Assembly (NCBI GenBank): GCA_963802675.1
Contig: CAWDJL010000001.1
Span: forward strand, 4,112-68,111
DNA length: 64,000 nucleotides
Origin: an uncultured Acidobacteriota bacterium
GTDB lineage: Bacteria; Acidobacteriota; Vicinamibacteria; Vicinamibacterales; UBA2999
Reading direction: 5' to 3'
Part shown: in pieces, positions 1 through 64,000 of the stretch
Numbering within the stretch: position 1 is the stretch's first letter
How the letters are laid out: each line of letters opens with the position of its first letter
The notes under the pieces: generated by a model
The model's input: the letters and a program-made list of their open reading frames with translations, nothing else
What the model was told of the DNA's origin: nothing
Database searches by the model: none
Position numbers and translations under genes: made by a program

Positions 1-11
1 ACACGGCACCG

Positions 12-800
12 CTACTCCATGTTCGCCAACTGCGCGAGGATCGCATCAATAGGCGCCTTCGCACACGCGAACATCGGCGTGTCCCGCTGCGTATAGAGGC
101 TCGCCTCGGTATAACGCAGGCGCCCCACGAGATCGACGAACTCTTGGGGGTAGTCCGAGTCGAACGCGACCACGAAATCCTGATCGTCGATGCCGTAGCT
201 GTTGCTCGTGTTCAGGCGCACGCCTTTGAACGGGGCGGAGGCGGCGATGTGCTCATCCATCATCCCTTGCCGCGCGTGGGGCGAAAGGCGGTACCACGAC
301 CGCGTCTTCGTGAAGGGGTACACGAAGAGGTACTTCCCCTCGCCGGGCAGCAGCTCGACGCCCTCCCCGGCACCCTTCATCTTGTTGACGTACGGCGACC
401 GCCGCTGCAGCGAAAGGAAGCTGTGCACCTGCGACAGGTAGGCGCCCAGCCGCGAACGCTTGATCGCCGCTTCCATCGACTGGAAGCACAGCGGGTCGAA
501 CGCGATCCGCCACAGCATGAAATCGACGTCCGCGCGGAAGCCCACGAGCGAGTACGTGCGCAAGATCACGTCGTCCGAAGACTCCCATTTCCGCACCAGT
601 TCGATGAACCCGGCCGCCGCCACTCGCTGCTCGTCAGCGGGGAGCCGGCGGAACACCGGGTCGAGCCGGTAGAAGGAATAGTTCAGAAACTGGCGGCGTT
701 GCCTGTCCGGGCTCTTGGCCGTGACGATGCCGTTCGGGTCGAGGTCGACGTTGGGGCCGCGGCGGGGCGGCGGGCCGGTGCCCTCGGGAGAGTTAGCCAA
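12..800 (-). CDS. Chlorite dismutase-fold heme protein, probably coproheme decarboxylase (ChdC/HemQ-like)
   Basis: YPFTKTRSWY, MMDEH (proximal His) and SYGIDDQDFVVAF motifs. Leu sits where true Cld has the distal Arg (alignment by eye). Start set at TTG 800, just downstream of a sigma70-like promoter; the ORF track starts at 839. Confidence 0.75.
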   Translation of the reverse strand: MANSPEGTGPPPRRGPNVDLDPNGIVTAKSPDRQRRQFLNYSFYRLDPVFRRLPADEQRVAAAGFIELVRKWESSDDVILRTYSLVGFRADVDFMLWRIAFDPLCFQSMEAAIKRSRLGAYLSQVHSFLSLQRRSPYVNKMKGAGEGVELLPGEGKYLFVYPFTKTRSWYRLSPHARQGMMDEHIAASAPFKGVRLNTSNSYGIDDQDFVVAFDSDYPQEFVDLVGRLRYTEASLYTQRDTPMFACAKAPIDAILAQLANME

Positions 801-810
801 GTGACGAGGC

Positions 811-839
811 AACGTATGACTCCTGCCACGGATTGTCAA
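811..839 (-). promoter_or_regulatory. sigma70-like promoter for the ChdC-like gene
   Basis: Minus strand TTGACA-N17-TACGTT, 10 nt upstream of the TTG start. Confidence 0.45.
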
Positions 840-987
840 GCGCGTGAAGCGCGCGCAGCCGGGTCATGAGGGGAGGGATAGGTTGTTTAACCGAAACCCC
901 GGGTTTCTGCGCACATGACCTTATATCTAGTGGCTGCTGGGCCGGCCGTTTGTTGAAGAACGCTGGGACGATCTGATATAACCGAGC

Positions 988-1005
988 TTGAGAAATTTTT
1001 CACAA
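988..1005. promoter_or_regulatory. Candidate Rex (NADH/NAD+ sensor) operator
   Basis: TTGAGAAATTTTTCACAA, one mismatch to TTGTGAA-N4-TTCACAA, lying between divergent heme and oxidase genes. Confidence 0.5.
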
Positions 1006-1164
1006 CGTCGCTGGATGACTGGAATCGGGGTAGAGTGCTCCGGCTTTTATCTAGTCGCAGTGTGCTGAGCCCAGGCCGCAGGTTTTCCGGAAGAGTGCCT
1101 ATCCCTTTGACAAGCGCGACTGGCGGCGGCTGCGCGTGAGGCTTGGCCAAGACGGGGACTGACA

Positions 1165-1635
1165 ATGAACGAAGCCGATCTCGAATACGGGCCGACACCC
1201 GAGGGGGCCGAACACGAGCACACCGACATCGATCCAACGATTGCAGGCAAATTTGCGATCTGGCTTTCGATCGCGATGCTGATCTCGGCGGCCATCGTCT
1301 ATGGCTCGTTCTGGTTTTTGGAAGGGAACGAACTCGAAGCGAATCGCGGTGCTCAAGTGTTTCCGATGGCCGCGGGCCACACCCGTGAGCCGCAAGGGCC
1401 GCGATTGCAGACGCAGCCGTTCAAGGATGTCTACATGCTGCGAGAGGCGGAGCGCGAAAAACTGACGACGTATGGCTGGGTTGACCAGAGTGGGGGCGTC
1501 GTACGGATTCCGATTGAGGACGCGCTGAAATTGCTGGAACAGCGCGGCATGGCCACGTCGAGTCCGCAAACCCCGGGCGGCTTGAATGAAGTGGTGCAGG
1601 ACTCGTCGTCGGGGAGGACGACGGCGCCGCGATAG
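1165..1635 (+). CDS. Membrane protein preceding SCO/cox genes (ActG-like)
   Basis: One TM helix and the PRLQ...YGWVD..GVVRIPIEDA motif typical of the small gene found between act and cox genes. Confidence 0.6.
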   Translation: MNEADLEYGPTPEGAEHEHTDIDPTIAGKFAIWLSIAMLISAAIVYGSFWFLEGNELEANRGAQVFPMAAGHTREPQGPRLQTQPFKDVYMLREAEREKLTTYGWVDQSGGVVRIPIEDALKLLEQRGMATSSPQTPGGLNEVVQDSSSGRTTAPR

Positions 1636-1650
1636 TGAAGGTACGGGGCC

Positions 1651-2493
1651 ATGAGAGCAACACTTTTGACAACGGTGGCCCTGGTCGCGCTGGCGGCGGG
1701 TACCAGAGCGCTGGCGCAATCGGATGTTCCTGGAGTGAATCCGTCCGCGGGCATTCCGGCGAGCCAGATGCCGTCCGTGTTGTCCCAGGTGTCATTCGAT
1801 CAACGACTCAATGAGCCACTGCCACTGGCGCTGCTATTCAAGGATGAAGAGGGACGTTCGGTTCGTCTCGGGAACTACTTTGGCTCTAAGCCCGTCGTGC
1901 TGGTGTTCATGTACTACGAGTGTCCGATGTTGTGCACGCAGGTCCTTAACGGTCTCACGACTTCTTTGATGGTGCTCGACGAAACCGTTGGGCGTGAGTT
2001 CGACGTCGTCGCAGTGAGCTTCGATCCGCGCGAAACGCCCGTACTGGCCAGTGGGAAGAAGAAGTCGAACCTCGATCGCTATAAGCGACCTGAGTCGGCA
2101 AGCGGCTGGCATTTCTTGACCGGAGACGAGGCGTCGATCAGGGCGCTGACCAATGCCGCCGGGTTCCGATACGTCTGGGACGACAAGACCCAACAGTTTG
2201 CCCACCCCAGCGGCATCGTCGTCGCCACGTCGGAGGGCAAGGTGTCCCGGTACTTCTTCGGCATCGAATACGCTCCGCGAGATGTCAAGTTTGCGTTGAT
2301 CGAGTCGTCTGCGGGGCGTGTGGGCAGTGCGATCGATCAGTTGTTGCTCTACTGTTATCACTACGACCCTGCGACCGGGTCGTACGGGTTCGTGGTCATG
2401 GGTGCTGTCAGGCTTGGTGGCGCAATCACATTGCTGGCGCTCCTGGGGTTCGTGGTCGTGTCGATTCGGCGCGAGAGCCGCGCCACGCACTAA
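1651..2493 (+). CDS. SCO family copper chaperone
   Basis: Signal peptide, YYECPMLC (CxxxC), FAH His ligand, C-terminal TM helix. Confidence 0.9.
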   Translation: MRATLLTTVALVALAAGTRALAQSDVPGVNPSAGIPASQMPSVLSQVSFDQRLNEPLPLALLFKDEEGRSVRLGNYFGSKPVVLVFMYYECPMLCTQVLNGLTTSLMVLDETVGREFDVVAVSFDPRETPVLASGKKKSNLDRYKRPESASGWHFLTGDEASIRALTNAAGFRYVWDDKTQQFAHPSGIVVATSEGKVSRYFFGIEYAPRDVKFALIESSAGRVGSAIDQLLLYCYHYDPATGSYGFVVMGAVRLGGAITLLALLGFVVVSIRRESRATH

Positions 2494-2496
2494 CTC

Positions 2497-3496
2497 ATGC
2501 GACTATTCGGAATCCCGGTCTTTCCTGAGCAGGCGTCCTCGTTCGCGATGGACGTCGACTCGCTGTATTTTTTCGTCACCGCGGTCTCGGCGTTCTTCGC
2601 GCTGCTCGTCGCGGCGCTGGTCATCGGCTTCGGGATCAAATATCACCGTCGTCACCCCGGTGAGGTTGGGGCACGCATCGAGGGCAATCTCCCGATGGAG
2701 CTGTTGTGGAGTGTGATTCCCACGGTGATTGCCATGGTCATGTTCGGCTGGGGTGCCTCGGTCTACTACCACTTGCGCCGCCCACCCGAAGAGGCGATGC
2801 GCATTTACGCGGTCGGCAAGCAGTGGATGTGGAAGTTTCAGCACCTCGAAGGCCAGCGCGAGATCAATGAGCTACACATCCCGGTGGGCCGCCCGATCAA
2901 GATCACGGTGGCTTCGGAAGACGTGCTGCACAGCCTGTATTTCCCGTCTTTCCGAACCAAGATCGACGCCATCCCAGGTCGGTACATGGAGCTGTGGTTC
3001 GAGGCCACCAAGGTCGGGACCTACCACATCTTCTGTGCCGAGTACCTGCGGTACCAATCACTCCGGGATGATCGGTTCGGTGACCGTGATGGAGCCGGCG
3101 GCGTATCAGAGCTGGCTTGCAGGAGGTGGTGAAGGCTCGCTGGCCGAGCGCGGATCGGCACTCTTCCAGCAGCTCGCGTGCAACTCCTGTCATCTCGAGT
3201 CGGGACAGGGTCGCGGGCCGTCGCTCAAGGACATTTTCGGCAAGCCAGTCGAGTTAGCCGACGGCACCACGGTGATGGTCAATGAGGCGTACCTGCGCGA
3301 GTCCATTCTCAACTCGCAGGCAAAGATCGTGAAGGGCTTTCAGCCCTTGATGCCAACGTTCCAGGGACTCATCAGCGAAGAAGGTCTGGCCGCACTCATC
3401 GAGCACGTTCGCTCGATGTCGCCCAATGCGGGTGCGACGGGGGCGACGGGGGCGCCGGCCGCGCCGCCAAAAGGCCCATCGGGGTCCGGTCAGTAA
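2497..3496 (+). CDS. ctaC: Cytochrome c oxidase subunit II with C-terminal cytochrome c (caa3 type); +1 frameshift at about 3045
   Basis: Two TM helices, QWMW, DVLH. The CuA motif CAEYCGTNHSGM is restored by deleting one C at 3045/3046. CNSCH heme c motif follows in the second frame. Confidence 0.9.
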
Positions 3497-3502
3497 GGAA
3501 TC

Positions 3503-5140
3503 ATGGAAGCCTCCACACGCACACTGCCCGCGTTGCACTACTTGAACAACGGCCACGGGCTTGCCTCGTGGTTGCTGACGAAGGACCACAAGCGGATCGC
3601 GATCATGTATTTGATCTCGATCTCGGTGTTCTTCTTCATCGGTGGCCTCATGGCGGTCGGTGTTCGCCTGGAGCTGGCGACCCCCGAGGGCGACTTCGTC
3701 CAAGCCGACACCTACAACAAGATGTTCACGCTGCACGGCGTGATCATGGTGTTCCTCTTCCTGATCCCGTCGATTCCGGCCACGCTCGGGAACTTCCTGA
3801 TTCCACTGATGATTGGCGCCAAGGATCTGGCGTTCCCGCGCATCAATCTGCTGAGTCTCTATATCTACTGGTTCGGCGGCCTCTTCATCCTCTACGCGAT
3901 GCTCACGGGCGGTGTGGATACGGGTTGGACGTTCTACACGCCGTACAGCGTGGCGGCCTCGAACACCAGTGTCATTCCGACGGCGCTCGGCGTGTTCATC
4001 GCCGGCTTCTCGTCGATTCTGACTGGCCTGAACTTCATCGTGACCATCCATCGCATGCGCGCGCCGGGCATGACCTGGTTCAGGCTGCCGCTGTTCGTGT
4101 GGGCGCATTACGCCACGAGCCTGATCCAGGTGCTCGGCACGCCGGTCATCGCCATCACCATCCTGATGGTCTTCGTCGAGCGCGCCTTCGGGTTCGCCAT
4201 CTTCGATCCCGCGCGCGGCGGTGACCCCGTCCTCTTCCAGCATCTTTTCTGGTTCTACTCGCACCCGGCGGTCTACATCATGATTGTGCCGGCGCTCGGA
4301 GTGCAGAGCGAGCTCATCGCGAACTTCGCGAAGAAAAAGATCTTCGGCTATAGCTTCGTCGCGTTCTCCAGCCTCGCGATTGCTATGTTTGGCTTCATTG
4401 TCTGGGCCCATCACATGTTCGTGTCGGGCATTTCGGTCTACGCGGCGATGGTGTTTTCGTTCCTGAGCTTCTCGGTTGCGATCCCGTCAGCAGTCAAGCT
4501 GTTCAACTGGACGGCCACCCTCTACAAGGGCGCCATCTCGTTCGAAATGCCGATGCTGTACGCCTACGGCTTCATGGGGCTGTTCGCGATTGGTGGTTTG
4601 ACGGGCCTCTTCCTGGCGACGCTCGGCACCGACATCCACATGCACGACACGTATTTCGTCGTCGCGCACTTCCACTACATCATGGTTGGCGGCTCGATCA
4701 TGGGCTACCTGGGCGGCCTGCATTTCTGGTGGCCGAAGATCACGGGTCGGATGTACTCCGAGTTCCTCTCCCGTATCAGCGCGATTCTGGTGTTCGTTGG
4801 CTTCAACCTGACGTTCTTCCCACAGTTCATCGTTGGCTACCTCGGGATGCCGCGGCGCTATCACGCGTACCCGCCAGAATTCCAGGTGCTCAACGTCATG
4901 TCCTCGGCCGGAGCAACGGTGCTGGGCGTTGGCTACGTGCTGCCGGTGCTGTACTTCCTGTGGTCATTGAAAAGGGGCGAGGTAGCCGGCCCCAACCCGT
5001 GGGCGGCATCGGGTCTGGAATGGGAAACCAGCTCACCACCGCCGACGGAAAACTTTGCCGTCGCGCCGCGCGTGACGACCGAGCCCTACGAATACACACC
5101 GCATGTGGCAAGGGAGATAAGGGAGATGCGGAGTGTCTGA
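3503..5140 (+). CDS. ctaD: Cytochrome c oxidase subunit I (A2 type)
   Basis: [32 protein letters not shown]. Confidence 0.97.
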
Positions 5141-5930
5141 CGCAGCCCGCACCCCAACGCGCATACTACGCGCGTCGGGGACCCCGCTCGCTCACGTCAG
5201 CGCGAGCGGCCGCGCCCACGCGGCTCATCATCCAGCGCTTCAGCATCAGTTCGACTCGTTGTCGCAACAGAAGGAAGCGGCGATTTTGGGGATGTGGGCC
5301 TTCCTGCTCACCGAAATTCTGTTCTTCGGTGGCCTCTTCATGGCCTACATGCTCTACCGGACGTGGTATCACGATGCCTTCGTCATCGCCAGCACGTCGA
5401 TCACGATCGGCTGGGGACTGCTGAACACCATCGTCCTGATCGGCAGTTCCCTGACTATGGCGCTTGCCGTTCGGGCAGCGCAGACCAACAAACGGAAGGC
5501 AACCGTCAACTGGCTGATCTTGACCATGGTATTGGGGATGGTCTTTCTCGGGGTCAAGGTCATCGAGTACGCCGACAAATTCGAGCACCACCACGTGCCT
5601 GGTCCGGACTTCGTCTTCATGGATCCCGCCCATCCGCCGACCTACGACATTGGTCCCCACGGCAAGGAGATCCTGAGTCGGAATTCACCGGAAGAACTGA
5701 ACCGGACAACGCAGATCTTCTTCAGTCTCTACTTCACGATGACGGGGCTGCACGCCCTGCACATGATTATCGGCGTCGGTCTGATGTGCGTGATTACGTG
5801 GATGGCGTGGAAAGGCAAGTTCTCCAGCGAGTGGTATACGCCCGTGGAGATGAGCGGTCTCTACTGGCACTTCGTCGACATCGTCTGGATCTATCTGTTC
5901 CCGCTGCTGTATCTCATCGATCGGTCCTGA
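5133..5930 (+). CDS. ctaE: Cytochrome c oxidase subunit III
   Basis: [34 protein letters not shown]. Confidence 0.95.
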
Positions 5931-5933
5931 ACG

Positions 5934-6239
5934 ATGTCTGGACACGTCTCTCCGATCAAGGTCTACATTGGCATCTTCCTCACTCTGATGGCGCTCACTG
6001 CCATCACGGTGTTCGTGGCGTACATCAACCTTGGCCAGTTGAACAAGATCGTGGCTCTCGGCATCGCGAGCTTCAAGGCCACGTTGGTCGTGCTCTACTT
6101 CATGCATGTCAAGTACGCCAGCCGGATGACGAAACTGATCGTGATCTCCGGACTGTTTTTCCTGGGCATCCTGCTCACCCTGACGATGACGGACTACGCG
6201 TCACGCGAGTGGGTCAACCCGCCGGCCATCCTTCAATAG
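5934..6239 (+). CDS. ctaF: Cytochrome c oxidase subunit IV (caa3 type)
   Basis: 101 aa, three TM helices, KATLVVLYFMHVK motif, last gene of the operon. Confidence 0.85.
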   Translation: MSGHVSPIKVYIGIFLTLMALTAITVFVAYINLGQLNKIVALGIASFKATLVVLYFMHVKYASRMTKLIVISGLFFLGILLTLTMTDYASREWVNPPAILQ

Positions 6240-6240
6240 G

Positions 6241-6352
6241 AAGGTTCCAAGGTTCCAGCGTTCCAAGGTTCAGATTTCCTGTCCGTTCGTTCACGCCGTG
6301 AACGTTGAACGTTTGAACCCTGGAACCTTGGAACCTTGGAACCCTGGAACCT
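6241..6352. repeat. Inverted octamer tandem arrays (AAGGTTCC)x4 / (GGAACCTT)x5; long hairpin between convergent genes
   Basis: Read directly; fills the space between the two stop codons. Confidence 0.85.
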
Positions 6353-8975
6353 ATTCAGCTCGAATCGCTTCGATCGGATCGATTCGAACCGCGCGAATCG
6401 CGGGCAGCAGGCAGCCGAACAGCGTCATCACGAGAGCGAGCGACACTGCAGCCGCGTACACCGCCGGATCGGCGGGGCTGACGCCGGCCAGCACAGATTG
6501 AAGGGTTCTTCCCGCGACGCTGGCGAGGCCGACGCCGATGACGACGCCGACGGCGGCAAGGAGTGCGCCTCGCCGCATCACCATCGCGACGATCTCACCC
6601 GACCGGGCCCCGAGCGCCATCCGCAATCCAATCTCGCGAACTCGGCTGGAGACGGCGAACGCGAGCAGGCCGTGGATGCCGATCCCGGCCAACAGGAACG
6701 AGATGGCCGCAAAGCCCGCGAGCACTCGAACCTGCACCCGTCGCGCCGCCGTCTCGGACTCGATGACGTCGGACAGCATGCGCACGTCTGAAATCGGCTG
6801 TTGAGGATCGGCGCGCGCGATGATCTGGCGCACTGCGGCGGTCAGAGTCGCGGCCGGGACGGTCGCGCTGACGACGAGATCCTTGGGAGCGTAAAAGACC
6901 AGTCCGCCGTCGGGCACTTGGCGAGAGGGGAGGTAGACCTGAGGTTCGCTCTGACGTTCCAAACCACGCACTTGGATGTTGCCGACCACGCCAACGATCG
7001 TGCGCTCGCGAAAGGCGATGAAGAACTGTCGTCCGATCGGATCCTGATTGGGGAACATCTGGTCGGCGAATGACTGACTGACGACGGCAACCCAGGGCGC
7101 GTCGCGCGTGTCGGCGTCGCCGACATCGCGTCCGCGGAGGAGTGGGATGCCTGTCGCCAAAAAGAATCCCGACGTGACGAAGCGCAGGCTGGCCATTCGT
7201 GTTTCAGTCGGATCAGGCGCCCAGCTCGACCGAGCCTCCTCACTCAAGCGCCCGAAATCCAGGATCACCGGCCAGATCCCGCCGCGCATGGTCATCGGCA
7301 GGAAGCTGATATACGACGCGTTCATAACTCCAGGGAGTGCACGCGTCTCGTTCAGCACACGATCGTAGAACTGCTGCCGCCGCTCGGTGGCGATGTACTT
7401 TGGCGATGGCAGCGCGGTCCTCATGGTCAGGACGTTGTCGGCACGAAATCCCGGGTCGGTCTGCTGCACACGCCAGAGCGCTCGCACGAGGAGGCCAGAC
7501 GACACCAGCAGGACGACTGACGCGGTGACGGCCGCGATCACCAATGCCGACCGGAGACGCTCGGTGTGGCGACCGGAGCTGCTTCGTGCACCTTCGTGGA
7601 GGGCGAGCGGGTCCGCACCTCGCGTGAGGCGAAGTGCCGGCATGATCCCAAACGCCACGCCTGTAACGAGAGTGACCAACGCGCCGAGCGCCAGCATGCG
7701 CAGGTCAGCGCTGGGTGCATCTGGAATCGGCATCGTATGCGGGACCAGACGTGACACGAGTGGCGTCGACGCAATCGCGATAACGATACCCAAGGCGCCG
7801 CCGAGCACGGCGAGGACGATGCTTTCCGTGAAGGTCTGTCGGAGCAGCCGCTCGCGACCGGCGCCGATGGCGGCCCGCACGGCCAGCTCCTTCCGCCGCA
7901 CGAGACCGCGGGCGAGCAGGAGGTTCGCGAGATTCGTGCACGCAATGAGCAGCATGCACAAAGCGGCGCCCACCAGCGTCATCAGCATCGTGCGAGACTG
8001 GCGCGACACTTGATTCCGCAGCAACTGCACCGTGGCGCCTGTTTGCGCGTTCTCCTTGGGATATGCGCGCGCGAGCTGTGCGGCGATGACCTGCATCTCA
8101 CTCCGCGCGTCCTGCAGCGAGACGTTGTCCTTCAGGCGCGCGACAACGTCGAGATAGGTGTCGGTGCGATCGGCGAGCGAGGCGGGCGTAAAGCGCTCTG
8201 GCACCCAATACTCGGTGTCACGTGACGGAAAGTCGAACGCCGGTGGCATCACACCGACGATCACATGGGAAACATCGTCGAGAACGATCGTGCGTCCGAG
8301 GACTCCGCGATCGGCGCCAAACTTCGCCCGCCACAGACCATCGCTCAAGACCACGGTTCGTGGCGAGCTGTCCAGGTCGTCGACGCTGGTGAGCGTCCGT
8401 CCCAAGGCTGCTTGAACGCGGAGAACGTGGAAGAGATCCGACGTCACGCCGACGCCAGTCAACCGTTCCGGGTCGCCCTCGCCGACGAGATTGGCAAACG
8501 ACATCGAGTACGACGACATGCCATCGAACGAGGTGGCCAGCCGCTTCCAATCGACGAAGTTGCTCGGCGACAGCTCCATTTGCGGGTAACCGCGGAACGT
8601 CTGGTCCTGCCAAAGACGCACGAGCCGGTCGGACTCGGGGAAGGGCAGGGGACGTACGAGGACGTGATCGGTAATCGAGAAAGCCGCGGTGGTCGCGCCT
8701 ATTCCGAGGGCCGCCACCAGGATGGCCGTGAGAGCAAACCCCTTCGCCTTGGCCATGCTGCGGAGCGCATACCGCACATCTTGAACGAAAAGGTCCCAAT
8801 GCAATTGCGCGGCGTTCCGCCCGATGTCGACGATCGCGGCCGCCCACACCACCCCACGAGACAACCCGGCGACTTCCTGTAGACGACGTCCGAACAGGGC
8901 GCACAGATCTGGACCGTATTCCGCGCGAAACGACGCTGGATAGAGATGGAGGAGCGCGCGATACAGCCGCATCAC
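6351..8975 (-). CDS. ADOP family (acidobacterial duplicated orphan) ABC permease, MacB/FtsX-like
   Basis: QDVRYALR, LLIACTNLANLLLAR, REIGLRMALGA, duplicated periplasmic + FtsX halves; 4-nt overlap with the padR gene. Confidence 0.93.
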   Translation of the reverse strand: MMRLYRALLHLYPASFRAEYGPDLCALFGRRLQEVAGLSRGVVWAAAIVDIGRNAAQLHWDLFVQDVRYALRSMAKAKGFALTAILVAALGIGATTAAFSITDHVLVRPLPFPESDRLVRLWQDQTFRGYPQMELSPSNFVDWKRLATSFDGMSSYSMSFANLVGEGDPERLTGVGVTSDLFHVLRVQAALGRTLTSVDDLDSSPRTVVLSDGLWRAKFGADRGVLGRTIVLDDVSHVIVGVMPPAFDFPSRDTEYWVPERFTPASLADRTDTYLDVVARLKDNVSLQDARSEMQVIAAQLARAYPKENAQTGATVQLLRNQVSRQSRTMLMTLVGAALCMLLIACTNLANLLLARGLVRRKELAVRAAIGAGRERLLRQTFTESIVLAVLGGALGIVIAIASTPLVSRLVPHTMPIPDAPSADLRMLALGALVTLVTGVAFGIMPALRLTRGADPLALHEGARSSSGRHTERLRSALVIAAVTASVVLLVSSGLLVRALWRVQQTDPGFRADNVLTMRTALPSPKYIATERRQQFYDRVLNETRALPGVMNASYISFLPMTMRGGIWPVILDFGRLSEEARSSWAPDPTETRMASLRFVTSGFFLATGIPLLRGRDVGDADTRDAPWVAVVSQSFADQMFPNQDPIGRQFFIAFRERTIVGVVGNIQVRGLERQSEPQVYLPSRQVPDGGLVFYAPKDLVVSATVPAATLTAAVRQIIARADPQQPISDVRMLSDVIESETAARRVQVRVLAGFAAISFLLAGIGIHGLLAFAVSSRVREIGLRMALGARSGEIVAMVMRRGALLAAVGVVIGVGLASVAGRTLQSVLAGVSPADPAVYAAAVSLALVMTLFGCLLPAIRAVRIDPIEAIRAE

Positions 8976-9334
8976 GCCCTCCGTGGCACCAGCCCGCTGG
9001 CTCGGGCAAGCCTGACGAGCTCAGCCAGCCGCCCCGCTTCCGCACGAGCCACGGCTTCTCCGAACGGCGTGATCCGGTAGTACCGCCGCCGTTCGTCATC
9101 CTTCTCGGGAGCGGGCCGCTGATGGATCTCTTCGATCAGATCCTGATCCTGCATCCGCTGAATCGACCGATAGAGGGTGCCTGCGCTCAGGCGAACGTCG
9201 CCATCGGTGCGCGTGGCAACGTGCTGGATGATGGCATACCCGTGGAGGTCGCCTTCAGCCAGGGCCATGAGGATGTGAAACGTCGCCGACTGCAGTGGAA
9301 GAAGGGCCTCGGGGCGTGGCGGATCGTCAGGCAT
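8972..9334 (-). CDS. PadR family transcriptional regulator
   Basis: LHGYAI, GTLYRSIQR, RRRYYRITPFG. Confidence 0.93.
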   Translation of the reverse strand: MPDDPPRPEALLPLQSATFHILMALAEGDLHGYAIIQHVATRTDGDVRLSAGTLYRSIQRMQDQDLIEEIHQRPAPEKDDERRRYYRITPFGEAVARAEAGRLAELVRLARASGLVPRRA

Positions 9335-9341
9335 GCCTCAG

Positions 9342-9369
9342 ACTATATGCATTGTGGATATATTGTCAA
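9342..9369 (-). promoter_or_regulatory. sigma70 promoter overlapped by a palindromic operator; probably leaderless padR mRNA
   Basis: TTGACA-N16-TATAGT ending 7 nt before the ATG; imperfect palindrome TATATGCATTGTGGATATA at 9344-9362. Confidence 0.6.
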
Positions 9370-9417
9370 CGCATAGAGTTGATCGCGTGGAGTTGATTGC
9401 GTGGTTGACTTGACTGC

Positions 9418-9441
9418 GTGGCTTCCGCCTTCAGACGGAAG
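9418..9441 (+). repeat. REP-like palindrome GTGGCTTCCGCCTTCAGACGGAAG
   Basis: Matches copies at 23216 and 29040-29105; preceded by three TTGAYYGCGTGG-like partial units. Confidence 0.75.
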
Positions 9442-9454
9442 ACAACGCGTGAGA

Positions 9455-10873
9455 CTACGCGCTCTTCGACAGCGGATCCTGCCGCAGCACGGCGAGCACG
9501 GCCTCCATCGTCTGGCGCGCGTCACCGAAGAGCATCTGGGTGTTGTCTCTGTAGAACAGAGGATTCTCGACGCCCGCATACCCGCTCGCCATTCCACGCT
9601 TGAGAACGATGCAGGTCTTGGCCTTCCAGACCTCGAGGATTGGCATCCCGAAAATGGGACTCGACGGATCGTCAAGCGCGCCGGGATTCACGATGTCGTT
9701 GGCGCCGATGACAATCGCAACATCGGTCTCAGGAAAGTCGTGGTTGATCTCCTCCATCTCGATGACGATGTCGTACGGCACACGCGCTTCCGCGAGCAGC
9801 ACGTTCATGTGACCAGGGAGTCGACCCGCCACCGGATGGATGGCGAATCGGACGTCGATGCTCCGCTCGCGCAAGAGCTTGGTCACGTCGAATACCGGAT
9901 ACTGGGCCTGTGCCACGGCCATCCCGTAGCCTGGGACGATGATCACGCGTCGCGACTGGAGCAGCAGCTGCGCCGTCTCTGCAGCCGTGATGCTTCGCAC
10001 CTCGCCTGCCGGCGCCGCGCCCGTTGCCGGCGCTGCGCCCTCGTCGGCGCCGAAGCCGCCGAGGATCACGCTGAGGAATGAGCGGTTCATCGCAGCGCAC
10101 ATGATGTAGCTGAGGATCGCACCGCTCGAGCCGACGAGCGCGCCCGTGATGATCAGCAGATCGTTCGACAGCATGAAGCCGGCGGCGGCGGCCGCCCACC
10201 CTGAGTAGCTGTTCAGCATCGAAACGACGACGGGCATATCGGCGCCGCCAATGGCCATCACGAGGTGGATGCCCACTAACGATGCCAGGACGGTTGCCGC
10301 AACGAGCGGCCACAGTGGCGGCGCCCCGTCGGCGCCGACAAAGAACACGCCAAGACCGACACATGCCGCGACCGCCGCGACGTTGAGCACGTGTCGTGTC
10401 GGCAAGAGGAGCGGCTTGCTGCGAATGATGCCCTGGAGCTTACCGAACGCGATCACTGAGCCCGTGAACGTGACGGCCCCGACGAGCACGCCGACGAACG
10501 TCTCGATGTGGTGAATCATCGCGTCGGTGCCGCTGAACTGCATCGCCGGGTCGAGGGTGATCGCAAATCCGACGAGCACCGCAGCCGCACCGACAAAGCT
10601 GTGCAGGATGGCGACCAACTGGGGCATCGCGGTCATCTGAACGCGTGCGGCCAGGGCTGCGCCAATCAGGCCCCCGACAGCCAGCATCGCCAGCAAGACC
10701 GCGTAGCTGGTGACGCCGGGACCAAGCATCGTTGCGATGACCGCGATGGCCATCCCGGCAATGCCGAACAAGTTGCCGCGTCGCGCTGACTCCTGGGCGG
10801 AGAGTCCGCCGAGGCTCAGGATGAAGAGCACCCCGGCAATGAGATACGCGATGGTGACAACAGTGGCGGGCAT
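9455..10873 (-). CDS. pntB: NAD(P) transhydrogenase beta subunit
   Basis: [48 protein letters not shown]. Confidence 0.97.
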
Positions 10874-10880
10874 CGCGTTC

Positions 10881-12437
10881 CTATCGCGTGAACATCCGCA
10901 GCATACGCTGCGTCACGAGAAACCCCCCAGCAATGTTGATCGACGCCAGCAGGATGGCTGCGGCACCAAGCAGGACCGGCGCCGACGTTGTCGGTCCGCT
11001 CACCGTCAGCATGCCCCCGACGACGATGATGCCGCTGATGGCGTTGGTGACGCTCATGAGCGGCGTGTGGAGCGCCGGCGTCACATTCCAGACCACCTGC
11101 CACCCCACGATGCAGGCCAGCGCAAAGACGGTCAGATGCGACAGGAATGCGGGCGGCGCAACGTAGCCGAGGGCGAAGAGTGCGGCCGCAGCGATGGCGA
11201 GAGTGCCGCTGAGGCCAAACGCGCTACCGCGGGGTTCAGGCTTCGCCCGGATGACCGGTGGCGAAGTCGTGGTCGTCGGTTTCGCCGGTGCGGGTGGCGG
11301 ATCCTCTTTTGGAGGTGGCCACACTACGGCACCGTCGTGTGTGATCAGCGAGTTGCGCACGACCTCGTTGTTGATGTCGATATGAAAGTTGGCGGCACCG
11401 CCGAGGTCGTCGAGCAGGTAGGCGAGGTTGTTGCCGTACAGCACGCTCGCGGTTGGCGCCAGGCGGCTGGGCAAGTCGATGTAGCCGATGATGTGCACGC
11501 CGTGTCGTTCGACCACCGCCCCTGGCTCGGTCAGTGCGCAGTTGCCGCCGTTCTCGGCCGCCAGATCGACAATGACCGATCCTTTCTTCATGCTCCGCAC
11601 CATCTCTTCGGTGATCAGGACAGGTGCGGGCCGATTCGGGACGAGCGCGGTCGTGATGATGATGTCAACGTCCTTCGCTTGTGCAGCGAAGAGCGCCATC
11701 TCGGCGGCGATGAACGCGGAACTCATCTCCTTGCCATAACCGCCGCCGCCTTCGCCCTCTTCTTCGATCTGGACCTCGAGAAACTCGGCGCCCACGCTCT
11801 TGACCTGGTCGCGAACCGCCGATCGCGTGTCGAACGCGCGCACAATCGCGCCCAGTCCGCGCGCCGCGCCGATTGCTGCCAACCCAGCGACTCCCGCGCC
11901 AATCACGAGAACCTTGGCCGGTGGCACTCGCCCGGCGGCGGTCATCTGGCCGGTGAAGAATCGGCCATAGAAGCTCGCCGCTTCGATGACTGAACGATAG
12001 CCAGCGATGTTGGCCATCGACGAGAGCGCGTCCATCTTTTGCGCGCGCGTGATACGAGGCACTTGATCGATGGCAATCGCCGTGACCTTGCCGGCCGCCA
12101 GGCGCTCGACGAGCGCTTTGTTCTTGCCCGGCCATAAAAAGCTGATCAGCGTTGCACCCGGCCGAATGAGGTCGGCCTCGTGCACCCCAAGGGTGGGATG
12201 CTGATCGGGCGGCTGCACCTTCAGAACGATGTCCGCGTCCTGCCAGAGTTGGCGAGTATCGGGAACGACGGTTGCTCCGGCCGCCTCGTAGTCGTCGTCG
12301 TAAAAGGATGCGTTGGAGCCAGCCTGCGACTCGACCTGAACCTCGAAGCCAAGCTTCTTCAGTCGGGCGATGGTCTCCGGCGTCCCGGCGACGCGGCGTT
12401 CGCCCGGGCGGGACTCTTTCGGAATGGCAATCTTCAT
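10881..12437 (-). CDS. pntA: NAD(P) transhydrogenase alpha subunit
   Basis: [37 protein letters not shown]. Confidence 0.97.
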
Positions 12438-12474
12438 CGTTATTGCGTCTTGCGGAGGATAACCTGAGTAAGGA

Positions 12475-12584
12475 ACTTACAAGTTACAAGTTACAAGTTC
12501 AAAGTTGAGTTCCACAGTTCCCGTACACAACAACGGCGCCCGAGGCGCCGTTGTTTGTAACTCGCAACTTGTAACTTGTAACTA
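12475..12584. repeat. Inverted heptamer arrays (ACAAGTT)n / (AACTTGT)n around a 12-bp hairpin
   Basis: Read directly; abuts the stop codon of the phosphatase gene. Confidence 0.8.
12529..12555. terminator. Intrinsic terminator-like hairpin
   Basis: AACAACGGCGCC-CGA-GGCGCCGTTGTT, perfect 12-bp stem. Confidence 0.6.
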
Positions 12585-13556
12585 CCGTTCCGGGTCGCTT
12601 GCCGCAAAGGCGCCCACGACCGGCGAACTCGACCATCCCGACGGGCGGTCGAGGCCCAGGAGGAACAGAGTCGTGGAGGCCGTGTCCATCGTCTGGACTT
12701 TCCATTCGGTCAGTCGTCCGCGCTTGACCCCTTCGCCCCATGCGATCCAGGGAATCGTCACGTCCCTGGGGTCGTCGCTGCCGTGACCGTACTCATGTCC
12801 GCCGTGGTCCGCGGTGACAATCAACGTGTATTGGCCTGCTCCAAATGCGATGTCACTGGCTGCGATCAAGCGGGTCATCGCCGCGTCCGCCTTCAGCACG
12901 CCCTTTCCATACCCCGCGCTCATCCAGCCCGATGCGTGACCGGCGGAATCCGGATCGGTGAGATGTACGAACAACAGGTTTGGTTTGGCCTCGAGCAGGT
13001 AGCGCTCGACATCTCCTATTGTTTGCGAGCCTGACCACTTGCCAAACCAGCCACCAGGCGCCTGCGTGTAGTCGAGCGTCCCCGGTTGCTGCAGATGGGA
13101 GAACTTCGACTTGCTGAAGAATGCAGCCGTCGAATAACCGTGTTCCCGCGCGACCCCAAAGATCGTGGGGATCTCAATCGTGCCAGGCTGGTCCTCGATG
13201 GCGTTGTTCCAAAGGACGCCATGTCGGTCCGGCGGCTCGCCGGTCAGCATCGACGTGTGTGACGGCAAGGTCTTGCTGGGAAGAATGGTTGTCGCCGAGA
13301 GCGTGTACGACCCTTCGTCAATCAAGCGCTGCAGCGTGGGGGCCTTGAACGCGGCGATGGCGTCAGGCCGGAGTCCGTCAATCGAGACCACGATGACGTT
13401 GTCGGTCACCCGCGAAGTCGACCATTCGACGTGCGATACCGGATTGCTGGGTGCCGTGATGTAGATTGGGCGGCCACAGGCGGCTACGAATAGTGCCGCA
13501 ACCATGGCGACACCAGTCATCAGACCGGGACTCGCGATAGCCTGTTTTCTGAACAT
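12582..13556 (-). CDS. Alkaline phosphatase / nucleotide pyrophosphatase family lipoprotein
   Basis: Lipobox VAAC, SIDGLRPD, KTLPSHTSMLTG, DSAGH, TADHGG. Confidence 0.88.
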   Translation of the reverse strand: MFRKQAIASPGLMTGVAMVAALFVAACGRPIYITAPSNPVSHVEWSTSRVTDNVIVVSIDGLRPDAIAAFKAPTLQRLIDEGSYTLSATTILPSKTLPSHTSMLTGEPPDRHGVLWNNAIEDQPGTIEIPTIFGVAREHGYSTAAFFSKSKFSHLQQPGTLDYTQAPGGWFGKWSGSQTIGDVERYLLEAKPNLLFVHLTDPDSAGHASGWMSAGYGKGVLKADAAMTRLIAASDIAFGAGQYTLIVTADHGGHEYGHGSDDPRDVTIPWIAWGEGVKRGRLTEWKVQTMDTASTTLFLLGLDRPSGWSSSPVVGAFAASDPER

Positions 13557-13611
13557 GAGACGCTATATCTAGGACGTCGAGCAGCTGAGGTTAGTTGGCT
13601 GACAAAGCCCT

Positions 13612-13645
13612 CCCTGTGCCCTGCGCCCTATGCCCTGTGCCCTAC
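13612..13645. repeat. Heptamer tandem array (CCCTRYG), about 5 units
   Basis: ccctgtg ccctgcg ccctatg ccctgtg ccctac, overlapping the rhomboid stop codon. Confidence 0.7.
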
Positions 13646-14409
13646 CGCGAAAACCCCACGCGCTGCGGTTGGTAGCCGTGATTCTCGTGCGCGAGCACCT
13701 GATTGCGGCGCGCGAAGACCTTCACTAGCACGACGCCCGCGACGAACCCGCCGACGTGCGCCCAGAACGCGACTCCGCCGCCAGCTTCAGCGTCGAGACT
13801 ATTGACCAGACCGCTGACCACCTGAATCCCCATCCAATAAATCAGCATGACCCAGGCGGGGAGGGCGACCGTCGTCACGAAGAAGCCGAGGATGACGAGC
13901 GTGAAGACGCGGACGCGCGGATAGAGCACCAGATAGGCGCCCATGACTCCGCTGATCGCGCCCGACGCACCGACCATGGGAATCGGCGAGTCTGGCTGCG
14001 CAAGGACCTGAGCGAGTGCCGCGGCGACACCGCAGATCACATAGAACGCGAGAAAGCGCGGGCGCGTCATCGAGTCCTCGATGTTGTTGCCAAAGAGCCA
14101 GAGGAACCACATGTTGCCAATCAGGTGCATCCACCCGCCATGAAGGAACATCGACGTGAAGATGTGCGAGCTTTGACGTCCCGGATCGGTCACGCACACG
14201 AGACCGTCTCCCATCGGGAAGCCGACGCCCGCGCGCAGCATGCCTGTCAGCTCGCCGGGAATCAGCCCGAGGTTGCAGACGGCCGTGGCGAGTGGCACAT
14301 TGGCGCCCGCACCTTGGACGAAGAGCCACGCGAGCGTGCACGCGGCGATCACCGCCATGGTCACGACGGCAGAGCGTTGCGTCTGGTTTTCGTCGTGGTA
14401 GGGGAACAC
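13642..14409 (-). CDS. Rhomboid family intramembrane serine protease
   Basis: HGGWMHLIGNM, GASG catalytic Ser, WAHVGG catalytic His. Confidence 0.93.
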   Translation of the reverse strand: MFPYHDENQTQRSAVVTMAVIAACTLAWLFVQGAGANVPLATAVCNLGLIPGELTGMLRAGVGFPMGDGLVCVTDPGRQSSHIFTSMFLHGGWMHLIGNMWFLWLFGNNIEDSMTRPRFLAFYVICGVAAALAQVLAQPDSPIPMVGASGAISGVMGAYLVLYPRVRVFTLVILGFFVTTVALPAWVMLIYWMGIQVVSGLVNSLDAEAGGGVAFWAHVGGFVAGVVLVKVFARRNQVLAHENHGYQPQRVGFSR

Positions 14410-14469
14410 GAGCCGATTGTAGGTGAAACACCGTCCGCGTAACGCAAAACCGACCCGGCCCGACAGTTG

Positions 14470-14985
14470 TCAGCCCGTTCGGAGCTTCGCAAGTGCTGCG
14501 CGTGCATCGTCCAGGGTCTTCTGGTCCGTCCCTTCGATTGATCCCGCCTCGTGCAGTGCTTCGAGAATGCGGATCGCCTCCGAGTAATCCGTGATGGATT
14601 CGGCAGCGTTCTTGAAGCGCCTGTAGGTCTCGGCCCGGGCGATGAGCGCGAGCGCGATCTGCAGCTCGATATTGGTTGGATCGCTCTTCGAGAGATCGCG
14701 ACTGAGGTTGATTGCGCGACTGTGACTATCGAGAGCGGCCGAACGATCGCCGGATTTGGCCTGAGCCGTGGCCAGCCCGGCGAAATCCGACGCGACTTCC
14801 TGGCGCCGCAACACTTTGATCGCGACGCGCCGCTGAAACGCATCGTCATTGCGGACCGCCAGAAAGACGGTCCCCATGCCGCCACTTCCAATCTCGCGAA
14901 TCAGGCGGTAGGGGCCCACCGTGATGCCCGAGAAGTCGGGGGCGTTGGGGTCCGCTGGGCGAGTGAGGTCGTCTGGAACGATCAA
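14470..14985 (-). pseudogene. Internally deleted Ser/Thr kinase-TPR gene
   Basis: Kinase subdomains I-II (GSGGMGTV, VAIK) join in frame directly to a TPR-like C-terminus; no HRD or DFG. Confidence 0.7.
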
Positions 14986-15058
14986 AGGCCGATGTCGAAA
15001 ACCTCCATTGTGACCGATCTAGCAGAAAAGCGATATGGTGTGACGGCAGGGAGGAACA

Positions 15059-15484
15059 ATGCTCAAGGAATTCCGCGATTTCATCAACCGTGGAAACGTA
15101 TTGGACCTGGCAGTGGCCGTCGTGATGGGTGTGGCCTTCGGTCGAATCGTGACCAACGTCGTGGAAGGCGTTCTGACACCGCCGTTGGGCATGGTGATGG
15201 GTGGCATCGACTTCTCGAGTCTGTTCTTGATTCTCGACAGCACCAAGGGAACGCCAGCGTCGCTGGCGCAGGCCAAGCAATTGGGGGTGCCGGTCATTGC
15301 CTATGGCGCGTTCATCAACGAAGTCATCAACTTTCTGATCGTTGCTTTCGCGGTGTTCCTCCTGGTGAAACAGGCAAATCGTTTCAAAGCTCCTTCGGCC
15401 GCGGCGACCAAAGCCTGTCCGAAGTGCCTGTCGAAGATTCCGCTGGGCGCCACCCGCTGCGCCTCCTGCTGCTCCGATCTGTGA
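15059..15484 (+). CDS. mscL: Large-conductance mechanosensitive channel with C-terminal Cys cluster
   Basis: MLKEFRDFINRGNVLDLAVAVVMG, YGAFINEVINFLIVAF; CPKC...CASC tail. Confidence 0.95.
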   Translation: MLKEFRDFINRGNVLDLAVAVVMGVAFGRIVTNVVEGVLTPPLGMVMGGIDFSSLFLILDSTKGTPASLAQAKQLGVPVIAYGAFINEVINFLIVAFAVFLLVKQANRFKAPSAAATKACPKCLSKIPLGATRCASCCSDL

Positions 15485-15544
15485 TCAGTGATCAGTGATC
15501 AGGTGATCAGGGATCAGGGATCAGGGATCAGGGATTAGGGATCG
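15481..15544. repeat. Heptamer array (GTGATCA)x4 (GGGATCA)x4-5
   Basis: Runs from the mscL stop to the four-helix-bundle stop. Confidence 0.9.
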
Positions 15545-15936
15545 AGGCTGGTCGGTGAAGTTCGCTCTTCGGCGAGACGCTGCTCGAGTGATGTTGCGAG
15601 TCCGTTCAGCATGCGTCCGACAGCAGACAGTCTCTGGAGGCTGCGCTCGACTCGAGCAGGCGACGCGTAACCGAGGCGTTGGCTAAGTTCGAGCTGGGTG
15701 AACAATTCGCCCTCAGAACCAAGAGCGATATCGATGTGATTGAGAAACACAGGGGTCGTGCGTCGGCTGGCACCTTCTGCGATATTCGATGGGATTGAGA
15801 TCGCGGTCCGGCGGGTCTGCGCGCTCAGCGTAAACCGCTCGTCCCGGGGGAAGTCGTCGGTCAGCTGATAGACGTTGACTACGAGGTCCATCGCGTGTTG
15901 CCAGACATGAAGTTCTCTGAAGTTGGTAATTGGCAT
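15535..15936 (-). CDS. Four helix bundle protein (23S rRNA-IVP / TIGR02436-like)
   Basis: FRELHVWQHAM, FPRDERFTLSAQTRRTAISIPSNIAEG, IALGSEGELFTQL; ATG at 15936. Confidence 0.93.
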   Translation of the reverse strand: MPITNFRELHVWQHAMDLVVNVYQLTDDFPRDERFTLSAQTRRTAISIPSNIAEGASRRTTPVFLNHIDIALGSEGELFTQLELSQRLGYASPARVERSLQRLSAVGRMLNGLATSLEQRLAEERTSPTSLDP

Positions 15937-16068
15937 GAGGCAACGAGCTTCAAGTTTCAGGCCGTCCGATTCCTGGAGCAAATCCGCTGTGGTGCATGCA
16001 GCAAGACCAACTTTTTTCCACTTCCATTGCTTTGAACCAGCTCAATTCCTGCGTACCTCGACTCCCAG

Positions 16069-16157
16069 CCACTGCTCACTACTGACCACCGATCACCGAC
16101 CACTGACCACTGGTTACTGACCCTGATCACTGACCACTGACCACCGATCACTGATTA
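16069..16157. repeat. Heptamer array (YGAYCAC), about 12 units; reverse complement of the 15481 array type
   Basis: tgaccac cgatcac cgaccac tgaccac ... tgatcac tgaccac tgaccac cgatcac; ends at the ATPase stop. Confidence 0.9.
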
Positions 16158-17306
16158 GAACGTTCGCCGGGCCACCCACTCACGGTAGAGAGAGTCGCTC
16201 ACGACATAGCCGCTCTCCCCTTTCAACACCACGTCCTGTCTTGCGAGTGCAGCCAATGCGGACTGGACGCTGGAGGCGCCCGGTAAACGGTAACGCGCCC
16301 GGACATCGGCCGAGAGCAGCTCCCGGCCATGCTCCAGCACCAGGGCGCGCAGGACCGCGCGTTGTGGAAGCGTGAGCCGCTGCCACGACTCCTCGAAGAT
16401 AGTGTTTTGCTCGCCAAGAAGCCGCGACAGCGTGAGATGCAGGTCTTCCAGTCCAGCCGTCCGTCGTCCCCCGGTTCGCACGTCGTCCCAAGTCTCGTGT
16501 GCGAGACGCTGCACGTCGTAGGGGACGTTCCCGGCCAATTCGATGATCGCATGACCCAGGCCAGGCTCGACGACGATGCCGCTCTTCGCAAACCGTGCGT
16601 CGAGGAACCTGGCGAAGGCGTCCGCGTCAATCTTCTCCAGACGCACCACGGGTCCCGCCTTGTAGAACGGCCGTCGCGGCCCGAGCATCCGTTCCATCAA
16701 CGACGGCTCCGAGCCGGCAAACACGTAGCCAACCTGCCGTTGCTCCTGGACCGCTGCACGCAGCGCCTGTTCGACGCTGCCGCCATCGAAGCTGGCAATC
16801 GTCTGAAACTCGTCCAGCGCGATCGCCAGTCGTCGATTGCGGGCGGCAGCAATTCGGCCTGGAAGCGCGAAAACCTCTGCGGCCAGCCGCGCGACCTCGC
16901 GGGAGGTTCGGACATTGGGGAAGGCGAGCGAGAACCTGGCATCGCCGGCGCCGGAGGCGTCGAATCGCAGTTCGGGGGTGATGCCTTGCAGCAGCTCGGT
17001 GGCCCACCGCCGCACGCGGGCCGCCGGCGTATCGGCCGACACGAGCGCGCGTGCGTACGACTCGAGGAACCCGATGTATGAGCTCGAGGCGGCGACCGTC
17101 ACTTCGATCGTGAGGATGCGCTGGCGCGCCAGGCCTCGCATCACGTCGCGGATCAGCGAGGACTTGCCATAACGACGAGGCGAAATCAGAAAGACCTTCT
17201 GCCCGGCGGCCAGGTCGCGACTGAGCCGGTCGCGCTCGCCCTCGCGATCGGCGAAGGCCCCAGCCGTAACGATCTCGCCGTAGACGAAAGGATTCTCCGA
17301 TGTCAT
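16155..17306 (-). CDS. P-loop ATPase (archaeal-ATPase-like) with probable C-terminal winged helix
   Basis: NPFVYG, SPRRYGKSS Walker A, IALDEFQ Walker B; alternative start at 17327. Confidence 0.85.
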   Translation of the reverse strand: MTSENPFVYGEIVTAGAFADREGERDRLSRDLAAGQKVFLISPRRYGKSSLIRDVMRGLARQRILTIEVTVAASSSYIGFLESYARALVSADTPAARVRRWATELLQGITPELRFDASGAGDARFSLAFPNVRTSREVARLAAEVFALPGRIAAARNRRLAIALDEFQTIASFDGGSVEQALRAAVQEQRQVGYVFAGSEPSLMERMLGPRRPFYKAGPVVRLEKIDADAFARFLDARFAKSGIVVEPGLGHAIIELAGNVPYDVQRLAHETWDDVRTGGRRTAGLEDLHLTLSRLLGEQNTIFEESWQRLTLPQRAVLRALVLEHGRELLSADVRARYRLPGASSVQSALAALARQDVVLKGESGYVVSDSLYREWVARRTF

Positions 17307-17345
17307 TACGCTGTTCTCCGTAATCATTACGTAGAATAGCGTAAT
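17305..17345. promoter_or_regulatory. Tandem palindromic operator over the ATPase start
   Basis: Two ATTACG-N8-CGTAAT boxes that together form a 41-bp inverted repeat with 2 mismatches. Confidence 0.55.
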
Positions 17346-17346
17346 C

Positions 17347-17466
17347 GGTCGGTGGCCAGCATCAGTGATCAGTGGCCGGTGATCAGTGGTCAGTGCCCTG
17401 GAGAGTGGTCAGAAGTCCGGACAGGGCGTGGCCCCTGATCACTGATCACTGAACACCGATCACTGG
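17347..17466. repeat. Inverted heptamer arrays (GTGRYCA)n / (TGATCAC)n with no enclosed gene
   Basis: Same unit as the 15481 and 16069 arrays, with a spacer of about 25 nt. Confidence 0.85.
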
Positions 17467-17473
17467 TTGGTGT

Positions 17474-17489
17474 TGGCACCCAACCTGCA
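17474..17489 (+). promoter_or_regulatory. Candidate sigma54 -24/-12 promoter
   Basis: TGGCAC-N5-CTGCA, about 40 nt upstream of ATG 17528. Confidence 0.5.
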
Positions 17490-17527
17490 GTAAAGCCCTG
17501 CGAACCGCGTTAACACGAGGTGTCTTC

Positions 17528-18157
17528 ATGATTCGATCTACTGCTGTGATGTTGTCGCTGGCCATGCTCGGGGCCGCAACCTATGCTGCCGAAGCGGGGA
17601 CAGGTTTGAAACCTGTCCCCGACGACCGGCAGGATCGCCGGGACCGCCGAGCGATAGCCCGTGAGCAGGGTGTGCCGCCAGGTCAGCTCCCACCGGCGAA
17701 TCTCTGTCGTGTCTGGTACGACAACCGCCCGAACGGTCAACAGCCGGCCGCAACCTATTGCCGCGAGGCCGAGCTGATTGCCTCGCGCAACCGCAATGCG
17801 CGTGTGATCTACGGTGAGAACGTCTACTCCGGTGACCCCGATCGCTATCCTGGTGATCGCGCCGTCTATCGTGATCGCGACGTCTACCGGGTGCCGGGCC
17901 GCAATCGCGACCCGTATGGCGATCGCTTGCGCTATACGACGCCGGCGTTCCAGACCGGGTATCGCGATGGCCTCGACAAGGGACGAGATGATGGTGACGA
18001 TAACGACCGCTTCGATGTCACACGGCACGACTGGTATCGATCGGCCACACGCGGGTACGAGAACGAGTACGGCAGCCGATCTTCCTATCAGACGATGTAT
18101 CGCGAGGGCTTCGAAGCGGGGTATGCCGACGGCTATCGTGCGGCGGATCGTAGGTAA
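17528..18157 (+). CDS. Secreted Arg/Asp/Tyr-rich hypothetical protein
   Basis: Signal peptide, GVPPGQLPP..LCRVWY motif, GYRDG/GYADG repeats. Confidence 0.7.
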   Translation: MIRSTAVMLSLAMLGAATYAAEAGTGLKPVPDDRQDRRDRRAIAREQGVPPGQLPPANLCRVWYDNRPNGQQPAATYCREAELIASRNRNARVIYGENVYSGDPDRYPGDRAVYRDRDVYRVPGRNRDPYGDRLRYTTPAFQTGYRDGLDKGRDDGDDNDRFDVTRHDWYRSATRGYENEYGSRSSYQTMYREGFEAGYADGYRAADRR

Positions 18158-18175
18158 CTTGTAAAGACGAATGAA

Positions 18176-18200
18176 AAGGGCCGCGCCCGCGGCCCTTGCT
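18176..18200 (+). terminator. Hairpin, possible terminator
   Basis: AAGGGCCGCG-CC-CGCGGCCCTT, 18 nt after the stop. Confidence 0.5.
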
Positions 18201-18299
18201 CTCCTGACAGACTGCCCTCTATTACCAAGGCCCAGCTTCGGTAAATTCGTTCGGGTCCGGGCGCCGTATATACTCCGCCAGAGTTATGAGGAGGAAATC

Positions 18300-19316
18300 G
18301 TGCGTCATCGTCTGCTCCTGACGTTGATCGGGATGGCAGCCATGACCGGATTGGTCATGGCGCAAGGGACCAGTCAGCGTCTCAATCCAGTCATCGAGCT
18401 TCTTACTCAGAAGAAGCCTGTTTTTGGTCTGTACGCGCCGAGCAATCGTCGGCCTGGCCGCCCCGGCGGCCCTGGTGGCGCGCCCGGAGCGCCGGCTACG
18501 CCGGCAGCGCCCGAAGCACCGCCCAAGTCGCCCATGGAACTCGCCAAAGACGCCGTGGCCTACAAGTCGAGCGACTTCGTGTTCGACGGCAGTATGGAAG
18601 GCGGTCTCGAACGCGCACTCCCTGCGTTCACGGCGCTCATGAGCGGTCTGCAGTCCGCAGGGGCACTCAGCAAGGCGCCTCATCGTCTGACGCATCCGGT
18701 CATCGTGAAGACGCCGGAGCTCGGCGAGCCCACGATCCATGCCGACATCGCACGACAGCTTGACCTTGGCGTCAGCGGGTTGATGTTGCCGAAGGCCGAG
18801 AGTGCCGATCAGGTTCGGCAGGCGATTGCCGCCATGCGCTTCAAGTCCAACGGCGGCACGCGTCCTGAGACCGTCGGCAACGCGCCCGCGTTCTGGGGAC
18901 TCTCGGAGGCGGAGTACAGGCGGCGCGCGGATGTGTGGCCCCTCAACCCGGCAGGAGAGCTGATCAACTGGACCATCATCGAAAGCAAAGAAGGCCTCGC
19001 GAAAGCGCGAGAAATCGCCGCGGTCAAGGGCATCGGCGTGTTGTGGCCAGGGGCCGGCACGTTGCGGGGCGTGTTTACGACCACCACCGCGTCCGGTGAG
19101 CGACAGTTCGACGAAAAAGGCTGGGAGGGCGCGATTCAACAAGTGCTGGCGGCGTGCAAGGAATTCAACGTCGCCTGCGGCTTTCCCGCGAATCCGAACG
19201 ACATCGAGATGCGCATGAAGCAGGGCTTCAGCGTGTTCGTCATGAACTGGGGCGAAGCCGGCTTCAAGGCCATCGACATTGGGCGCAAAGCATCCAATCG
19301 CGCGACGAACGACTAG
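18300..19316 (+). CDS. HpcH/HpaI aldolase / citrate lyase family protein with signal peptide
   Basis: LDLGVSGLMLP, IIESKEGL, GPG-like WPGAG; GTG start after GAGGAGG. Confidence 0.75.
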   Translation: MRHRLLLTLIGMAAMTGLVMAQGTSQRLNPVIELLTQKKPVFGLYAPSNRRPGRPGGPGGAPGAPATPAAPEAPPKSPMELAKDAVAYKSSDFVFDGSMEGGLERALPAFTALMSGLQSAGALSKAPHRLTHPVIVKTPELGEPTIHADIARQLDLGVSGLMLPKAESADQVRQAIAAMRFKSNGGTRPETVGNAPAFWGLSEAEYRRRADVWPLNPAGELINWTIIESKEGLAKAREIAAVKGIGVLWPGAGTLRGVFTTTTASGERQFDEKGWEGAIQQVLAACKEFNVACGFPANPNDIEMRMKQGFSVFVMNWGEAGFKAIDIGRKASNRATND

Positions 19317-19318
19317 TT

Positions 19319-19350
19319 CAGTGGCCGGTTGCCAGTGGCCAGTGGCCGGT
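19319..19350. repeat. Heptamer array (CAGTGGC), about 4 units
   Basis: cagtggc cggttgc cagtggc cagtggc cggt, directly after a stop codon. Confidence 0.65.
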
Positions 19351-19377
19351 GAAGACAACGTTGAGCGACAGGTCGTG

Positions 19378-20652
19378 ATGGATCGCAGTTGCGGCGCGGT
19401 GCTCGCGGTTGTTCTCCTGGTGGCGGGTCCTGTGCGCGCGCAGGACTGGCCGGCATTTCGCGGGCCCGACGGACAGGGCCATTCTTCCGAACGCGGGTTG
19501 CCTGCCGACTGGAGCGAGTCGAAGAACGTTGTCTGGAAGGCGCCGGTGCCGGGCATGGGATGGTCCTCGCCCGTCGTCGCTGGCGGCCGTGTCTGGCTGA
19601 CAACGGCGGTGGACGAGGGCGACATCGTTCTGAGGGTGCTGGCGTTCGATGTCGAGCAGGGCCGCGAGGTTGTCAACGTCGAGTTGTTTCGCTTGAAGAA
19701 CGCGCGCGAAATCAATCCCAAGAACAGTTTTGCGTCGCCGACCCCGGTTCTCGAGGGAGACCGTGTCTACGTGCACTTCGGGGCCGATGGCACGGCCGCC
19801 TTGACGACGTCCGGTGAGGTGGTTTGGAAAACCAGGCTCTCGTATCAGTCGCAGCATGGTGCCGGCGGCTCACCGATTGTGTACGGCGATCTGCTCATCG
19901 TCAGTTGCGACGGTCACGACGCCGCTTACGTGGTCGCCCTGGACAAGCGAACCGGCAAGGCGCGGTGGAAGACGAACCGCAGGCAGCCGGCGGACCAGGC
20001 CTATACGACACCACTCGTGATTCGCGTGGGCGATCGCGATCAGGTGGTGAGCGTTGGCGCCTATCGCGCTGCGGCCTACGACCCGATGACCGGCCGAGAG
20101 ATCTGGCGGGTCAGCTACGGGGACGGATTCTCGAACGTGCCGCGACCGGTCTATGGTCATGGTCTGGTCTACATCGCGACCGGATTTCAGGAGCCGTCCC
20201 TGATGGCCGTTCGCGTCGATGGGACCGGCGATGTGACCAAAACGCATGTCGCCTGGACCCTGCGTCGCGGCGCACCGTTGACGCCGTCACCGTTGCTGGT
20301 TGGCGAAGAGCTCTACATCGTGACGGATGGCGGCATCGCTTCATGTCTGGATGCGATGACCGGCGCCATCCACTGGCAAATGCGGCTGGGCGACACATTT
20401 TCCGCGTCACCAGTATTCGTCGATGGGCGTATCTACTTTCTCGGTGAAAATGGCGGGGCCATGGCCATTGCGCCAGGCAAGCAGTTTCGTCGTCTCGGCA
20501 ACAGCCGGCTCGATGGCGCCTTGCTCGCCTCGATGGCGGTTTCCGGGGGATCGTTTTTCATTCGAACGGACAGTCACTTGTATCGCATCGCGGAACCTCG
20601 ACCCGCCACGGGGCCGGCGTTGCCGCATTTATCGCTGGGAGAATCTCAATGA
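19378..20652 (+). CDS. PQQ-binding-like beta-propeller (BamB-like) protein
   Basis: Signal peptide, DWPAFRG, GWSSPVV, repeated ALD..TG...W blades. Confidence 0.88.
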   Translation: MDRSCGAVLAVVLLVAGPVRAQDWPAFRGPDGQGHSSERGLPADWSESKNVVWKAPVPGMGWSSPVVAGGRVWLTTAVDEGDIVLRVLAFDVEQGREVVNVELFRLKNAREINPKNSFASPTPVLEGDRVYVHFGADGTAALTTSGEVVWKTRLSYQSQHGAGGSPIVYGDLLIVSCDGHDAAYVVALDKRTGKARWKTNRRQPADQAYTTPLVIRVGDRDQVVSVGAYRAAAYDPMTGREIWRVSYGDGFSNVPRPVYGHGLVYIATGFQEPSLMAVRVDGTGDVTKTHVAWTLRRGAPLTPSPLLVGEELYIVTDGGIASCLDAMTGAIHWQMRLGDTFSASPVFVDGRIYFLGENGGAMAIAPGKQFRRLGNSRLDGALLASMAVSGGSFFIRTDSHLYRIAEPRPATGPALPHLSLGESQ

Positions 20653-21458
20653 ACGAACGTTTCGTGTCTCGGTCGATTGTGTTGTCGTTGATGGTTTCAT
20701 TGGTGGCCGTGTCCGCGTTTGCCCAGGCGACGCAGCCCGCAAAGCCGTACGAGCCGACTGTTGGTCAGGAGGGCAAGGATGTCGTGTGGGTCCCGACGCC
20801 ACAGGTCCTGGTCGAGAAGATGCTCGACATGGCCAAGGTCACGCCCCAGGACTTCGTGATGGATCTCGGGTCAGGTGATGGGCGGACGGTGATTACCGCG
20901 GCCAAGCGCGGTGCCCGCGCAATGGGAATCGAGTACAACCCGGACATGGTCGAGTTGTCCCGAAAAAACGCGGCCGCCGCCAAAGTGAGCGACAAGGCGA
21001 CGTTCGAGAAGGCCGATCTCTACGAGACCGACCTGTCGAAGGCGCAGGTGATCACGATGTTCCTCCTGCCCTCGATCAACATGAAGCTGCGCCCCGCGAT
21101 TCTGGACCTCAAGCCGGGCACGCGCATCGTCACCAACTCGTTCACGATGGAGGACTGGCAAGCCGATCAGTCGGAAACGGTGACCGAGGACTGCAGCAAC
21201 TGGTGCACGGCGCATCTCTGGATCGTGCCGGCGAAAGTTGAAGGCACGTGGCAGTTGCCGCAAGGGAATCTCACCTTGAAGCAGCAGTTCCAGATGATTT
21301 CCGGGACGCTGGGATCGACCACCATTACCGAGGGTCGGCTGCGCGGCGATCAGATCGAGTTCACCGCCGGCAGCACGAAGTACACCGGTCGTGTGGATGG
21401 TCAGACGATTCGCGGCACGAGTGCCGATGGCAAACCCTGGACGGCAACCAAGGGCTGA
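20649..21458 (+). CDS. Class I SAM-dependent methyltransferase with signal peptide
   Basis: DVVWVPTP, MDLGSGDGR SAM-binding motif. Confidence 0.85.
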   Translation: MNERFVSRSIVLSLMVSLVAVSAFAQATQPAKPYEPTVGQEGKDVVWVPTPQVLVEKMLDMAKVTPQDFVMDLGSGDGRTVITAAKRGARAMGIEYNPDMVELSRKNAAAAKVSDKATFEKADLYETDLSKAQVITMFLLPSINMKLRPAILDLKPGTRIVTNSFTMEDWQADQSETVTEDCSNWCTAHLWIVPAKVEGTWQLPQGNLTLKQQFQMISGTLGSTTITEGRLRGDQIEFTAGSTKYTGRVDGQTIRGTSADGKPWTATKG

Positions 21459-21500
21459 ACACGGAAACACGGAAGCAGCACGACGTGTTGCTTCCGTGTA
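21459..21500. repeat. Octamer (ACACGGAA)x2 forming a hairpin with GCTTCCGTGT
   Basis: Directly after the stop; same unit as the 57953-58000 array. Confidence 0.6.
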
Positions 21501-21510
21501 ACATCTGCAC

Positions 21511-23175
21511 GTGCGTCGATGGTCCTTACGCACGAAGATCCTGCTCGCGTCGAGCGTCATCCTCCTTGCCCTGATCGGCGCCACGCTCGCGTACGTCGGT
21601 TGGCAGGCCAACGAGTTCGTCGGCGAGCGAATGTCCGGCGATCTCGAGGAAAGTAGCAGTGCCATCGCGGCGGCCGAGGCGGACCGTTTCGCGATGCTTC
21701 AGTTGACGGCGCAGGTCCTGGCGTCGTTTCCGCAGTTGCGCGCACTCCTCGAAAACACCGACACCGCCACCATCCGCGATGTCCTGCTCGACTACATCCA
21801 GCGAACGGCAGGCGCTGATTCACGCGCCCAGCGCGCAGACCTGTTGATCGTTCTGTCTCCGACGGGCGAGACCCTGGCTCGAACCGACGCGATTACCTCA
21901 AGCGAGGTGCCGCACGTAAAGGCACGATGGATTGATCCCCTCCTGGCTGGTCAGCGACCGGGTGGATTTATCGCGACTTCTACCGGCGTGTACCACGCGG
22001 CTGGCGAGATTGCCGAGGCTGGCGGCTCGGTCTTTGGATTTCTTCTCGCCGGCGCGCGCATCGACGATCGGTTTGCCCAGAAGCTTCGCAGCGCAACCGG
22101 CGAGGATGTCGTCGTGCTCGCCGAAGGGCAGGTCCTCGCCTCGACGATTGCTGCGGCTGACCTCCCGTGGAAGAGCGGTCGTGAGTGGAAGGAGTCCCTG
22201 GGTGCTCGACCGTCGCCGCAAATGGCGATGATCGGATCCGAGGAGTATGCCGTTCGCGCAACGTCGGGGACCGACGCGTCCATCACCTACCTGACGTTGC
22301 AATCGCGCGATCGAGCGCTGGCGCCGTACCGGCGGATCCAGTTCGGATTGCTCGCGCTCGGCGTCATCGCCGTCGCTGCTGGTGTTGGGGCCAGTGCGCT
22401 GCTCGCTCGGACGATCAGCGCCCCGGTCGCTCGACTGGTGCAAGGCACCAGGGAAGTCGCAGCGGGGAACTTCGACCACGCCGTCGACGTGCACACCGAA
22501 GACGAGCTGGGTGCGCTCGCCGAGTCGTTCAACAGCATGACGCGAGGATTGCGCGAACGCGCCGACATGCAGAAGTTCGTCTCGCACTCGACGATGGAGA
22601 TGATCCAGTCGAGGTCGAAAGCCTCCGCCACCGAACGGAAGCGGTTGACGATGCTGTTCTCTGACGTTCGCGGCTTTACCCGCTTTGCCGAGCAGCGGCA
22701 GCCCGAAGAAGCCGTGGAATGGCTGAATCGTTGCCTCGGCCTGCAAGCGGATCTCGTGCGCAAGCACAAAGGTGACGTCGACAAGTTCGTCGGCGACGCC
22801 GTCTTCGCGCTGTTCGACGGCGAGGACATGGCCTTTGACGCAATTCGTTGCGCGGTCGAGATTCAACGGCAGATGGAGGTGCTCGAAATCCCCGGAGGTG
22901 GCCGACTCGAGGTGGGCATCGGCATCGTGACCGGAGACGTCATTCTCGGCAGTATTGGCAGCCACGATCGGCGTGACTACACGGCCGTTGGCAATCAGGT
23001 CAATCTTTGCTCCCGCCTCAGCGCGCTCGCTGGTCCGCGCGAGATCCTGATCGCACACTCGACGTTCATGCTGGTGCGCGACATGGTCAGAGCGGAGAAG
23101 CTCGAATCGATTGCGGTGCGCGGCCTCGCGCACCCGGTGGACGTGTATCGAATGGAAATCGCGCGCACCAGTTGA
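21511..23175 (+). CDS. Membrane adenylate/guanylate cyclase (class III) with periplasmic sensor and HAMP domain
   Basis: Two TM helices, HAMP DELGALAESFNSM, FSDVRGFT, DKFVGD, DYTAVGNQVNLCSRL. Confidence 0.92.
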   Translation: MRRWSLRTKILLASSVILLALIGATLAYVGWQANEFVGERMSGDLEESSSAIAAAEADRFAMLQLTAQVLASFPQLRALLENTDTATIRDVLLDYIQRTAGADSRAQRADLLIVLSPTGETLARTDAITSSEVPHVKARWIDPLLAGQRPGGFIATSTGVYHAAGEIAEAGGSVFGFLLAGARIDDRFAQKLRSATGEDVVVLAEGQVLASTIAAADLPWKSGREWKESLGARPSPQMAMIGSEEYAVRATSGTDASITYLTLQSRDRALAPYRRIQFGLLALGVIAVAAGVGASALLARTISAPVARLVQGTREVAAGNFDHAVDVHTEDELGALAESFNSMTRGLRERADMQKFVSHSTMEMIQSRSKASATERKRLTMLFSDVRGFTRFAEQRQPEEAVEWLNRCLGLQADLVRKHKGDVDKFVGDAVFALFDGEDMAFDAIRCAVEIQRQMEVLEIPGGGRLEVGIGIVTGDVILGSIGSHDRRDYTAVGNQVNLCSRLSALAGPREILIAHSTFMLVRDMVRAEKLESIAVRGLAHPVDVYRMEIARTS

Positions 23176-23187
23176 CCGGGAACGAGA

Positions 23188-23408
23188 GCCACGAAGGGCA
23201 TCTCTAAAAGGGCACGTAGCTTCCGCCTTCAGGCGGAAGATCCACGAAGGACAAACGACAAAAACGTACAGGCCACAGAGACGCAGAGACTCAGAGGAGT
23301 TTTTTCAACGCGACCGGCGACCGGCCACCGGCGTCAGTTCTCAGTTACCAGTTCCCAGTTCAAAGGAAACGCTTCTTGCTTTGAACTGATAACTGGAAAC
23401 TGACCACT
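23188..23408. repeat. Composite repeat region (9-mers, REP at 23216-23239, CGACCGG heptamers, inverted CAGTT arrays)
   Basis: Five repeat types read in about 220 bp between convergent genes. Confidence 0.75.
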
Positions 23409-24093
23409 AACGTCCGTCCTCTTTCTTCTCGTACGCGCTCGCCGGATAGTCCTGGCCGAACTTGTTCTTGTGCGGGACAGACACGTAGCGCGATTCATCC
23501 AGCATGATGTCGGGGACTGATTCATTGCCGGCCTTCACGCTGACCTCTACGGTCGTGGGCGTGGCGCGATCCGACCGCGCGGTGACGCGATAGGTCCCTG
23601 GCGGCAATTCCAGAGAGTAGCGGCCGTCCTCACCAACGGTTGCCACGTACGGCGTGGGTACGACGACGATGAAGGCGGTCATTTGTGGGTGGATGTTGCA
23701 GAAGACCCGATAACTGCCGGGTTGCGCGAACGTCCGCTTCTTCGTCGCTCCCGCGCGATAGAGACCAAGGTCGAATGGTGCCGGGGCGGACAACGAGAAG
23801 ACATTGTGAAAGATGTCGTCCTGATTGGGGAAATCGACCGTCGATCCCACCGGCACGACTATGACGGCCGGGATGAAGGTTTTGTCGCGCTGAAGAAGTC
23901 GCGGGGTGGCCGGTCGAGCGGGCGCCGGGCGATCGACCGGCTCGGCATAGACGATCGCCTGTGACGGACGGGTGCGGGGGGCCGTGTGTGTCTCGACCCG
24001 CCCGGTGACGTCGGCCAGCAGGGCTGTCGGCGTAAGCAGGGCCATCGACGTAGCGGCGAACAACCACGACGTGGGATACCAAGCGCTACGCAC
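23407..24093 (-). CDS. Secreted cupredoxin-like protein with carboxypeptidase-regulatory-like C-terminal domain
   Basis: FPNQDDIFHNVFS and FCNIHPQM type-1 copper-like ligands; GTG start after GGAGA. Confidence 0.8.
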   Translation of the reverse strand: MRSAWYPTSWLFAATSMALLTPTALLADVTGRVETHTAPRTRPSQAIVYAEPVDRPAPARPATPRLLQRDKTFIPAVIVVPVGSTVDFPNQDDIFHNVFSLSAPAPFDLGLYRAGATKKRTFAQPGSYRVFCNIHPQMTAFIVVVPTPYVATVGEDGRYSLELPPGTYRVTARSDRATPTTVEVSVKAGNESVPDIMLDESRYVSVPHKNKFGQDYPASAYEKKEDGR

Positions 24094-24151
24094 TCGCTCA
24101 GTATCTCCCAGGTCAACCTCCCTCAGGGTTCGGGCGACACAGTGGTGATCG

Positions 24152-25621
24152 TTAATGATCTCCGTCCACATCACCGAGCTCCGCGTCGGCTTCGATCTCG
24201 ACGAGGTACTCGTCGCCGACCAGCGTCGCCGCGACCAGCGTGTTGGCGGGCAGCACCGCCCCGAACCGCGCCCCGTGCGCCCGCGCCACGGCTTCCCAGT
24301 CGCCGATGTTCTTGACGTACACGCGCGTACGCACGACGTGCTCGAGCGCTGCGCCGAGCGACTGCAGCGCGCCTTCGATCTTGTCGATCGCGAAGTGCGT
24401 CTGCGCGGCGGCGTCGCGCCCTCCGATCAGCCGGTCTCCCAGCGTGGCCGTCGTGCCCGACACGCTGATGCGCCGGCCCTGTCGCACGGCGCGTGCGTAG
24501 CCCGCCAGCCGCTCCCACGAAGTGCCCGACAAGCACAGTGTCCGGCCGCCGGCGCCCTCGACCACGCGAAACGGCGCGGGCATCGCGTCCACATGGTGAC
24601 TGAGATCGCCCGATGCCGTGAGGAACGGCGGCCGGCGGTACTCGTCTCCGCAATCGCCGGGAATCGGGTGGAGCGTGTTGATTGCCGACTGCAGGTCGTG
24701 CCGATCGGCATGGCTCAAGCGCCACGTGAACAGGCGGCGTGTGTCGTCGACATGATCGCGCTCGCCAAGTCGGGCGCCGACTATCACGGCGGCGACGCCG
24801 GGCTGTTCGAGCACGTACCGGCTCGCGACGTTGGCGATCGAGACGCCGTGACGCGCGCCAACGGTCGCTGCCGCGTGCAGCACCCGCTGCAGCGCCTCCC
24901 AGCCCCCAATCGCGCGGATGAAGCGCCCGTACTTCATCTGCGACCACGTTCCGGTCCGTTCCCAATCGGGCTCGTCGCGCCCGAGCCAGCGCTCGCTGAG
25001 CCAGCCTCCTGCAAGCGTACCGTAGGCCAGCAGATGGACACCATGGGCCTGGCAGAACGGCGCCATCTCGCGCCGAGCGCGTTGATCGAGCAGCGAGAAC
25101 GACACCTGGTTGGAGATCACCTCGATCCCGCTGGCGATGACGATGCCGAGGTGAGCGGTGTCGACGTTGGTCAAGCCCAGATGGCGGATCAGCCCCTCGT
25201 GCTTGAGGTCCTGAAGGAAAAACAATGCTTCGAGCCAGCTGGGGTCGGCATAGTTCCAAGCATGAAACTGGAGCAGATCGATAGCATCGGTTCCGAGCCG
25301 CGTCAGCGCGCGTTCGACGGCCGCGCGAACGTCGGCGTGTGAAACGGGCCCCGGGCGAGGCACCCACTTGGTCAGCGACTGTACGGATGGCTGGGGCGTC
25401 CGCCGCCGATAGTCGCCCGCGATGAGCTCGGCCGACCCGTAATGATCGGCCATGTCGAAGGTCGTCAGTCCGGCTGCGTCGTAGCGTGCGATCGCAGTGA
25501 CGGCGCGATCACGATCGACAATCTTGCCGTCGCGTTCCATGTCGGCGATCTGCCACAGTCCTGTGATCACTCGCGAGATCGACAGGTCGGGCGTGAGATC
25601 GAATCGCTCGATGGCAGTCAT
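24152..25621 (-). CDS. Aldo/keto reductase fused to a C-terminal RidA/YjgF domain
   Basis: GLWQ, FDMADHYG, TKW, DLLQFH; C-terminal GYARAVR..ISVSGTTA...LVEIEADA. Confidence 0.85.
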   Translation of the reverse strand: MTAIERFDLTPDLSISRVITGLWQIADMERDGKIVDRDRAVTAIARYDAAGLTTFDMADHYGSAELIAGDYRRRTPQPSVQSLTKWVPRPGPVSHADVRAAVERALTRLGTDAIDLLQFHAWNYADPSWLEALFFLQDLKHEGLIRHLGLTNVDTAHLGIVIASGIEVISNQVSFSLLDQRARREMAPFCQAHGVHLLAYGTLAGGWLSERWLGRDEPDWERTGTWSQMKYGRFIRAIGGWEALQRVLHAAATVGARHGVSIANVASRYVLEQPGVAAVIVGARLGERDHVDDTRRLFTWRLSHADRHDLQSAINTLHPIPGDCGDEYRRPPFLTASGDLSHHVDAMPAPFRVVEGAGGRTLCLSGTSWERLAGYARAVRQGRRISVSGTTATLGDRLIGGRDAAAQTHFAIDKIEGALQSLGAALEHVVRTRVYVKNIGDWEAVARAHGARFGAVLPANTLVAATLVGDEYLVEIEADAELGDVDGDH

Positions 25622-27111
25622 TCGGGTGGCAGGGTGGCGAAGCGCGTGTGCAGATCCACTCCCGCCCGGCGGAGCGCACGCACCTCGCGCCAGTACAACG
25701 CCGAGCCGGCAGCCATGACGGCTGCCCACAGCCAGGTGGAGCGGAAGTACCAAGCGGCGGCAGGAGCCGTCAGGTCCTTCACCGTGTGGACCAACAGAAA
25801 ACCGGCCAGCACGAAGATGCTGACGATCCCCAAAGCCCGCTGGAGCCGACGCGAAGGGAGCACCGTCACCGCGCGCGCGAGCGCCGGGTTGCGCGCCGGC
25901 AGCGTCAACACAGAGAGGGCCATCACAAGGAAGTTCACCAGCATCGACGTCACGAGAATGTCCACGCCAAGAAAGAAGTCCCCGGCCAGGTGGCTGCCGA
26001 GAATTCCGAGTGTGGCCATCACGCCGCTGGCAACAATCGCCACGTGGGGCGTCCGGAATCGTGGGTGCACGCCGGCCACCCGGGCCGGAAAGATCCCGTC
26101 AGCGGCCCACGCGAACATCAGCCGCGACACCCCGAGCAGCATGGGCGGCAAGTCCTTGGCGAGCGCTACGGCAGCGGCCGAAACGATTACGACCGTCCAG
26201 AACGGCGGCAGCAGATAGCCGAGCAGGCCTGGAGCCGTGAGGTCGCGCTGCTCGGCTTCGGCCGCGATGTACGCCCATGGCACGGCGTGGTACACCGCCG
26301 CGGTGAAGAGCAGGTAGAACACGCCGACCGAACCCACTGCCAGGCCGATCGCGAGCGGCAGGTTTCGTCCGGGGTTTCTGGCTTCGCCACCGGCCTGCGC
26401 GATGGAGTCGAAGCCGATGAACGAGGCGAAGAGCAGCGCGGCCGCGGGCAAGAAGGTCGCCGCGGAGAGCGGCACATTCGCCGGCGCCGGCACGATGCGA
26501 CCATCGCGAGCGAGCAACGCCGACGCGAAGTCGGCATGGTCAAAGGCGAATCCCGCCACGATCACCACGCCGCCGAGCGCGAACGTCAGGAACATGAGCG
26601 GCACGATCAGGCGCTCGTAGAGCGCGACGCCGCGGAGGTTGATGGCCGCCGCGATCCAGAGCACGCCGAGTGCGATCGCAAGCCGCACGCGACCACGTTC
26701 CAGCGTGGCGGCGACGGTAGACCAGTCCAGGGCGACGGCAATGTCGCGGAGAAAGGGCACCAGCACGTACGAGACGACGCCGATTGCCACGCACAGCGAG
26801 AACCACTGGGAGAACGATGCGACGAATCCGAGGTAGGGACTCAATCCGCGGCTGGCGTACACGTAGCTGCCGCCCGCGCGCGGCATCGCCGAGCCGAGCA
26901 TCGCATAGCACAGGCCTGCCAGAACGGCGGGCAGCGCTGCGAATGCGTACGCTGCCAGCACGTGCGGCCCGATGCCAGGCACGTTGCGCTGGATCATGAA
27001 CGGGATGACGTTGATGCCGGCGCCGATCATCGAGCAGACCCCGGTCGCGGTCAGGCCGAGCAGGCCGAGCTCCCGGGCGAGGCGGGATGGCGGGCCGGCT
27101 GGGCCACTCAT
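25618..27111 (-). CDS. APC family amino acid permease
   Basis: MIGAGI, MPRAGGSYVY, FIGFD, GEARNP, HPRFRTP; 4-nt overlap with the AKR gene. Confidence 0.9.
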   Translation of the reverse strand: MSGPAGPPSRLARELGLLGLTATGVCSMIGAGINVIPFMIQRNVPGIGPHVLAAYAFAALPAVLAGLCYAMLGSAMPRAGGSYVYASRGLSPYLGFVASFSQWFSLCVAIGVVSYVLVPFLRDIAVALDWSTVAATLERGRVRLAIALGVLWIAAAINLRGVALYERLIVPLMFLTFALGGVVIVAGFAFDHADFASALLARDGRIVPAPANVPLSAATFLPAAALLFASFIGFDSIAQAGGEARNPGRNLPLAIGLAVGSVGVFYLLFTAAVYHAVPWAYIAAEAEQRDLTAPGLLGYLLPPFWTVVIVSAAAVALAKDLPPMLLGVSRLMFAWAADGIFPARVAGVHPRFRTPHVAIVASGVMATLGILGSHLAGDFFLGVDILVTSMLVNFLVMALSVLTLPARNPALARAVTVLPSRRLQRALGIVSIFVLAGFLLVHTVKDLTAPAAAWYFRSTWLWAAVMAAGSALYWREVRALRRAGVDLHTRFATLPPE

Positions 27112-27236
27112 AGGCGGGAAGAGTCTACAGGACGGTGACTGTCCCCCCGGCGCCGGCCGGTGTCTTGACAGCCCGGGGCACGAAGCAGGTAAGCTGCGCC
27201 ATCCGTTCGACAGGTTCGCCTCGACGGGTGCAGCCC

Positions 27237-27641
27237 ATGCGACACGCTTCGATCCTGGCCGTAATGCTCGCGCTTTCGGCCGTCGCCTCGGTCTCACCGC
27301 AGGAGCCGGTGATCAGCCGTCGGGCGCCCATGACCCTGACCGGCGAAATCGTCGATATCTCCTGCTACAAGCAGAAGGGCGTCGCCGCCGGCACCGGCGC
27401 GGCGCATGTGGAGTGTGCGAAGATTTGTCTGCTCCAAAAGGGAGCCGCGCTCGGCGTGCTCAGCGACGGGGATGGCCTGTTCCGCCTCTGGGGTCCGATG
27501 ACGCGCGACAAGTATGCCAAGCTGATGCCCTACGTCGGGCAGTCCGTGGAGATCACCGGCTCGGAGGTCGTGCTCTCGAACAACTACGACGTGCGCTCGT
27601 TCGAGGTGCAGACGATCAAACCGAGAAAGCGAACGCAGTAA
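27237..27641 (+). CDS. Small secreted hypothetical protein
   Basis: Signal peptide; GEIVDISCY and HVECAKIC Cys/His motifs. Confidence 0.7.
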   Translation: MRHASILAVMLALSAVASVSPQEPVISRRAPMTLTGEIVDISCYKQKGVAAGTGAAHVECAKICLLQKGAALGVLSDGDGLFRLWGPMTRDKYAKLMPYVGQSVEITGSEVVLSNNYDVRSFEVQTIKPRKRTQ

Positions 27642-27665
27642 GCATCTGGTATTACCAAAGGAAGG

Positions 27666-29015
27666 ATGACCATGCACGCGAGATCCTTCGGCGTCGTGAT
27701 AGTCGGCGTCCTCGTGCTCGGCCTGATTCCGGCGAACCCGACCGCACAGAGCGGCTCGGTTCCGGCACGGACGGCGACCCCGGAAATCACCTACACCAAG
27801 CACGTCGCGCCCATCCTTCAGCGCTCGTGCCAGTCGTGCCACCGCCCCGGCACCAACGCGCCGATGTCACTCTTGACCTACGAGGATGTGCGCCCCTGGG
27901 CGCGCGCGATCAAGACCCGGGTGCGCGATCGCATCATGCCGCCGTGGCACATCGAGCGAAACGTTGGCATCCAGGCGTTCAAGGACGACCCGTCGCTGAC
28001 CGACGAAGAGATCGCCACGATCGCCGCGTGGTCCGACGCGGGCGCGCCGCGCGGTAATCCCGCCGACCTGCCGCCGCCTCCTGTGTTTCCAGACGAAGAG
28101 GCATGGCACATCGGTACACCCGATCTGATCGTGCAGATTCCCAAGCCGCATGTCGTGCCAGCGAACGCCGCCGACCTGTGGATCGACTACATCGCCGATT
28201 CGGGGCTGACCGAGGACCGTTACCTCCAGGCGGTCGAGGCCAAGCCGGGGCCGGGCGCGCGCGCAGTCGTCCATCACCTGCTCACATATCTCATCCAGGA
28301 AGTCGATGAGGACGAAGTGCTCTCGGGACGGCTGGACGATCGCGGTACCAACAGCGAGAGCTTCCTGAACGAATACGCCGTCGGCAAAAACGGCGACATC
28401 CTGCCGGACGGCACGGCCAAGCTCGTGAAGGCGGGCGCGAAGATCCGCTTCAACCTGCACTACCACGCCGCAGGCACCGAGACAGTCGACCGCACACGAA
28501 TCGGGCTGAAGTTCTATCCGAAGGGCTACGTGCCCAAGTACCACCAGATCTCGCTGCAGATCGCCAACTCGCATCCGGATCTCGATATTCCGCCGAACAC
28601 CGTCTCGCGGCATGACGGCTACTACCGCTTTGCGCGGCCGGCGCGCATCACCGCGCTGCAGCCTCACATGCACAATCGCGGCAAGCGCATGTGCGTGGAG
28701 GCGATTCTCCCGACCGGCCGAACCGAGATGCTCAACTGCATGGGCTTCGAGTTCAACTGGCACAAGGTCTACAACTACGCGGACGATGTAACGCCGCTGC
28801 TGCCGGCGGGCACGATGCTCCACACGATCCTGTGGCACGACAACACCGCGGCCAACCGCAGCAACCCGGATCCGCGCAACTGGGTGGGCTACGGGCAGCG
28901 CACGATTGACGAGATGGCCTTCGCGTGGGTCACCTGGACGTATCTCGAAGAGGACGACTACAAAACCATGGTGGCGGAGCGCCAGAAGCGCCGGGCCACG
29001 GAGCGCGAGCGATAG
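27666..29015 (+). CDS. Secreted cytochrome c fused to a copper type II monooxygenase-like (PHM/DBH-fold) domain
   Basis: CQSCH...MPPW heme domain; VHH, LHYH, PHMH and DEM copper-ligand motifs. Confidence 0.8.
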   Translation: MTMHARSFGVVIVGVLVLGLIPANPTAQSGSVPARTATPEITYTKHVAPILQRSCQSCHRPGTNAPMSLLTYEDVRPWARAIKTRVRDRIMPPWHIERNVGIQAFKDDPSLTDEEIATIAAWSDAGAPRGNPADLPPPPVFPDEEAWHIGTPDLIVQIPKPHVVPANAADLWIDYIADSGLTEDRYLQAVEAKPGPGARAVVHHLLTYLIQEVDEDEVLSGRLDDRGTNSESFLNEYAVGKNGDILPDGTAKLVKAGAKIRFNLHYHAAGTETVDRTRIGLKFYPKGYVPKYHQISLQIANSHPDLDIPPNTVSRHDGYYRFARPARITALQPHMHNRGKRMCVEAILPTGRTEMLNCMGFEFNWHKVYNYADDVTPLLPAGTMLHTILWHDNTAANRSNPDPRNWVGYGQRTIDEMAFAWVTWTYLEEDDYKTMVAERQKRRATERER

Positions 29016-29039
29016 CCGGCAGCGCTCGTGGACAATCCT

Positions 29040-29145
29040 GTGGCTTCCGCCTTTAGGCGGAAGTTGGGCGCGGGCATTGATCTTCCGGCTGAAGCCGGAA
29101 GCCACGCGATCGATTTATTCACAAACTCTGGAGCCGGAAGCCACA
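29040..29145. repeat. REP doublet (REPIN-like) plus a partial third copy
   Basis: GTGGCTTCCGCCTTTAGGCGGAAG ... CTTCCGGCTGAAGCCGGAAGCCAC in inverted orientation; GCCGGAAGCCAC again at 29134-29145. Confidence 0.8.
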
Positions 29146-29173
29146 TGATCGATCGATTCACAGTCCCGGTCGA

Positions 29174-30185
29174 TTGATTCACAGACTGTCAGTCTCCAGT
29201 GCAAAGGCGTATCGGGTCATTGGAACAGATGATGTTGATTCCCGGCACCAGTCAAGCGGGCGAAAGCATCGTGCGATCACGCCCGGACCATGGGCGGCGG
29301 TCGGACTGGTGCTCGTCGCGCAGGCCCTCGGCTCGGCGCAGGCGCCGTCAGCCGCGCCGGGGAGCGCGCCGGACGTCTATTCCAATACCGTCCGTTACGC
29401 GCGCGGCCAGAGCGTCCAGCCGGTCTTCGAGGGCTGGTCGCGCAATCCGGATGGATCGTTCGACATGTGGTTCGGCTACCTCAATCGCAACTACGAGGAG
29501 CGCCTCAACGTCCGCGTCGGGTCGGACAACGGCTTCAACGGCGAGGACATGGGGCAGCCGGAGTTTTTTGAGCCGCGGCGCCAGCAGTTCGCCTTCAAGA
29601 TCAACGTGCCCTCGACGTTCCCCAAGGATCGCGACCTCGTCTGGACCGTCAAGGCCAACGGCGTCACGCAGCGGGCCTACGGCTCGTTGTGGCCGGTGTG
29701 GGAGATCGATCAGCACACCATCTCGGCCAATCGCGGCAGCCGCACGGCCGTGGACTTCGACGAGCCGCCCAACGAAGCGCCGCGTGTAGTGGATGCGCCG
29801 CAGGGCGCAACCACTGAGGTCGGCAAGGCGCTGACCCTCGCGGTCTCCATCGCGGACGACGGCAATCCCAAGCCGCGCGCGGATCGCGGCGCACGGGTCG
29901 CGGGGATCAAGACGCCCGCCAACCGCACCCGACGAGCTACCGCTGAACCAGTCGCTCCGTGTGAGCTGGATTCAGTGGCGCGGGCCCGGCATCGCCGTTT
30001 TCGATCCCCGCGTCGTCCGCGTGGCGGAAGGGCGCGCCACCACCAACGTCACCTTCGACAAGCCGGGCGTGTACATCCTCCGCGGCTTTGCCGAGGACGC
30101 CAGCATCCACACGCCATTCGACGTCAGGGTCACGGTCGTTGCGCCCACGAATCAGAACGAGTACGCAAGCGCCCAGTTGAAGTGA
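29174..30185 (+). CDS. Secreted hypothetical protein with C-terminal Ig/PKD-like domain; +1 frameshift near 29921; start uncertain
   Basis: GQSVQPVFEGW..NPDGSF.MWFGYLNRN in the first frame; continues as VSWIQWRGPG...FDKPGVYILR in the next frame. Confidence 0.65.
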
Positions 30186-31480
30186 TGATTGCGCCGCTTT
30201 TGCACGTTAGCCGTCGTTTCCAGCCATCGATACTCGAATGACGTCGCCACTTCCGGGGTAGGCCGGAACGTGAGGCTGCTGTAGGCGGAGTTGTTCCGGG
30301 TCAACAGAACCGGATCTCTTGGTCGATCCGTCCCACCGCCAAAAACCACTTCCCACCGCTCGGCGGGCCTCAGGCGCGTCTCGAGGAAACCTCCCGCCGA
30401 TTCCGACACTTGGCTGAGCGCTCCACCAAAAGCATCCACGTTGTCGCCAAAGAACGCCTCACCGGCTACTCCCACGCGTTCGCCCTGGACGTGAAAGTCG
30501 ACGGCCGCGGCATAGCTCGTGACCGAGACGTCCAACGGTCGCTCGCGACTGTAGTGACCCGACAGACCAAGTGATGCACCGCGGTCGTTGTCGCCGCGCT
30601 GCCAGGCGACGCGGCCCTGGACACCAGGCAGGCGCGATCGCTCACCGGCGAGCGCCAGGGGGACAAACGTAAAAGCGGCCGTACGGTCGTCGCCGCCAAC
30701 GGGTGCCACGATGCCAACCGTCGCTCGAAGTTCGCCGCTGTCCGATCCGGCGAGTCGATGTTCATAGCGGGCCTGTGGCGTGCGGAGATAGAGATTGCCC
30801 GAGCGGAAGAGCAACGGAAACGACAGCGCGGCGACCGAGGTTGGATTTCGCGGCGCCAGCATCATTTCGTCCTGACCGACCTGCAGGGCCGTGCCTCCGC
30901 GCTCGAAACGAGCGAACGCATACACGAGACGCGGAAGACCCATCACCTGCCCGGTCTGGAACGACGGAATCCCTCCAAAAAAATCGAAGACGACCGCGCC
31001 ACTCCCTTGCCACGAGCCGAGGGCGAGACCCTCAGCCCGAACGCCTAAGCGCGTTTGTCGCATCGACGCGTTGTACGAGCCCGTTCGAGGCGGTGCCGCC
31101 GCGACGATGTTCGGGTTGTCGAGCCAGTTGGCTTCACCGCTGTTCGAGGCCACGGTCGAATGGATAGTCCCGAGAATCTTGAGCGGCATCCGCGAAGCCG
31201 ATTCGACCTTGGTCTGCGCGTGTTCCGCGACCTGACTCTGGAGGACTTCCACGGCGGTTGACAAAGGAACCGCCGGTTCGGCCTGTGGCGGGGCACCCTT
31301 CAGTTGATCGAGGTCGGCTCGAAGCTTTTGAAGCTCATTGCGCGCCTCGGTGAGCTCGGCTCGCAACGCTCGGATCTCTGCGACCACATCGGGTTGACTG
31401 GCTCCCGGCGATTGAGCGGCCGATACGGACGGTCCGGTTGCGAAAGCCACCAGAACGAGCACCAGAACAGTGGTTTGCAT
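30152..31480 (-). CDS. Outer-membrane porin-like beta-barrel with N-terminal coiled coil
   Basis: Signal peptide, coiled coil, RQTRLG, amphipathic strands, C-terminal YSF. Confidence 0.75.
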   Translation of the reverse strand: MQTTVLVLVLVAFATGPSVSAAQSPGASQPDVVAEIRALRAELTEARNELQKLRADLDQLKGAPPQAEPAVPLSTAVEVLQSQVAEHAQTKVESASRMPLKILGTIHSTVASNSGEANWLDNPNIVAAAPPRTGSYNASMRQTRLGVRAEGLALGSWQGSGAVVFDFFGGIPSFQTGQVMGLPRLVYAFARFERGGTALQVGQDEMMLAPRNPTSVAALSFPLLFRSGNLYLRTPQARYEHRLAGSDSGELRATVGIVAPVGGDDRTAAFTFVPLALAGERSRLPGVQGRVAWQRGDNDRGASLGLSGHYSRERPLDVSVTSYAAAVDFHVQGERVGVAGEAFFGDNVDAFGGALSQVSESAGGFLETRLRPAERWEVVFGGGTDRPRDPVLLTRNNSAYSSLTFRPTPEVATSFEYRWLETTANVQKRRNHHFNWALAYSF

Positions 31481-31796
31481 CCGGCCATGATACTGGCGCG
31501 TCAATCGTGGTCGTCGGAGTGTCATCCAGCAGGTTCGAGGCCTCGCCTGTGCGTTCCTGGCATGAACTGGTGTCACATGACGGCACAGTCTGTGAGCCGT
31601 TTCGGAACATTCGACCTAACTTGTTGAATTCAAAACAGTTTTGTTCGAGCGTCGCGGGGCCGTGCTCCGGGTTGGCACACTCTGATCGAATCGCCCGACC
31701 ACCTCGTTCTTCATAACTACTGATTCCATAGAACTTATCTCCTTGATGAGTTTGAGCACCTGCCTTGCAAGTGTCCGGGGCGATGGACTCACAAAA

Positions 31797-34268
31797 ATGA
31801 GTCAGGACCAGCGACGTTTGCAATTGGCGCGAGCCTATTCCGGAGCGGTCATTGGTGCCGGCGCCGGCGTGCTCGCGCTGCGACTGCCGCAGGTCCGCCT
31901 GGACGAACCGTTCTTGTTTCTGGTGTTGCTGGCGGGATCGTTCGTCATCTCCGGACTCAAGGTGCCCCTGCCGATCGCTCGCGGCAAGGCGACCCTCTCG
32001 ATGTCCTACTTCACCGATTTTCTGGCACTGGTACTTCTCGGTGCGGACCAGGGAATGATCATCGCCGGTGCCAGCGCCGCGGCGCAGTGCCTGCTCAACG
32101 CGCGCGGGCGGCCGTCAATAGTTCGGACGTTGTTCAGCGCCGCCACGCTGGTCATCACGATTCAAACCACGGGGTTGATCGTCAGCGCCCTCGGTGGCTT
32201 CCCGAACAATGCACCGCTGGTGTTGAGCCAGACGACGATCGCCGCGACCGTCCTCTTTTTTGCGCTGAACACCTGGCTGGTGGCTACCGCGGTGGCTCTC
32301 GACAAGAACGAGCCCGTGGCCCGCACCTGGTACGACCACTTTCTCTGGACCGCGCCCGCGTGCTTCATCGGCGCCGGGCTCGCGGTGTTGTTGTCGGCGA
32401 CCGCGGGAGCATTTGTGTGGGTGCCGGTGCTTGCCTTCGGACCGTTGTTCGTGACCTTCAAAGCGTACCGAATCTACCTCGGGCGGGTCGAGGAACAGCA
32501 GCGTCACGTCGAGGAACAGCAGCGTCACGTCAAAGAGATCTCCGATCTTCACTTCGCGAGCGTCGAAGCGCTCGCGCGGGCAATCGATGCCCGTGATCAG
32601 ACCATCGAGAACTCGCGGAGCGGCGAAAACCATGTTCGCCGGCTCCAGGCCTGGGCGACTGCGCTCGCCGAGGCCGCGGGAATGACGACGGTCGACATCG
32701 AAGCCGTCAAGGTTGCCGCGCTCCTCCATGACATTGGAAAGCTCGCGGTTCCCGAGCACATCCTGACCAAGCCAGGACGCCTCACCGCGAAAGAGTTCGC
32801 TCGCGTGCGCATCCACCCCGTCGTGGGCGCCGAGATCATCAAGGCGGTGCCCTTCCCTTATCCAGTCGCCCCCCTGATCCGCAGCCATCATGAGCGGTGG
32901 GACGGGACGGGGTATCCCGACGGCTTGCGTGGGGAGGAGACGCCGCTTGGGGCGCGAGTGCTGGCGGTCGTGGATTACTTCGACGCGCTCACATCCACGC
33001 GCCCTTATCACGGGCCGACCGATCGTGAGGAGGCCATCCTGACGCTTCAGTCCGAGGCTGGCCGCGCGCTGGATCCACTGCTCGTCGACTTGTTCATCGG
33101 CATCCTGCCCGGGCTCGACAAGCCGGAGAGCAGTGTGCCGTCAGCGGTCCGCTGCGCGGCAAAAGCCGGTCAGGCAGTCGCACCGAGCAATGGCTTGGCC
33201 GACGACCCGGCGCGCGCGACTTCGTCCTGGGTCTACCAGAACATTTCGCTGGCAACTCAGGAGATGCGGGCCCTCCACGACATCGCGCAGACGCTCGGCA
33301 CACGGCTCAGCGTCGACGATACGATGGCGCTCCTGACATCGAAGCTCAGTCGGCTCGTGCCGGGCTCCAGCTGGGTGCTGTTTCTCCATGAACGCGGCGA
33401 GGATGTCCTGCGCTGCCGTTTTGCGACTGGGTTGTCCGCTGAGGTCATCCCACGTTTCACGATTGCCAACGGCAAGGGGCCCAGTGGCTGGGCGGCGCGC
33501 AACCGCACGCCGGCTCTCAACGCGCACGCCGCGGCGGACTTCGCCGCCGCCGGGCTTTACGGCACGGGTCGCGCGTTCCAATCGGCTCTGTCGTATCCGC
33601 TGATTGACGGTGACGAGCTGATCGGCACGCTCACGGTGTATCACGTCGACGTCGAGCCCTTCCGTGACGAGCATCGACACGTCCTCGACCACATCTCACC
33701 GCAGGTGGCATCGGTGCTGCGAAACGCCGTCGCCTTCGAGCGGATGCGTGACGTGTCGTTCACCGATCCGCTGACGGAGCTTCCCAACTCGCGAGCGTTG
33801 GCCCAGTTCCTGCGGCAGAATGTCTTCGAGCCGAAGGGCAGCCGTGTGCCCACCGCTCTCATCATGGTTGACCTCGACGACTTCAAGGCGGTCAACGATG
33901 GACACGGTCACCAGAAAGGCGACGAGGCGTTGAAGGCGGTGGCGGAGACGATTCGTGCGCACGTCCGAGGCTCAGACTTTTCCGCTCGCTACGGAGGCGA
34001 CGAGTTTGTCGTGGTGCTCGCTGGTTGTGACCGGGTCGAAGCCGAGGAGCGAGCGCATTTCCTGCAGGACGCCGTCGCACGCGTCGTTCTCGAGACCACG
34101 AGCGGCGCTGTCCAGAGGCTCGGTATCAGCGTCGGGGTCAGCATGTTCCCTGATGACGGTGTCAGCATCGACAGCTTGATTACTGCCGCCGACCGGCGCA
34201 TGTACTTGAACAAGTCGGGACGGCGGGCGCTGGGCGAGCTGAGTGCGGTCTCGCGAGCGGCTTGCTAG
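31797..34268 (+). CDS. Membrane-anchored HD-GYP + GAF + GGDEF c-di-GMP enzyme
   Basis: Multi-TM N-terminus, LLHDIGK, HHERWDGTGYP, GAF, DPLTELPN, RYGGDEF. Confidence 0.92.
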   Translation: MSQDQRRLQLARAYSGAVIGAGAGVLALRLPQVRLDEPFLFLVLLAGSFVISGLKVPLPIARGKATLSMSYFTDFLALVLLGADQGMIIAGASAAAQCLLNARGRPSIVRTLFSAATLVITIQTTGLIVSALGGFPNNAPLVLSQTTIAATVLFFALNTWLVATAVALDKNEPVARTWYDHFLWTAPACFIGAGLAVLLSATAGAFVWVPVLAFGPLFVTFKAYRIYLGRVEEQQRHVEEQQRHVKEISDLHFASVEALARAIDARDQTIENSRSGENHVRRLQAWATALAEAAGMTTVDIEAVKVAALLHDIGKLAVPEHILTKPGRLTAKEFARVRIHPVVGAEIIKAVPFPYPVAPLIRSHHERWDGTGYPDGLRGEETPLGARVLAVVDYFDALTSTRPYHGPTDREEAILTLQSEAGRALDPLLVDLFIGILPGLDKPESSVPSAVRCAAKAGQAVAPSNGLADDPARATSSWVYQNISLATQEMRALHDIAQTLGTRLSVDDTMALLTSKLSRLVPGSSWVLFLHERGEDVLRCRFATGLSAEVIPRFTIANGKGPSGWAARNRTPALNAHAAADFAAAGLYGTGRAFQSALSYPLIDGDELIGTLTVYHVDVEPFRDEHRHVLDHISPQVASVLRNAVAFERMRDVSFTDPLTELPNSRALAQFLRQNVFEPKGSRVPTALIMVDLDDFKAVNDGHGHQKGDEALKAVAETIRAHVRGSDFSARYGGDEFVVVLAGCDRVEAEERAHFLQDAVARVVLETTSGAVQRLGISVGVSMFPDDGVSIDSLITAADRRMYLNKSGRRALGELSAVSRAAC

Positions 34269-34328
34269 TTTCGCAACGCTGTCGTCCGTTTCTCGTTCTC
34301 CGTGTCATCATCGTGAGCCCTGCGACTC

Positions 34329-35462
34329 ATGGTGAAGTCCCTGATTCTTCAGCAGCGACTCCGTAACCAACGGCTGCTCGGCAATCCCCTCAATACTCCG
34401 GAGGACGTCGTGTCGTGGCTTGGGGCGGTGCAGGCTCAGGATTATTCGGGCGTCAAGTGGGCGCTTGGGTTGCGCGGACGGTCGTTCAGTGACGAGGCCG
34501 TCGATCGTGCGTTCGACGAGGGCCGTATACTCCGGACGCACCTTCTGCGGCCGACCTGGCACTTTGTCGCGCCCGCCGATCTGCGTTCGTTCCTGGCAAT
34601 CTCTGGGCCGAGAGTCCAGGCTTTCAATGGGTACTACTATCGGAAGTTCGAGCTTGAGGCGCGGCATTTCGTGAAGAGCCACGCAGCAATCGAGAAGGCG
34701 CTGCAAGGTCGTCGATTTCTCACGCGGGCAGAGCTTTCTGTCGTGCTCGCCAAGGCGCGAATCGTCGCCCGTGGCACACGTTTGGCCGCCATCGTGATGC
34801 ACGCCGAGCTCGAAGGCCTGATCTGCAGCGGGCCTCGCCGTGGCAAACAGTTCACGTATGCGCTGATGGACGAACGAGTGCCGCGTCGCAAGGTCCTCCC
34901 ACCCGACGAAGCGCTCGCCGAGCTGACCCGGCGGTATTTCCGCAGTCATGGCCCAGCCACCATCAAGGACTTTGTCTGGTGGTCGGGGTTGACGGTTGCG
35001 CAGGCGAAAACGGGAATGGCCGCCATCCAGCCGGCGTTGAGACGTGTTGATGCTGGGGGCTTGTGCTATTGGGTGGTGCCAACAAGCGCGCCTGCGGGAC
35101 CCTCGAAGGCATCGACGACCTACCTGCTCCCGAACTACGACGAATTCTTGATTGCCTACAAGGATCGCGACGAGGTGCTCGCTCACCGTCGGGCTCGGGC
35201 GGATCAGCCACCACCACTGGAGAACTCGCCGCATCACGTCATAGTTGACGGCTTACTGGCCGGAAGCTGGCGTCGCGTGCCACGACCCTCGGCGGTCCAG
35301 ATCGACGTCAATCTGTTCGTTCGCAAGCCATCCGCGCGCCATCAGCGCGAGCTGGCCGCGGCCGGACGACGGCTCTCCACATTTCTCGATCGTCCGGTCA
35401 GGATGGCGACCTCAACTGGACGGCGGCCTCACGGAGAGCGGAGAATCGACGCGCATGGCTAG
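34329..35462 (+). CDS. AlkZ-like (HTH_42) DNA glycosylase family protein
   Basis: GAVQAQD (QxQ), RTHLLRPTWH, YFRSHGPAT..DF.WWSGL, LLPNYDEFL. Confidence 0.85.
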   Translation: MVKSLILQQRLRNQRLLGNPLNTPEDVVSWLGAVQAQDYSGVKWALGLRGRSFSDEAVDRAFDEGRILRTHLLRPTWHFVAPADLRSFLAISGPRVQAFNGYYYRKFELEARHFVKSHAAIEKALQGRRFLTRAELSVVLAKARIVARGTRLAAIVMHAELEGLICSGPRRGKQFTYALMDERVPRRKVLPPDEALAELTRRYFRSHGPATIKDFVWWSGLTVAQAKTGMAAIQPALRRVDAGGLCYWVVPTSAPAGPSKASTTYLLPNYDEFLIAYKDRDEVLAHRRARADQPPPLENSPHHVIVDGLLAGSWRRVPRPSAVQIDVNLFVRKPSARHQRELAAAGRRLSTFLDRPVRMATSTGRRPHGERRIDAHG

Positions 35463-36171
35463 CGTGACTCCCGTTGGTCTTCTCGTCTTCGGCCCTCATC
35501 CCGACGACATCGAGATCGGCATCGGTGGCATCGTCGCGCAGCATACGGCAGCGGGCCACCGAGTCGGCCTTTGCGACCTGACGCAAGGCGAGCTGTCGAG
35601 CAATGGCACACCGCAGCAGCGGCAGCAGGAGGCCGCCGCCGCCGCTCGCGTCCTTGGCGCGGCCTGGCGCGAAAATCTCGGGTGGCCGGATGGTGGCATT
35701 GCGGCATCACCGGAGATGATTCGCTCGGCCGTGGATCTGATTCGGCAGGCGCGACCGCGTGCCGTCGCGATCCCGTACTGGGAGGATCGGCATCCCGATC
35801 ATGGTTCTGCCAGCCGTGTGCTACGAGAAGCGATCTTCAAGAGTGGTCTCAGTCGCTATGAAACCGGTCGGGAGCCGTGGCGACCCGAGTGGACCTGCCA
35901 CTATTTCATCAATGACGGCGCCACGCCGTCGTTTGTGGTTGATGTCTCGGCGGTGTACCAGCGGAAGCGCAAAGCGCTCGATTGCTTTCGAAGCCAGTTC
36001 GCGACCACCGAGGAGAGTTCGGTAGCCACCCGCCTGACGGCCCCCTCGTTCCGGCAGCTGATTGAGAGCCGGGACGCACAGTTTGGTGCGCTGGCAGGCG
36101 TGGCGTTCGCGGAAGGGATCGTCGTACGCGAACCGCTCCTGCGCGCGAATCTCTTCAAAGACAGGCCATGA
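35455..36171 (+). CDS. bshB1: Bacillithiol biosynthesis deacetylase
   Basis: HPDDIE, DLTQGE, DRHPDH, AEG (PIG-L family); adjacent to bshA. Confidence 0.9.
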   Translation: MASVTPVGLLVFGPHPDDIEIGIGGIVAQHTAAGHRVGLCDLTQGELSSNGTPQQRQQEAAAAARVLGAAWRENLGWPDGGIAASPEMIRSAVDLIRQARPRAVAIPYWEDRHPDHGSASRVLREAIFKSGLSRYETGREPWRPEWTCHYFINDGATPSFVVDVSAVYQRKRKALDCFRSQFATTEESSVATRLTAPSFRQLIESRDAQFGALAGVAFAEGIVVREPLLRANLFKDRP

Positions 36172-37307
36172 AGATCGGAATGGTGTGCTATGCGTCGCTC
36201 GGTGGCAGCGGCGTGGTGGCGACCGAACTGGCGCGAGCGTTGGCTGGCCGGGGCCATGAGGTTCACCTCATCAGCAGCGAGCCGCCGTTCCGATGGAAGG
36301 CCGACGTTCCGCGATTGTCGTTCGAGCCAGTAGTCGTTCCGTCGTATCCCCTCTTTCGCGAACCGCAATACCTGCTGGCCCTGGCAAACACGATCGCGCG
36401 CGTCGCAGAGTCGAGGCGGCTGGACATCGTCCATGCCCATTACGCGGTGCCGCACGCGACGGCGGCCTATCTCGCCGATCAGATGCTGATGTCATCAGCG
36501 GGGACGGTCCCGCCCCGGACGATGACGACCCTCCACGGCACGGACATCACGTTGGTTGGCAGCGATCCATCCTACGCACGTGTCGTTGCCTTCTCGATTG
36601 AGCAATCACACGGAGTGACCGCCGTCTCCGAAAGTCTCAAGGCCGACAGCATCGCTGCGGTCGGCGTCCGTAAGCCGATTCGAGTCATTCCGAATTTTCT
36701 CGACTGCTCGGAATACCGCCGACGAGTCGATGAACGGCTGCGGGACGAGCTGTGTCCACCGGGTACGCAGGCCGTGATCGCGCACATGTCGAACTTCAGG
36801 CCGGTGAAACGACTCGATACCGTGCTCGACGTATTTCATCGGCTGCGTCAGAGGGGTGTTGCGGCGCGCCTGCTCCTCATCGGCGATGGTCCGGTGCGAC
36901 CTCAGATCGAGCAAATGGCATCAGCGTACTCGTTGGCCGACGACGTAATCTTTGCGGGAGAGCAGCAGGATCCGGTGCGCTGGCTTTCGGTCGCTGACCT
37001 GTTCCTGCTACCTTCCGCGCAAGAAAGCTTTGGACTCGCCGCGCTCGAAGCCATGGCGTGTGAAGTGCCGGTCATCGCCTCAAACGCAGGGGGGTTGCCC
37101 GAGATCGTCGAGCACGGCGTTACTGGATTCGTCTGCCCAATCGATGCGGCGGGCCAGATGGCCCAGCACGCGTACGATCTGATTGAGGATCAGAGTCGCC
37201 GCGCCGCGATGGGTCGCGCGGCCTCCGAGATGGTCCGTGCGCGCTACTGCGCCGAACGGATCGTTCCGCTCTACGAAAACGCCTACGAAGACGTGCTGCG
37301 CGGCTGA
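36168..37307 (+). CDS. bshA: N-acetyl-alpha-D-glucosaminyl L-malate synthase
   Basis: [47 protein letters not shown]. Confidence 0.93.
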
Positions 37308-38881
37308 CGTTTGGCTGTCCTGCGTTCCAGAAGAGCGCGAAGCGCGGGGTAGTCGACCTTGGCGTTGTGTCGGCGATCGACTGGTATCTCGGGTACGACC
37401 AGGACTTCCGCAAGGTGTGCCCAGGCGAGCTGTCGTTCGAGTCGAGCACTCACTGCAGGGATCTCATCACGCTCGAGTTGGGCTACGAGCACACGCGACC
37501 CCTCGTGTTGAACCAGCGCGCAGCGACGCACTGCTTCCACCGCCATCGCCGCGCATTCGACCGCGAATGGATAGATCACGCCATGCCCGTCGTGGAGCTT
37601 GGCCGATGCGCGGCCAAGCAGCCACAAGCGGCCGGCGCCATCCAGATACCCGGCATCTCCCGTTCGGTGCCACGTCCGATCGCCAACCTTGAACTTCGTT
37701 TCGCTGTCCCCCAGACCTCCGAGATAACCACTCAAGACGTGTTCACCGGCCACGACGATTTCACCAGCGGCGTTCGCGTGAAGCGAGTCGTGTTCGAAGG
37801 CCTCGCTAGTGTAGGGGCCGATGGGTCGGCCCCAGCGGTCGGCAAGGACTCGCAGACCGATCTCGGCAATGGGCTTGCCGACGAGCAGGCCGGCGCCGCC
37901 TTCCATTGCCCGAAGATCCTCCGGTTGGATTTCTTTCCAGGCAATCCGCGCGATTGGCTCTGCTTCCGTCGAGCCGTAGACCGCCACCACAGTTGCCTGG
38001 GGCGCGACTTGTTGCAGCCGACGAAGAAGTCGCGGAAAGACCGGTGCGCCTCCCGTGTAGATCTCCTCGAAAGTCTCGAGCACGTGTCCATGCCACGCCA
38101 CATGGGATGCGAGTCGATCGAGAAGGGCAGGCGATGCGGCAACCCGCGTCGGCTGGGTCAGGCGAATCTGACGAAGGAGCCGAGCGGGCGCGATGTCGCC
38201 CGGCGCCCGAAGATCGGCGTCAGGAATGATGCTTGTCACTGCCGATGCGAGGTTGGCGAGAACAAAAATCGGCAGCGCCGCGAGGTCGCGTTGCCCCGCT
38301 TTCAGGTGCAAATCGTTGGCAAGGACTCGATGTTGTGCGAGCAAAAAGCCGTGCGAGCGAACCGCCGCCTTGGGCTGGCCGGTGCTGCCGCTCGTAAACG
38401 TGATCAACGCCGGCGTGTCGTGGTTCGCCGGTTCAATGGCCGGGTCACCGTTCTCACTGTCGTCGATTCGGAGCGTACGGGCGCCGGGGAGCCATCGTCC
38501 AATGGAAAGACATGCGGGGATGCGTCGGATCGCTCGTGACGCAACCCGTAAAGCATGCGCCCGAGGCACGGCGAGAAACGCTTGGGGAGACACGAGATCG
38601 CAGCATCGTTCGAGCTGCGCCCGTCCGGTCGAGGGATCGAGGAAGACAGCCGTTGCACCGCAGCGCCAGATGCCCACGAGCACCGCATAGAGCGCGACCG
38701 ACATTGGACAGAACACCAGTACGCGATCTCCGGGCTGGATTCGAGCCGCGCGCAGTTGACGACCGATGCCGGCAGCCATTCGATCCAGGCCGAGAAACGT
38801 GACCACCCGGCTGCCCTCGATCAAAGCAGGACGGTCTGCGCTGTCGATCGCCCGTTCTCGCAAGACAGTGGCGATGTTCAT
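37283..38881 (-). CDS. AMP-binding enzyme (acyl-CoA ligase / OleC-like)
   Basis: FTSGSTGQPK, YGSTEAEP, HRTGD, LLGR, C-terminal HNAK. Confidence 0.9.
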   Translation of the reverse strand: MNIATVLRERAIDSADRPALIEGSRVVTFLGLDRMAAGIGRQLRAARIQPGDRVLVFCPMSVALYAVLVGIWRCGATAVFLDPSTGRAQLERCCDLVSPQAFLAVPRAHALRVASRAIRRIPACLSIGRWLPGARTLRIDDSENGDPAIEPANHDTPALITFTSGSTGQPKAAVRSHGFLLAQHRVLANDLHLKAGQRDLAALPIFVLANLASAVTSIIPDADLRAPGDIAPARLLRQIRLTQPTRVAASPALLDRLASHVAWHGHVLETFEEIYTGGAPVFPRLLRRLQQVAPQATVVAVYGSTEAEPIARIAWKEIQPEDLRAMEGGAGLLVGKPIAEIGLRVLADRWGRPIGPYTSEAFEHDSLHANAAGEIVVAGEHVLSGYLGGLGDSETKFKVGDRTWHRTGDAGYLDGAGRLWLLGRASAKLHDGHGVIYPFAVECAAMAVEAVRRCALVQHEGSRVLVAQLERDEIPAVSARLERQLAWAHLAEVLVVPEIPVDRRHNAKVDYPALRALLERRTAKRQPRSTSS

Positions 38882-39891
38882 CCCGGGATTGCGCGGGGGA
38901 ACCGCCGCACGTAAAGAGCGTACCGGCGAATCGTGTGCGCGTAGCGACGGCTGATGTGCCGTGAGACGTTCTGCTCGTGCATCAACGCGTGAATCGCGCG
39001 GCGAAAACCAAGCCGACGGGCTCTTCGCTGCACGAGTCCGACCAGCAGCCCACCAAGTCCGTGACTGGCCATCGTCGGCGCCACCGCCACCGTCTTGATG
39101 ATGAGCGTATCGATCGCGTCGCGGCGCTGGCGTTGAAGGATGTCGGGAATCGCAAAGAGGAAGCCGACCAGCCGAGAGTCGCGTTCTGCCATCAGTACCA
39201 AGTCCGGCACGACGAACGACAGCACCCGACGATTCTGGTCGACGAACTCGTCTTCGCCGATCGGTGAATAGAGATAGTTGGCCTGAAAGCTGTCGAGCGA
39301 CAGGCGAAAGAGCTGCTTCAGCTCGGTCTCGGCATTTGCAGGGTCGAAGGAACGGATCGTGACCCCTTCACTCTGCAGCTTGGCCAAGGTCGTATCCAGC
39401 CGAGGGTCCTCCTTCGTCAGATCGCCGGTGACCGCGGACGTATAGGTCGCCATCACTCGGAACCCGACGCGTTCGAACTGCTCGCGCCACGCATCGGGAT
39501 TGTCCGGCTCGAGGAAGAACGGCGGTTCGCTTCCGCGTTCAGAGACGAAGCGGTAGCGCCTCCAGGTATTGCCATCCATCGGTCCGACCGCGATGGTGCA
39601 TCCTGCGAATTCGAGCAGGTTCAGCGCTTCGCGAAGGATGCTCAAGCCGCTCGATTCGTCATCGGCGGCATAGTGTCCGATCAGCCCGACACGATGCTCA
39701 GGCAACGCCGGCGCGCTCGTCCACCAGCACGACGCGCGCGCCAGCAGCATCTCGCGATCGTCCAGCAACATCAGATGCCGATCGGGACGATGCGCTCGCA
39801 AGTCGTCGCCAACGGGAGGAACCAATGGAGTCCCCGTGACTTGTGGCATCGCGTCGTTGTGTGAGAGCTCAATCACGTGAGGCATGGGCAT
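38878..39891 (-). CDS. GNAT family N-acyltransferase (two GNAT-like domains)
   Basis: GPMDGNTWRRYR, PPFFLEP, IIKTVAV...GLGGLL, HALMHE; overlaps both neighbours. Confidence 0.8.
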   Translation of the reverse strand: MPMPHVIELSHNDAMPQVTGTPLVPPVGDDLRAHRPDRHLMLLDDREMLLARASCWWTSAPALPEHRVGLIGHYAADDESSGLSILREALNLLEFAGCTIAVGPMDGNTWRRYRFVSERGSEPPFFLEPDNPDAWREQFERVGFRVMATYTSAVTGDLTKEDPRLDTTLAKLQSEGVTIRSFDPANAETELKQLFRLSLDSFQANYLYSPIGEDEFVDQNRRVLSFVVPDLVLMAERDSRLVGFLFAIPDILQRQRRDAIDTLIIKTVAVAPTMASHGLGGLLVGLVQRRARRLGFRRAIHALMHEQNVSRHISRRYAHTIRRYALYVRRFPRAIPG

Positions 39892-41252
39892 TACCTCCAG
39901 CGATCCAAGCCAGTCATCCCAAGCCAGCCGACGAGTGAGGCGCCGGAGGCACAAAGGGTCTGACGCACCCAGCGCGCACGGGTCTGCGGGGCATCTCGAA
40001 TCGCCGGCTCACCAAGCGCGAAGAGCACGACGCCGACGACCACGGCCACGCCTCCCCAGAGGGCGAGCACGGCCCCGCGGGCCGTCAACGCCGTGGTCGC
40101 CAGGAACGGCAGCATCAGCATCATCCAGCTGCGGAGCACCGCCCCGACAGCCAGCCCCTGGAGTGGACGCGTCGGTTGGCTGTGCGCCGTGCGACTCAAG
40201 CTGAAGATGGCAACGTGCGTGGCAAACACGAGAGTGAATGGATACAGCAACGCCGGCTGTCGAAGCCACCGTGCGAGCGCGAGCCATGCAATCGCGGCTG
40301 CCCAGATCGACAGCATCGTGCCGGTGGTGTGAAAGCGACGGCCATCGCCTGGGGCGTCTGGTGAATACAGCGAGAAACCCAGGAAGCCAATCGCCGGCGG
40401 GACGATCCATCGCCATCCCGCCAGTGCCCAGGTCACGTAACACAGGAAAGCCCCGACCAGGAGCGAATCATCCAGCATGGTGGTCGAGCGCCGCGAGACT
40501 AAGACGACCAGAACCAATATGGACGTGACCACGAAGCGCCGGAGGAGCTCATCGGATCCGAGGGGAAGGTAGGCTTGCAGCAAGAAGAAGCCGCCGATCG
40601 GGATGAAGAGATTGTCCAAACCGCGCCACGCGCTGCCTTCGAGCAGCATGACCAGCAGCGCCATCGTCAGTGAGATCAAGAGCGTTTCGGAGCGGCCGAT
40701 TGTGCTCCACACCAGCAATGGGATGTGAATGCAGAAGAACGCGACAACGAGGAAGGCGACCGACCCCTCCACGCTCTTGCTGGCGCCTTCGAAGCGGGTG
40801 TGCCCATACCGCAGCCCGACGAGAGCCCCGGTCGCATCGGCCAATGTCAGCACGAGGATCGGTATGCAGAACAACAAGGCCGACCGCCCAAGAGACAGCG
40901 CGAAGACGATCGCAACCGAGATCGGGAAGTAGATTTCGCCGAGGGTCGTGCGAGAGACGCCGTCCACTACGGCCCCCAGCGGTCTTCGCAAGGGCTTGAT
41001 GAACTTCACCGCGGCAATCAGCGTAGCGCTGCCTGCCGTCAGCAGCAAAACTGGCCACAGTCGGTCGAACAGAAACGGAAACGACAGCGTCAACAACCCT
41101 GAACCGGCGTGCAAGAGTTTTCGAGGCAACTCCGGATGCGGACTATATCGACGTTGAAACCAGCGCAGCAGACCCAGCAGCGTCAGGAAGGCAGCCATGA
41201 AGCCCGCAACGGCCAGCCACGGCCGCCCGACGACAGGGCTGCCGCCGATCAG
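39891..41252 (-). CDS. Polyprenol/phytol kinase-like (CTP_transf_1 superfamily) membrane protein; start uncertain (41252 or ATG 41198)
   Basis: RKLLH, GEIYFP, ADATGALVG, KSVEGS, GLDNL; extra C-terminal TM region. Confidence 0.8.
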   Translation of the reverse strand: MIGGSPVVGRPWLAVAGFMAAFLTLLGLLRWFQRRYSPHPELPRKLLHAGSGLLTLSFPFLFDRLWPVLLLTAGSATLIAAVKFIKPLRRPLGAVVDGVSRTTLGEIYFPISVAIVFALSLGRSALLFCIPILVLTLADATGALVGLRYGHTRFEGASKSVEGSVAFLVVAFFCIHIPLLVWSTIGRSETLLISLTMALLVMLLEGSAWRGLDNLFIPIGGFFLLQAYLPLGSDELLRRFVVTSILVLVVLVSRRSTTMLDDSLLVGAFLCYVTWALAGWRWIVPPAIGFLGFSLYSPDAPGDGRRFHTTGTMLSIWAAAIAWLALARWLRQPALLYPFTLVFATHVAIFSLSRTAHSQPTRPLQGLAVGAVLRSWMMLMLPFLATTALTARGAVLALWGGVAVVVGVVLFALGEPAIRDAPQTRARWVRQTLCASGASLVGWLGMTGLDRWR

Positions 41253-42346
41253 ATGACCTCCTCGACGATGAACGCACTGTAGAAGAAGGCCTTGTCGGCC
41301 AGGTGCAGCCGTTCGCCGAGGTCGTTCAACGGCGCAAGCCGTGCGGCCATGGACTGCGGCCGGCTGCGCGGCGCCAGCATGTTCCAATACGCCAGTCGTG
41401 CGTGCGGCCGGCTCGCCGCGGCGAGCGTCTCGAGCATGCGGTGATAGTGGTCCATCGAGACGTATTCGAACAGGTCGCTCAGATTGTAGCGATCGATCGC
41501 GCCTGGGCCGACCCCGCTGGCGAACTCCTCGATCGATTGGCAACGCCGTTCGAGACGGTCGAGATTGCCGCGGATCTTCTCGAAGTGTTCCGGGCGCAGG
41601 TAGAGCGGCAGGGCATTGCCGTGATGACCCGTCAGAATCCAATGAAGATACGGATTGACACCAGGGTCCAGCTCAATCAACGCATGGCGTGTGCGGGCGA
41701 GGATGCGCGAGGACACGTCCCCGGTGACGTAACGAAAGAACTCGGGATCGCGGCCCAGACGTCCCATGGCCGTCCGCGAGAAGAACACGCGAAACAGCGA
41801 GCGCCAGCGCCAGGTGTTCCAGGTGTCTTCATAGAACCGCTCGCGACCCGCGCGATCGCGCGGCGTGAGAAGGTCCAGCACTCGTCGCCGCGAATGGACC
41901 AGGGGCAGCACGCGATTGCGAAACAGCGCGAAATAGCGCTCGAACTTCCCGGCGCTTCCGGCGCCACCGGCGATCGCATCAGGTCGTGAGTCCCAGAATC
42001 GGCGACTTTCGTCGGGCAGCATCGTCCGACAGCGGGAATACAGCGCCGTTCGACGAGACGAGGGCCGCGATCCGATCAGTTCGAGCAACTCTCGATGGGA
42101 GAGCGCGCGAAACGCCGCGACCCTGAGATCGAGGCAGGCAAGCTGCGCCGGGCTGAGATCGAGGGCGACCACGCGCGCGGGATCGCGCGTGAGCATGGCC
42201 AGTGCGTTATCGCCTGCAGAGGCGATCGAGACGCACACATCTCCCGCCCGTATGTTCAATGCGTCGAGCAGAACGTCGGCGTCCTCCCAGACCTGGGCGT
42301 AGCGAATTTCGGTAAAGCCTGCGCGGGTGGCGACCTCGCTACGCAC
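41249..42346 (-). CDS. DUF3419 / BtaA-like SAM-dependent transferase
   Basis: YAQVWED, IASAGDNA, DLSPAQ, GKFERYF, LSDLFEY. Confidence 0.82.
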   Translation of the reverse strand: MRSEVATRAGFTEIRYAQVWEDADVLLDALNIRAGDVCVSIASAGDNALAMLTRDPARVVALDLSPAQLACLDLRVAAFRALSHRELLELIGSRPSSRRTALYSRCRTMLPDESRRFWDSRPDAIAGGAGSAGKFERYFALFRNRVLPLVHSRRRVLDLLTPRDRAGRERFYEDTWNTWRWRSLFRVFFSRTAMGRLGRDPEFFRYVTGDVSSRILARTRHALIELDPGVNPYLHWILTGHHGNALPLYLRPEHFEKIRGNLDRLERRCQSIEEFASGVGPGAIDRYNLSDLFEYVSMDHYHRMLETLAAASRPHARLAYWNMLAPRSRPQSMAARLAPLNDLGERLHLADKAFFYSAFIVEEVI

Positions 42347-45017
42347 GGGAGGCCTCGTCCCCTGAGGCGAGCTTGCGAACGATTCCGGTGCTTCCGTCGA
42401 GTTCCACCAGGTCGCCGTCAGCGAGCCAGCTGGTGACGCCGGGCACGGAGACGATGGCGGGAATGCCGAGCTCGCGAGCCACGATCGCCGCATGAGAAAG
42501 AAGGCTCCCGCGCTCGACCAGGATACCGAGTGCGGACGGGAAGATCAGAATCCAGCCGGGATCGGTGTGCTGGGCAACGAGCACCGATCCGTGGTCGAGC
42601 TCGACATTCCGAGGATCGGCGACCACGCGAACCTTGCCGCGGACGACTCCAGGGCAGCACCCGAGACCGCGTCGCTCGTCGCCCTCGGCGATCGCCACTT
42701 GAACCGGCGCGGCAAACGACTGCGCGTGGTAGACCATCCCCCGGGTTTCGAACCGATCATCAGGGGCCGGCATTTCCTTGTATCGATCGAACTCTCGGCG
42801 TCGAATCGACACCAAGTCACGAAGCGCCGTCGTCGTCGCGCGTCCTTCGACGAAGGCCAGCGCTTCGTCAACCTCGAGATAGAAGATGTCGCGAGGGTTT
42901 TCAAGGAGGTTCAGTGCAGTCAGCCGGCGGCCTAGTTCGAGAAAAATGCGACGCACTCGACCAAAGAGCCGGGTTCGCTCGAGCCGCAGGTTCTCGCGAT
43001 CGCGCACACGCGCCCGGGCATGACGAAGCACCCAGTTGAAGACGAAACGCCTGATCGGACGTCCCGATAGCGCGCTTTTCACCCGTGAATCGGCAGCCGC
43101 GCGCAGGGCATCGCCCGAAACGGGAGTCGTCCCGTGTGAAGCGCCTGCGTGCGCGTCACCCTGCTGGGCGAGACGACCCACCGCTCGAAGCAGCGGCAAC
43201 GGATCGTCGTGAAGGGTCTCGGTCTCGAGCTTGAGCTCGTTGACCGATCGCTCGCCAAACTTGTCCAGGTACGCTCGATACTCTGTCGCGAAAGCATCTC
43301 GAGTAGTCAGCGCTGTTTCGATGTCCGCTGGCGATCCGGTCGCGAGAAGCCTCACGAAACCCTCATCGACCCGCGCGAGAGCCGCCAACCGGGTCAATCG
43401 CAGCGCGGGTTCCGCACTGACCAGGCCGCCTTGCCCGCTAATCAGATCGTTCTGCAGTGTTCCTTCTCGATCGCCACACCAGGACTGCGTCAGCTTTCGG
43501 AGAACGCCATAAAAGATCATGGCGAAGAAATCGTTGACGAGAGGCGCATCCCAGTGCAGCAGAAGACGGTCGCGCAGATCCCGGTAGTGAGCAACGAGCT
43601 CGTCAGGCAAGCGCCCGCCGAGTGGCGGAGCAGGCGGTGCCAATGCATCGTCGAGCCGTTGGTAGAACTCGCGTACGCGCGAATCGATCGTGAAGTGCTG
43701 AAGAAGCAGCCCGAACAAACTATTGGCAACGTAAACCCAGTCGGAAAGCCGGCTGCTGGAACGCTGCCGGACGATATCTTCGGCGAGCGCGTCAGGCAAT
43801 CCAACTGTGACGCCCATCATCTGCTCCATGAACTGGCGATTGATCGCGAACCCTGGCAGCAAGGCCAGCACGCGATACCAGTTGAGCAGGTTGTAGTACA
43901 AGCGGCCGCGGACGAGTCCCAGCAGATTGCGGAACGTCTGATCATGCCGCGCGACTTCTCGTCGGGGCACGCGCATCATCACGCAAAACTGCCGGTACAC
44001 GTGCTCATAGATCTCCGACGCAAACGAGAACGTCATGGGCGTGGTCACGCCGCTGTAGCTTTCGACGATGTTGCTGTTGTCCCAGATGATGGGTGTGCCG
44101 TCGGGATCGGACTGTTGGGCGAGCGACGTGATGGGCCGTGACTGGAGAAGATACACGCGCCGATCGTCGAAAGCCCATTCGATGTCTTGCGGTCGGCCGA
44201 AGTGACCTTCGGCGCGTCGCGCCAGAGCCGCCACCTCGATCACCTGCTGGTCGGAAAGGGCGGGTTGCGCGGCGAGGTCATCAGGAATTGGTGCCGCACG
44301 TACGCCTTCGGGATGTGTCTCATCGCGCCGGTGACCAGCTCGTTTCGTGACGATGCTCCGCGAAATGATCGCGCCTGTCCGATCGATATGCCAGGTGTCA
44401 GCGTCGCATTCGCCGGAAACGAGGCCCGTGCCAAGGCCAAGCGCTGCGCTCACAACCGCCACGCTGCGGCGGCCGCTCACGGGATCCGCGCTGAAGGCGA
44501 CCCCGGAAACCGTTGATCCGACCATGCGCTGCACGAGAACCGCCGGCGGGTGCGGAAGAACTGTCAGCCCGTGTTGCTGACGGTAGGCGAGCAGGCGGCC
44601 GCTGAAGCCGGATCGCCAGACGGCCGCGACTCGCTCCGCGACGTGCTCCCGTTGAACGAACAGGTACGACTCGAGCTGGCCTGCGAAGGAGTGATCGACG
44701 CCGTCTTCGTCACTGGCCGACGATCGCACCGCGACCGGCGACCCATCCGGACACAGTTCGGCCAGCGCATCCAACACCGCGGTTCGCACGTCAGACGTCG
44801 GCGTGACACTCGCGACGATGGCGGCAACCTGCGCTGCATCGACCGAACGCGTAAGGCGCGACGAATCGGCGCCAAGTGAGGCCCAGAAGGCGTCAGGCGA
44901 GACGACGAACCAATGCGGTACCGGGAGACCGGCTCGTGCGAGCGCACCGAGGGCGCGCGCCTTTCCGCCCAGAAGCGAAGCCGCCGGGAGCTCCTCGGGC
45001 CGAAGAATGAATTTCAC
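42339..45017 (-). CDS. PEP-synthase / rifampin phosphotransferase-like dikinase
   Basis: ATP-grasp GGKA, VRSSASDED..SFAGQ, DIEW, QSRPIT; large central domain; C-terminal phospho-His SHAAIVARELGIP. Confidence 0.88.
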   Translation of the reverse strand: MKFILRPEELPAASLLGGKARALGALARAGLPVPHWFVVSPDAFWASLGADSSRLTRSVDAAQVAAIVASVTPTSDVRTAVLDALAELCPDGSPVAVRSSASDEDGVDHSFAGQLESYLFVQREHVAERVAAVWRSGFSGRLLAYRQQHGLTVLPHPPAVLVQRMVGSTVSGVAFSADPVSGRRSVAVVSAALGLGTGLVSGECDADTWHIDRTGAIISRSIVTKRAGHRRDETHPEGVRAAPIPDDLAAQPALSDQQVIEVAALARRAEGHFGRPQDIEWAFDDRRVYLLQSRPITSLAQQSDPDGTPIIWDNSNIVESYSGVTTPMTFSFASEIYEHVYRQFCVMMRVPRREVARHDQTFRNLLGLVRGRLYYNLLNWYRVLALLPGFAINRQFMEQMMGVTVGLPDALAEDIVRQRSSSRLSDWVYVANSLFGLLLQHFTIDSRVREFYQRLDDALAPPAPPLGGRLPDELVAHYRDLRDRLLLHWDAPLVNDFFAMIFYGVLRKLTQSWCGDREGTLQNDLISGQGGLVSAEPALRLTRLAALARVDEGFVRLLATGSPADIETALTTRDAFATEYRAYLDKFGERSVNELKLETETLHDDPLPLLRAVGRLAQQGDAHAGASHGTTPVSGDALRAAADSRVKSALSGRPIRRFVFNWVLRHARARVRDRENLRLERTRLFGRVRRIFLELGRRLTALNLLENPRDIFYLEVDEALAFVEGRATTTALRDLVSIRRREFDRYKEMPAPDDRFETRGMVYHAQSFAAPVQVAIAEGDERRGLGCCPGVVRGKVRVVADPRNVELDHGSVLVAQHTDPGWILIFPSALGILVERGSLLSHAAIVARELGIPAIVSVPGVTSWLADGDLVELDGSTGIVRKLASGDEASRA

Positions 45018-45081
45018 AACGTTAGACCGTTATGCGGCCCGAAACGAGAATTTTGTACCCGTTGTGAATCCGCATAGCGGT

Positions 45082-46077
45082 CTAGAGGCGCGCGGAGCGC
45101 GCCAAAACCAACAACGTCAACCAGCCAAGGGCGAACTTGAAGGGCATATCAAGGGCAGCGCCCTTGGCTGGTTGCGCACCCAGCAACGCTGGGAGAGCAC
45201 CGAGGCTCAAGTACATCAACAACGTCCAGATTCCGGATGTGATCTCGATGGTCTTTCCAGCACCCCTCCCCGGTCGGCGGAGAAATCGGACGCTGGCAAT
45301 GACGCATCCTCCGACGAGCAGTACAAGGATGCCGACCACGGGACGTTCGAACTGGATCCGCATCGCCGCTTGCCATGCGACCAGCGCGGTCACGACGATG
45401 GCGGCGACCCAGAGCGTGATGGCAGTGGTCCGGCCCCACAGCGCGCTGTAGGTTTCCACTCCCCGTTCTTCGTCCTGCGGCGCGCGAATCTTCCGACCCA
45501 GCTCCACGACGATGCCGTTGAAGTAGCTGACGATGAGAAACCAGTAGAGGCCTCCAGGCGGCCACAGTCGCCCAGCAATCCGCCAGTCACAGGCCGTAGC
45601 GTAGAGATCGATGAGCGGGATGATCGCCATGTGGCTCGCAAGGTAGATGGACGGCCGCGCCTTCAGCCAGTCGGGAACGAAAAACTCGCGCGACATCAAC
45701 GCGAGATACAACCAGGCGAGGATCAGCAGCCACACGAGCCATGCATTGAGCCAGACCGCCAAGGCGAGCTGAACCAGGGCTGCCCCGATGCCGATCCAAC
45801 CGAGCTCACGCAGCGACACCAGACCGCGCGGCACGGCCCGGTACGGACGAAAGCGCGCATCGTCTTCGTAGTCTTTGAACTCGTCGCTGATCCGCAACTG
45901 TAAGAAGAACAGCAGCGCGGTGATGAAGGCGACGAGCAGCGGTCGCACGGCAGGAAGTCCTGCTTCCCCTCGCACGAGTCGCGAATAACATACGGCCGAC
46001 GCGCTGAATGCCGCCACCAGTGGGGCATGAGCCAACAGCGGAAATCGCTCGCGCTGGTACGTGATCCAGCGGTTCAC
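45082..46077 (-). CDS. UbiA family prenyltransferase-like membrane protein
   Basis: Asp-rich RISDEFKDYEDD, RAVPRG, about 8 TM helices, ELGRK..ETYS. Confidence 0.75.
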   Translation of the reverse strand: MNRWITYQRERFPLLAHAPLVAAFSASAVCYSRLVRGEAGLPAVRPLLVAFITALLFFLQLRISDEFKDYEDDARFRPYRAVPRGLVSLRELGWIGIGAALVQLALAVWLNAWLVWLLILAWLYLALMSREFFVPDWLKARPSIYLASHMAIIPLIDLYATACDWRIAGRLWPPGGLYWFLIVSYFNGIVVELGRKIRAPQDEERGVETYSALWGRTTAITLWVAAIVVTALVAWQAAMRIQFERPVVGILVLLVGGCVIASVRFLRRPGRGAGKTIEITSGIWTLLMYLSLGALPALLGAQPAKGAALDMPFKFALGWLTLLVLARSARL

Positions 46078-47369
46078 GAAGAAGCGCTCTTGTGAGCCGG
46101 ATCCGCCGTGCCGCGTGACAGCCGGCGATGGGCATCGGTGAAGTGGCCAGCCGCTAGCGCCCCGGTGATCGACAGCTCACCCGCGAGCGCAACCGCGGCC
46201 GTCACTTCAGCCAGCGCCCGGGCGTGTCCGGCGCCAGCCAGCCCCATGATTTCGAGACACGCACGCTGCGTGGGAAGTCCCGTCCCGCCGCCGACGGTTC
46301 CGACAATCAGGTTTGGCAGCGTGACCGATGCGTAGAGGCCGCCGTCCTCGAGGGGCTCGAAGCGTGTGACGCCGACCGCCGCCTCGGCCACGCACGCCGC
46401 ATCCTGACCGGTCGCAATAAACAGTGCCGCGAGGCCATTGGCGTAGTGACCTTGTACGCCGATGCTGCCGCTCATGACGCCGCCCAACGCGGACATCCGC
46501 CAGTAATCCATCAAGCGATCCGTTGTCGTATGCAGCCGCGAGGTCACGAGGGACGTTGAAAGACGCACTTCCGCCGTCACCTTGCGTCCGCGAACGGTTG
46601 TAAAGGAGTGAGTCGTGGCCTTCTTGTCTCCGGAGAGGTTGGCCTCCACGAAGTGATAGCGGGGCTGAGTCGGCGCGCTCGACGCGATGTACTGACAGAT
46701 CGCGTCAGTGGCAATCGTGACCATGTTCTGGCCCGAGGCATCGCCGGTCGTGAACTCGAAGCCGAGGTAAACGTGATTACCCTCCAGCGTAATCTGCAAG
46801 TCAATCAGCCGTCCGTATCGCGTGGTCTCGCTCGCGATGCGGCGGAAAGTCTCCATCTGCGTGGTTGCCCACCCGACGAACAGCGCGGCGTCCACAATCG
46901 AGTCGAACGCAAAGCCTGGTGCGCGGCTGACGCCCTCGTTGAGCAGGAGCGCCGTGCAGCCGCCGGCCTCGGTGATCAGACGGGCTCCTCGTGAATGGGA
47001 GGCGATGAGTGCCGCCTCGGTGGTCGCCAGCGGCACGTAGTAGTCGCCATTCGCGTGCAACCCGTTGACGCGAATCGGGCCGATGAGCCCAATCGGGACA
47101 CGAGCGGCGCCAATGAAGTTCTCGATGTTTCGCGCATAGACCTGCGCCTCGGCCGCAGTGCGGTCGTCGAGCAGGGCTGCGCGCACCGATGGTGGGACTG
47201 TCGGCACCCGCCAGCGACTATCGATTGCCTCAGCCGTCAAATCATTACCGCTCGGCACGCGAGGCGGTGCGGGCCCGTGATGCGGCTTGAGCTTGGCGAT
47301 CTCTTCCGGTGGCTTCGTCGCCACCGTGTCTCGGAGGAAGTCAGCAACGCGACGGTAATCGGTAGCCAT
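46074..47369 (-). CDS. hmgA: Class I HMG-CoA reductase
   Basis: IENFIG, TTEAAL, GDASGQNM, NLSGDKK, TGQD, GTVGGGT, C-terminal catalytic His. Confidence 0.9.
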   Translation of the reverse strand: MATDYRRVADFLRDTVATKPPEEIAKLKPHHGPAPPRVPSGNDLTAEAIDSRWRVPTVPPSVRAALLDDRTAAEAQVYARNIENFIGAARVPIGLIGPIRVNGLHANGDYYVPLATTEAALIASHSRGARLITEAGGCTALLLNEGVSRAPGFAFDSIVDAALFVGWATTQMETFRRIASETTRYGRLIDLQITLEGNHVYLGFEFTTGDASGQNMVTIATDAICQYIASSAPTQPRYHFVEANLSGDKKATTHSFTTVRGRKVTAEVRLSTSLVTSRLHTTTDRLMDYWRMSALGGVMSGSIGVQGHYANGLAALFIATGQDAACVAEAAVGVTRFEPLEDGGLYASVTLPNLIVGTVGGGTGLPTQRACLEIMGLAGAGHARALAEVTAAVALAGELSITGALAAGHFTDAHRRLSRGTADPAHKSASS

Positions 47370-47491
47370 AGCTGAACGTTGCCGCTCATTGTAGCCACGG
47401 TTCTGCCAGGAGGTCGTCTGAGTAATTCGGATTAGTTGTGAGACTGCGCATCGCGACGCAAGGCGTCGTATGCTTGCAGCGCGAGACTGCC

Positions 47492-49069
47492 ATGAGGGTG
47501 CTTCTCCTCTCGATGCCCGACTCCTTCGAGCACACTCCGGTGCTGGCCATGCGGATGCCAAACGGCGCGCTTGCCTCGCTGGCGGGTAACGTCGATCGGC
47601 ATCATCAGGTCGCCATCGCCGATCTCGTGCTGGTCCAACAGGCAGTCGCGAGGACGGTCGAACGGCTGATGCACGAGATTCGACCCGACCTGGTCGGGCT
47701 GTCGGTGATGACCTTCCAGCGGCGGACCGCGTTCAAGCTCATCCGCTTGATGCGGCACATCAAGCCGGATGTGCAGATCGTTGCCGGCGGCTACGACCCG
47801 AGCCTGGCGCCCGACGCCTATGAAGCGCCGTCGGCCGGTGTCGACTTTGTGGTACGCGGGGAAGGTGATCTGACGTTCCGTGACCTGCTTCGACACCTCG
47901 AACGCGAATCCACGGTGGACACCGTGCCTCTCATACCAGGCTTGTCCATCAGGCGCGGCGCCGGTTTCGTCCACGGTCCGCCGCGTCACGTCAGTCGATT
48001 GGAGGATGGCTCAATCGCGCCGCCTCGTCGCGACGCCCGCGTCTTGTCGGGCTACACGTTTCTCGGCCGACCCGTCGATGTCGTGGAAACGTCGCGCGGC
48101 TGTACCTACGACTGTAGTTTCTGTTCGATCATCGAAATGCGCGGCCGCAACTTTCACACGCTGACGTTTGACCGCGTGCTCGCGGATATCAGCGATGCAC
48201 GCCGACGTGGTGCGCGTGCGATCTTCCTCGTCGACGACAATCTGACGTTGAACGTGGCACGGTTTGAGGCGCTCTGTCGAGCCATCATCGATGCCCGCCT
48301 CAACGACATTCACTTCATCGTTCAGGCCATGACGTCAGCGATTGCGAATCACGGAGAACGCCTCGCGCCCTTGATGCGGAAGGCAGGATTCCGTTACGTG
48401 TTTCTCGGGATTGAAAACATCATCGAGGACGACCTCGCCTTTCTCAAGGCGTCCGCCAAGAACGCACGGCGCGAAGCGGGTCGGCGCACCGGCAATGCCA
48501 CGATTCGTGCCATCGACCTGCTGCACCGCTCGCGCCTGTACGTCGTGGGCGGCATCATCGTGGGCAATCCAGACGATACCAGCGAGGCGGTTGAGAAGAA
48601 TCTGGCGTTTGCCCGTCGATACGTGGACTGGCCCTACATACAGCATCCGACACCGTATCCTGGCACTCCGATGACGAAGGACTTCGAGCGACGACAGCTG
48701 ATCGTCAACCGTCAGCTCGAGGAATACGACGGCACAACCGCCGTCGTGCGGACCGAACATCTCTCCGCCGATGACATCGAATTCATGCGGTGGCGTGCCG
48801 AACGCTGGATGAAGTTGCGGCACGTTCCTGCCGTCATGCGCGCGTACCCTGGGTTTGTTCTGAACCATGGTCGTCGCATGCTGGCCCATACCTTCCGGGG
48901 CAGCTCGTGGCGATCGGCGCTCGGCCTCGAGGACCAACGAACCGTCTTTGCGCGATACAAGGCGATTCGGCGGGCGGAACGCGAGTATTTGACCCCGTCG
49001 TCTTCGGTTGGCACGCCACGGCCCGGTTACACGGCAGATTGGCGTGCCGCCGACGCACCAGGTGAGTAG
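47492..49069 (+). CDS. B12-binding radical SAM protein
   Basis: N-terminal cobalamin domain (DLVGLS..GGY), ETSRGCTYDCSFC, VDDN, TPYPGT. Confidence 0.9.
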   Translation: MRVLLLSMPDSFEHTPVLAMRMPNGALASLAGNVDRHHQVAIADLVLVQQAVARTVERLMHEIRPDLVGLSVMTFQRRTAFKLIRLMRHIKPDVQIVAGGYDPSLAPDAYEAPSAGVDFVVRGEGDLTFRDLLRHLERESTVDTVPLIPGLSIRRGAGFVHGPPRHVSRLEDGSIAPPRRDARVLSGYTFLGRPVDVVETSRGCTYDCSFCSIIEMRGRNFHTLTFDRVLADISDARRRGARAIFLVDDNLTLNVARFEALCRAIIDARLNDIHFIVQAMTSAIANHGERLAPLMRKAGFRYVFLGIENIIEDDLAFLKASAKNARREAGRRTGNATIRAIDLLHRSRLYVVGGIIVGNPDDTSEAVEKNLAFARRYVDWPYIQHPTPYPGTPMTKDFERRQLIVNRQLEEYDGTTAVVRTEHLSADDIEFMRWRAERWMKLRHVPAVMRAYPGFVLNHGRRMLAHTFRGSSWRSALGLEDQRTVFARYKAIRRAEREYLTPSSSVGTPRPGYTADWRAADAPGE

Positions 49070-49097
49070 AATCAGCCGTCACCCTGAAGGAGGAACC

Positions 49098-50366
49098 ATG
49101 AAGGCTTCGCCAAACGCGTCACTGCGGGTGTTGGGAGCGGCGGTTGCTGTCGCGTGTGCAGGTTTCATGACGAGTCACGCGGCGGTCCCGATGGCCGCGC
49201 CGGAATCCGTCGGATTCTCCAGCGCCGGGCTCAAGACCTTCGAGCAACAGATGCACGCGCTGGTCGACGAGGGTCAGTTGGCTGGTATCACGACACTGGT
49301 ATCGCGTCGCGGCAAGGTCGTCGCGTTCAATGCCCATGGCTACCAGGATCTCGAAGCGAAGACACCGCTGGCGAAAGACACGATCTTCCGGATCGCGTCG
49401 ATGACCAAGCCAATTGCCGGTGTCGCGATGATGATGTTGTTCGAAGAAGGCAAGTGGACACTCGATGATCCAGTCGCCAAACACATTCCGCAGTTCAAGG
49501 ATCTAAAGGTTGCTACCGACGCGGGTCTCGTCGCTCAGTCGCATCCTATGACGATGCGCGAGTTGATGAGTCATACCGCGGGCTTCGACGTCAGCGCCGC
49601 GGAAGCGTACCGGAAAGTCGAGCTCACCTCACGCGACAAGCCGCTGCAGGCAATGATCGACAAGCTGGCCACTATTCCGCTGGCGGTTCAGCCCGGGACC
49701 GACTGGCGATACGGTCCAAGCGTCGATGTCCAGGGCTACATCGTCGAAAAGCTGTCGGGACAAAGTCTCGACGTGTTCTTACAGAAGCGAATTTTCGATC
49801 CCCTCAAGATGAAAGACACGGGCTTCTGGGTGGACAAGGCGAAGCTCGGGCGCGTCACGCGCATCCATACATATGACGCGGACAAGAAGATCACGACGGC
49901 TCCTCGCACCGGCGATCCTTCGGTGAAACCTGTGTTCTTCTCGGGAAGCGGCGGCCTGCTGTCGACGACCGAAGACTACTGGCGCTTCGCGCAAATGCTT
50001 GCGAACGGTGGAGAGCTCGAGGGCGCCCGGCTGCTGAAGCCCGCGACGATCGAGTTGATGCGGAAGAATGTCCTTGCGGACGGCGTCAAGGTCGATACCT
50101 ATGGCCCCGCGCAGGAAGGACTCGGCTTTGGATTGGACTTCGCCATCGTGATGGATCCAGCCGCTGGCGGTCGTCCACAAGGAAAGGGCACCTACTATTG
50201 GGGCGGTGCCTTCGGCACCTGGTTCTGGATCGATCCCGTCAACGACATCATCGTCGTCGGCATGATCCAGAATCTCAATGGCAGCACGCCCGGCCGAGGA
50301 ACGCCCGACCTTCGAGGCAGCTCCGCGAAGCTGGTTTACCAGGCACTGACGGACTCGACGCGGTGA
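49098..50366 (+). CDS. Serine hydrolase, beta-lactamase family
   Basis: Signal peptide, SMTK, LMSHTAG, PGTDWRY, WGGAFGT. Confidence 0.9.
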   Translation: MKASPNASLRVLGAAVAVACAGFMTSHAAVPMAAPESVGFSSAGLKTFEQQMHALVDEGQLAGITTLVSRRGKVVAFNAHGYQDLEAKTPLAKDTIFRIASMTKPIAGVAMMMLFEEGKWTLDDPVAKHIPQFKDLKVATDAGLVAQSHPMTMRELMSHTAGFDVSAAEAYRKVELTSRDKPLQAMIDKLATIPLAVQPGTDWRYGPSVDVQGYIVEKLSGQSLDVFLQKRIFDPLKMKDTGFWVDKAKLGRVTRIHTYDADKKITTAPRTGDPSVKPVFFSGSGGLLSTTEDYWRFAQMLANGGELEGARLLKPATIELMRKNVLADGVKVDTYGPAQEGLGFGLDFAIVMDPAAGGRPQGKGTYYWGGAFGTWFWIDPVNDIIVVGMIQNLNGSTPGRGTPDLRGSSAKLVYQALTDSTR

Positions 50367-50375
50367 GACGGACGA

Positions 50376-50510
50376 GCCACAGAAACACAGAAGCACCAAA
50401 CAACGATAGCCACGAAGGGCACGAAGTCACGAAGCAGAAGCTAGAAATTCTTCGCGTCTTCGAGCCTTCGTGGCAATCTTTAATCCGTTTTCCGTGTTTC
50501 AGTGATCCGT
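50376..50510. repeat. Nested inverted arrays: outer octamers, inner nonamers (CACGAAGNN)x3 / (CTTCGNG)x3
   Basis: Read directly, between convergent genes. Confidence 0.8.
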
Positions 50511-50518
50511 TCGAGTTT

Positions 50519-51445
50519 TCAGCGCAAGCTTCCCGCGCCTTCTTCGAAGCCGTCCAACGCCGCTATCAGTGACAACGGATCGATGGCGACCCCCTGCAGT
50601 CGAACAGTCCAATGCACGTGAGGACCGGTCACGCGTCCGGTCGCGCCAGCGTCGCCCAATTGCTCTCCCGTCTTGACCGTGCCACCTGCCTTGACGGCGA
50701 CTCGTGAAAAGTGGGCGAACAATGACAATAGCCCGCCGCCGTGATCGATGACCACGGTGCGTCCGGAAAAATAGTGATTGGCAACCAACGCGATCCTTCC
50801 GGCGTTTGGTGCCATAACGGGTGTCCCAGTCGATGCGCGAAAGTCCGCGCCCTGGTGTCGTCCGCGCGACACGCCATTGAGGATGCTCAACCGTCCGAAG
50901 CTGCTGGTGGACTGCCCTGGTACCGGTCGTCGGAAGGGTCCGTGCCAGATGCGCTGAGGCGGTGAGCTGGCGAAGACGGCGGCCAGCGTCTCGGATTCCT
51001 TCGTGATCCGGGGCATCATTGACTTCGGTGGGTTGACGAACTGCTCGGCGACTTTCAAGCGCCGGGTGTCGAAGTCTGCAGCGGCAACGGCAATCGCCAC
51101 AGCGCTCGTCGTTGTTTCGCCATCCACCGACGTCGCTCGAAGGGTGATTTCAGAGGCAACTGGTGCGGTCTCGAGCGGGATACCTGCGAGCGCTTGCCAA
51201 CGGGAGGCGCTCTCCTGCCAAACGCTCACCGGGTGATCGAACGCAGTGCCTTCGAGAGCGTCGAGTGGTCGCGACGGCGTGACCGTGAGAAGAACGGCTT
51301 CGCCAGGGTGGAGTGCGCGTGCTCGAGTCGAGACCTCGAGCGTCAGCCTGCCAAACGATGCGCTGTGAAGCCCGACTGCGGTACAGAAGAGCAGACCGAC
51401 TGAAGCGCCCAACAGCGTTCGCCCAGGACGCCCTCTCCTCGCCAT
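50519..51445 (-). CDS. M23 family metallopeptidase
   Basis: HQGAD, DHG, TGPHVHW. Confidence 0.9.
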   Translation of the reverse strand: MARRGRPGRTLLGASVGLLFCTAVGLHSASFGRLTLEVSTRARALHPGEAVLLTVTPSRPLDALEGTAFDHPVSVWQESASRWQALAGIPLETAPVASEITLRATSVDGETTTSAVAIAVAAADFDTRRLKVAEQFVNPPKSMMPRITKESETLAAVFASSPPQRIWHGPFRRPVPGQSTSSFGRLSILNGVSRGRHQGADFRASTGTPVMAPNAGRIALVANHYFSGRTVVIDHGGGLLSLFAHFSRVAVKAGGTVKTGEQLGDAGATGRVTGPHVHWTVRLQGVAIDPLSLIAALDGFEEGAGSLR

Positions 51446-51540
51446 AAGAGTTTCCTCAATCTGTTTCTCGGCGGTCTCAGGCGGAGCCGCTAGTCATTGT
51501 AGCGAGGGTTTCGCTCCGGGGGCGACGACTCGTACGGGTC

Positions 51541-52131
51541 TCACTGTTCGTGGTACTCGCGACGCAGATGCTCGATCACGATGGCCTCACGGCGTGCCCA
51601 GCGACCCAGCACGGTGAGCCAGACGGCCGCCCCGCCGCACATGCCGATCAGCAGCAGCCACGGCCAGGCGGCTCGGTTCGCACCTGGTCCGCTGACCACG
51701 TTGGTTCGGTACCACACCCAGATAGTGAACGCGACGGCTTCGACCGCCAGCAGAGTCCAGCCGGCATAGAGCGCGCGTCGAAACCGGGCGAGCCGGCTCG
51801 CCGAGAGCTCGAGATAGACCGCCGTCGTTTCGGCAGCAGCCTTGAACGACCCTCGCCAATTCCACCACCCAAAGACGAGCAAACCGATGCACGCCACTCC
51901 GACGGTGGCCATGACCGCCCGTTCCAAGAGGTCAACACGCGTCCACCACAGGTAGGTGAGTCCAGTGGCGCCGATCACGGCCACCAATGCTTCAATCACG
52001 AGACTTGTTACCAGCATGCGGCTTCGGCGCCGGACGTACCGCTGCAGCCCATCACCCGCAGGTCGAGCGGTACCGGTGTGCTGCCAGTCGGCCATCCAGC
52101 TCTGAAGTTCTTCGTTGGGATTCGTCATCAT
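51541..52131 (-). CDS. Four-TM membrane protein, putative anti-sigma factor
   Basis: ELQSWMADWQ N-terminus, 4 TM helices, overlaps the ECF sigma stop. Confidence 0.6.
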   Translation of the reverse strand: MMTNPNEELQSWMADWQHTGTARPAGDGLQRYVRRRSRMLVTSLVIEALVAVIGATGLTYLWWTRVDLLERAVMATVGVACIGLLVFGWWNWRGSFKAAAETTAVYLELSASRLARFRRALYAGWTLLAVEAVAFTIWVWYRTNVVSGPGANRAAWPWLLLIGMCGGAAVWLTVLGRWARREAIVIEHLRREYHEQ

Positions 52132-52643
52132 CGTTCCTTGGACACGGTCAGCGCGTCGGTCAACGCCTTGCGGGCGCGGGTGGCCCGCACCGCGACGTTA
52201 CCATCGCTGATCCCCAGCACCTCGCCGATCTCGCGATGGCTGAGTCCTTCGAGCAATAGGAGAATGACTTGCCGGAGTCCGAGAGGCAGCGCGCGAACGG
52301 CTGCCGTGAGCGCCGCACGGCGTTGTTCTCGGCTAGCTGCCTGCTCCGGGTCGGCGTCGCTCGTCGCGATCGGCTGGCCGTCGTCCAAGGGGGCGGTGGC
52401 GCGCAGGCTCCAATGACGGATGTGACTGATGGCGCGATTGTGCGCGACTCGGAGGACGAACGTCCGCTCACTGCACTGGCCCGCAAACGTTGGGAGTGCC
52501 TGCCACACCGCAAGGAGAATCTCCTGCTCCAGGTCCTGCCGGCGACTGGGATCACGTTCATAGCCAAATGTCAGACGGCGTAGAGCGTCGCCATGCTGGT
52601 TCACGATCCGGAGGAACCGCGCGTCGCGGTCCTCCATCATCAA
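52128..52643 (-). CDS. ECF RNA polymerase sigma factor
   Basis: DLEQE..W, TFVLRVAHN (region 2); LEGLSHREIGEVLG (region 4). Confidence 0.9.
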   Translation of the reverse strand: MMMEDRDARFLRIVNQHGDALRRLTFGYERDPSRRQDLEQEILLAVWQALPTFAGQCSERTFVLRVAHNRAISHIRHWSLRATAPLDDGQPIATSDADPEQAASREQRRAALTAAVRALPLGLRQVILLLLEGLSHREIGEVLGISDGNVAVRATRARKALTDALTVSKER

Positions 52644-53812
52644 GCGTGTCCCCTGGCGGTGCGCTCACGGATTAGCAGGCGAGCGGCCACGGCGATTGCA
52701 GCCAGGGCGGCGACCATTGTGGCCGTGGCTGGGAGCAGGATCGCGAGGACGCCAGGCATTCGCCCGGCGAGCACGTCGGTCACCAGCAACTGCTGTGAAA
52801 GGATTGGCGCGATGCGGTGCCACCACCTTTCGGTCAGCGAGCCGAACGCCAACAGGAACCCAGGAATCATGGGGACCAGCAACAGAAGGGAGACCTGCGT
52901 CTGGGCCTCTTTGTAGCTGGTGGCAAATACGGACATCAGCATCTGGAGAGCTGGGGCGAGGAAGGCGAGCGGCACCAGTATCAGAAACACAACCATCGTG
53001 TCGTTCGATGACAAGCCGATCGGCAAGTCGATGGAACGAATCGGTGGCAGCGACAGCACGCCGGCCGTGGTCACGACCATCAGCAGCAGGGTCGCAGCGC
53101 TTACGACTGCCGCAGCACCCCACTTGCCGACGAGTATCGAGTGCGGCGAAACCGGATGGACGAGAAGCGACTCCAACGAGTCGCGTTCACGTTCGCCCGC
53201 AGTCGCATCGATCGCGACGCCCATGCTGCCCGCAAATGCCGCCAGCAACAGAAAGACCGGCAGCATTGCCAACATCCTGCCGGCGCGAGCGGCCGCACTC
53301 GACAAGTCCTTATCGACGACCTTTACGGCGGCGACGACTTCCGGGCTGATACCGCGCACGAGGAGCCGTGTGTCCGCCACCTGCTGGTCGTATGCGTTGA
53401 GCAACCGTCTGAGCCGGTCGGCCTGGGTCACTGAGGCCGACCGAGAGCTATCGTAGAGCAACTCGACCGGAGCGGGTTTGGCAGCCTCGAATCGGGATCC
53501 GTACTCCTCACGAACGACGAGGGCCACCTGCAGGGACTGCGAGCGCACCGCGTCCTCGATACCTCCGGGAGGATCGACGATCGTGACGGAGTGCTGCTTC
53601 AGATAGCCGACCAGCGCGTCGGCCCGTTCAGCGGCATCAATCGCTATCGTCAGAGGCCGGTCAGGTGCACGGTCGCGGGCGATCGCGCTGAGCGCGATAC
53701 CAACGGCAACCGGCGCCCAGAGGGCATACATCGACGCTGAAAGGAGGGACCGCCGATCACGGGCGGCATCCGTGATCTCCTTCCTGAAGACGACCAGGAC
53801 GTGATGCAGCAT
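52640..53812 (-). CDS. ABC-2 permease (NatB-like)
   Basis: KEITDAARDRR, DATAGERERDSLESLL, SYKEAQ. Confidence 0.88.
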   Translation of the reverse strand: MLHHVLVVFRKEITDAARDRRSLLSASMYALWAPVAVGIALSAIARDRAPDRPLTIAIDAAERADALVGYLKQHSVTIVDPPGGIEDAVRSQSLQVALVVREEYGSRFEAAKPAPVELLYDSSRSASVTQADRLRRLLNAYDQQVADTRLLVRGISPEVVAAVKVVDKDLSSAAARAGRMLAMLPVFLLLAAFAGSMGVAIDATAGERERDSLESLLVHPVSPHSILVGKWGAAAVVSAATLLLMVVTTAGVLSLPPIRSIDLPIGLSSNDTMVVFLILVPLAFLAPALQMLMSVFATSYKEAQTQVSLLLLVPMIPGFLLAFGSLTERWWHRIAPILSQQLLVTDVLAGRMPGVLAILLPATATMVAALAAIAVAARLLIRERTARGHA

Positions 53813-54543
53813 TAGTTGAGCCCCTCGGCGGATCCAATCGTTCGAACAAAGGCCTCTTCAAGTGTCGAGGCACCGGTTCGCTCCTGAATGTCTCGCGGAG
53901 TGCCCGTCGCAACCACTTCACCCTTCGCCAGGACGACGATGCGATCGCAGACCGCGCTGATCTCGGGCATCACGTGCGTTGAAACGATCACGGCGCAGCC
54001 CGCTGCCGCCAGTCGTCGGATCTCTGCTCGCACGTCACGCACTCCCAGGACATCAAGCCCATTGGTCGGTTCGTCGAACAGGACATTGGCAGGCTCATGA
54101 ACGAGCGCCCGTGCGAGCGCAACGCGGCGACGTTGGCCCAGTGAAAGCGTTGCGGCGCGACGGCTTGCGAGCCGCGTGAGATCAGCGCGCTCGAGAACGA
54201 TGTTGACTCGTCGATTCAGGTCGAAGCGATTACCGCCGTGCAGCTCCGCCGAATAGAGAAGATGTTCTCGGACCGTCAGTCGGTCGTAGAGTCCCACAAT
54301 TTCCGGTACCACACCCAGGCGCGCTCGGGCCTCGAACGGCCTGCGATGCGCATCGATGTCATCGATCATGACAGTGCCTCGCTCCGGCTTCAGCGCACCG
54401 GTCAGCATGCGAAGCGTGGTGGTCTTGCCCGCGCCGTTCGGACCCAGAAGGCCAGTCACTTCGCCGTTGGCTGCGACAAACGAGACGTCGCTCACGGCGA
54501 CGATGGATCCAAAGGTCTTCCGTAGCCCCCGAAGGGCCATCAT
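53812..54543 (-). CDS. ABC transporter ATP-binding protein (NatA-like)
   Basis: GPNGAGKTT, LSLGQ, FDEPTNGLD, STH. Confidence 0.93.
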   Translation of the reverse strand: MMALRGLRKTFGSIVAVSDVSFVAANGEVTGLLGPNGAGKTTTLRMLTGALKPERGTVMIDDIDAHRRPFEARARLGVVPEIVGLYDRLTVREHLLYSAELHGGNRFDLNRRVNIVLERADLTRLASRRAATLSLGQRRRVALARALVHEPANVLFDEPTNGLDVLGVRDVRAEIRRLAAAGCAVIVSTHVMPEISAVCDRIVVLAKGEVVATGTPRDIQERTGASTLEEAFVRTIGSAEGLN

Positions 54544-56006
54544 GGCCGTCCTCCCGCCATCGACGTGACGAATGGCGGCCGCGCGATGGCAGCAGCACAT
54601 GACGTATCGAGTTCCCGCCATTCGTGGGCGTCGATGAACTCGGCAATCAGTCGAGGAATGCAGCCGCTGAACGAGACGTTGTGACCGCCGCCCGGCGCGA
54701 CGACGTGAAGGCTGTTTGGGAAGTGCTTCCGCATGGCCTCGCCGCGGCTCGGCGGTGTAACCGGATCAAGATCGCCAGAGAGGATCAGCGCCGGAATCTC
54801 GAGAACCGTCTGTTCTGAGAGGCTGTGACCGCGCCCTTTGGGCCACACCCGACAACTCTCGACCCAAAAATCGATTGCGCCGTGGCCGAACGGTGTGTCG
54901 GGGGAGGTCAGGGGCGCCGGATCCCGGCCGACGTCCTCGGAGCACAGAATGGCGAACGTCTGACCGATGGCCATCGTATCGACCGACCAGCTCGATGCGC
55001 GCTCGGCCATTGCGACGATCGGGCCGAGATCACCTAGCCTGGCTTGGTAAATCGCCATCAGAATGCGGCTGGCGTCGAGCGGGGAGTAGATTGCGGCGCG
55101 CAAGACTTCGGTCGCGGCTCGTCGATCGAGCTCGAGTTTCATAGGTGCCGCCGAGCGCGGGTGGCGGACGGTCGCGACCACGGGCCGTCGCTCGAGGTCG
55201 GCGAGCCATTGGCTGATCTCCTCGCGCGGTGATGGAAAGGCCTCGCGACACCCGTGATCCTTCTCGCAGTCGCTGATTAGCCGGTCGAGTGCACGCGCCG
55301 CATCCGTCGGGTACGACCACGGGAAGTCCATGGTCACCGCCACGGCACCATCGAGCACGACTCGCCGGACGAGGTCCGGGAAGGCTGCCGAAAAGACGAG
55401 TGCCGACCGCGTGCCCCAAGACCCTCCCCAGAGATTGACCTGGGCATATCCAAGCTGCTGCAACACGTCACGGAGATCGGCCATCGAGTAGTGGTGCGTG
55501 TAAAAGCGAGGATCTGCGTCGAGACTCGAGAGACACGTCCTGGCCGCATTCGCCGGGTGGCCGCCTCCGAACAGAAGACTGATCGTTGCTTCGTCGCTTC
55601 GGCATTTGAGCGGTGCTGAATCGCCGGTGCCGCGCACGTCGAGGAGCACGATGTCTCGCGTTCGCCGCAGGCGCTGGAAATATCGCGGAACGAGGGGCCC
55701 ATACGCACGAGCTCCCTGGCCGGGACCTCCGGCAAGGATTACAAGGGGATCGGGTCTTGCATCTCTCCCCAGCGCCGGCACCACGGTGAGGCGAAGCTGA
55801 AGGCGACGACCAGTGGCTGAATCGCGATTCTCGAAGACCTCAAACGTGCCACAGAGAACCTCTTCCGCGAGACCTTCCACGTGACAGGGATGCAACGACA
55901 ATGGAGCAGACGACGATTCCGGCGCGATTGCGGTTAGCACCACGCTGCTGATGCCAACGATCAACGCCACAAGGGTTTGCCACAGCCACAACAGCAGACC
56001 GATCAC
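54540..56006 (-). CDS. Secreted alpha/beta hydrolase (TAP-like / peptidase S33)
   Basis: GGPG, DVRGTG, GGSWG nucleophile, DPVTP, GH. Confidence 0.85.
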   Translation of the reverse strand: MIGLLLWLWQTLVALIVGISSVVLTAIAPESSSAPLSLHPCHVEGLAEEVLCGTFEVFENRDSATGRRLQLRLTVVPALGRDARPDPLVILAGGPGQGARAYGPLVPRYFQRLRRTRDIVLLDVRGTGDSAPLKCRSDEATISLLFGGGHPANAARTCLSSLDADPRFYTHHYSMADLRDVLQQLGYAQVNLWGGSWGTRSALVFSAAFPDLVRRVVLDGAVAVTMDFPWSYPTDAARALDRLISDCEKDHGCREAFPSPREEISQWLADLERRPVVATVRHPRSAAPMKLELDRRAATEVLRAAIYSPLDASRILMAIYQARLGDLGPIVAMAERASSWSVDTMAIGQTFAILCSEDVGRDPAPLTSPDTPFGHGAIDFWVESCRVWPKGRGHSLSEQTVLEIPALILSGDLDPVTPPSRGEAMRKHFPNSLHVVAPGGGHNVSFSGCIPRLIAEFIDAHEWRELDTSCAAAIARPPFVTSMAGGRP

Positions 56007-56030
56007 GGTGTGTGTCCTCCTGCCGGGATC

Positions 56031-56057
56031 AGTCGTTAGTCGGCGAAAAACCTTACA
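56031..56057 (-). promoter_or_regulatory. Candidate ECF sigma promoter for the hydrolase-ABC-ECF operon
   Basis: Minus strand TGTAAGG-N14-ACGACT, upstream of an AGGAGG RBS. Confidence 0.35.
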
Positions 56058-56118
56058 CGGGCCGTAGTGTGGTCACACCAAGGCGGGCCTAAACCTCTCG
56101 ACCGTTTGCTACGAAAAG

Positions 56119-56529
56119 ATGATGACAATCATGACAGTCGGACGTGGAATCAAGGTGTATGCCGTTGGGCTTCTCCTGGCCGCTGCCATCGCGTGCAGCC
56201 GCGGGCCACTGCGCGTCGACACCATCCAGCTCGGGCGCGCGCTCAACCCCGACAACAGCGTTGCGAGCCATTGCTCCACCTTCAAGCACAACGAAACCGT
56301 TTACGTGGCTGTGCTCACGACCGACAAGGGCGCGGGCACGATTGGCGCGAAGTGGAGCTATGCCGGCCGGGTGATCGACGAGCCGAAAAAGGAAGTGTCC
56401 TACCGGGGCGCGGCCGCGACTGAGTTTCACCTACAAAGTGCCGGTGGGTTCCCTCCTGGCGACTACAAGGTCGAGATCTTCCTCGACGGTGCCTCGGCGG
56501 GCAGCCGCACGTTTCGCGTCGACCAGTAG
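56119..56529 (+). CDS. Hypothetical lipoprotein, Ig-like
   Basis: Lipobox-like [17 protein letters not shown]. Confidence 0.7.
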
Positions 56530-56647
56530 CCAGCAGCTTTTTCTGGCCCTGCTCTGGGGCCCTCCGGTGGGCTTGCGCGGTGGGTGGTCTCCCCCGGGGC
56601 GATTCCGTACAACGCCTCGGGGTAACATCGCAAGACTGAGGACATCC

Positions 56648-57871
56648 ATGCGATCTACTCCTGCAGTGTTCATCCAGGCCTTTCTCATTGTCGGTGCGGT
56701 GGTCGTTCAGGTTGGCGCACAACAAGGTGGTGTCGATCCCGCTCCGCCGAACGCTCCAGGCCAGAAGCCGGCTTTTGCTGGACAGAATCGTGCCACGGAG
56801 AACAAGTCGAACGTCGCCTTCGACGTGGTGACCGTTGCCGAAAAACTGGAAAATCCCTGGGCGCTGACGTTCCTCCCTGACGGCAAGATGCTCGTGACCG
56901 AGCGACCGGGACGTCTGCGTGTCGTCGCGTCTGACGGTAAGATCTCAGACCCGGTAGCGGGGCTCCCGGCTGTTGACGCCCGTGGGCAGGGAGGTTTGCT
57001 TGATGTTGCGCTCGACCCTGGCTTCGCGAAGAACGGGTTGATCTATTGGAGTTACGCCGAGCCGCGCGACGGCGGCGTCAATAACACGGCGGTCGCTCGC
57101 GGAAAGCTGGTGGACGATGCGACGGCCCCGCGAGTCGAGAACGTGGAGGTCATCTATCACCAGGCCCCGACGCTCAACTCGAGGCTTCACTTTGGCAGCC
57201 GACTGGTGTTCGGTCGCGACGGAACGTTGTTCGTGACGCAGGGCGACCGGTCGATCACCGAAGGCCGGATGCAATCGCAGAAGATGGACAGTCTGCTCGG
57301 CAAGATCGTTCGCATCAACGCCGACGGGACGATTCCGAAAGACAACCCCTTCGTTGGAAAAGACGGGGTGCGTCCGGAAATCTGGTCGATTGGTCACCGC
57401 AATATCCAGTCGGCCACCTTGCATCCGGCGACCGGCGCGCTCTGGGAGGTGGAGCACGGCACGCGCGGTGGTGATGAGCTCAATCTCGTTCAGAAAGGGA
57501 AAGATTACGGCTGGCCGACCATCGCCTACGGAATCGAATATCGGGGCGGGGCCATTACCGGCGGCATCACGGAGCAGGAGGGCATGGAACAGCCGCGCTA
57601 TTACTGGGATCCCGTGATCGGACCCAGTGGCATGGTGTTCTATACGGGCTCGATGTTCCCCGCCTGGAAGGGAAACTTATTCATCGGCGGTCACCAGACT
57701 CGCGATCTCGTTCGACTCGTCATGGAAGGGGATCGCGTGACCGGTGAAGAGCGACTGCTCACCGATCTGAAGGAACGGATTCGCGACGTTCGCCAGGGAC
57801 CCGAAGGCGCAATCTATGTGGTCACTGACAGCGCAGCCGCGCGCGTGCTGAAATTGCTGCCCGAGAAATGA
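56648..57871 (+). CDS. PQQ-dependent sugar dehydrogenase (YliI/GSDH family)
   Basis: [36 protein letters not shown]. Confidence 0.92.
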
Positions 57872-57875
57872 CGTC

Positions 57876-58000
57876 GCCACGAAGGGCACGAAGACACGAA
57901 AAGCATTTGGCTGCTGTTGTTCTTCGTGCCTTCGTGATCTTCGTGGCTAGCGTCTCTGTGCTTCCGCGCTTCCGTGTTTCCGTGCTTCGGTGTTTCCGTG
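57876..58000. repeat. Inverted nonamer arrays (CACGAAGNN)x3 / (CTTCGTG)x3 followed by about 6 YTTCCGTG octamers
   Basis: Read directly, between convergent genes. Confidence 0.85.
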
Positions 58001-58007
58001 TGGATCC

Positions 58008-59747
58008 TTAGGCCCCCGGACGTCCTCGCCGCACCGGCGGGTTCTTCAGCAGCTTGTACTGATTGATCGCCGCGTTCACCTTGAACTCGAGACCCATGCG
58101 ACCAATCTCGGCGGTGGCCTTCATCGGATCGCCTGAGACGCCGGAGTCCGCGGGTCCTCCCCACGGTTTGATCTGATCCTTCCGAATGCCGGCAGGTCGC
58201 ACGTGCAGCATTTGCGACGTGTCGCTGATGCCGGCATGGCTCCCGATGATGCTTTCGTCGTAGCCAAAGGCCGCTTCCATCCAAGCCCGGTAGTGCTCGC
58301 GTCCCTCTTCGTAATAGCCCGTCAGCGCGTACACCTTGGCGCCGCCGTCCTTCCATTCTTCGTTCAGCTTGCTCGCGACGTTGGTCATCCCGGCTTGATT
58401 GCCTCCGCTGTCGCCGATGAAGAGGATGTCAGTAAAGCCGTGCGCCTTCAGGCTTCGTGCCGCGGCGTCGAGCAACATGTCGTACGCGGGTGAGGGCAGT
58501 GAGATCACCCCAGGCCCCGCGCGATCTGGATCGCCTTCAGGCACGTACTGAATCATCGGCGCGACGAGGGCGTTTTTGAGCCGCCGGGCCATCAGGTTGG
58601 CGCCATGCGTGACGATGTAATTGTGCTTGCCGAGAATCATGTGGTACCCGTTCTTCTCGGTACCGCCGATTGGCACGATCACCGTCGTCTTACCCGCCTT
58701 GATCCCGTCGCGCGTTTCTTCCCAGGTGAGCTCGTCGATGAAGACCGTGTCCGGCGCCTGCGACGGCGAGATGCCGGCGGGCGCGGTCGCAACGGTCGGA
58801 CCCGGTGGCGTTGCGGGCGCGTTCCCGGCGGGACCCGCCGCACGGCGACCAGCCCCACCCCCCCCACCAGGTCCACCAGCGCCAGGGGCTTCAGCTGTTG
58901 CGGGCTGAATGGTGCCGGCAATCAATCCCCTCGCCTGTGCGATGGCGTTGTCGATCTTGATCTGCACGAACGTCTTGCCGAGTTCGGCAGTGGCCTTGGT
59001 CGGGTCGCCGCTGACGCCGCTGTTGTCGTAGCCACCACCGGGCGCCAGCTTGTTCTTCCGCACATGCTTGGCATTGACGAACAGCATCTCCGACGTGTCC
59101 TGGATGTTGGCATGCCCGCCAATCTGGTCGGCGGGGATCCCGAGCTTGCTCGTGATGTAGGTGCGCTGGTCGGCGTGCGACTTGGTGTAATAGTCGTCGA
59201 CCCAGAACGCCTTAACCTCGCCCTTCCACAGTTCGTTCAGCTTGGCAGCCGCTGTTCGCATACCAGTGCGGTTGCCACCAGACTCGCCCACGAACAAGAT
59301 CGTCGTAAACCCGCCGGACTTGAGGCTCCGGCCGGCACTGACGAGCAGTTCCACGAAACGATCTTCCGGGAGCGTGATGGTGCCAGGTTTGCCCATATGA
59401 CCGCTGGGCGGGTCCCAGCTCCCTTCGGGCACATACGTAATGATGGGTGCGACGAGGGTCTTGCCGAGGCCGCGTGCGATCTTGTCGGCGGCGTACTCGA
59501 GCACGAACTTGTGCTCGCCATCCACCATGTGCGGCCCTTTCTGTTCGGTGCCCGCGGTGCCGATGATGACGGTGGTCGTGCCGGCCTTGACCAGGTCTCG
59601 AGCCTCGGCCCAGGTCAGATCTTCGAGAAAGACCGTGTCGGGAGCCTGGCCGGCCGGACCCGTCGGCGGGGCATCGGCAGGCCGTTGGGCGGAAACTCCG
59701 GCCAGCGACAGCACGACCAGCGACGTCAGAGTTGCGAGTGTTTTCAT
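58008..59747 (-). CDS. Secreted protein with two tandem creatininase-family domains
   Basis: DTVF..(E/D)LTW.E, GTE..G.H, SGGN, GH/SHA..DTS and SGVSGDP each occur twice; Gly/Pro linker. Confidence 0.85.
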   Translation of the reverse strand: MKTLATLTSLVVLSLAGVSAQRPADAPPTGPAGQAPDTVFLEDLTWAEARDLVKAGTTTVIIGTAGTEQKGPHMVDGEHKFVLEYAADKIARGLGKTLVAPIITYVPEGSWDPPSGHMGKPGTITLPEDRFVELLVSAGRSLKSGGFTTILFVGESGGNRTGMRTAAAKLNELWKGEVKAFWVDDYYTKSHADQRTYITSKLGIPADQIGGHANIQDTSEMLFVNAKHVRKNKLAPGGGYDNSGVSGDPTKATAELGKTFVQIKIDNAIAQARGLIAGTIQPATAEAPGAGGPGGGGGAGRRAAGPAGNAPATPPGPTVATAPAGISPSQAPDTVFIDELTWEETRDGIKAGKTTVIVPIGGTEKNGYHMILGKHNYIVTHGANLMARRLKNALVAPMIQYVPEGDPDRAGPGVISLPSPAYDMLLDAAARSLKAHGFTDILFIGDSGGNQAGMTNVASKLNEEWKDGGAKVYALTGYYEEGREHYRAWMEAAFGYDESIIGSHAGISDTSQMLHVRPAGIRKDQIKPWGGPADSGVSGDPMKATAEIGRMGLEFKVNAAINQYKLLKNPPVRRGRPGA

Positions 59748-59773
59748 GGTGAACTCGGCGTTATTCTACGCGG

Positions 59774-60797
59774 ATGACCACCAAACGCGTGACCCGGCGC
59801 GATCTCCTGCGCCGAATGACCGCGGTCGTCGCTGCCACCGCCATGCCAGGCTCGCGGGGCGAAGCCTCGGCGCTGGTTCAGCCGGCGACGGGGCCCACCG
59901 AGCCGCGATTTTTCCCCGGATTCAAGCCACTCAAGGTGCAGGTGACGGGGGCCACCATCAATGGCGTGATGGCTGGCCAGGGCCCTCCGGTGCTGCTGCT
60001 TCATGGCGCGCCGCAGTCGCATATCTCCTGGCGTCTGGTTGCGCCCGAGCTCGCCAAGGACCACACCATCGTGGTGACCGACCTCCGTGGGTACGGCGAT
60101 AGCAGTAAGCCACCCGATGCTGACAAGCACGCGAGCTATTCGAAGCGGGCGATGGCATTTGATCAGGTCGAAGTTGATGGGGAGGCTCGGGTTCGAGAAG
60201 TTCGCCGTCATCGGTCACGATCGTGGCGGTCGCGTCGGGCATCGCATGGCGTTGGACCACGCCGACAAGGTGACGCATCTTGCGGTGCTCGACATCGTTC
60301 CGACGCACTATCTCTATACCCACGTGACGCTCGAGTTCGTTCAAGCCTACTTTCACTGGTTCAACTACCTGCGTCCCGCGCCCGCGCCTGAGAATCAGAT
60401 CAAGGAAGAACTCGAACGGCTCGCATCGAAAATGACGTCCGAGGTCAACTCCGAATATCTGCGAGTGCGCAGCGACCCTGCGAACATTCACGGGATGTGC
60501 GAGGACTATCGCGCGGCCGCGTCGATCGATCTGGAGCACGACAAGACCGATCTCGACAAGAAGATCGCGTGTCCGTTGCTCGCGTTGTGGGGCGCCAAGG
60601 CGCCGATGGGTCGGCTCTATGACGTCCTGTCGATCTGGAGGGAACGTGCGACCAACGTCAGCGGGCGATCGCTTCCCGCTGGTCACAACCTGCAGGAAGA
60701 CGCGCCCGATCTCGTGCTGGCGGAACTGCGAGCGTTTCTCGATGGCAAGGCCTCGCCACACGCACGCGTTCGTCGCGGCCGCTTCTCTCGCCGCTGA
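59774..60797 (+). CDS. Fluoroacetate dehalogenase-like alpha/beta hydrolase with Tat signal; +1 frameshift at about 60174
   Basis: TRRDLL, HGAPQ, DLRGYG, YSKRAMA.DQ; second frame GHDRGGR, LDIVP, FHW, CEDYRA, GH. Confidence 0.82.
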
Positions 60798-60812
60798 CCA
60801 GGACGACCGTCT

Positions 60813-63800
60813 TTGGCGTGGCTCTTCCTGCTGGCGTACACGAGTTCTGGGCTGGCAGGGCTCATTTATCAAGTCAGCTGGACACGGCTGCTGACGCTCT
60901 ATCTCGGGCACTCGACGGCTGCAGCAAGCTCGGTGGTCGCCGCGTTCCTGGGCGGTCTTGCGCTCGGTGCCGCAATCGGGGGTCGAGTCGCGCCTGGCCT
61001 TCGGCCGCGGCAGGCGCTCATCGGGTACGCCCTCCTCGAAGCTGCGGTCGGCATCTTCGCGTTCGTCCTGCCGTATGAGCTGAACGGGCTCACGCCGATA
61101 CTTCGCTGGGCCTACGCGGACGGATCGCCAGGTGCGCTCTTTGCGGCGGTGCGAGTGGCGTCGTGTGTCGTCCTGGTTCTCGTCCCCGCGACTGCGCTCG
61201 GTGCGACGTTCCCCCTGGCCATTCGCTGGTTTGCGAGTGACGCCGTCAACCGTGCGTGGTCGACGAGCCTGCTCTACACGCTCAACACGATCGGTGCCGC
61301 TGCCGGCGCGCTGCTGGCTGGATTCTGGTTGATCCCGACATTCGGTCTTTCCGTCACGACGATGGTTGCCATCGCTGGCAGCGGCATTGCCGCGTGTGCG
61401 GCTTGGGCGCTTGTCTGGAGTCACTCATCGCCACGCCGTCGACGCATCAGCAACGTCGGCGATGACGTTGTACCTGCCCGCAACAAGCGAGGCAAGAAGC
61501 AGCCGCCGCGCGCGTTAGCCGCGACCGAAGGCTCCACCCCCCGCAGCCTCGTGCCGATGGTCGCGCTCGGCATTTCGGGATTTGCCGCGTTGATCCATGA
61601 GATTGCCTGGACCCGTGTCCTCACGCTGGTGCTGGGGCCCACGATTTACGCGTTTGCCGCCACGCTCGCGGCCGTGATTCTCGGAATCGCGGTCGGATCC
61701 GGTCTTGGGGCCGTTCTGGTTGCGCGTTCGCGGCGCGTTGCGGTCTGGTTGTCGCTGACGTTGACGGTCGCGGCGGCGACGGCAAGCCTGACCTCCGCGC
61801 TGGCAGGCGGGGCTGTGCCGCGTCTGGTCGCGCGCCAAGCGGCGTCGGGGTCGCTGACCTTCGATCAGATGCTGATCCAAGGCCTGTTCGTGGCGGCAGC
61901 GCTGATCCTGCCGACCACGATGTGTCTCGGGGCCGCATTCCCGCTGGCGCTCAGACTGGTCGACGATCCGCTGCACGCGGCGGAGCGAAGGTTTTCGGTC
62001 CTCTACTCGCTGAACTCGATCGGCGCTGTGCTGGGCTCGCTCGCCGCCGGGTTCCTTGTGATCCCTCGCCTCGGGCTTCAACACACGATGACGGTCGTGA
62101 GCTCGGGCCTCGTTGTCGCGGCCCTGGTCGTTGCTGTCTGGGCTGGCCTCACGAGTGCGGATCGCATGCGGAGTATCCTCGCCAGCGGCCTCGCAACGCT
62201 GATCATCACGCTGAGTCCATCCTGGGATCGTGCCCTTCTCGCGAGTGGCGTGTATCTCTACGCGCCTTTCGTCCCAAAGGACTTGGATCTTGAAACGCAA
62301 CTCAAGGCGGGCACGCTCCTTTATTACGGCGAAGGCGCTGTGGCAACGGTAACTGTCAAGCGACTCACGGGGACGACAACGCTTGCAGTCGACGGCAAGA
62401 CGGATGCGTCGAATCGGGGCGATATGCTGACGCAGAAATTGATCGCCCATCTTCCGCTGCTTCTCCACGAGAATCCTCGTGATGTGGCGATCGTCGGGCT
62501 TGGTAGTGGCGTGACCGTCGGTTCAGCCCTTCGACATCCCATCAGCCGTGCAGACGTGATCGAGCTGTCACGGGAGGTTGTCGAGGCGTCACAGCACTTT
62601 GTCTCCGAGAACCACGATGCGCTAAGGGATCCGCGAACACACCTGATCGTGGGCGATGGGCGCTCGCACCTGGTCTTGTCGAGCCGGCAGTACGATGTCG
62701 TCATTTCCGAGCCATCCAACCCGTGGATCGCAGGCGTCGCGGCGCTCTTCACACGCGAGTTCTTTCAGACGGTTCGTGATCGCCTGGCGCCTGGGGGCAT
62801 CGTCTGCCAATGGGCGAACACCTACAACATCAGCGACGCCGACCTCCGGGCTATTGTCGCCACGTTTCGCTCAGTCTTTCCTGATGCCACAGCCTGGCTG
62901 GTGGGTGGAGACGACCTGCTGCTGCTGGCGTCGAACGCACCGATTGGTCCTCGACTGACCAACATCGAGCGTCATTGGGCGAGGCATGGCGTGACCGACG
63001 ACTTGGCGCTCGTCGGCGCCGTCGAGCCTTTTGCCATCTGGTCATTGTTCGTCGGTGGCCCTGAGGAGCTGGCGCGCTACTCGACGGGAAGTTCGATCCT
63101 GACCGACGACCGGATGTCGCTGGAGTTTTCTGCGCCACGCGAGATTCATCGGCGGGACGTTGCCGGCAACATCGCGGCGCTTGCGCCGCCGGCTTCAGAA
63201 GGTGTCGTTCAAGGCCCGGCGATCGTTCGCAACGCAATCGCGTCGGCCACAGCCGCGCAGTGGCGGAACCGTGGGCTGATGATGGCGAAGCGCGACGCGC
63301 ACTCTACCGCTTTCAATGACTACGTACGGGCGCTGACGCTCGATCCTTCGGATGCGCAAGCGCTCGATGGGTTTGTGCGGAGCGCGGTGCTGATGCGACG
63401 TGCCGGAGATGCGCTGTCGTGGTTCACGACCTTGACGGCGGCTCGCTCGCCGGCCCCGCTGACCCTTGTCGCCCGCTCGAAGCTTCTGGCGGCAACCGGT
63501 TCCGCTGAGGAAGCCTTGGAGGCTGCACGGCGTGCCAGCCGCGCCGAACCGGTGACTGCTGAAGCGTTCGAGCAAGTCGCGACCCTGTTGGCCGACGCGG
63601 GCGACACCGTCCGGCTCGATGCAACCGTCGAAGATCTCCGGCAGATCGCGCCACACAAAGCATCGTCGTCCTACTTCGCGGCGGTATCGGCCTTTCTGCG
63701 CGGACGGGCTGACGAAGCGGTCACGCTGGCAGAAGAGGCGATCGCCCTGGATTCTTCGTTCGCGCCTGTCTACGATCTCCTTGGAGCCGCGAAGACGAAG

Positions 63801-64000
63801 CTCGGCCAGGATCATGCGGCCCGTGCCGCATTCGAGACGTCCCTGCGATTCGATTCGCACGACAGCACGGCTTACACCAACCTTGGGCTGCTGGAGCTGT
63901 CCGATGGCAATCGCGAGTTGGCGCGGAACTACTTTGCGGAGGCGCTGTGGCTGAATCCTGATTCCGCCACAGCGCGTGAAGGTCTGCGACGAGTGAGTCA
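60813..64000 (+). CDS. Fused MFS-like membrane domain / spermidine synthase with C-terminal TPRs (runs off the window)
   Basis: Translated by hand from TTG 60813: SGLAGLIYQVSWTRLL, IVGLGSGVT, GDGR, YDVVISEPSNPW, TPR helices. Absent from the ORF track because no stop falls in the window; start and end are in the same frame. Confidence 0.85.
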   Translation, partial: MAWLFLLAYTSSGLAGLIYQVSWTRLLTLYLGHSTAAASSVVAAFLGGLALGAAIGGRVAPGLRPRQALIGYALLEAAVGIFAFVLPYELNGLTPILRWAYADGSPGALFAAVRVASCVVLVLVPATALGATFPLAIRWFASDAVNRAWSTSLLYTLNTIGAAAGALLAGFWLIPTFGLSVTTMVAIAGSGIAACAAWALVWSHSSPRRRRISNVGDDVVPARNKRGKKQPPRALAATEGSTPRSLVPMVALGISGFAALIHEIAWTRVLTLVLGPTIYAFAATLAAVILGIAVGSGLGAVLVARSRRVAVWLSLTLTVAAATASLTSALAGGAVPRLVARQAASGSLTFDQMLIQGLFVAAALILPTTMCLGAAFPLALRLVDDPLHAAERRFSVLYSLNSIGAVLGSLAAGFLVIPRLGLQHTMTVVSSGLVVAALVVAVWAGLTSADRMRSILASGLATLIITLSPSWDRALLASGVYLYAPFVPKDLDLETQLKAGTLLYYGEGAVATVTVKRLTGTTTLAVDGKTDASNRGDMLTQKLIAHLPLLLHENPRDVAIVGLGSGVTVGSALRHPISRADVIELSREVVEASQHFVSENHDALRDPRTHLIVGDGRSHLVLSSRQYDVVISEPSNPWIAGVAALFTREFFQTVRDRLAPGGIVCQWANTYNISDADLRAIVATFRSVFPDATAWLVGGDDLLLLASNAPIGPRLTNIERHWARHGVTDDLALVGAVEPFAIWSLFVGGPEELARYSTGSSILTDDRMSLEFSAPREIHRRDVAGNIAALAPPASEGVVQGPAIVRNAIASATAAQWRNRGLMMAKRDAHSTAFNDYVRALTLDPSDAQALDGFVRSAVLMRRAGDALSWFTTLTAARSPAPLTLVARSKLLAATGSAEEALEAARRASRAEPVTAEAFEQVATLLADAGDTVRLDATVEDLRQIAPHKASSSYFAAVSAFLRGRADEAVTLAEEAIALDSSFAPVYDLLGAAKTKLGQDHAARAAFETSLRFDSHDSTAYTNLGLLELSDGNRELARNYFAEALWLNPDSATAREGLRRVS

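Follow-up and report, generated by a model that had tools for sequence, protein, structure and literature searches.

The genome of an uncultured Acidobacteriota bacterium (order Vicinamibacterales; GenBank assembly GCA_963802675.1) carries a small four-helix-bundle gene between the stop codons of mscL and of an AAA-type ATPase gene, and this small gene is enclosed by two heptamer-repeat arrays that are inverted complements of each other. The question raised by this locus is whether the gene and the arrays form a single unit, and if so of which kind, or whether the gene came to lie between repeats with which it has nothing to do. The whole stretch of DNA analysed, hereafter the window, consists of 64,000 nucleotides of contig CAWDJL010000001.1. 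Of the 24 sequencing runs listed, 20 contain part of this stretch, the largest share being 0.36; in four RNA runs the shares are 0.06-0.18.

Anatomy of the mscL-ATPase locus

The features of the locus, with the positions of the window, are as follows.

15059..15484, plus strand: mscL, the left neighbour, outside the cassette (PF01741, 129.9 bits)
15481..15543, plus strand: left heptamer array, three GTGATCA units followed by five GGGATCA units; on the gene's own strand, the 3' arm
15535..15936, minus strand: four-helix-bundle gene (PF05635/TIGR02436), 402 bp, 133 amino acids from ATG
15937..16080, minus strand: leader of about 145 nt, from the 5' arm to the start codon
16081..16155, plus strand: right heptamer array of ACTGACC, ACCGATC and ACTGATC units; on the gene's own strand (GGTCAGT/GATCGGT), the 5' arm
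16155..17327, minus strand: AAA-type ATPase gene, the right neighbour, outside the cassette; kept here in relatives with or without the cassette
17361..17465, unstranded: gene-less hairpin of the same unit family, five ATCAGTG units, a 39-nt loop and 4.4 CTGATCA units

By TRF analysis, the left array was identified as a period-7 repeat (15483-15543, unit GATCAGG, 8.6 copies, 90% matches, score 92) and so was the right array (16081-16155, 10.9 copies, 75% matches, score 66), which scored 106 when taken as a 34-nt period. An earlier note, made from the letters of this DNA, had counted about 9 and about 12 units, close to these copy numbers, and its description of the arrays as mutually complementary, bracketing just the gene and its leader and each abutting the stop codon of a neighbour, was confirmed. 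The left array starts within the mscL stop codon and overlaps the final codons and the stop codon of the four-helix-bundle gene, while the right array terminates at the ATPase stop codon. Nothing other than the PF05635 gene and its leader is located between the two arrays, and this gene, of which the open frame extends up to a TTG at 15981, is the sole ORF with a family match inside the cassette. A scan of the cassette, leader included, for sigma-70-like promoters and terminators found none, and an Rfam search of the window gave no match. The gene-less hairpin, with TRF arms at 17361-17395 and 17435-17465, occupies the intergenic region that comes next, on the upstream side of the ATPase gene.

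The two arms, tandem repeats of 60-75 nt around a loop of about 540 nt, are complementary in seven inverted pairs of 16-31 nt each (81-89% complementary), which stand in several registers. In the predicted fold of the minus-strand RNA from 15470 to 16170, both arrays pair as a single terminal stem with an MFE of -275.9 kcal/mol (z -4.76; equalled by 0 of 20 shuffles), in agreement with the long slippable stem that had been proposed for the transcript. The Smith-Waterman score between the 300-bp flanks of the gene was 25; of 1468 other small genes in the genome, 0.75% scored at least as high.

The family assignment made in the earlier note holds: the predicted product scored 113.8 bits against PF05635 (cut-off 33.8) and 106.7 bits against TIGR02436 (cut-off 24), and by sequence it matches PDB 2GSC, an entry with five chains, at an E value of 2e-24. 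No function is known for this very widespread family except in diversity-generating retroelements (DGRs). One reading would make the gene a remnant or accessory of a DGR, in which an Avd-type protein is partnered with a reverse transcriptase. According to passages of PMC10053308, PF05635 is the commonest family beside DGR reverse transcriptases, and the protein shares with Avd a homologous four-helix-bundle fold family, of which 2GSC and 2RLD have five chains each; weak similarity to Avd models was also detected (NF033474, 44.7 bits; PF22296, 32.5 bits). Both scores, however, are below the respective cut-offs (80 and 40), the cassette has one gene only and no template/variable repeats, and a genome-wide search for PF00078 gave no reverse transcriptase above the cut-off, the single 22-bit match being on another contig. 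The DGR reading is extremely improbable and was rejected on the ground that no reverse transcriptase in the genome passes the cut-off. A defence-system reading was likewise rejected: in PADLOC the gene matched nothing, and the ATPase just mad8, at 16.5 bits.

Insertion, inversion and decay

In four congeneric genomes, mscL and the ATPase gene lie 0-54 bp apart with no four-helix-bundle gene between them. The site is empty in G011, G006 and G002, and the 54-bp gap of G008 holds only a small unrelated array; such empty sites in relatives had been named beforehand as a check. The cassette was inserted in one piece between the stop codons of mscL and of the ATPase gene. For a second cassette (C10:26340), the site is unoccupied in G008 and G001, where the flanks are separated by 12 bp and 82 bp, respectively, and occupied in G005 and G007. 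In a search for ATPase orthologues, 74 of 80 loci had other neighbours; the six with an adjacent mscL, possibly from the same genomes as the first set and thus not counted twice, repeated the empty/occupied pattern.

The empty sites bear on the alternative that the gene is a passive passenger. By this account, heptamer hairpins are general, terminator- or REP-like structures made by slippage, the gene either landed in the loop of an earlier one or entered it by recombination, and the protein is unrelated to the repeats. Gene-less hairpins with different units do follow the ATPase stop codon in several relatives, as the account would have it, but at the empty sites there is no hairpin of this cassette's unit, which argues against a loop already in place.

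Between G000 and G007, of which the ATPases are 98% identical, the central 414 bp are aligned on the minus strand (86.7%) and the flanks plus/plus (95.9% and 90.6%); the leader is kept in G007, where it is inverted. In one close relative the loop is both inverted and frameshifted, and in G005 the cassette is partly deleted, so that two of the three copies at the mscL-ATPase site are broken, the copy in the window being intact. The arms recombine, because of which the loop flips, and copies decay by frameshift and internal deletion. The mobile-cassette reading of the earlier note gains support from the empty sites and, further, from the finding of one inverted and one decayed copy at this site.

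The inverted loop in this pair of genomes might also point to an invertible DNA switch, with the arrays flipping the segment and its orientation deciding whether transcription of mscL or of the ATPase gene terminates or reads through (phase variation). The loops of dispersed hairpins of the AACTTGT family are also found in both orientations, and many of these loops share an inner GC-rich palindrome, like copies of one element. A switch is nevertheless highly unlikely, since no invertase or recombinase is located beside the cassette, the immediate neighbours being mscL and the AAA ATPase gene, both flipped copies are broken, and the same design is found in rRNA intervening sequences (IVSs), in which inversion does not serve such a purpose.

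The cassette encodes no enzyme by which it could move; its ends are tandem repeats abutting stop codons, which would mask any target-site duplication, and no transposase, RAYT-type or other, was associated with the loci examined. The paralogues within the genome are mutually only 30-60% identical, and recent transposition is therefore not indicated. The dN/dS ratio of the family gene was 0.04-0.13 in all nine measurable pairs; as judged from these sequence comparisons, the four-helix-bundle protein is under purifying selection. In one genome pair, the four-helix-bundle gene has diverged faster than its neighbours, synonymous divergence being 0.377 as against 0.083 for the ATPase gene and 0.065 for mscL.

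The inverted-array design across the protein family

A total of nine among the ten paralogues in this genome are each enclosed by a long inverted repeat that is itself repetitive, with arms of 24-133 nt and a loop of 420-549 nt. The flank inverted-repeat scores of these nine ranged from 18.5 to 60.5, levels that no more than 1.3% of 1468 small genes attained; the remaining paralogue (C3:212137) is armless, as are four of the 27 loci of relatives. Duplex energies of the whole 350-nt flanks (-185 to -373) were uninformative, and Smith-Waterman scores were used in their place. Among the loci of relatives, 17 of 27 fell below a null fraction of 0.01 and 22 of 27 below 0.02. Across phyla, 40 of 74 loci exceeded the 99th percentile of a permuted-flank null; in the direct-orientation control, 3 of 74 did so. 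Taking relatives and other phyla together, 82 of 113 family loci have the inverted-repeat design, the period being 7 in 68 of these 82, and all 20 arms inspected across phyla consist of tandem 7-8-mers. With rising protein identity, the mean distance between arm units drops from 3.35 to 2.14, a change that none of 2000 shuffles reached. The arm unit and the protein clade are co-inherited, across phyla too. Both the enrichment of inverted tandem repeats around family members and the covariation of repeat unit with protein clade, proposed as checks in the earlier note, were thus found. The occurrence of an identical design around this family in far-apart phyla and genomes, together with the co-inheritance of unit and clade, argues against a passive passenger. 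The general rule, that four-helix-bundle genes are enclosed by inverted heptamer arrays, was not found described in the literature searched.

Among the systems compared, a close likeness is that to the 23S rRNA IVS. As described in passages of PMC4990558, the helix-45 IVS of Coxiella burnetii is an element of about 430 nt with an S23p (PF05635) ORF in its loop, a terminal stem of 28 bp that RNase III cleaves, and three tandem GACAGAT heptamers before the ORF in strain-variable copy number; the ORF is decay-prone and reported as probably not expressed, and ORF-bearing 23S rRNA IVSs of Leptospira and Brucella are cited in the same passages. Common to both is that complementary ends form a predicted stem around an S23p-family ORF, with heptamers. 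The cassette differs, however, in its location between mscL and the ATPase gene, outside any rRNA gene (the 23S gene of this genome, at C10:144206-146671 on another contig, is without an insert of at least 400 nt), in its tandem-repeat arms of 60-75 nt in place of the 28-bp Coxiella stem, and in that the gene is intact and its family under purifying selection, unlike the Coxiella ORF.

We favour, as the probable explanation, a self-contained IVS-type gene cassette between two convergent protein genes, in which excision would take place at the RNA level. The order of its parts is a 5' heptamer array, the leader, the four-helix-bundle gene and a complementary 3' heptamer array. In a transcript entering the cassette, the two arms would fold into a long double-stranded stem, and RNase III, shown in the accounts of IVSs to cleave such elements, would by analogy cut this stem and free the cassette RNA, leaving the host transcript intact; for this last reason, cassettes would be tolerated beside or inside essential transcription units. 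A gene for RNase III is present in the genome (237.8 bits). In just three of five cassettes is the duplex between the arms stronger on the gene's sense strand; G-U pairs therefore provide no indication of an RNA-level constraint, and recombination alone could maintain the complementarity of the arms. More tentatively, a pentameric Avd-like protein might bind tandem arrays of its own type of heptamer, in its own arms as well as in dispersed hairpins. The interpretation given in the earlier note is, as a whole, partly supported.

Dispersed heptamer arrays and a possible role of the protein

The arrays had been taken as special to this gene, and in this respect the earlier note was wrong: a total of 1208 period-7/8 arrays (TRF score at least 30) were identified genome-wide, the majority being gene-less hairpins beside stop codons. 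About 77% of the arrays are intergenic, the hairpin edges are at a median of 6 nt from the 3' end of a gene, and same-unit pairs less than 100 bp apart are inverted in 188 cases and direct in three. Housekeeping genes such as rpsK and those for HU and AhpC are also located between same-family arrays. The distribution of array sizes is truncated on its left side by the TRF threshold, which affects the apparent preference for 4-5 units. The census of family genes, arm units and array families covered 31 relatives and five distant genomes; a filter for 'orphan' arrays served as a list only, and lost the cassette of the window itself because TGATCA is self-complementary.

The large number of arrays, the predominance of inverted pairs, the short distance to the 3' ends of genes and the housekeeping genes between arrays are as expected of a passenger gene, and so is G008, which has 48 matches to the window's unit, with none of its five detected family genes carrying such arms. 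A rule that the window's unit family implies a cognate cassette, which held in G018 and G003, failed in G008 and was rejected. The largest array family, about 150 arrays of AACCTTGG-type octamers, has no cassette. In five of six cassettes tested, the arms are built of a unit that also makes up dispersed heptamer arrays, as a family specific to the lineage, and in most tested genomes the same unit as that of the cassette arms recurs as dozens of gene-less arrays. Such dispersal is not general: in a Ruminococcus genome, all seven unit matches are on the cassette itself, which is against a gene that landed among existing repeats. Likewise, among six family-gene-free genomes sampled, four had zero period-7 arrays per 100 kb and the others 3.5 and 6.1. 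We judge the passenger account unlikely.

Decay of cassettes is not supported as the chief origin of the gene-less hairpins, and this candidate was rejected: loop lengths are bimodal (median 34 nt versus 420-549 nt) with just eight inverted pairs at 100-400 bp, and the loops of array families inspected other than AACTTGT are unrelated to one another, although the copy in G005 is part-deleted.

The abundance of arrays follows that of the gene. Along the branch that gained its cognate cassette, the AGGGCRC family rose from 0-1 to 126-151 matches, and in 16 relatives the density of period-7 arrays was correlated with family-gene count (rho 0.85; period-9 control, -0.06), the 16 genomes being kin and two of the samples coming from contigs picked for family genes (at most about six extra arrays each).

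Between bacterial genes, an excess of 7-nt repeats has long been noted. Heptamer SSRs described in passages of PMC4692102 and PMC4679880, namely GGGAATC in Xanthomonas, GGGGA(C/T)T in Nostoc and TAACTGA in Beggiatoaceae, are mostly intergenic and near the end of the upstream ORF, with 70-75 convergent inverted pairs in Xanthomonas. The arrays of this genome resemble those of Xanthomonas and Nostoc as tandem 7-nt units in intergenic position with a predominance of inverted pairs, but differ in that the units match the arms of four-helix-bundle cassettes. The heptamer-SSR passages of both papers tie the repeats to no protein family, and the terms S23 and helix bundle did not turn up in a search of PMC4679880. 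As dispersed, intergenic inverted repeats in tens to hundreds of copies, the hairpins are also similar to REP/BIME or MITE hairpins, but the arms are tandem arrays with lineage-specific units.

It is possible, albeit doubtful, that the four-helix-bundle proteins bind tandem heptamers in a sequence-specific manner, one unit per paralogue, and that gene-less arrays arise and spread through the action of the protein or of the cassette in which it is carried. The dispersal of five of six arm units, the rise of AGGGCRC, the tracking of gene count by array density and the constraint on the protein point in part to such a role. If it is true, this intergenic excess of 7-nt repeats in bacteria would be a footprint of this orphan family, and the family would propagate repeats, or constitute a post-transcriptional regulon, without the need for a transposase or a reverse transcriptase.

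Among close relatives the site is found empty, occupied, flipped or decayed, which offers natural contrasts, and the components at hand are a small protein, a defined repeat to which it may bind and a stem that may be a substrate of RNase III. The cassette would represent a natural insert that causes no polar damage to the essential transcription units beside or inside which it is located and, if the design is general, the function of the family, the origin of the rRNA IVS and the excess of heptamers would come together in one testable system.

Anatomy of the cassette and its protein

The cassette consists of a 5' heptamer array, a leader, a four-helix-bundle gene of the PF05635/TIGR02436 family (S23p, known from 23S rRNA intervening sequences, IVS) and a complementary 3' array, the two arrays being referred to as arms. 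The following elements were identified in the window.

15059-15484, + strand: mscL (ORF list and profile scans)
15483-15543: GATCAGG array, period 7, 8.6 copies, TRF score 92
15535-15936, - strand: PF05635/TIGR02436 gene (profile scans, 113.8 and 106.7 bits, respectively)
16081-16155: ACTGATC/ACTGACC array, period 7, 10.9 copies, TRF score 66 (106 as a 34-nt period)
16155-17327, - strand: AAA-type ATPase gene (ORF list and profile scans)

The stop codon of mscL contains the start of the left array, and the stop of the ATPase gene is the end of the right array. The arrays pair with each other in multiple registers (7 inverted pairs, 81-89% complementary), and upon folding of the sense RNA of 15470-16170 they form one terminal stem (z -4.76; none of 20 shuffles equalled it). 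The claim of the earlier note, that mutually complementary heptamer arrays surround a four-helix-bundle gene and end at the stops of its neighbours, was thus borne out by sequence, TRF, profile scans and fold. The cassette is real, well delimited and of the IVS type, but located outside rRNA.

The four-helix-bundle protein is constrained, with a dN/dS of 0.04-0.13 in the nine measurable orthologue pairs (one more pair is saturated). Among solved structures it is most similar to 2GSC (E 2e-24, with five chains in the entry), a Xanthomonas protein described as a pentamer of four-helix bundles (Lin et al. 2006, as cited in a passage of PMC4990558). Identity as a component of a diversity-generating retroelement was rejected, because no reverse transcriptase above cut-off was found in the whole genome and the Avd models scored under their cut-offs on the cassette protein. 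PADLOC gave no match for the cassette gene.

Inverted arms around genes of the family

A total of 10 PF05635 matches above cut-off were identified in G000, the genome holding the window. The flank score of each gene was taken as the best local alignment of one 300-bp flank against the reverse complement of the other. Nine of the ten scored 18.5-60.5 and the remaining one (C3:212137) scored 9.5, the null from 1468 other small genes of G000 having a median of 9.5 and a 99th percentile of 20.8. Four of these family genes are without TRF-detected arrays and all the same carry complementary repetitive arms of 44-133 nt. The loops of the G000 cassettes are 420-549 nt long.

The family is present in 23 of 30 related genomes. 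Among the 27 scorable loci of these genomes, the null fraction was below 0.01 in 17 and below 0.02 in 22; flank scores were at background for four loci (L021, L025, L036 and L048), and locus L035 stops at a contig edge. Additional loci of G008 and G018 gave a flank score of at least 20 in 11 out of 14. A cross-phylum set of 80 loci, obtained by motif search with one genome per species, spans Bacteroidota, Planctomycetota, Pseudomonadota, Clostridia, Chloroflexota, candidate phyla and others. Of its 74 loci with both flanks, 40 were above the 99th percentile of the permuted-flank null, compared with 3 in the direct-orientation control. All 20 cross-phylum loci inspected had arms of tandem 7- or 8-mers, the unit differing at every locus. 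When all loci were combined, 82 of 113 showed a flank score of at least 18; the best period of these was 7 in 68 loci, 8 in four and 9 in four, and the upstream arm was G-rich in 62, C-rich in 6 and neutral in 14. The enrichment of inverted tandem repeats around family members, as anticipated from the window's cassette, was therefore detected in G000, in its relatives and across phyla, and the PF05635/TIGR02436 family is tied to inverted arrays.

An extreme cassette is L068 in a Planctomycetota MAG record, in which each arm is a GGTGGAC repeat tract of about 245 nt (about 35 units), with a flank score of 161.5 and a loop of 402 nt.

Occupied and empty mscL-ATPase sites

Orthologues were identified by ATPase protein search in nine congeneric genomes, and the site was compared.

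G011, G006 and G002: mscL and ATPase stops 0-34 bp apart, without family gene or array
G008 (ATPase 93% identical): 54-bp gap, its sole content a small unrelated array
G000: occupied, intact gene
G007 (ATPase 98% identical): occupied by an inverted leader and gene with a frameshift
G005 (ATPase 98% identical): occupied by a remnant of about 46 C-terminal codons in the orientation of G007

Empty sites, which the earlier note had proposed to look for in relatives, are thus seen in the first four genomes; no other occupied site was found among 80 further ATPase loci. In the alignment of G000 with G007, the middle 414 bp match minus-strand (86.7%) and the flanks plus/plus (95.9% and 90.6%). The synonymous difference is 0.377 for the cassette gene versus 0.083 for the ATPase gene and 0.065 for mscL, indicating that the content was exchanged or mutates faster than the flanks. 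The pattern recurs for another cassette, C10:26340: G005 and G007 carry it at the corresponding site, which is cassette-free in G008 (12 bp between the flanks) and G001 (82 bp). The cassette at the mscL-ATPase site is inserted DNA and is subject to inversion, divergence and decay.

In more distant relatives (loci L235, L271 and L273), gene-less hairpins are located just past the stop of the ATPase orthologue, with very unlike units: AAGGCAA/TTCTGCC; GTCGAGAA x9.9 / GACTTCTC x6.6; and AAGTCGGG x8.5. This position seems to gain gene-less hairpins repeatedly.

Dispersed arrays, arm units and a proposed mechanism

The window corresponds to G000:C1:4112-68111. The G000 assembly (6.56 Mb, 63.6% GC) contains 456 period-7 and 258 period-8 arrays with a TRF score of at least 40, of which 550 out of 714 are intergenic by our own crude gene caller (5006 genes). 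At a score of at least 30, the number rises to 1208, and pairs that share a unit and lie under 100 bp from each other are inverted in 188 cases versus direct in 3. Loop length in the gene-less hairpins has a median of 34 nt, their edge lies a median of 6 nt from a gene 3' end, and they show the same arm polarity bias as the cassettes (78 vs 13, 99 neutral). Ordinary genes such as rpsK, HU, AhpC and a cytochrome c are also found between same-family arrays, mostly because both flanks bear their own hairpin. The window contains the following.

17361-17465: gene-less hairpin, unit family of the cassette arms
12477-12583: AACTTGT hairpin with inner palindrome
6241-6351, 13612-13643, 19319-19351, 23310-23361, 50411-50470 and 57922-58000: further intergenic heptamer/octamer arrays of differing units (AAGGTTCC/GAACCCTG, CCCTGTG, CAGTGGC, GCGACCG+CAGTTCC, CACGAAGGG/TCTTCGAG, CTTCGTGAC/GTGCTTCC)

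AACTTGT is the commonest hairpin family (121 arrays), and its loops frequently hold an additional GC-rich inner palindrome of the form CTGCGGCGCC-N4-GGCGCCGCAG (also at G000:C10:20020, C13:161979, C13:234408, C13:588319 and C13:916282), which is found in both orientations relative to the arms and resembles copies of one small loop-flipping element. The octamer families AACCTTGG/AACCCTGG/AAAGTTCC form the largest array group (about 150 arrays, genome-wide, e.g. C13:45216 and C5:513149); no PF05635 gene with arms of this type was found in the G000 assembly. Despite the GC content of the genome, G000:C6:279234-279706 is an A-rich array of 470 nt (AAAAAGAA, 57 copies). At locus L016 (G000:C13:457203-457666), a 70-aa fragment of PD-(D/E)XK_3 (PF13366) lies between inverted CTCAGAGG octamer arrays without a local partner, and may represent a second small gene family in a similar bracket.

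Arm-like sequence of 8 of the 10 G000 cassettes was found at 10-46 other places in G000. Three-unit patterns were then searched in 31 related and five distant genomes, reversed-pattern controls giving 0-8 matches.

Matches of arm-unit patterns
AGGGCRC (C10 cassette arms): G000 150, G005 126, G007 151; other 28 genomes 0-6 (with empty C10 site, G008 1 and G001 0)
AGTAGGC (cassette of G015): G015 278; elsewhere 0-6
GGTTCGT (cassette of G017): G017 87; elsewhere 0-3
GRTCRGT (the window's unit): G000 165, G007 177, G003 133, G018 74, G005 65, G008 48; 25 others 0-7
GTGAAAC (Burkholderiales cassette): own genome 42, another betaproteobacterium 27; three others 0
AGGGRCT (gammaproteobacterial cassette): own genome 211; others 16, 0, 0, 0
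AGTGGTT (Ruminococcus cassette): 7, every one on the cassette itself; elsewhere 0

G003 and G018 each contain one cassette with GRTCRGT-type arms, the protein being 59-63% identical to that of the window; such arms are absent from all five family genes of G008. The density of period-7 arrays per 100 kb, sampled over 56-100 kb per genome, correlated with family gene count among 16 related genomes, which are kin (Spearman 0.85; period-9 control, -0.06). Six family-free genomes gave 0, 0, 0, 0, 3.5 and 6.1 arrays per 100 kb and genomes with 10-15 genes 13-35, the G018 and G023 samples being from contigs picked for their family genes, an excess of no more than about 6 arrays per sample. Over the 68 period-7 loci, the mean rotational unit distance fell from 3.35 at protein identity below 40% to 2.14 at 60% or above (0 of 2000 shuffles matched), and some cross-phylum pairs have common units, as for Chitinophaga and betaproteobacterial loci (68% protein identity, units one base apart). 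The predicted covariation of repeat unit and protein clade thus holds, as co-inheritance of gene and arms; recognition is not implied, because the loci compared share descent. Arm unit and protein clade are associated with each other and with the dispersed arrays.

The cassette is gained, lost, inverted and co-inherited as one unit, and its protein is constrained. In the passages of PMC4990558, the Coxiella IVS carries an S23p ORF inside a 28-bp terminal stem cut mid-stem by RNase III, with three tandem GACAGAT heptamers, strain-variable in number, immediately before the ORF. By analogy, a transcript entering the cassette would pair the arms into a stem, RNase III (its gene is present in G000) would cut this stem, and the host RNA would be spared. 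A reading of the cassette as RNA only is opposed by the lack of strand bias in arm pairing and by a promoter/terminator scan of the cassette, which found neither. More tentatively, the four-helix-bundle protein might bind its own kind of heptamer array. No recombinase is encoded in the cassette, and movement by recombination of the arms with same-unit hairpins is a possibility.

A full-text literature search, with subscription journals outside its range, found no paper stating the family-wide design or a link between the family and dispersed heptamers. Heptamers in a single IVS are mentioned in the Coxiella paper; the passages on heptamer repeats of Xanthomonas/Nostoc (PMC4692102) and Beggiatoaceae (PMC4679880) name no associated protein family, and a term search of the latter gave neither 'S23' nor 'helix bundle'. 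A link between these cassettes and bacterial heptamer repeats is possible, and is testable.

Follow-up and report, generated by a model that had tools for sequence, protein, structure and literature searches.

Salvage of phytol and other prenols in plants and cyanobacteria employs the phytol kinase VTE5 and the phytyl-phosphate kinase VTE6 (DUF92), followed by a UbiA-type enzyme, VTE2 or chlorophyll synthase; the usual substrates of UbiA enzymes are allylic diphosphates. A branch of fungal siderophore biosynthesis (SidI, mevalonyl-CoA ligase; SidH; SidF, N-acyltransferase) uses mevalonate derived from HMG-CoA reductase (HMGR), which passes through an adenylate-forming (ANL) ligase and a GNAT-fold enzyme to an amine. 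Mevalonate is a β-hydroxy acid, the class of compound to which the substrates of OleC also belong. Here, we describe a bacterial operon with partial likenesses to each of these systems.

The window, the whole stretch of DNA analyzed, consisted of 64,000 nt from an uncultured Acidobacteriota bacterium (GCA_963802675.1 CAWDJL010000001.1:4112-68111). A first-pass annotation had described seven co-oriented genes with mostly overlapping junctions at 37283-47369; all seven ORFs (g1 to g7; Table 1) were found on the minus strand where it had placed them, and the junctions read exactly as described. GTGA at 46074-46077 was common to the stop codon of the HMGR gene and the start codon of the UbiA gene, an 8-nt overlap (GTGCGTAG; 42339-42346) joined the dikinase stop with the GTG start of the DUF3419 gene, TAATG at 39891 (with GGAGG just ahead) was common to the g5 stop and the GNAT start, and ATGA at 38878-38881 to the GNAT stop and the AMP-ligase start. 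Two junctions did not overlap, with gaps of approximately 64 nt (UbiA/dikinase) and 50 nt (DUF3419/g5). The earlier family labels were upheld by Pfam for six of the seven genes, the exception being g5, whose designation as a polyprenol kinase found no match in Pfam or NCBIfam.

Table 1. Genes of the cassette, in order of transcription (positions are those of the window).
Gene	Assignment	Length (aa)	Position	Strand	Evidence
g1	class I HMG-CoA reductase	431	46074..47369	-	PF00368, TIGR00533, 6hr7, active-site residues
g2	UbiA-superfamily membrane prenyltransferase	331	45082..46077	-	PF01040, NF010118, 6m31
g3	rifampin-phosphotransferase/PigC-type dikinase	892	42339..45017	-	PPDK_N + PEP-utilizers, NF004881, 5fbs/5hv1
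g4	DUF3419 (BtaA-family, SAM-dependent transferase-like) protein, GTG start	365	41249..42346	-	PF11899
g5	polytopic membrane protein, phytol/dolichol-kinase-like N-domain	435	39891..41198	-	remote homology, source names
g6	tandem-repeat GNAT acyltransferase	337	38878..39891	-	PF00583, AlphaFold model + Foldseek
g7	adenylate-forming (ANL) enzyme	532	37283..38881	-	PF00501, NF006754, OleC models

The annotation had treated the genes as one operon, to be refuted by a lack of synteny in other genomes, and a synteny check in other genomes and phyla was decisively positive. Of 24 acidobacterial genome loci, 19 carried all seven genes in the identical order (HMGR-UbiA-dikinase-DUF3419-g5-GNAT-ligase) and the remaining five were truncated by contig ends; the order was complete in 18/20 metagenome loci with room for it. 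HMGR adjoined UbiA in 26/26 metagenome loci at which UbiA was present with >1.4 kb of upstream sequence. The seven genes were also present, with their order unchanged, in Brevibacillus laterosporus B9 (Bacillota) and on a plasmid of Roseinatronobacter sp. S2 (Alphaproteobacteria); three or more bacterial phyla have retained the whole cassette. Because the order is retained in these genome and metagenome loci and in the two named records from other phyla, the arrangement is far beyond chance. Flanking genes were retained in only 4 of 24 close relatives, and a search of the cassette neighborhoods revealed no eighth recurrent gene; no transporter was kept alongside the cassette in the neighborhoods compared. 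The cassette was rare and patchy inside the host's own order, and g5 was detected in 6 of 401 sampled Acidobacteriota genomes and in neither of two genomes from the same genus. Integrase, transposase, recombinase, or relaxase genes flanked the cassette at four loci (L071, L077, L091, and L101), and lipid genes (PLD-like, MGDG synthase, PlsC-type acyltransferase, and MMPL) neighbored it at three (L087, L091, and L119). The cassette is one self-contained, conserved, horizontally mobile seven-gene operon.

By its sequence, g1 is a canonical HMGR, because the catalytic and HMG-binding positions were invariant and an archaeal HMGR (6hr7, 294 bits) was the top solved-structure match. The protein matched profile positions 23-368 (of 368) of PF00368 (373.7 bits; cut-off, 27), and fell short of the NCBIfam equivalog TIGR00533 (328.4 bits; cut-off, 441.8). 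E118, R149, D248, K249, K250, H308, N311, D323, and H414 were invariant across 23 aligned HMGRs, in agreement with the previous description of the catalytic motifs as intact; we equated the catalytic residues with E559, K691, D767, and H866 of the human enzyme. R149, K250, R/K262, H308, and N311, which we take, by the human enzyme, to bind the carboxylate and hydroxyl groups of HMG, were alike in cassette and non-cassette HMGRs. Cassette HMGRs shared 55-70% identity between phyla, and the unlinked HMGR of another acidobacterium was merely 44% identical to the cassette enzyme. g1 was the sole HMGR in the host genome (98% complete), in which Dxr of the MEP pathway was present, and no match was found in this genome for HMG-CoA synthase (HMGS-C, PF08540) or diphosphomevalonate decarboxylase (TIGR01240); the best score for mevalonate kinase (TIGR00549) was 70.5 bits against a cut-off of 163. 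Formation of mevalonate by g1 appears more likely than reduction of the product of the AMP-ligase.

g2 matched PF01040 (59.5 bits; cut-off, 34.2), and in a weak match to 6m31, a DGGGP synthase, its D65, D69, and D73 aligned with the Asp-rich motif at a one-residue offset. The protein was under the cut-offs of the named UbiA subfamilies compared: NF010118 (PRK13592) was the best (91 bits vs 443), and scores were ~23 bits for the ChlG/BchG models (cut-offs, 212-313) and 17.6-22.9 bits for the DGGGPS models (cut-offs, 296-353).

g3 has a rifampin-phosphotransferase/PigC-type architecture. Pfam detected PPDK_N (220.5 bits; residues 14-304) and the PEP-utilizers mobile His domain (84.3 bits; residues 808-878); the order was ATP-grasp, substrate domain, and C-terminal swivel-His, and the context of the phospho-carrier His was SHAAI. 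The best solved matches were 5fbs and 5hv1 (208 bits, two stretches), and the middle part (residues 305-790) was nearest to Rph_4th-bearing clusters, at a score (0.96) that serves as a lead only. NF004881 gave 814.5 bits against a cut-off of 883, and the scores for the Rph, PigC, and RedH equivalogs were 296, 307, and 344 bits vs 999, 1300, and 1350, respectively. We also considered PEP synthase or pyruvate phosphate dikinase; this was ruled out since PEP-utilizers_C, the C-terminal PEP/pyruvate-binding TIM barrel, was not found in g3 by Pfam. The score against TIGR01418 was 253 bits (cut-off, 739.75).

The "polyprenol kinase" label for g5 derives from source names and remote homology and should be read as provisional. 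Relatives of g5 were named "phytol kinase" or "diacylglycerol/polyprenol kinase family protein" in their source records, and a phytol-kinase cluster of the Atlas scored 0.86. No match to PF01148 (CTP_transf_1) was obtained for g5 or 57 relatives, none of the curated kinase models matched g5, and no fold match was found for its predicted structure. The protein consists of an N-domain (residues ~1-210), which contains every one of the 18 invariant residues, and a poorly conserved C-domain (~215-435). The host genome also encodes a 455-aa protein in which a g5-like N-domain is fused to DUF92 (99 bits), beside a second UbiA gene, and hhalign aligned the two N-domains at 90.7% and 94.8%. In the C-domain, co-linear matches to DUF92 (residues ~239-338 to profile positions 2-120) appeared in 4/55 relatives at 14-23 bits (cut-off, 27.5), and hhalign gave no match between the C-domain of g5 and a single DUF92 sequence.

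g4, the sole DUF3419 protein in the host genome, matched PF11899 with 219.6 bits (cut-off, 28.2). Identity was 49-60% with cassette copies from other phyla, 26% with a different DUF3419 subfamily from the host's own order, and 21-33% with 14 non-cassette DUF3419/BtaA-family plasmid matches (rhizobial included), one of which, annotated as "BtaA family protein", was 23% identical. Judged from these alignments, "BtaA" is a family-level label only, and because the plasmid matches are merely 21-33% identical, g4 could instead be a methyltransferase or another enzyme. Among the families in the cassette, that of g4 is the only one known for the creation of an amine. Pfam found a methyltransferase domain in none of the seven cassette proteins, and no BtaB-type enzyme is among them.

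g6 matched PF00583 (Acetyltransf_1) with ~26 bits (cut-off, 20.7). In a Foldseek search with its AlphaFold model (pLDDT 91.5), the top match was the tandem GNAT 7q3a (E 2e-15; TM 0.60), further matches were 5kf1 (glucosamine N-acetyltransferase), 1ozp/2c27 (mycothiol synthase), and 2wpw, and Eis was among the weaker ones; the model has a tandem-GNAT fold as in enzymes that N-acylate small-molecule amines. g7 matched PF00501 (AMP-binding; 170.7 bits), and the nearest model was NF006754 (the uncharacterized PRK09274 family; 372.5 bits vs 478). The scores against the models of the β-lactone synthetase OleC (219.6 and 208.3 bits; cut-offs, 900 and 850, respectively) were higher than that against the long-chain acyl-CoA ligase model (150.4 bits). 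The gene is translationally coupled to that of GNAT by ATGA, not to that of HMGR, and g6 and g7 remained adjacent even in rearranged cassettes (L026 and L111).

The cassette probably builds an undescribed membrane-bound compound, and we infer the chemistry of all of its steps from the sequences. g1 would convert HMG-CoA to mevalonate as a dedicated building block rather than as an isoprenoid precursor. g5, through its CTP-type lipid-alcohol kinase domain, and g3, as an ATP dikinase, would act on a hydrophobic alcohol, most probably converting it to the diphosphate by two successive phosphorylations modeled on those of VTE5 and VTE6, and g2 would move the lipid group onto an acceptor oxygen. 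g4 may then place a SAM-derived 3-amino-3-carboxypropyl group on a free hydroxyl, which creates an amine, while g7 would adenylate a carboxylic acid, the most attractive candidate being mevalonate or another β-hydroxy acid, and the tandem GNAT g6 would pass the activated acyl group to the amine. These steps would end in an N-acylated lipid or lipid-linked metabolite of the homoserine type with a prenyl anchor. The annotation had proposed an amino-acid-headed, prenylated or ether-type membrane lipid or lipid-linked metabolite, and the general idea survived: a membrane-bound, prenyl-linked, amino-acid-headed, N-acylated product is the most economical reading, which gains support from the same-genome paralogue of kinase, DUF92, and UbiA, as well as from g6 having a tandem-GNAT fold. 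The reduction by HMGR of the ligase product was its weakest part. We propose the complete product, a prenyl-anchored, N-acylated amphiphile with a SAM-derived amino-acid head and mevalonate as a dedicated building block, tentatively, with somewhat less than even confidence. This scheme does not account for the presence of two additional kinases, since the host already makes allylic diphosphates by the MEP route.

Some cassettes deviated from the full set. HMGR was unlinked from a rearranged six-gene cassette in G115, G232, and G302, and a complete-looking genome of 470 contigs (G251) carried the cassette with no HMGR found anywhere in the genome; because of these cases, HMGR may not be strictly needed. 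At one locus (L086), DUF3419 and g5 occurred without the other five genes and next to P450, sulfotransferase, and MFS transporter genes, and this pair may consequently be separable in function from the main scheme. The most specific version of the proposal is a new prenyl- or alkyl-anchored lipid class in which the amine of the SAM-derived, homoserine-type head is acylated with mevalonate by the OleC-like ligase and the tandem GNAT, and in which the rifampin-phosphotransferase-type dikinase acts on the lipid. Although distinctly unlikely, it would, if true, provide the first dikinase of this type acting on a lipid, and account for the "orphan" archaeal-type HMGRs in MEP-only bacteria.

The same enzymes might make an exported secondary metabolite, secreted or signaling, rather than a membrane lipid. 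An accessory, mobile cluster of such patchy occurrence, with one copy borne on a plasmid and others adjoined by mobility genes, would fit this explanation, as would the presence of the prodigiosin ligases PigC and RedH among the nearest relatives of g3. However, the cassette travels without a conserved transporter, polytopic membrane enzymes account for two of its seven products, and lipid genes are its neighbors at three loci; we consider export to be unlikely, although the best of the alternatives.

Alternatively, the AMP-ligase may act first, with its acyl-CoA undergoing a four-electron, HMGR-like reduction to a primary (possibly allylic) alcohol, which the two kinases convert to a diphosphate for UbiA before decoration by DUF3419 and GNAT. 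With this order, no gene is left without a function, and two kinases beside UbiA make sense even though the host has its own supply of ordinary prenyl diphosphates; furthermore, the rest of the mevalonate pathway is absent from the host, and the paralogous kinase, DUF92, and UbiA exhibit the same logic of alcohol to diphosphate to UbiA. Nevertheless, g1 retains the presumed HMG-binding residues of non-cassette HMGRs, g7 lies at the opposite end of the operon, coupled to GNAT, with which, rather than with HMGR, it stays after rearrangement, and some cassettes have an HMGR that is unlinked or not found. A ligase-first order is, in our estimation, distinctly unlikely.

Non-canonical conversion of mevalonate to an isoprenoid diphosphate is more doubtful still. 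g3 and g5 would take over from the GHMP kinases, the decarboxylase would give way to the OleC-like g7 acting via a CO2-losing β-lactone, and UbiA would consume the product. HMGR, two kinases, and an enzyme of the β-lactone-synthetase clade formally lead from mevalonate to isopentenyl diphosphate, and the GHMP-type lower pathway is absent from the host, but the host has the MEP route and no HMG-CoA synthase, a polytopic membrane protein such as g5 is ill-suited to soluble mevalonate, and the equally conserved DUF3419 and tandem GNAT would have no role; we regard this route as highly improbable. A chance grouping of unrelated genes, or a drug-resistance island of a rifampin-phosphotransferase-like kinase and an acetyltransferase, is almost certainly incorrect: although g3 has the architecture of rifampin phosphotransferase, Eis resembles g6 weakly, and aminoglycoside acetyltransferases belong to the GNATs, the seven-gene order across three phyla and in the metagenome loci contradicts it, the Rph equivalog score was far too low, and a resistance island would have no use for HMGR, UbiA, DUF3419, or g5.

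A literature search for the seven-gene set or its pathway found no published description, in line with the annotation, which knew of no characterized pathway with this enzyme set, and the comparison is with parts of known systems. The prenyl-anchored, N-acylated product proposed above resembles the betaine lipid DGTS in that g4 belongs to the Pfam family of BtaA, with a proposed transfer of the 3-amino-3-carboxypropyl group from SAM to a lipid hydroxyl; however, GNAT stands in the cassette where the BtaB-type N-methyltransferase would, and therefore N-acylation, not N-methylation, may be implied. g3 shares with rifampin phosphotransferase and PigC/RedH its domain order, but is far below their equivalog cut-offs and lies in a cassette without an antibiotic or pyrrole context. 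g7 is likewise closer to OleC than to ordinary fatty-acyl-CoA ligases by score, while being far under the OleC cut-offs and in a cassette without OleA, OleB, or OleD of the OleABCD olefin pathway. In comparison with the siderophore branch, the cassette has no enoyl-CoA hydratase, hydroxyornithine, or NRPS genes, and g6, being a tandem GNAT, belongs to another family; the resemblance, mevalonate as an acyl building block in the proposed scheme, is one of logic only. Phytol salvage has no counterpart to the HMGR, DUF3419 protein, tandem GNAT, or ANL ligase, the C-domain of g5 has lost nearly all invariant residues, and the candidate for the second phosphotransferase is a soluble rifampin-phosphotransferase-type dikinase instead of DUF92. 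On the other hand, the cassette, similar to this salvage route, groups a CTP-type alcohol-kinase-like domain (the N-domain of g5), a second phosphotransferase, and UbiA, and the likeness extends to the kinase-DUF92 fusion beside the other UbiA of the host and to the faint DUF92 signal in some relatives of g5.

The cassette consisted of seven ORFs, all on the minus strand of the window (37283-47369), and the four overlapping junctions named in the first-pass annotation were all confirmed on the sequence: GTGA was common to g1 and g2, g3 and g4 overlapped by 8 nt (GTGCGTAG), TAATG was common to g5 and g6 and preceded by GGAGG, and ATGA was common to g6 and g7. Gaps were found between g2 and g3 (~64 nt) and between g4 and g5 (~50 nt). 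G+C at the third codon position was 0.67-0.77 across all seven genes, and G+C of the region equaled that of the remaining window. A promoter/terminator scan (no promoter-like sites; 7 terminator-like sites against 8.1 expected) was uninformative in either direction.

Genes of the cassette, with positions in the window
Gene	Position	Strand	Length	Assignment
g1	46074-47369	-	431 aa	class I HMG-CoA reductase (HMGR)
g2	45082-46077	-	331 aa	UbiA-superfamily prenyltransferase
g3	42339-45017	-	892 aa	small-molecule dikinase
g4	41249-42346	-	365 aa	DUF3419 protein
g5	39891-41198	-	435 aa	membrane protein
g6	38878-39891	-	337 aa	tandem GNAT
g7	37283-38881	-	532 aa	adenylate-forming enzyme

Scanning species-representative genomes with a g5 alignment gave 24 loci, all in Acidobacteriota or Vicinamibacterales records: 19 contained all seven genes in the order of the window, and the remaining five were cut by contig ends, with the matching part of the cassette present. 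With a more diverse g5 alignment, 80 loci were kept from metagenome contigs; all seven genes were in order in 18 of the 20 with room for the whole cassette, and HMGR adjoined UbiA in 26/26 loci in which UbiA was preceded by over 1.4 kb of upstream sequence. Two further metagenome loci (L096 and L111) possessed all seven genes in a rearranged form. In a plasmid collection, the whole cassette was found twice, in named records of other phyla: Brevibacillus laterosporus B9, with proteins 37-60% identical to those of the window over the aligned parts (the match of g5 was limited to the N-terminal half), and a 137-kb plasmid of Roseinatronobacter sp. S2, annotated as UbiA, PEP/pyruvate-binding, DUF3419, hypothetical, hypothetical, and AMP-binding, with an HMGR spanning the origin of the record. 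The operon proposed from the sequence alone was therefore upheld by synteny, the same seven-gene order recurring in genomes, metagenomes, and both of these records, and it is highly probable that the seven genes are one functional biosynthetic unit.

The two roomy exceptions were L066 (8497-11299), in which a P450 gene preceded a lone g5 and a GH3-family ligase was also present, and L086 (4663-11299), with the order sulfotransferase, P450, MFS transporter, DUF3419, and g5. L086 thus carried the DUF3419-g5 pair without the other five cassette genes, and a P450-sulfotransferase pair abutted a complete cassette at L071 (1305-3721); a second, related pathway may be built on the g4/g5 pair at these three loci.

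When 111 ORFs around the cassette at 17 metagenome loci were scanned against Pfam, no eighth gene recurred. The genes flanking the cassette in the window (radical SAM, beta-lactamase-fold, GT4, PIG-L, and AlkZ-like) recurred only in the four closest of the 24 genome loci. The B12-binding radical SAM gene (47489-49069 (+)), divergent from g1 at a distance of ~120 nt, was left out of the unit because its conservation next to the cassette was limited to L002, L003, L004, and L020; an upstream radical SAM gene at L060 was unrelated to it. On the other side, genes for a PIG-L deacetylase and a glycosyltransferase of family GT4 (35245-37307 (+)) formed a BshB/BshA-like (bacillithiol/mycothiol-type) pair convergent with g7, and the GT4 gene overlapped g7 by 25 nt at their 3' ends (37283-37307). 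A large signaling protein with HD-GYP-type HD, GAF, and GGDEF domains (31743-34268 (+)) was encoded upstream of the AlkZ-like gene and has no relation to the cassette.

The cassette was scarce where it occurred: g5 was present in 6/401 sampled Acidobacteriota genomes and was not found in either of two genomes from the host's genus or in any of 12 from its family. Among 151 genomes of the order, nine contained DUF3419 above the cut-off. Besides that of the window (219 bits), two scored 224-242 bits, both with the full cassette, and five belonged to another subfamily (~385 bits); the sole member of the latter compared, from genome G514, showed 26% identity to g4. This G514 gene (L122, G514:C1:6300600-6309700; 3984-5177 (-)), outside the cassette and with a GT4 glycosyltransferase neighbor, was dropped as a within-order BtaA reference since it had no methyltransferase neighbor and hence gave no anchor. 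Integrase, transposase, recombinase, or relaxase genes adjoined the cassette in four metagenome loci. The patchy occurrence, mobile-element genes, and plasmid copy together point to an accessory trait that spreads horizontally.

Contigs from three metatranscriptome libraries (two studies) covered pieces of all seven genes with 90-99% likeness and bridged three cassette junctions. Since these contigs are sequences of relatives, and such libraries can hold DNA, they are a weak hint of transcription and not proof; uncovered parts carry no meaning.

g1 was a class I HMG-CoA reductase (PF00368, 373.7 bits), and the closest solved structure was the archaeal enzyme 6hr7 (294 bits). In the host genome (98% complete), this was the one HMGR; Dxr was present, and neither the C-domain of HMG-CoA synthase, mevalonate kinase above the cut-off, nor diphosphomevalonate decarboxylase was found. 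Putative catalytic and HMG-binding residues, equated with those of the human enzyme, were invariant in an alignment of 20 cassette and three non-cassette acidobacterial HMGRs. Cassette HMGRs shared 55-70% identity with one another across phyla, and 44% with an unlinked acidobacterial HMGR. From the invariant active site of this orphan reductase and the similarity of cassette enzymes across phyla, we infer that g1 would supply mevalonate to the cassette. On the other hand, three related genomes carried a six-gene cassette (GNAT, ligase, UbiA, dikinase, DUF3419, and g5, in this order) with HMGR elsewhere, and in one fragmented genome with the cassette, HMGR was not found anywhere; these count against a strict need for HMGR. 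In none of these four genomes was mevalonate kinase above the cut-off or HMG-CoA synthase found. At L032 (G115:C2:2825096-2829202), an orphan HMGR not linked to the cassette carried an additional HMG-CoA_red_N domain and preceded an atypical kinase of the ABC1/UbiB type; acidobacteria with this arrangement were also without mevalonate kinase and HMG-CoA synthase. We know of no clear role so far for class I HMG-CoA reductases of bacteria using the MEP route; fixation of one in a phylum-crossing seven-gene operon provides a testable context for them.

No named subfamily fitted g2, which by BLASTP had no significant similarity to the genome's second UbiA. g3 consisted of an N-terminal ATP-grasp and a C-terminal mobile phospho-histidine domain without the PEP/pyruvate-binding barrel; the nearest solved structures were rifampin phosphotransferases (5fbs and 5hv1), and the RedH, PigC, and Rph models of NCBIfam matched, each below its cut-off. 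PEP synthase, the NCBI annotation of this subfamily ("phosphoenolpyruvate synthase"), was therefore rejected in favor of a small-molecule dikinase. The middle part of g3 resembled the substrate-side domain of Rph in the ESM Atlas (a lead only). A match on a Streptomyces durmitorensis plasmid (31% identity to g3) was set aside because it belongs to another gene cluster, one that includes AfsA-like, P450, and KAS III genes. DUF3419 (g4) is the Pfam family containing BtaA, and amino-carboxypropyl transfer from SAM is its only known activity. The AlphaFold model of g6 was a high-confidence tandem GNAT (pLDDT 91.5), similar in fold to MAB_4324, a clostridial glucosamine N-acetyltransferase, and mycothiol synthase. 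g7 was nearest to PRK09274 (uncharacterized) and then to OleC beta-lactone synthetases, with ordinary fatty-acyl-CoA ligases more distant.

g5 gave no Pfam or NCBIfam match; relatives are named "phytol kinase" or "diacylglycerol/polyprenol kinase family protein" in public sources. A Foldseek search of the PDB with its AlphaFold model (pLDDT 71.4) gave no match at E 0.001 or better, the best rows being MurJ/MATE (TM 0.13-0.18). The family comprised 506 representative clusters at E < 1e-30; members were recorded in one gammaproteobacterial and one Obscuribacterales MAG, and Atlas clusters carried the labels Planctomycetota, Verrucomicrobiota, and Gemmatimonadota. In an alignment of 57 sequences, all 18 invariant residues were within the first 200 residues. 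In a two-gene module of the same genome (L034, G000:C13:611319-614969; ORFs 1450-2817 (-) and 433-1383 (-)), one gene encodes a fusion protein of 455 aa, in which a phytol-kinase-like N-domain is joined to a genuine C-terminal DUF92 (99 bits), and the second UbiA (134 bits) directly adjoins it. DUF92 is the family to which the phytyl-phosphate kinase VTE6 belongs; the two genes resemble a prenol-salvage pair and are the closest counterpart of g5 and g2 within the genome. By hhalign, the N-domains of g5 and the fusion aligned with 90.7% and 94.8% probability, a signal obtained only with the broader g5 alignment (A2) and absent with the narrow one (A1); the C-domain of g5 gave no signal against the DUF92 part. 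Since weak co-linear DUF92 matches, all sub-threshold, were also found in the C-domain of 4/55 g5 relatives, g5 may be a kinase-DUF92 fusion with a decayed second half. Codons directly upstream of the g5 ATG (41199-41248 (-)) encode RPWLAVAGF, which matches PWLAIA.., the N-terminal sequence conserved in longer homologues, and no in-frame ATG, GTG, or TTG was found between the g4 stop and this ATG; the true start may therefore be a non-canonical codon, or the protein may have a truncated N-terminus.

Anatomy, families, conservation, and metabolic context are the observed basis of the following scheme. By analogy with the kinase-DUF92-UbiA module and phytol salvage, g5 and g3 would phosphorylate a hydrophobic alcohol, and g2 would transfer the resulting lipid group. 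g4 would add an amino-carboxypropyl group from SAM, and thereby may supply the amine for g6, because its family is, to our knowledge, the only one of the seven known to create an amine. g7 would activate an acid, which the tandem GNAT would then load onto this amine; mevalonate, a beta-hydroxy acid, is the leading candidate substrate for the OleC-like g7. The fungal SidI/SidF enzymes follow the same logic. As a whole, the scheme is tentative, with a chance somewhat below even. An exported metabolite in place of a membrane lipid, a reading that overlaps with this scheme, is unlikely. The chain put forward in the first-pass annotation (ligase followed by reductase, kinases, and UbiA) is rather less likely again. 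An unorthodox route from mevalonate to isoprenoid appears improbable. Chance juxtaposition or a resistance island, in spite of the Rph-like g3, is hardly credible beside the order conserved across phyla.

The cassette provides the first genomic partners for four poorly understood families: the large unnamed membrane-protein family of g5, a distinct DUF3419 subfamily, a rifampin-phosphotransferase-like dikinase subfamily, and PRK09274 ligases. Its carriers include abundant soil Acidobacteria, which are hard to culture, and also the culturable B. laterosporus and Roseinatronobacter, so that the product is accessible by ordinary genetics and lipidomics. There is a real chance of a new lipid class; if true, a new class of amino-lipid or prenyl-lipid would matter to membrane biology, soil lipid biomarkers, and enzyme discovery.

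In agreement with the first-pass annotation, which knew of no characterized pathway with this enzyme set, no published description was found in the main text of openly accessible papers. The HMG-CoA reductase and UbiA passages of the Lipocone preprint (10.1101/2025.01.14.632903) concern other neighborhoods, and the relevant passage of PMC7923214 just lists a DUF3419 neighbor. The cassette did not fall within the mevalonate pathway, DGTS synthesis, or PEP synthase, nor its proteins within named UbiA, Rph, PigC, or OleC equivalogs. Each enzyme family is already known, and the combination is without a counterpart among characterized pathways; we rate the cassette as a lipid or metabolite biosynthetic operon assembled from known families.
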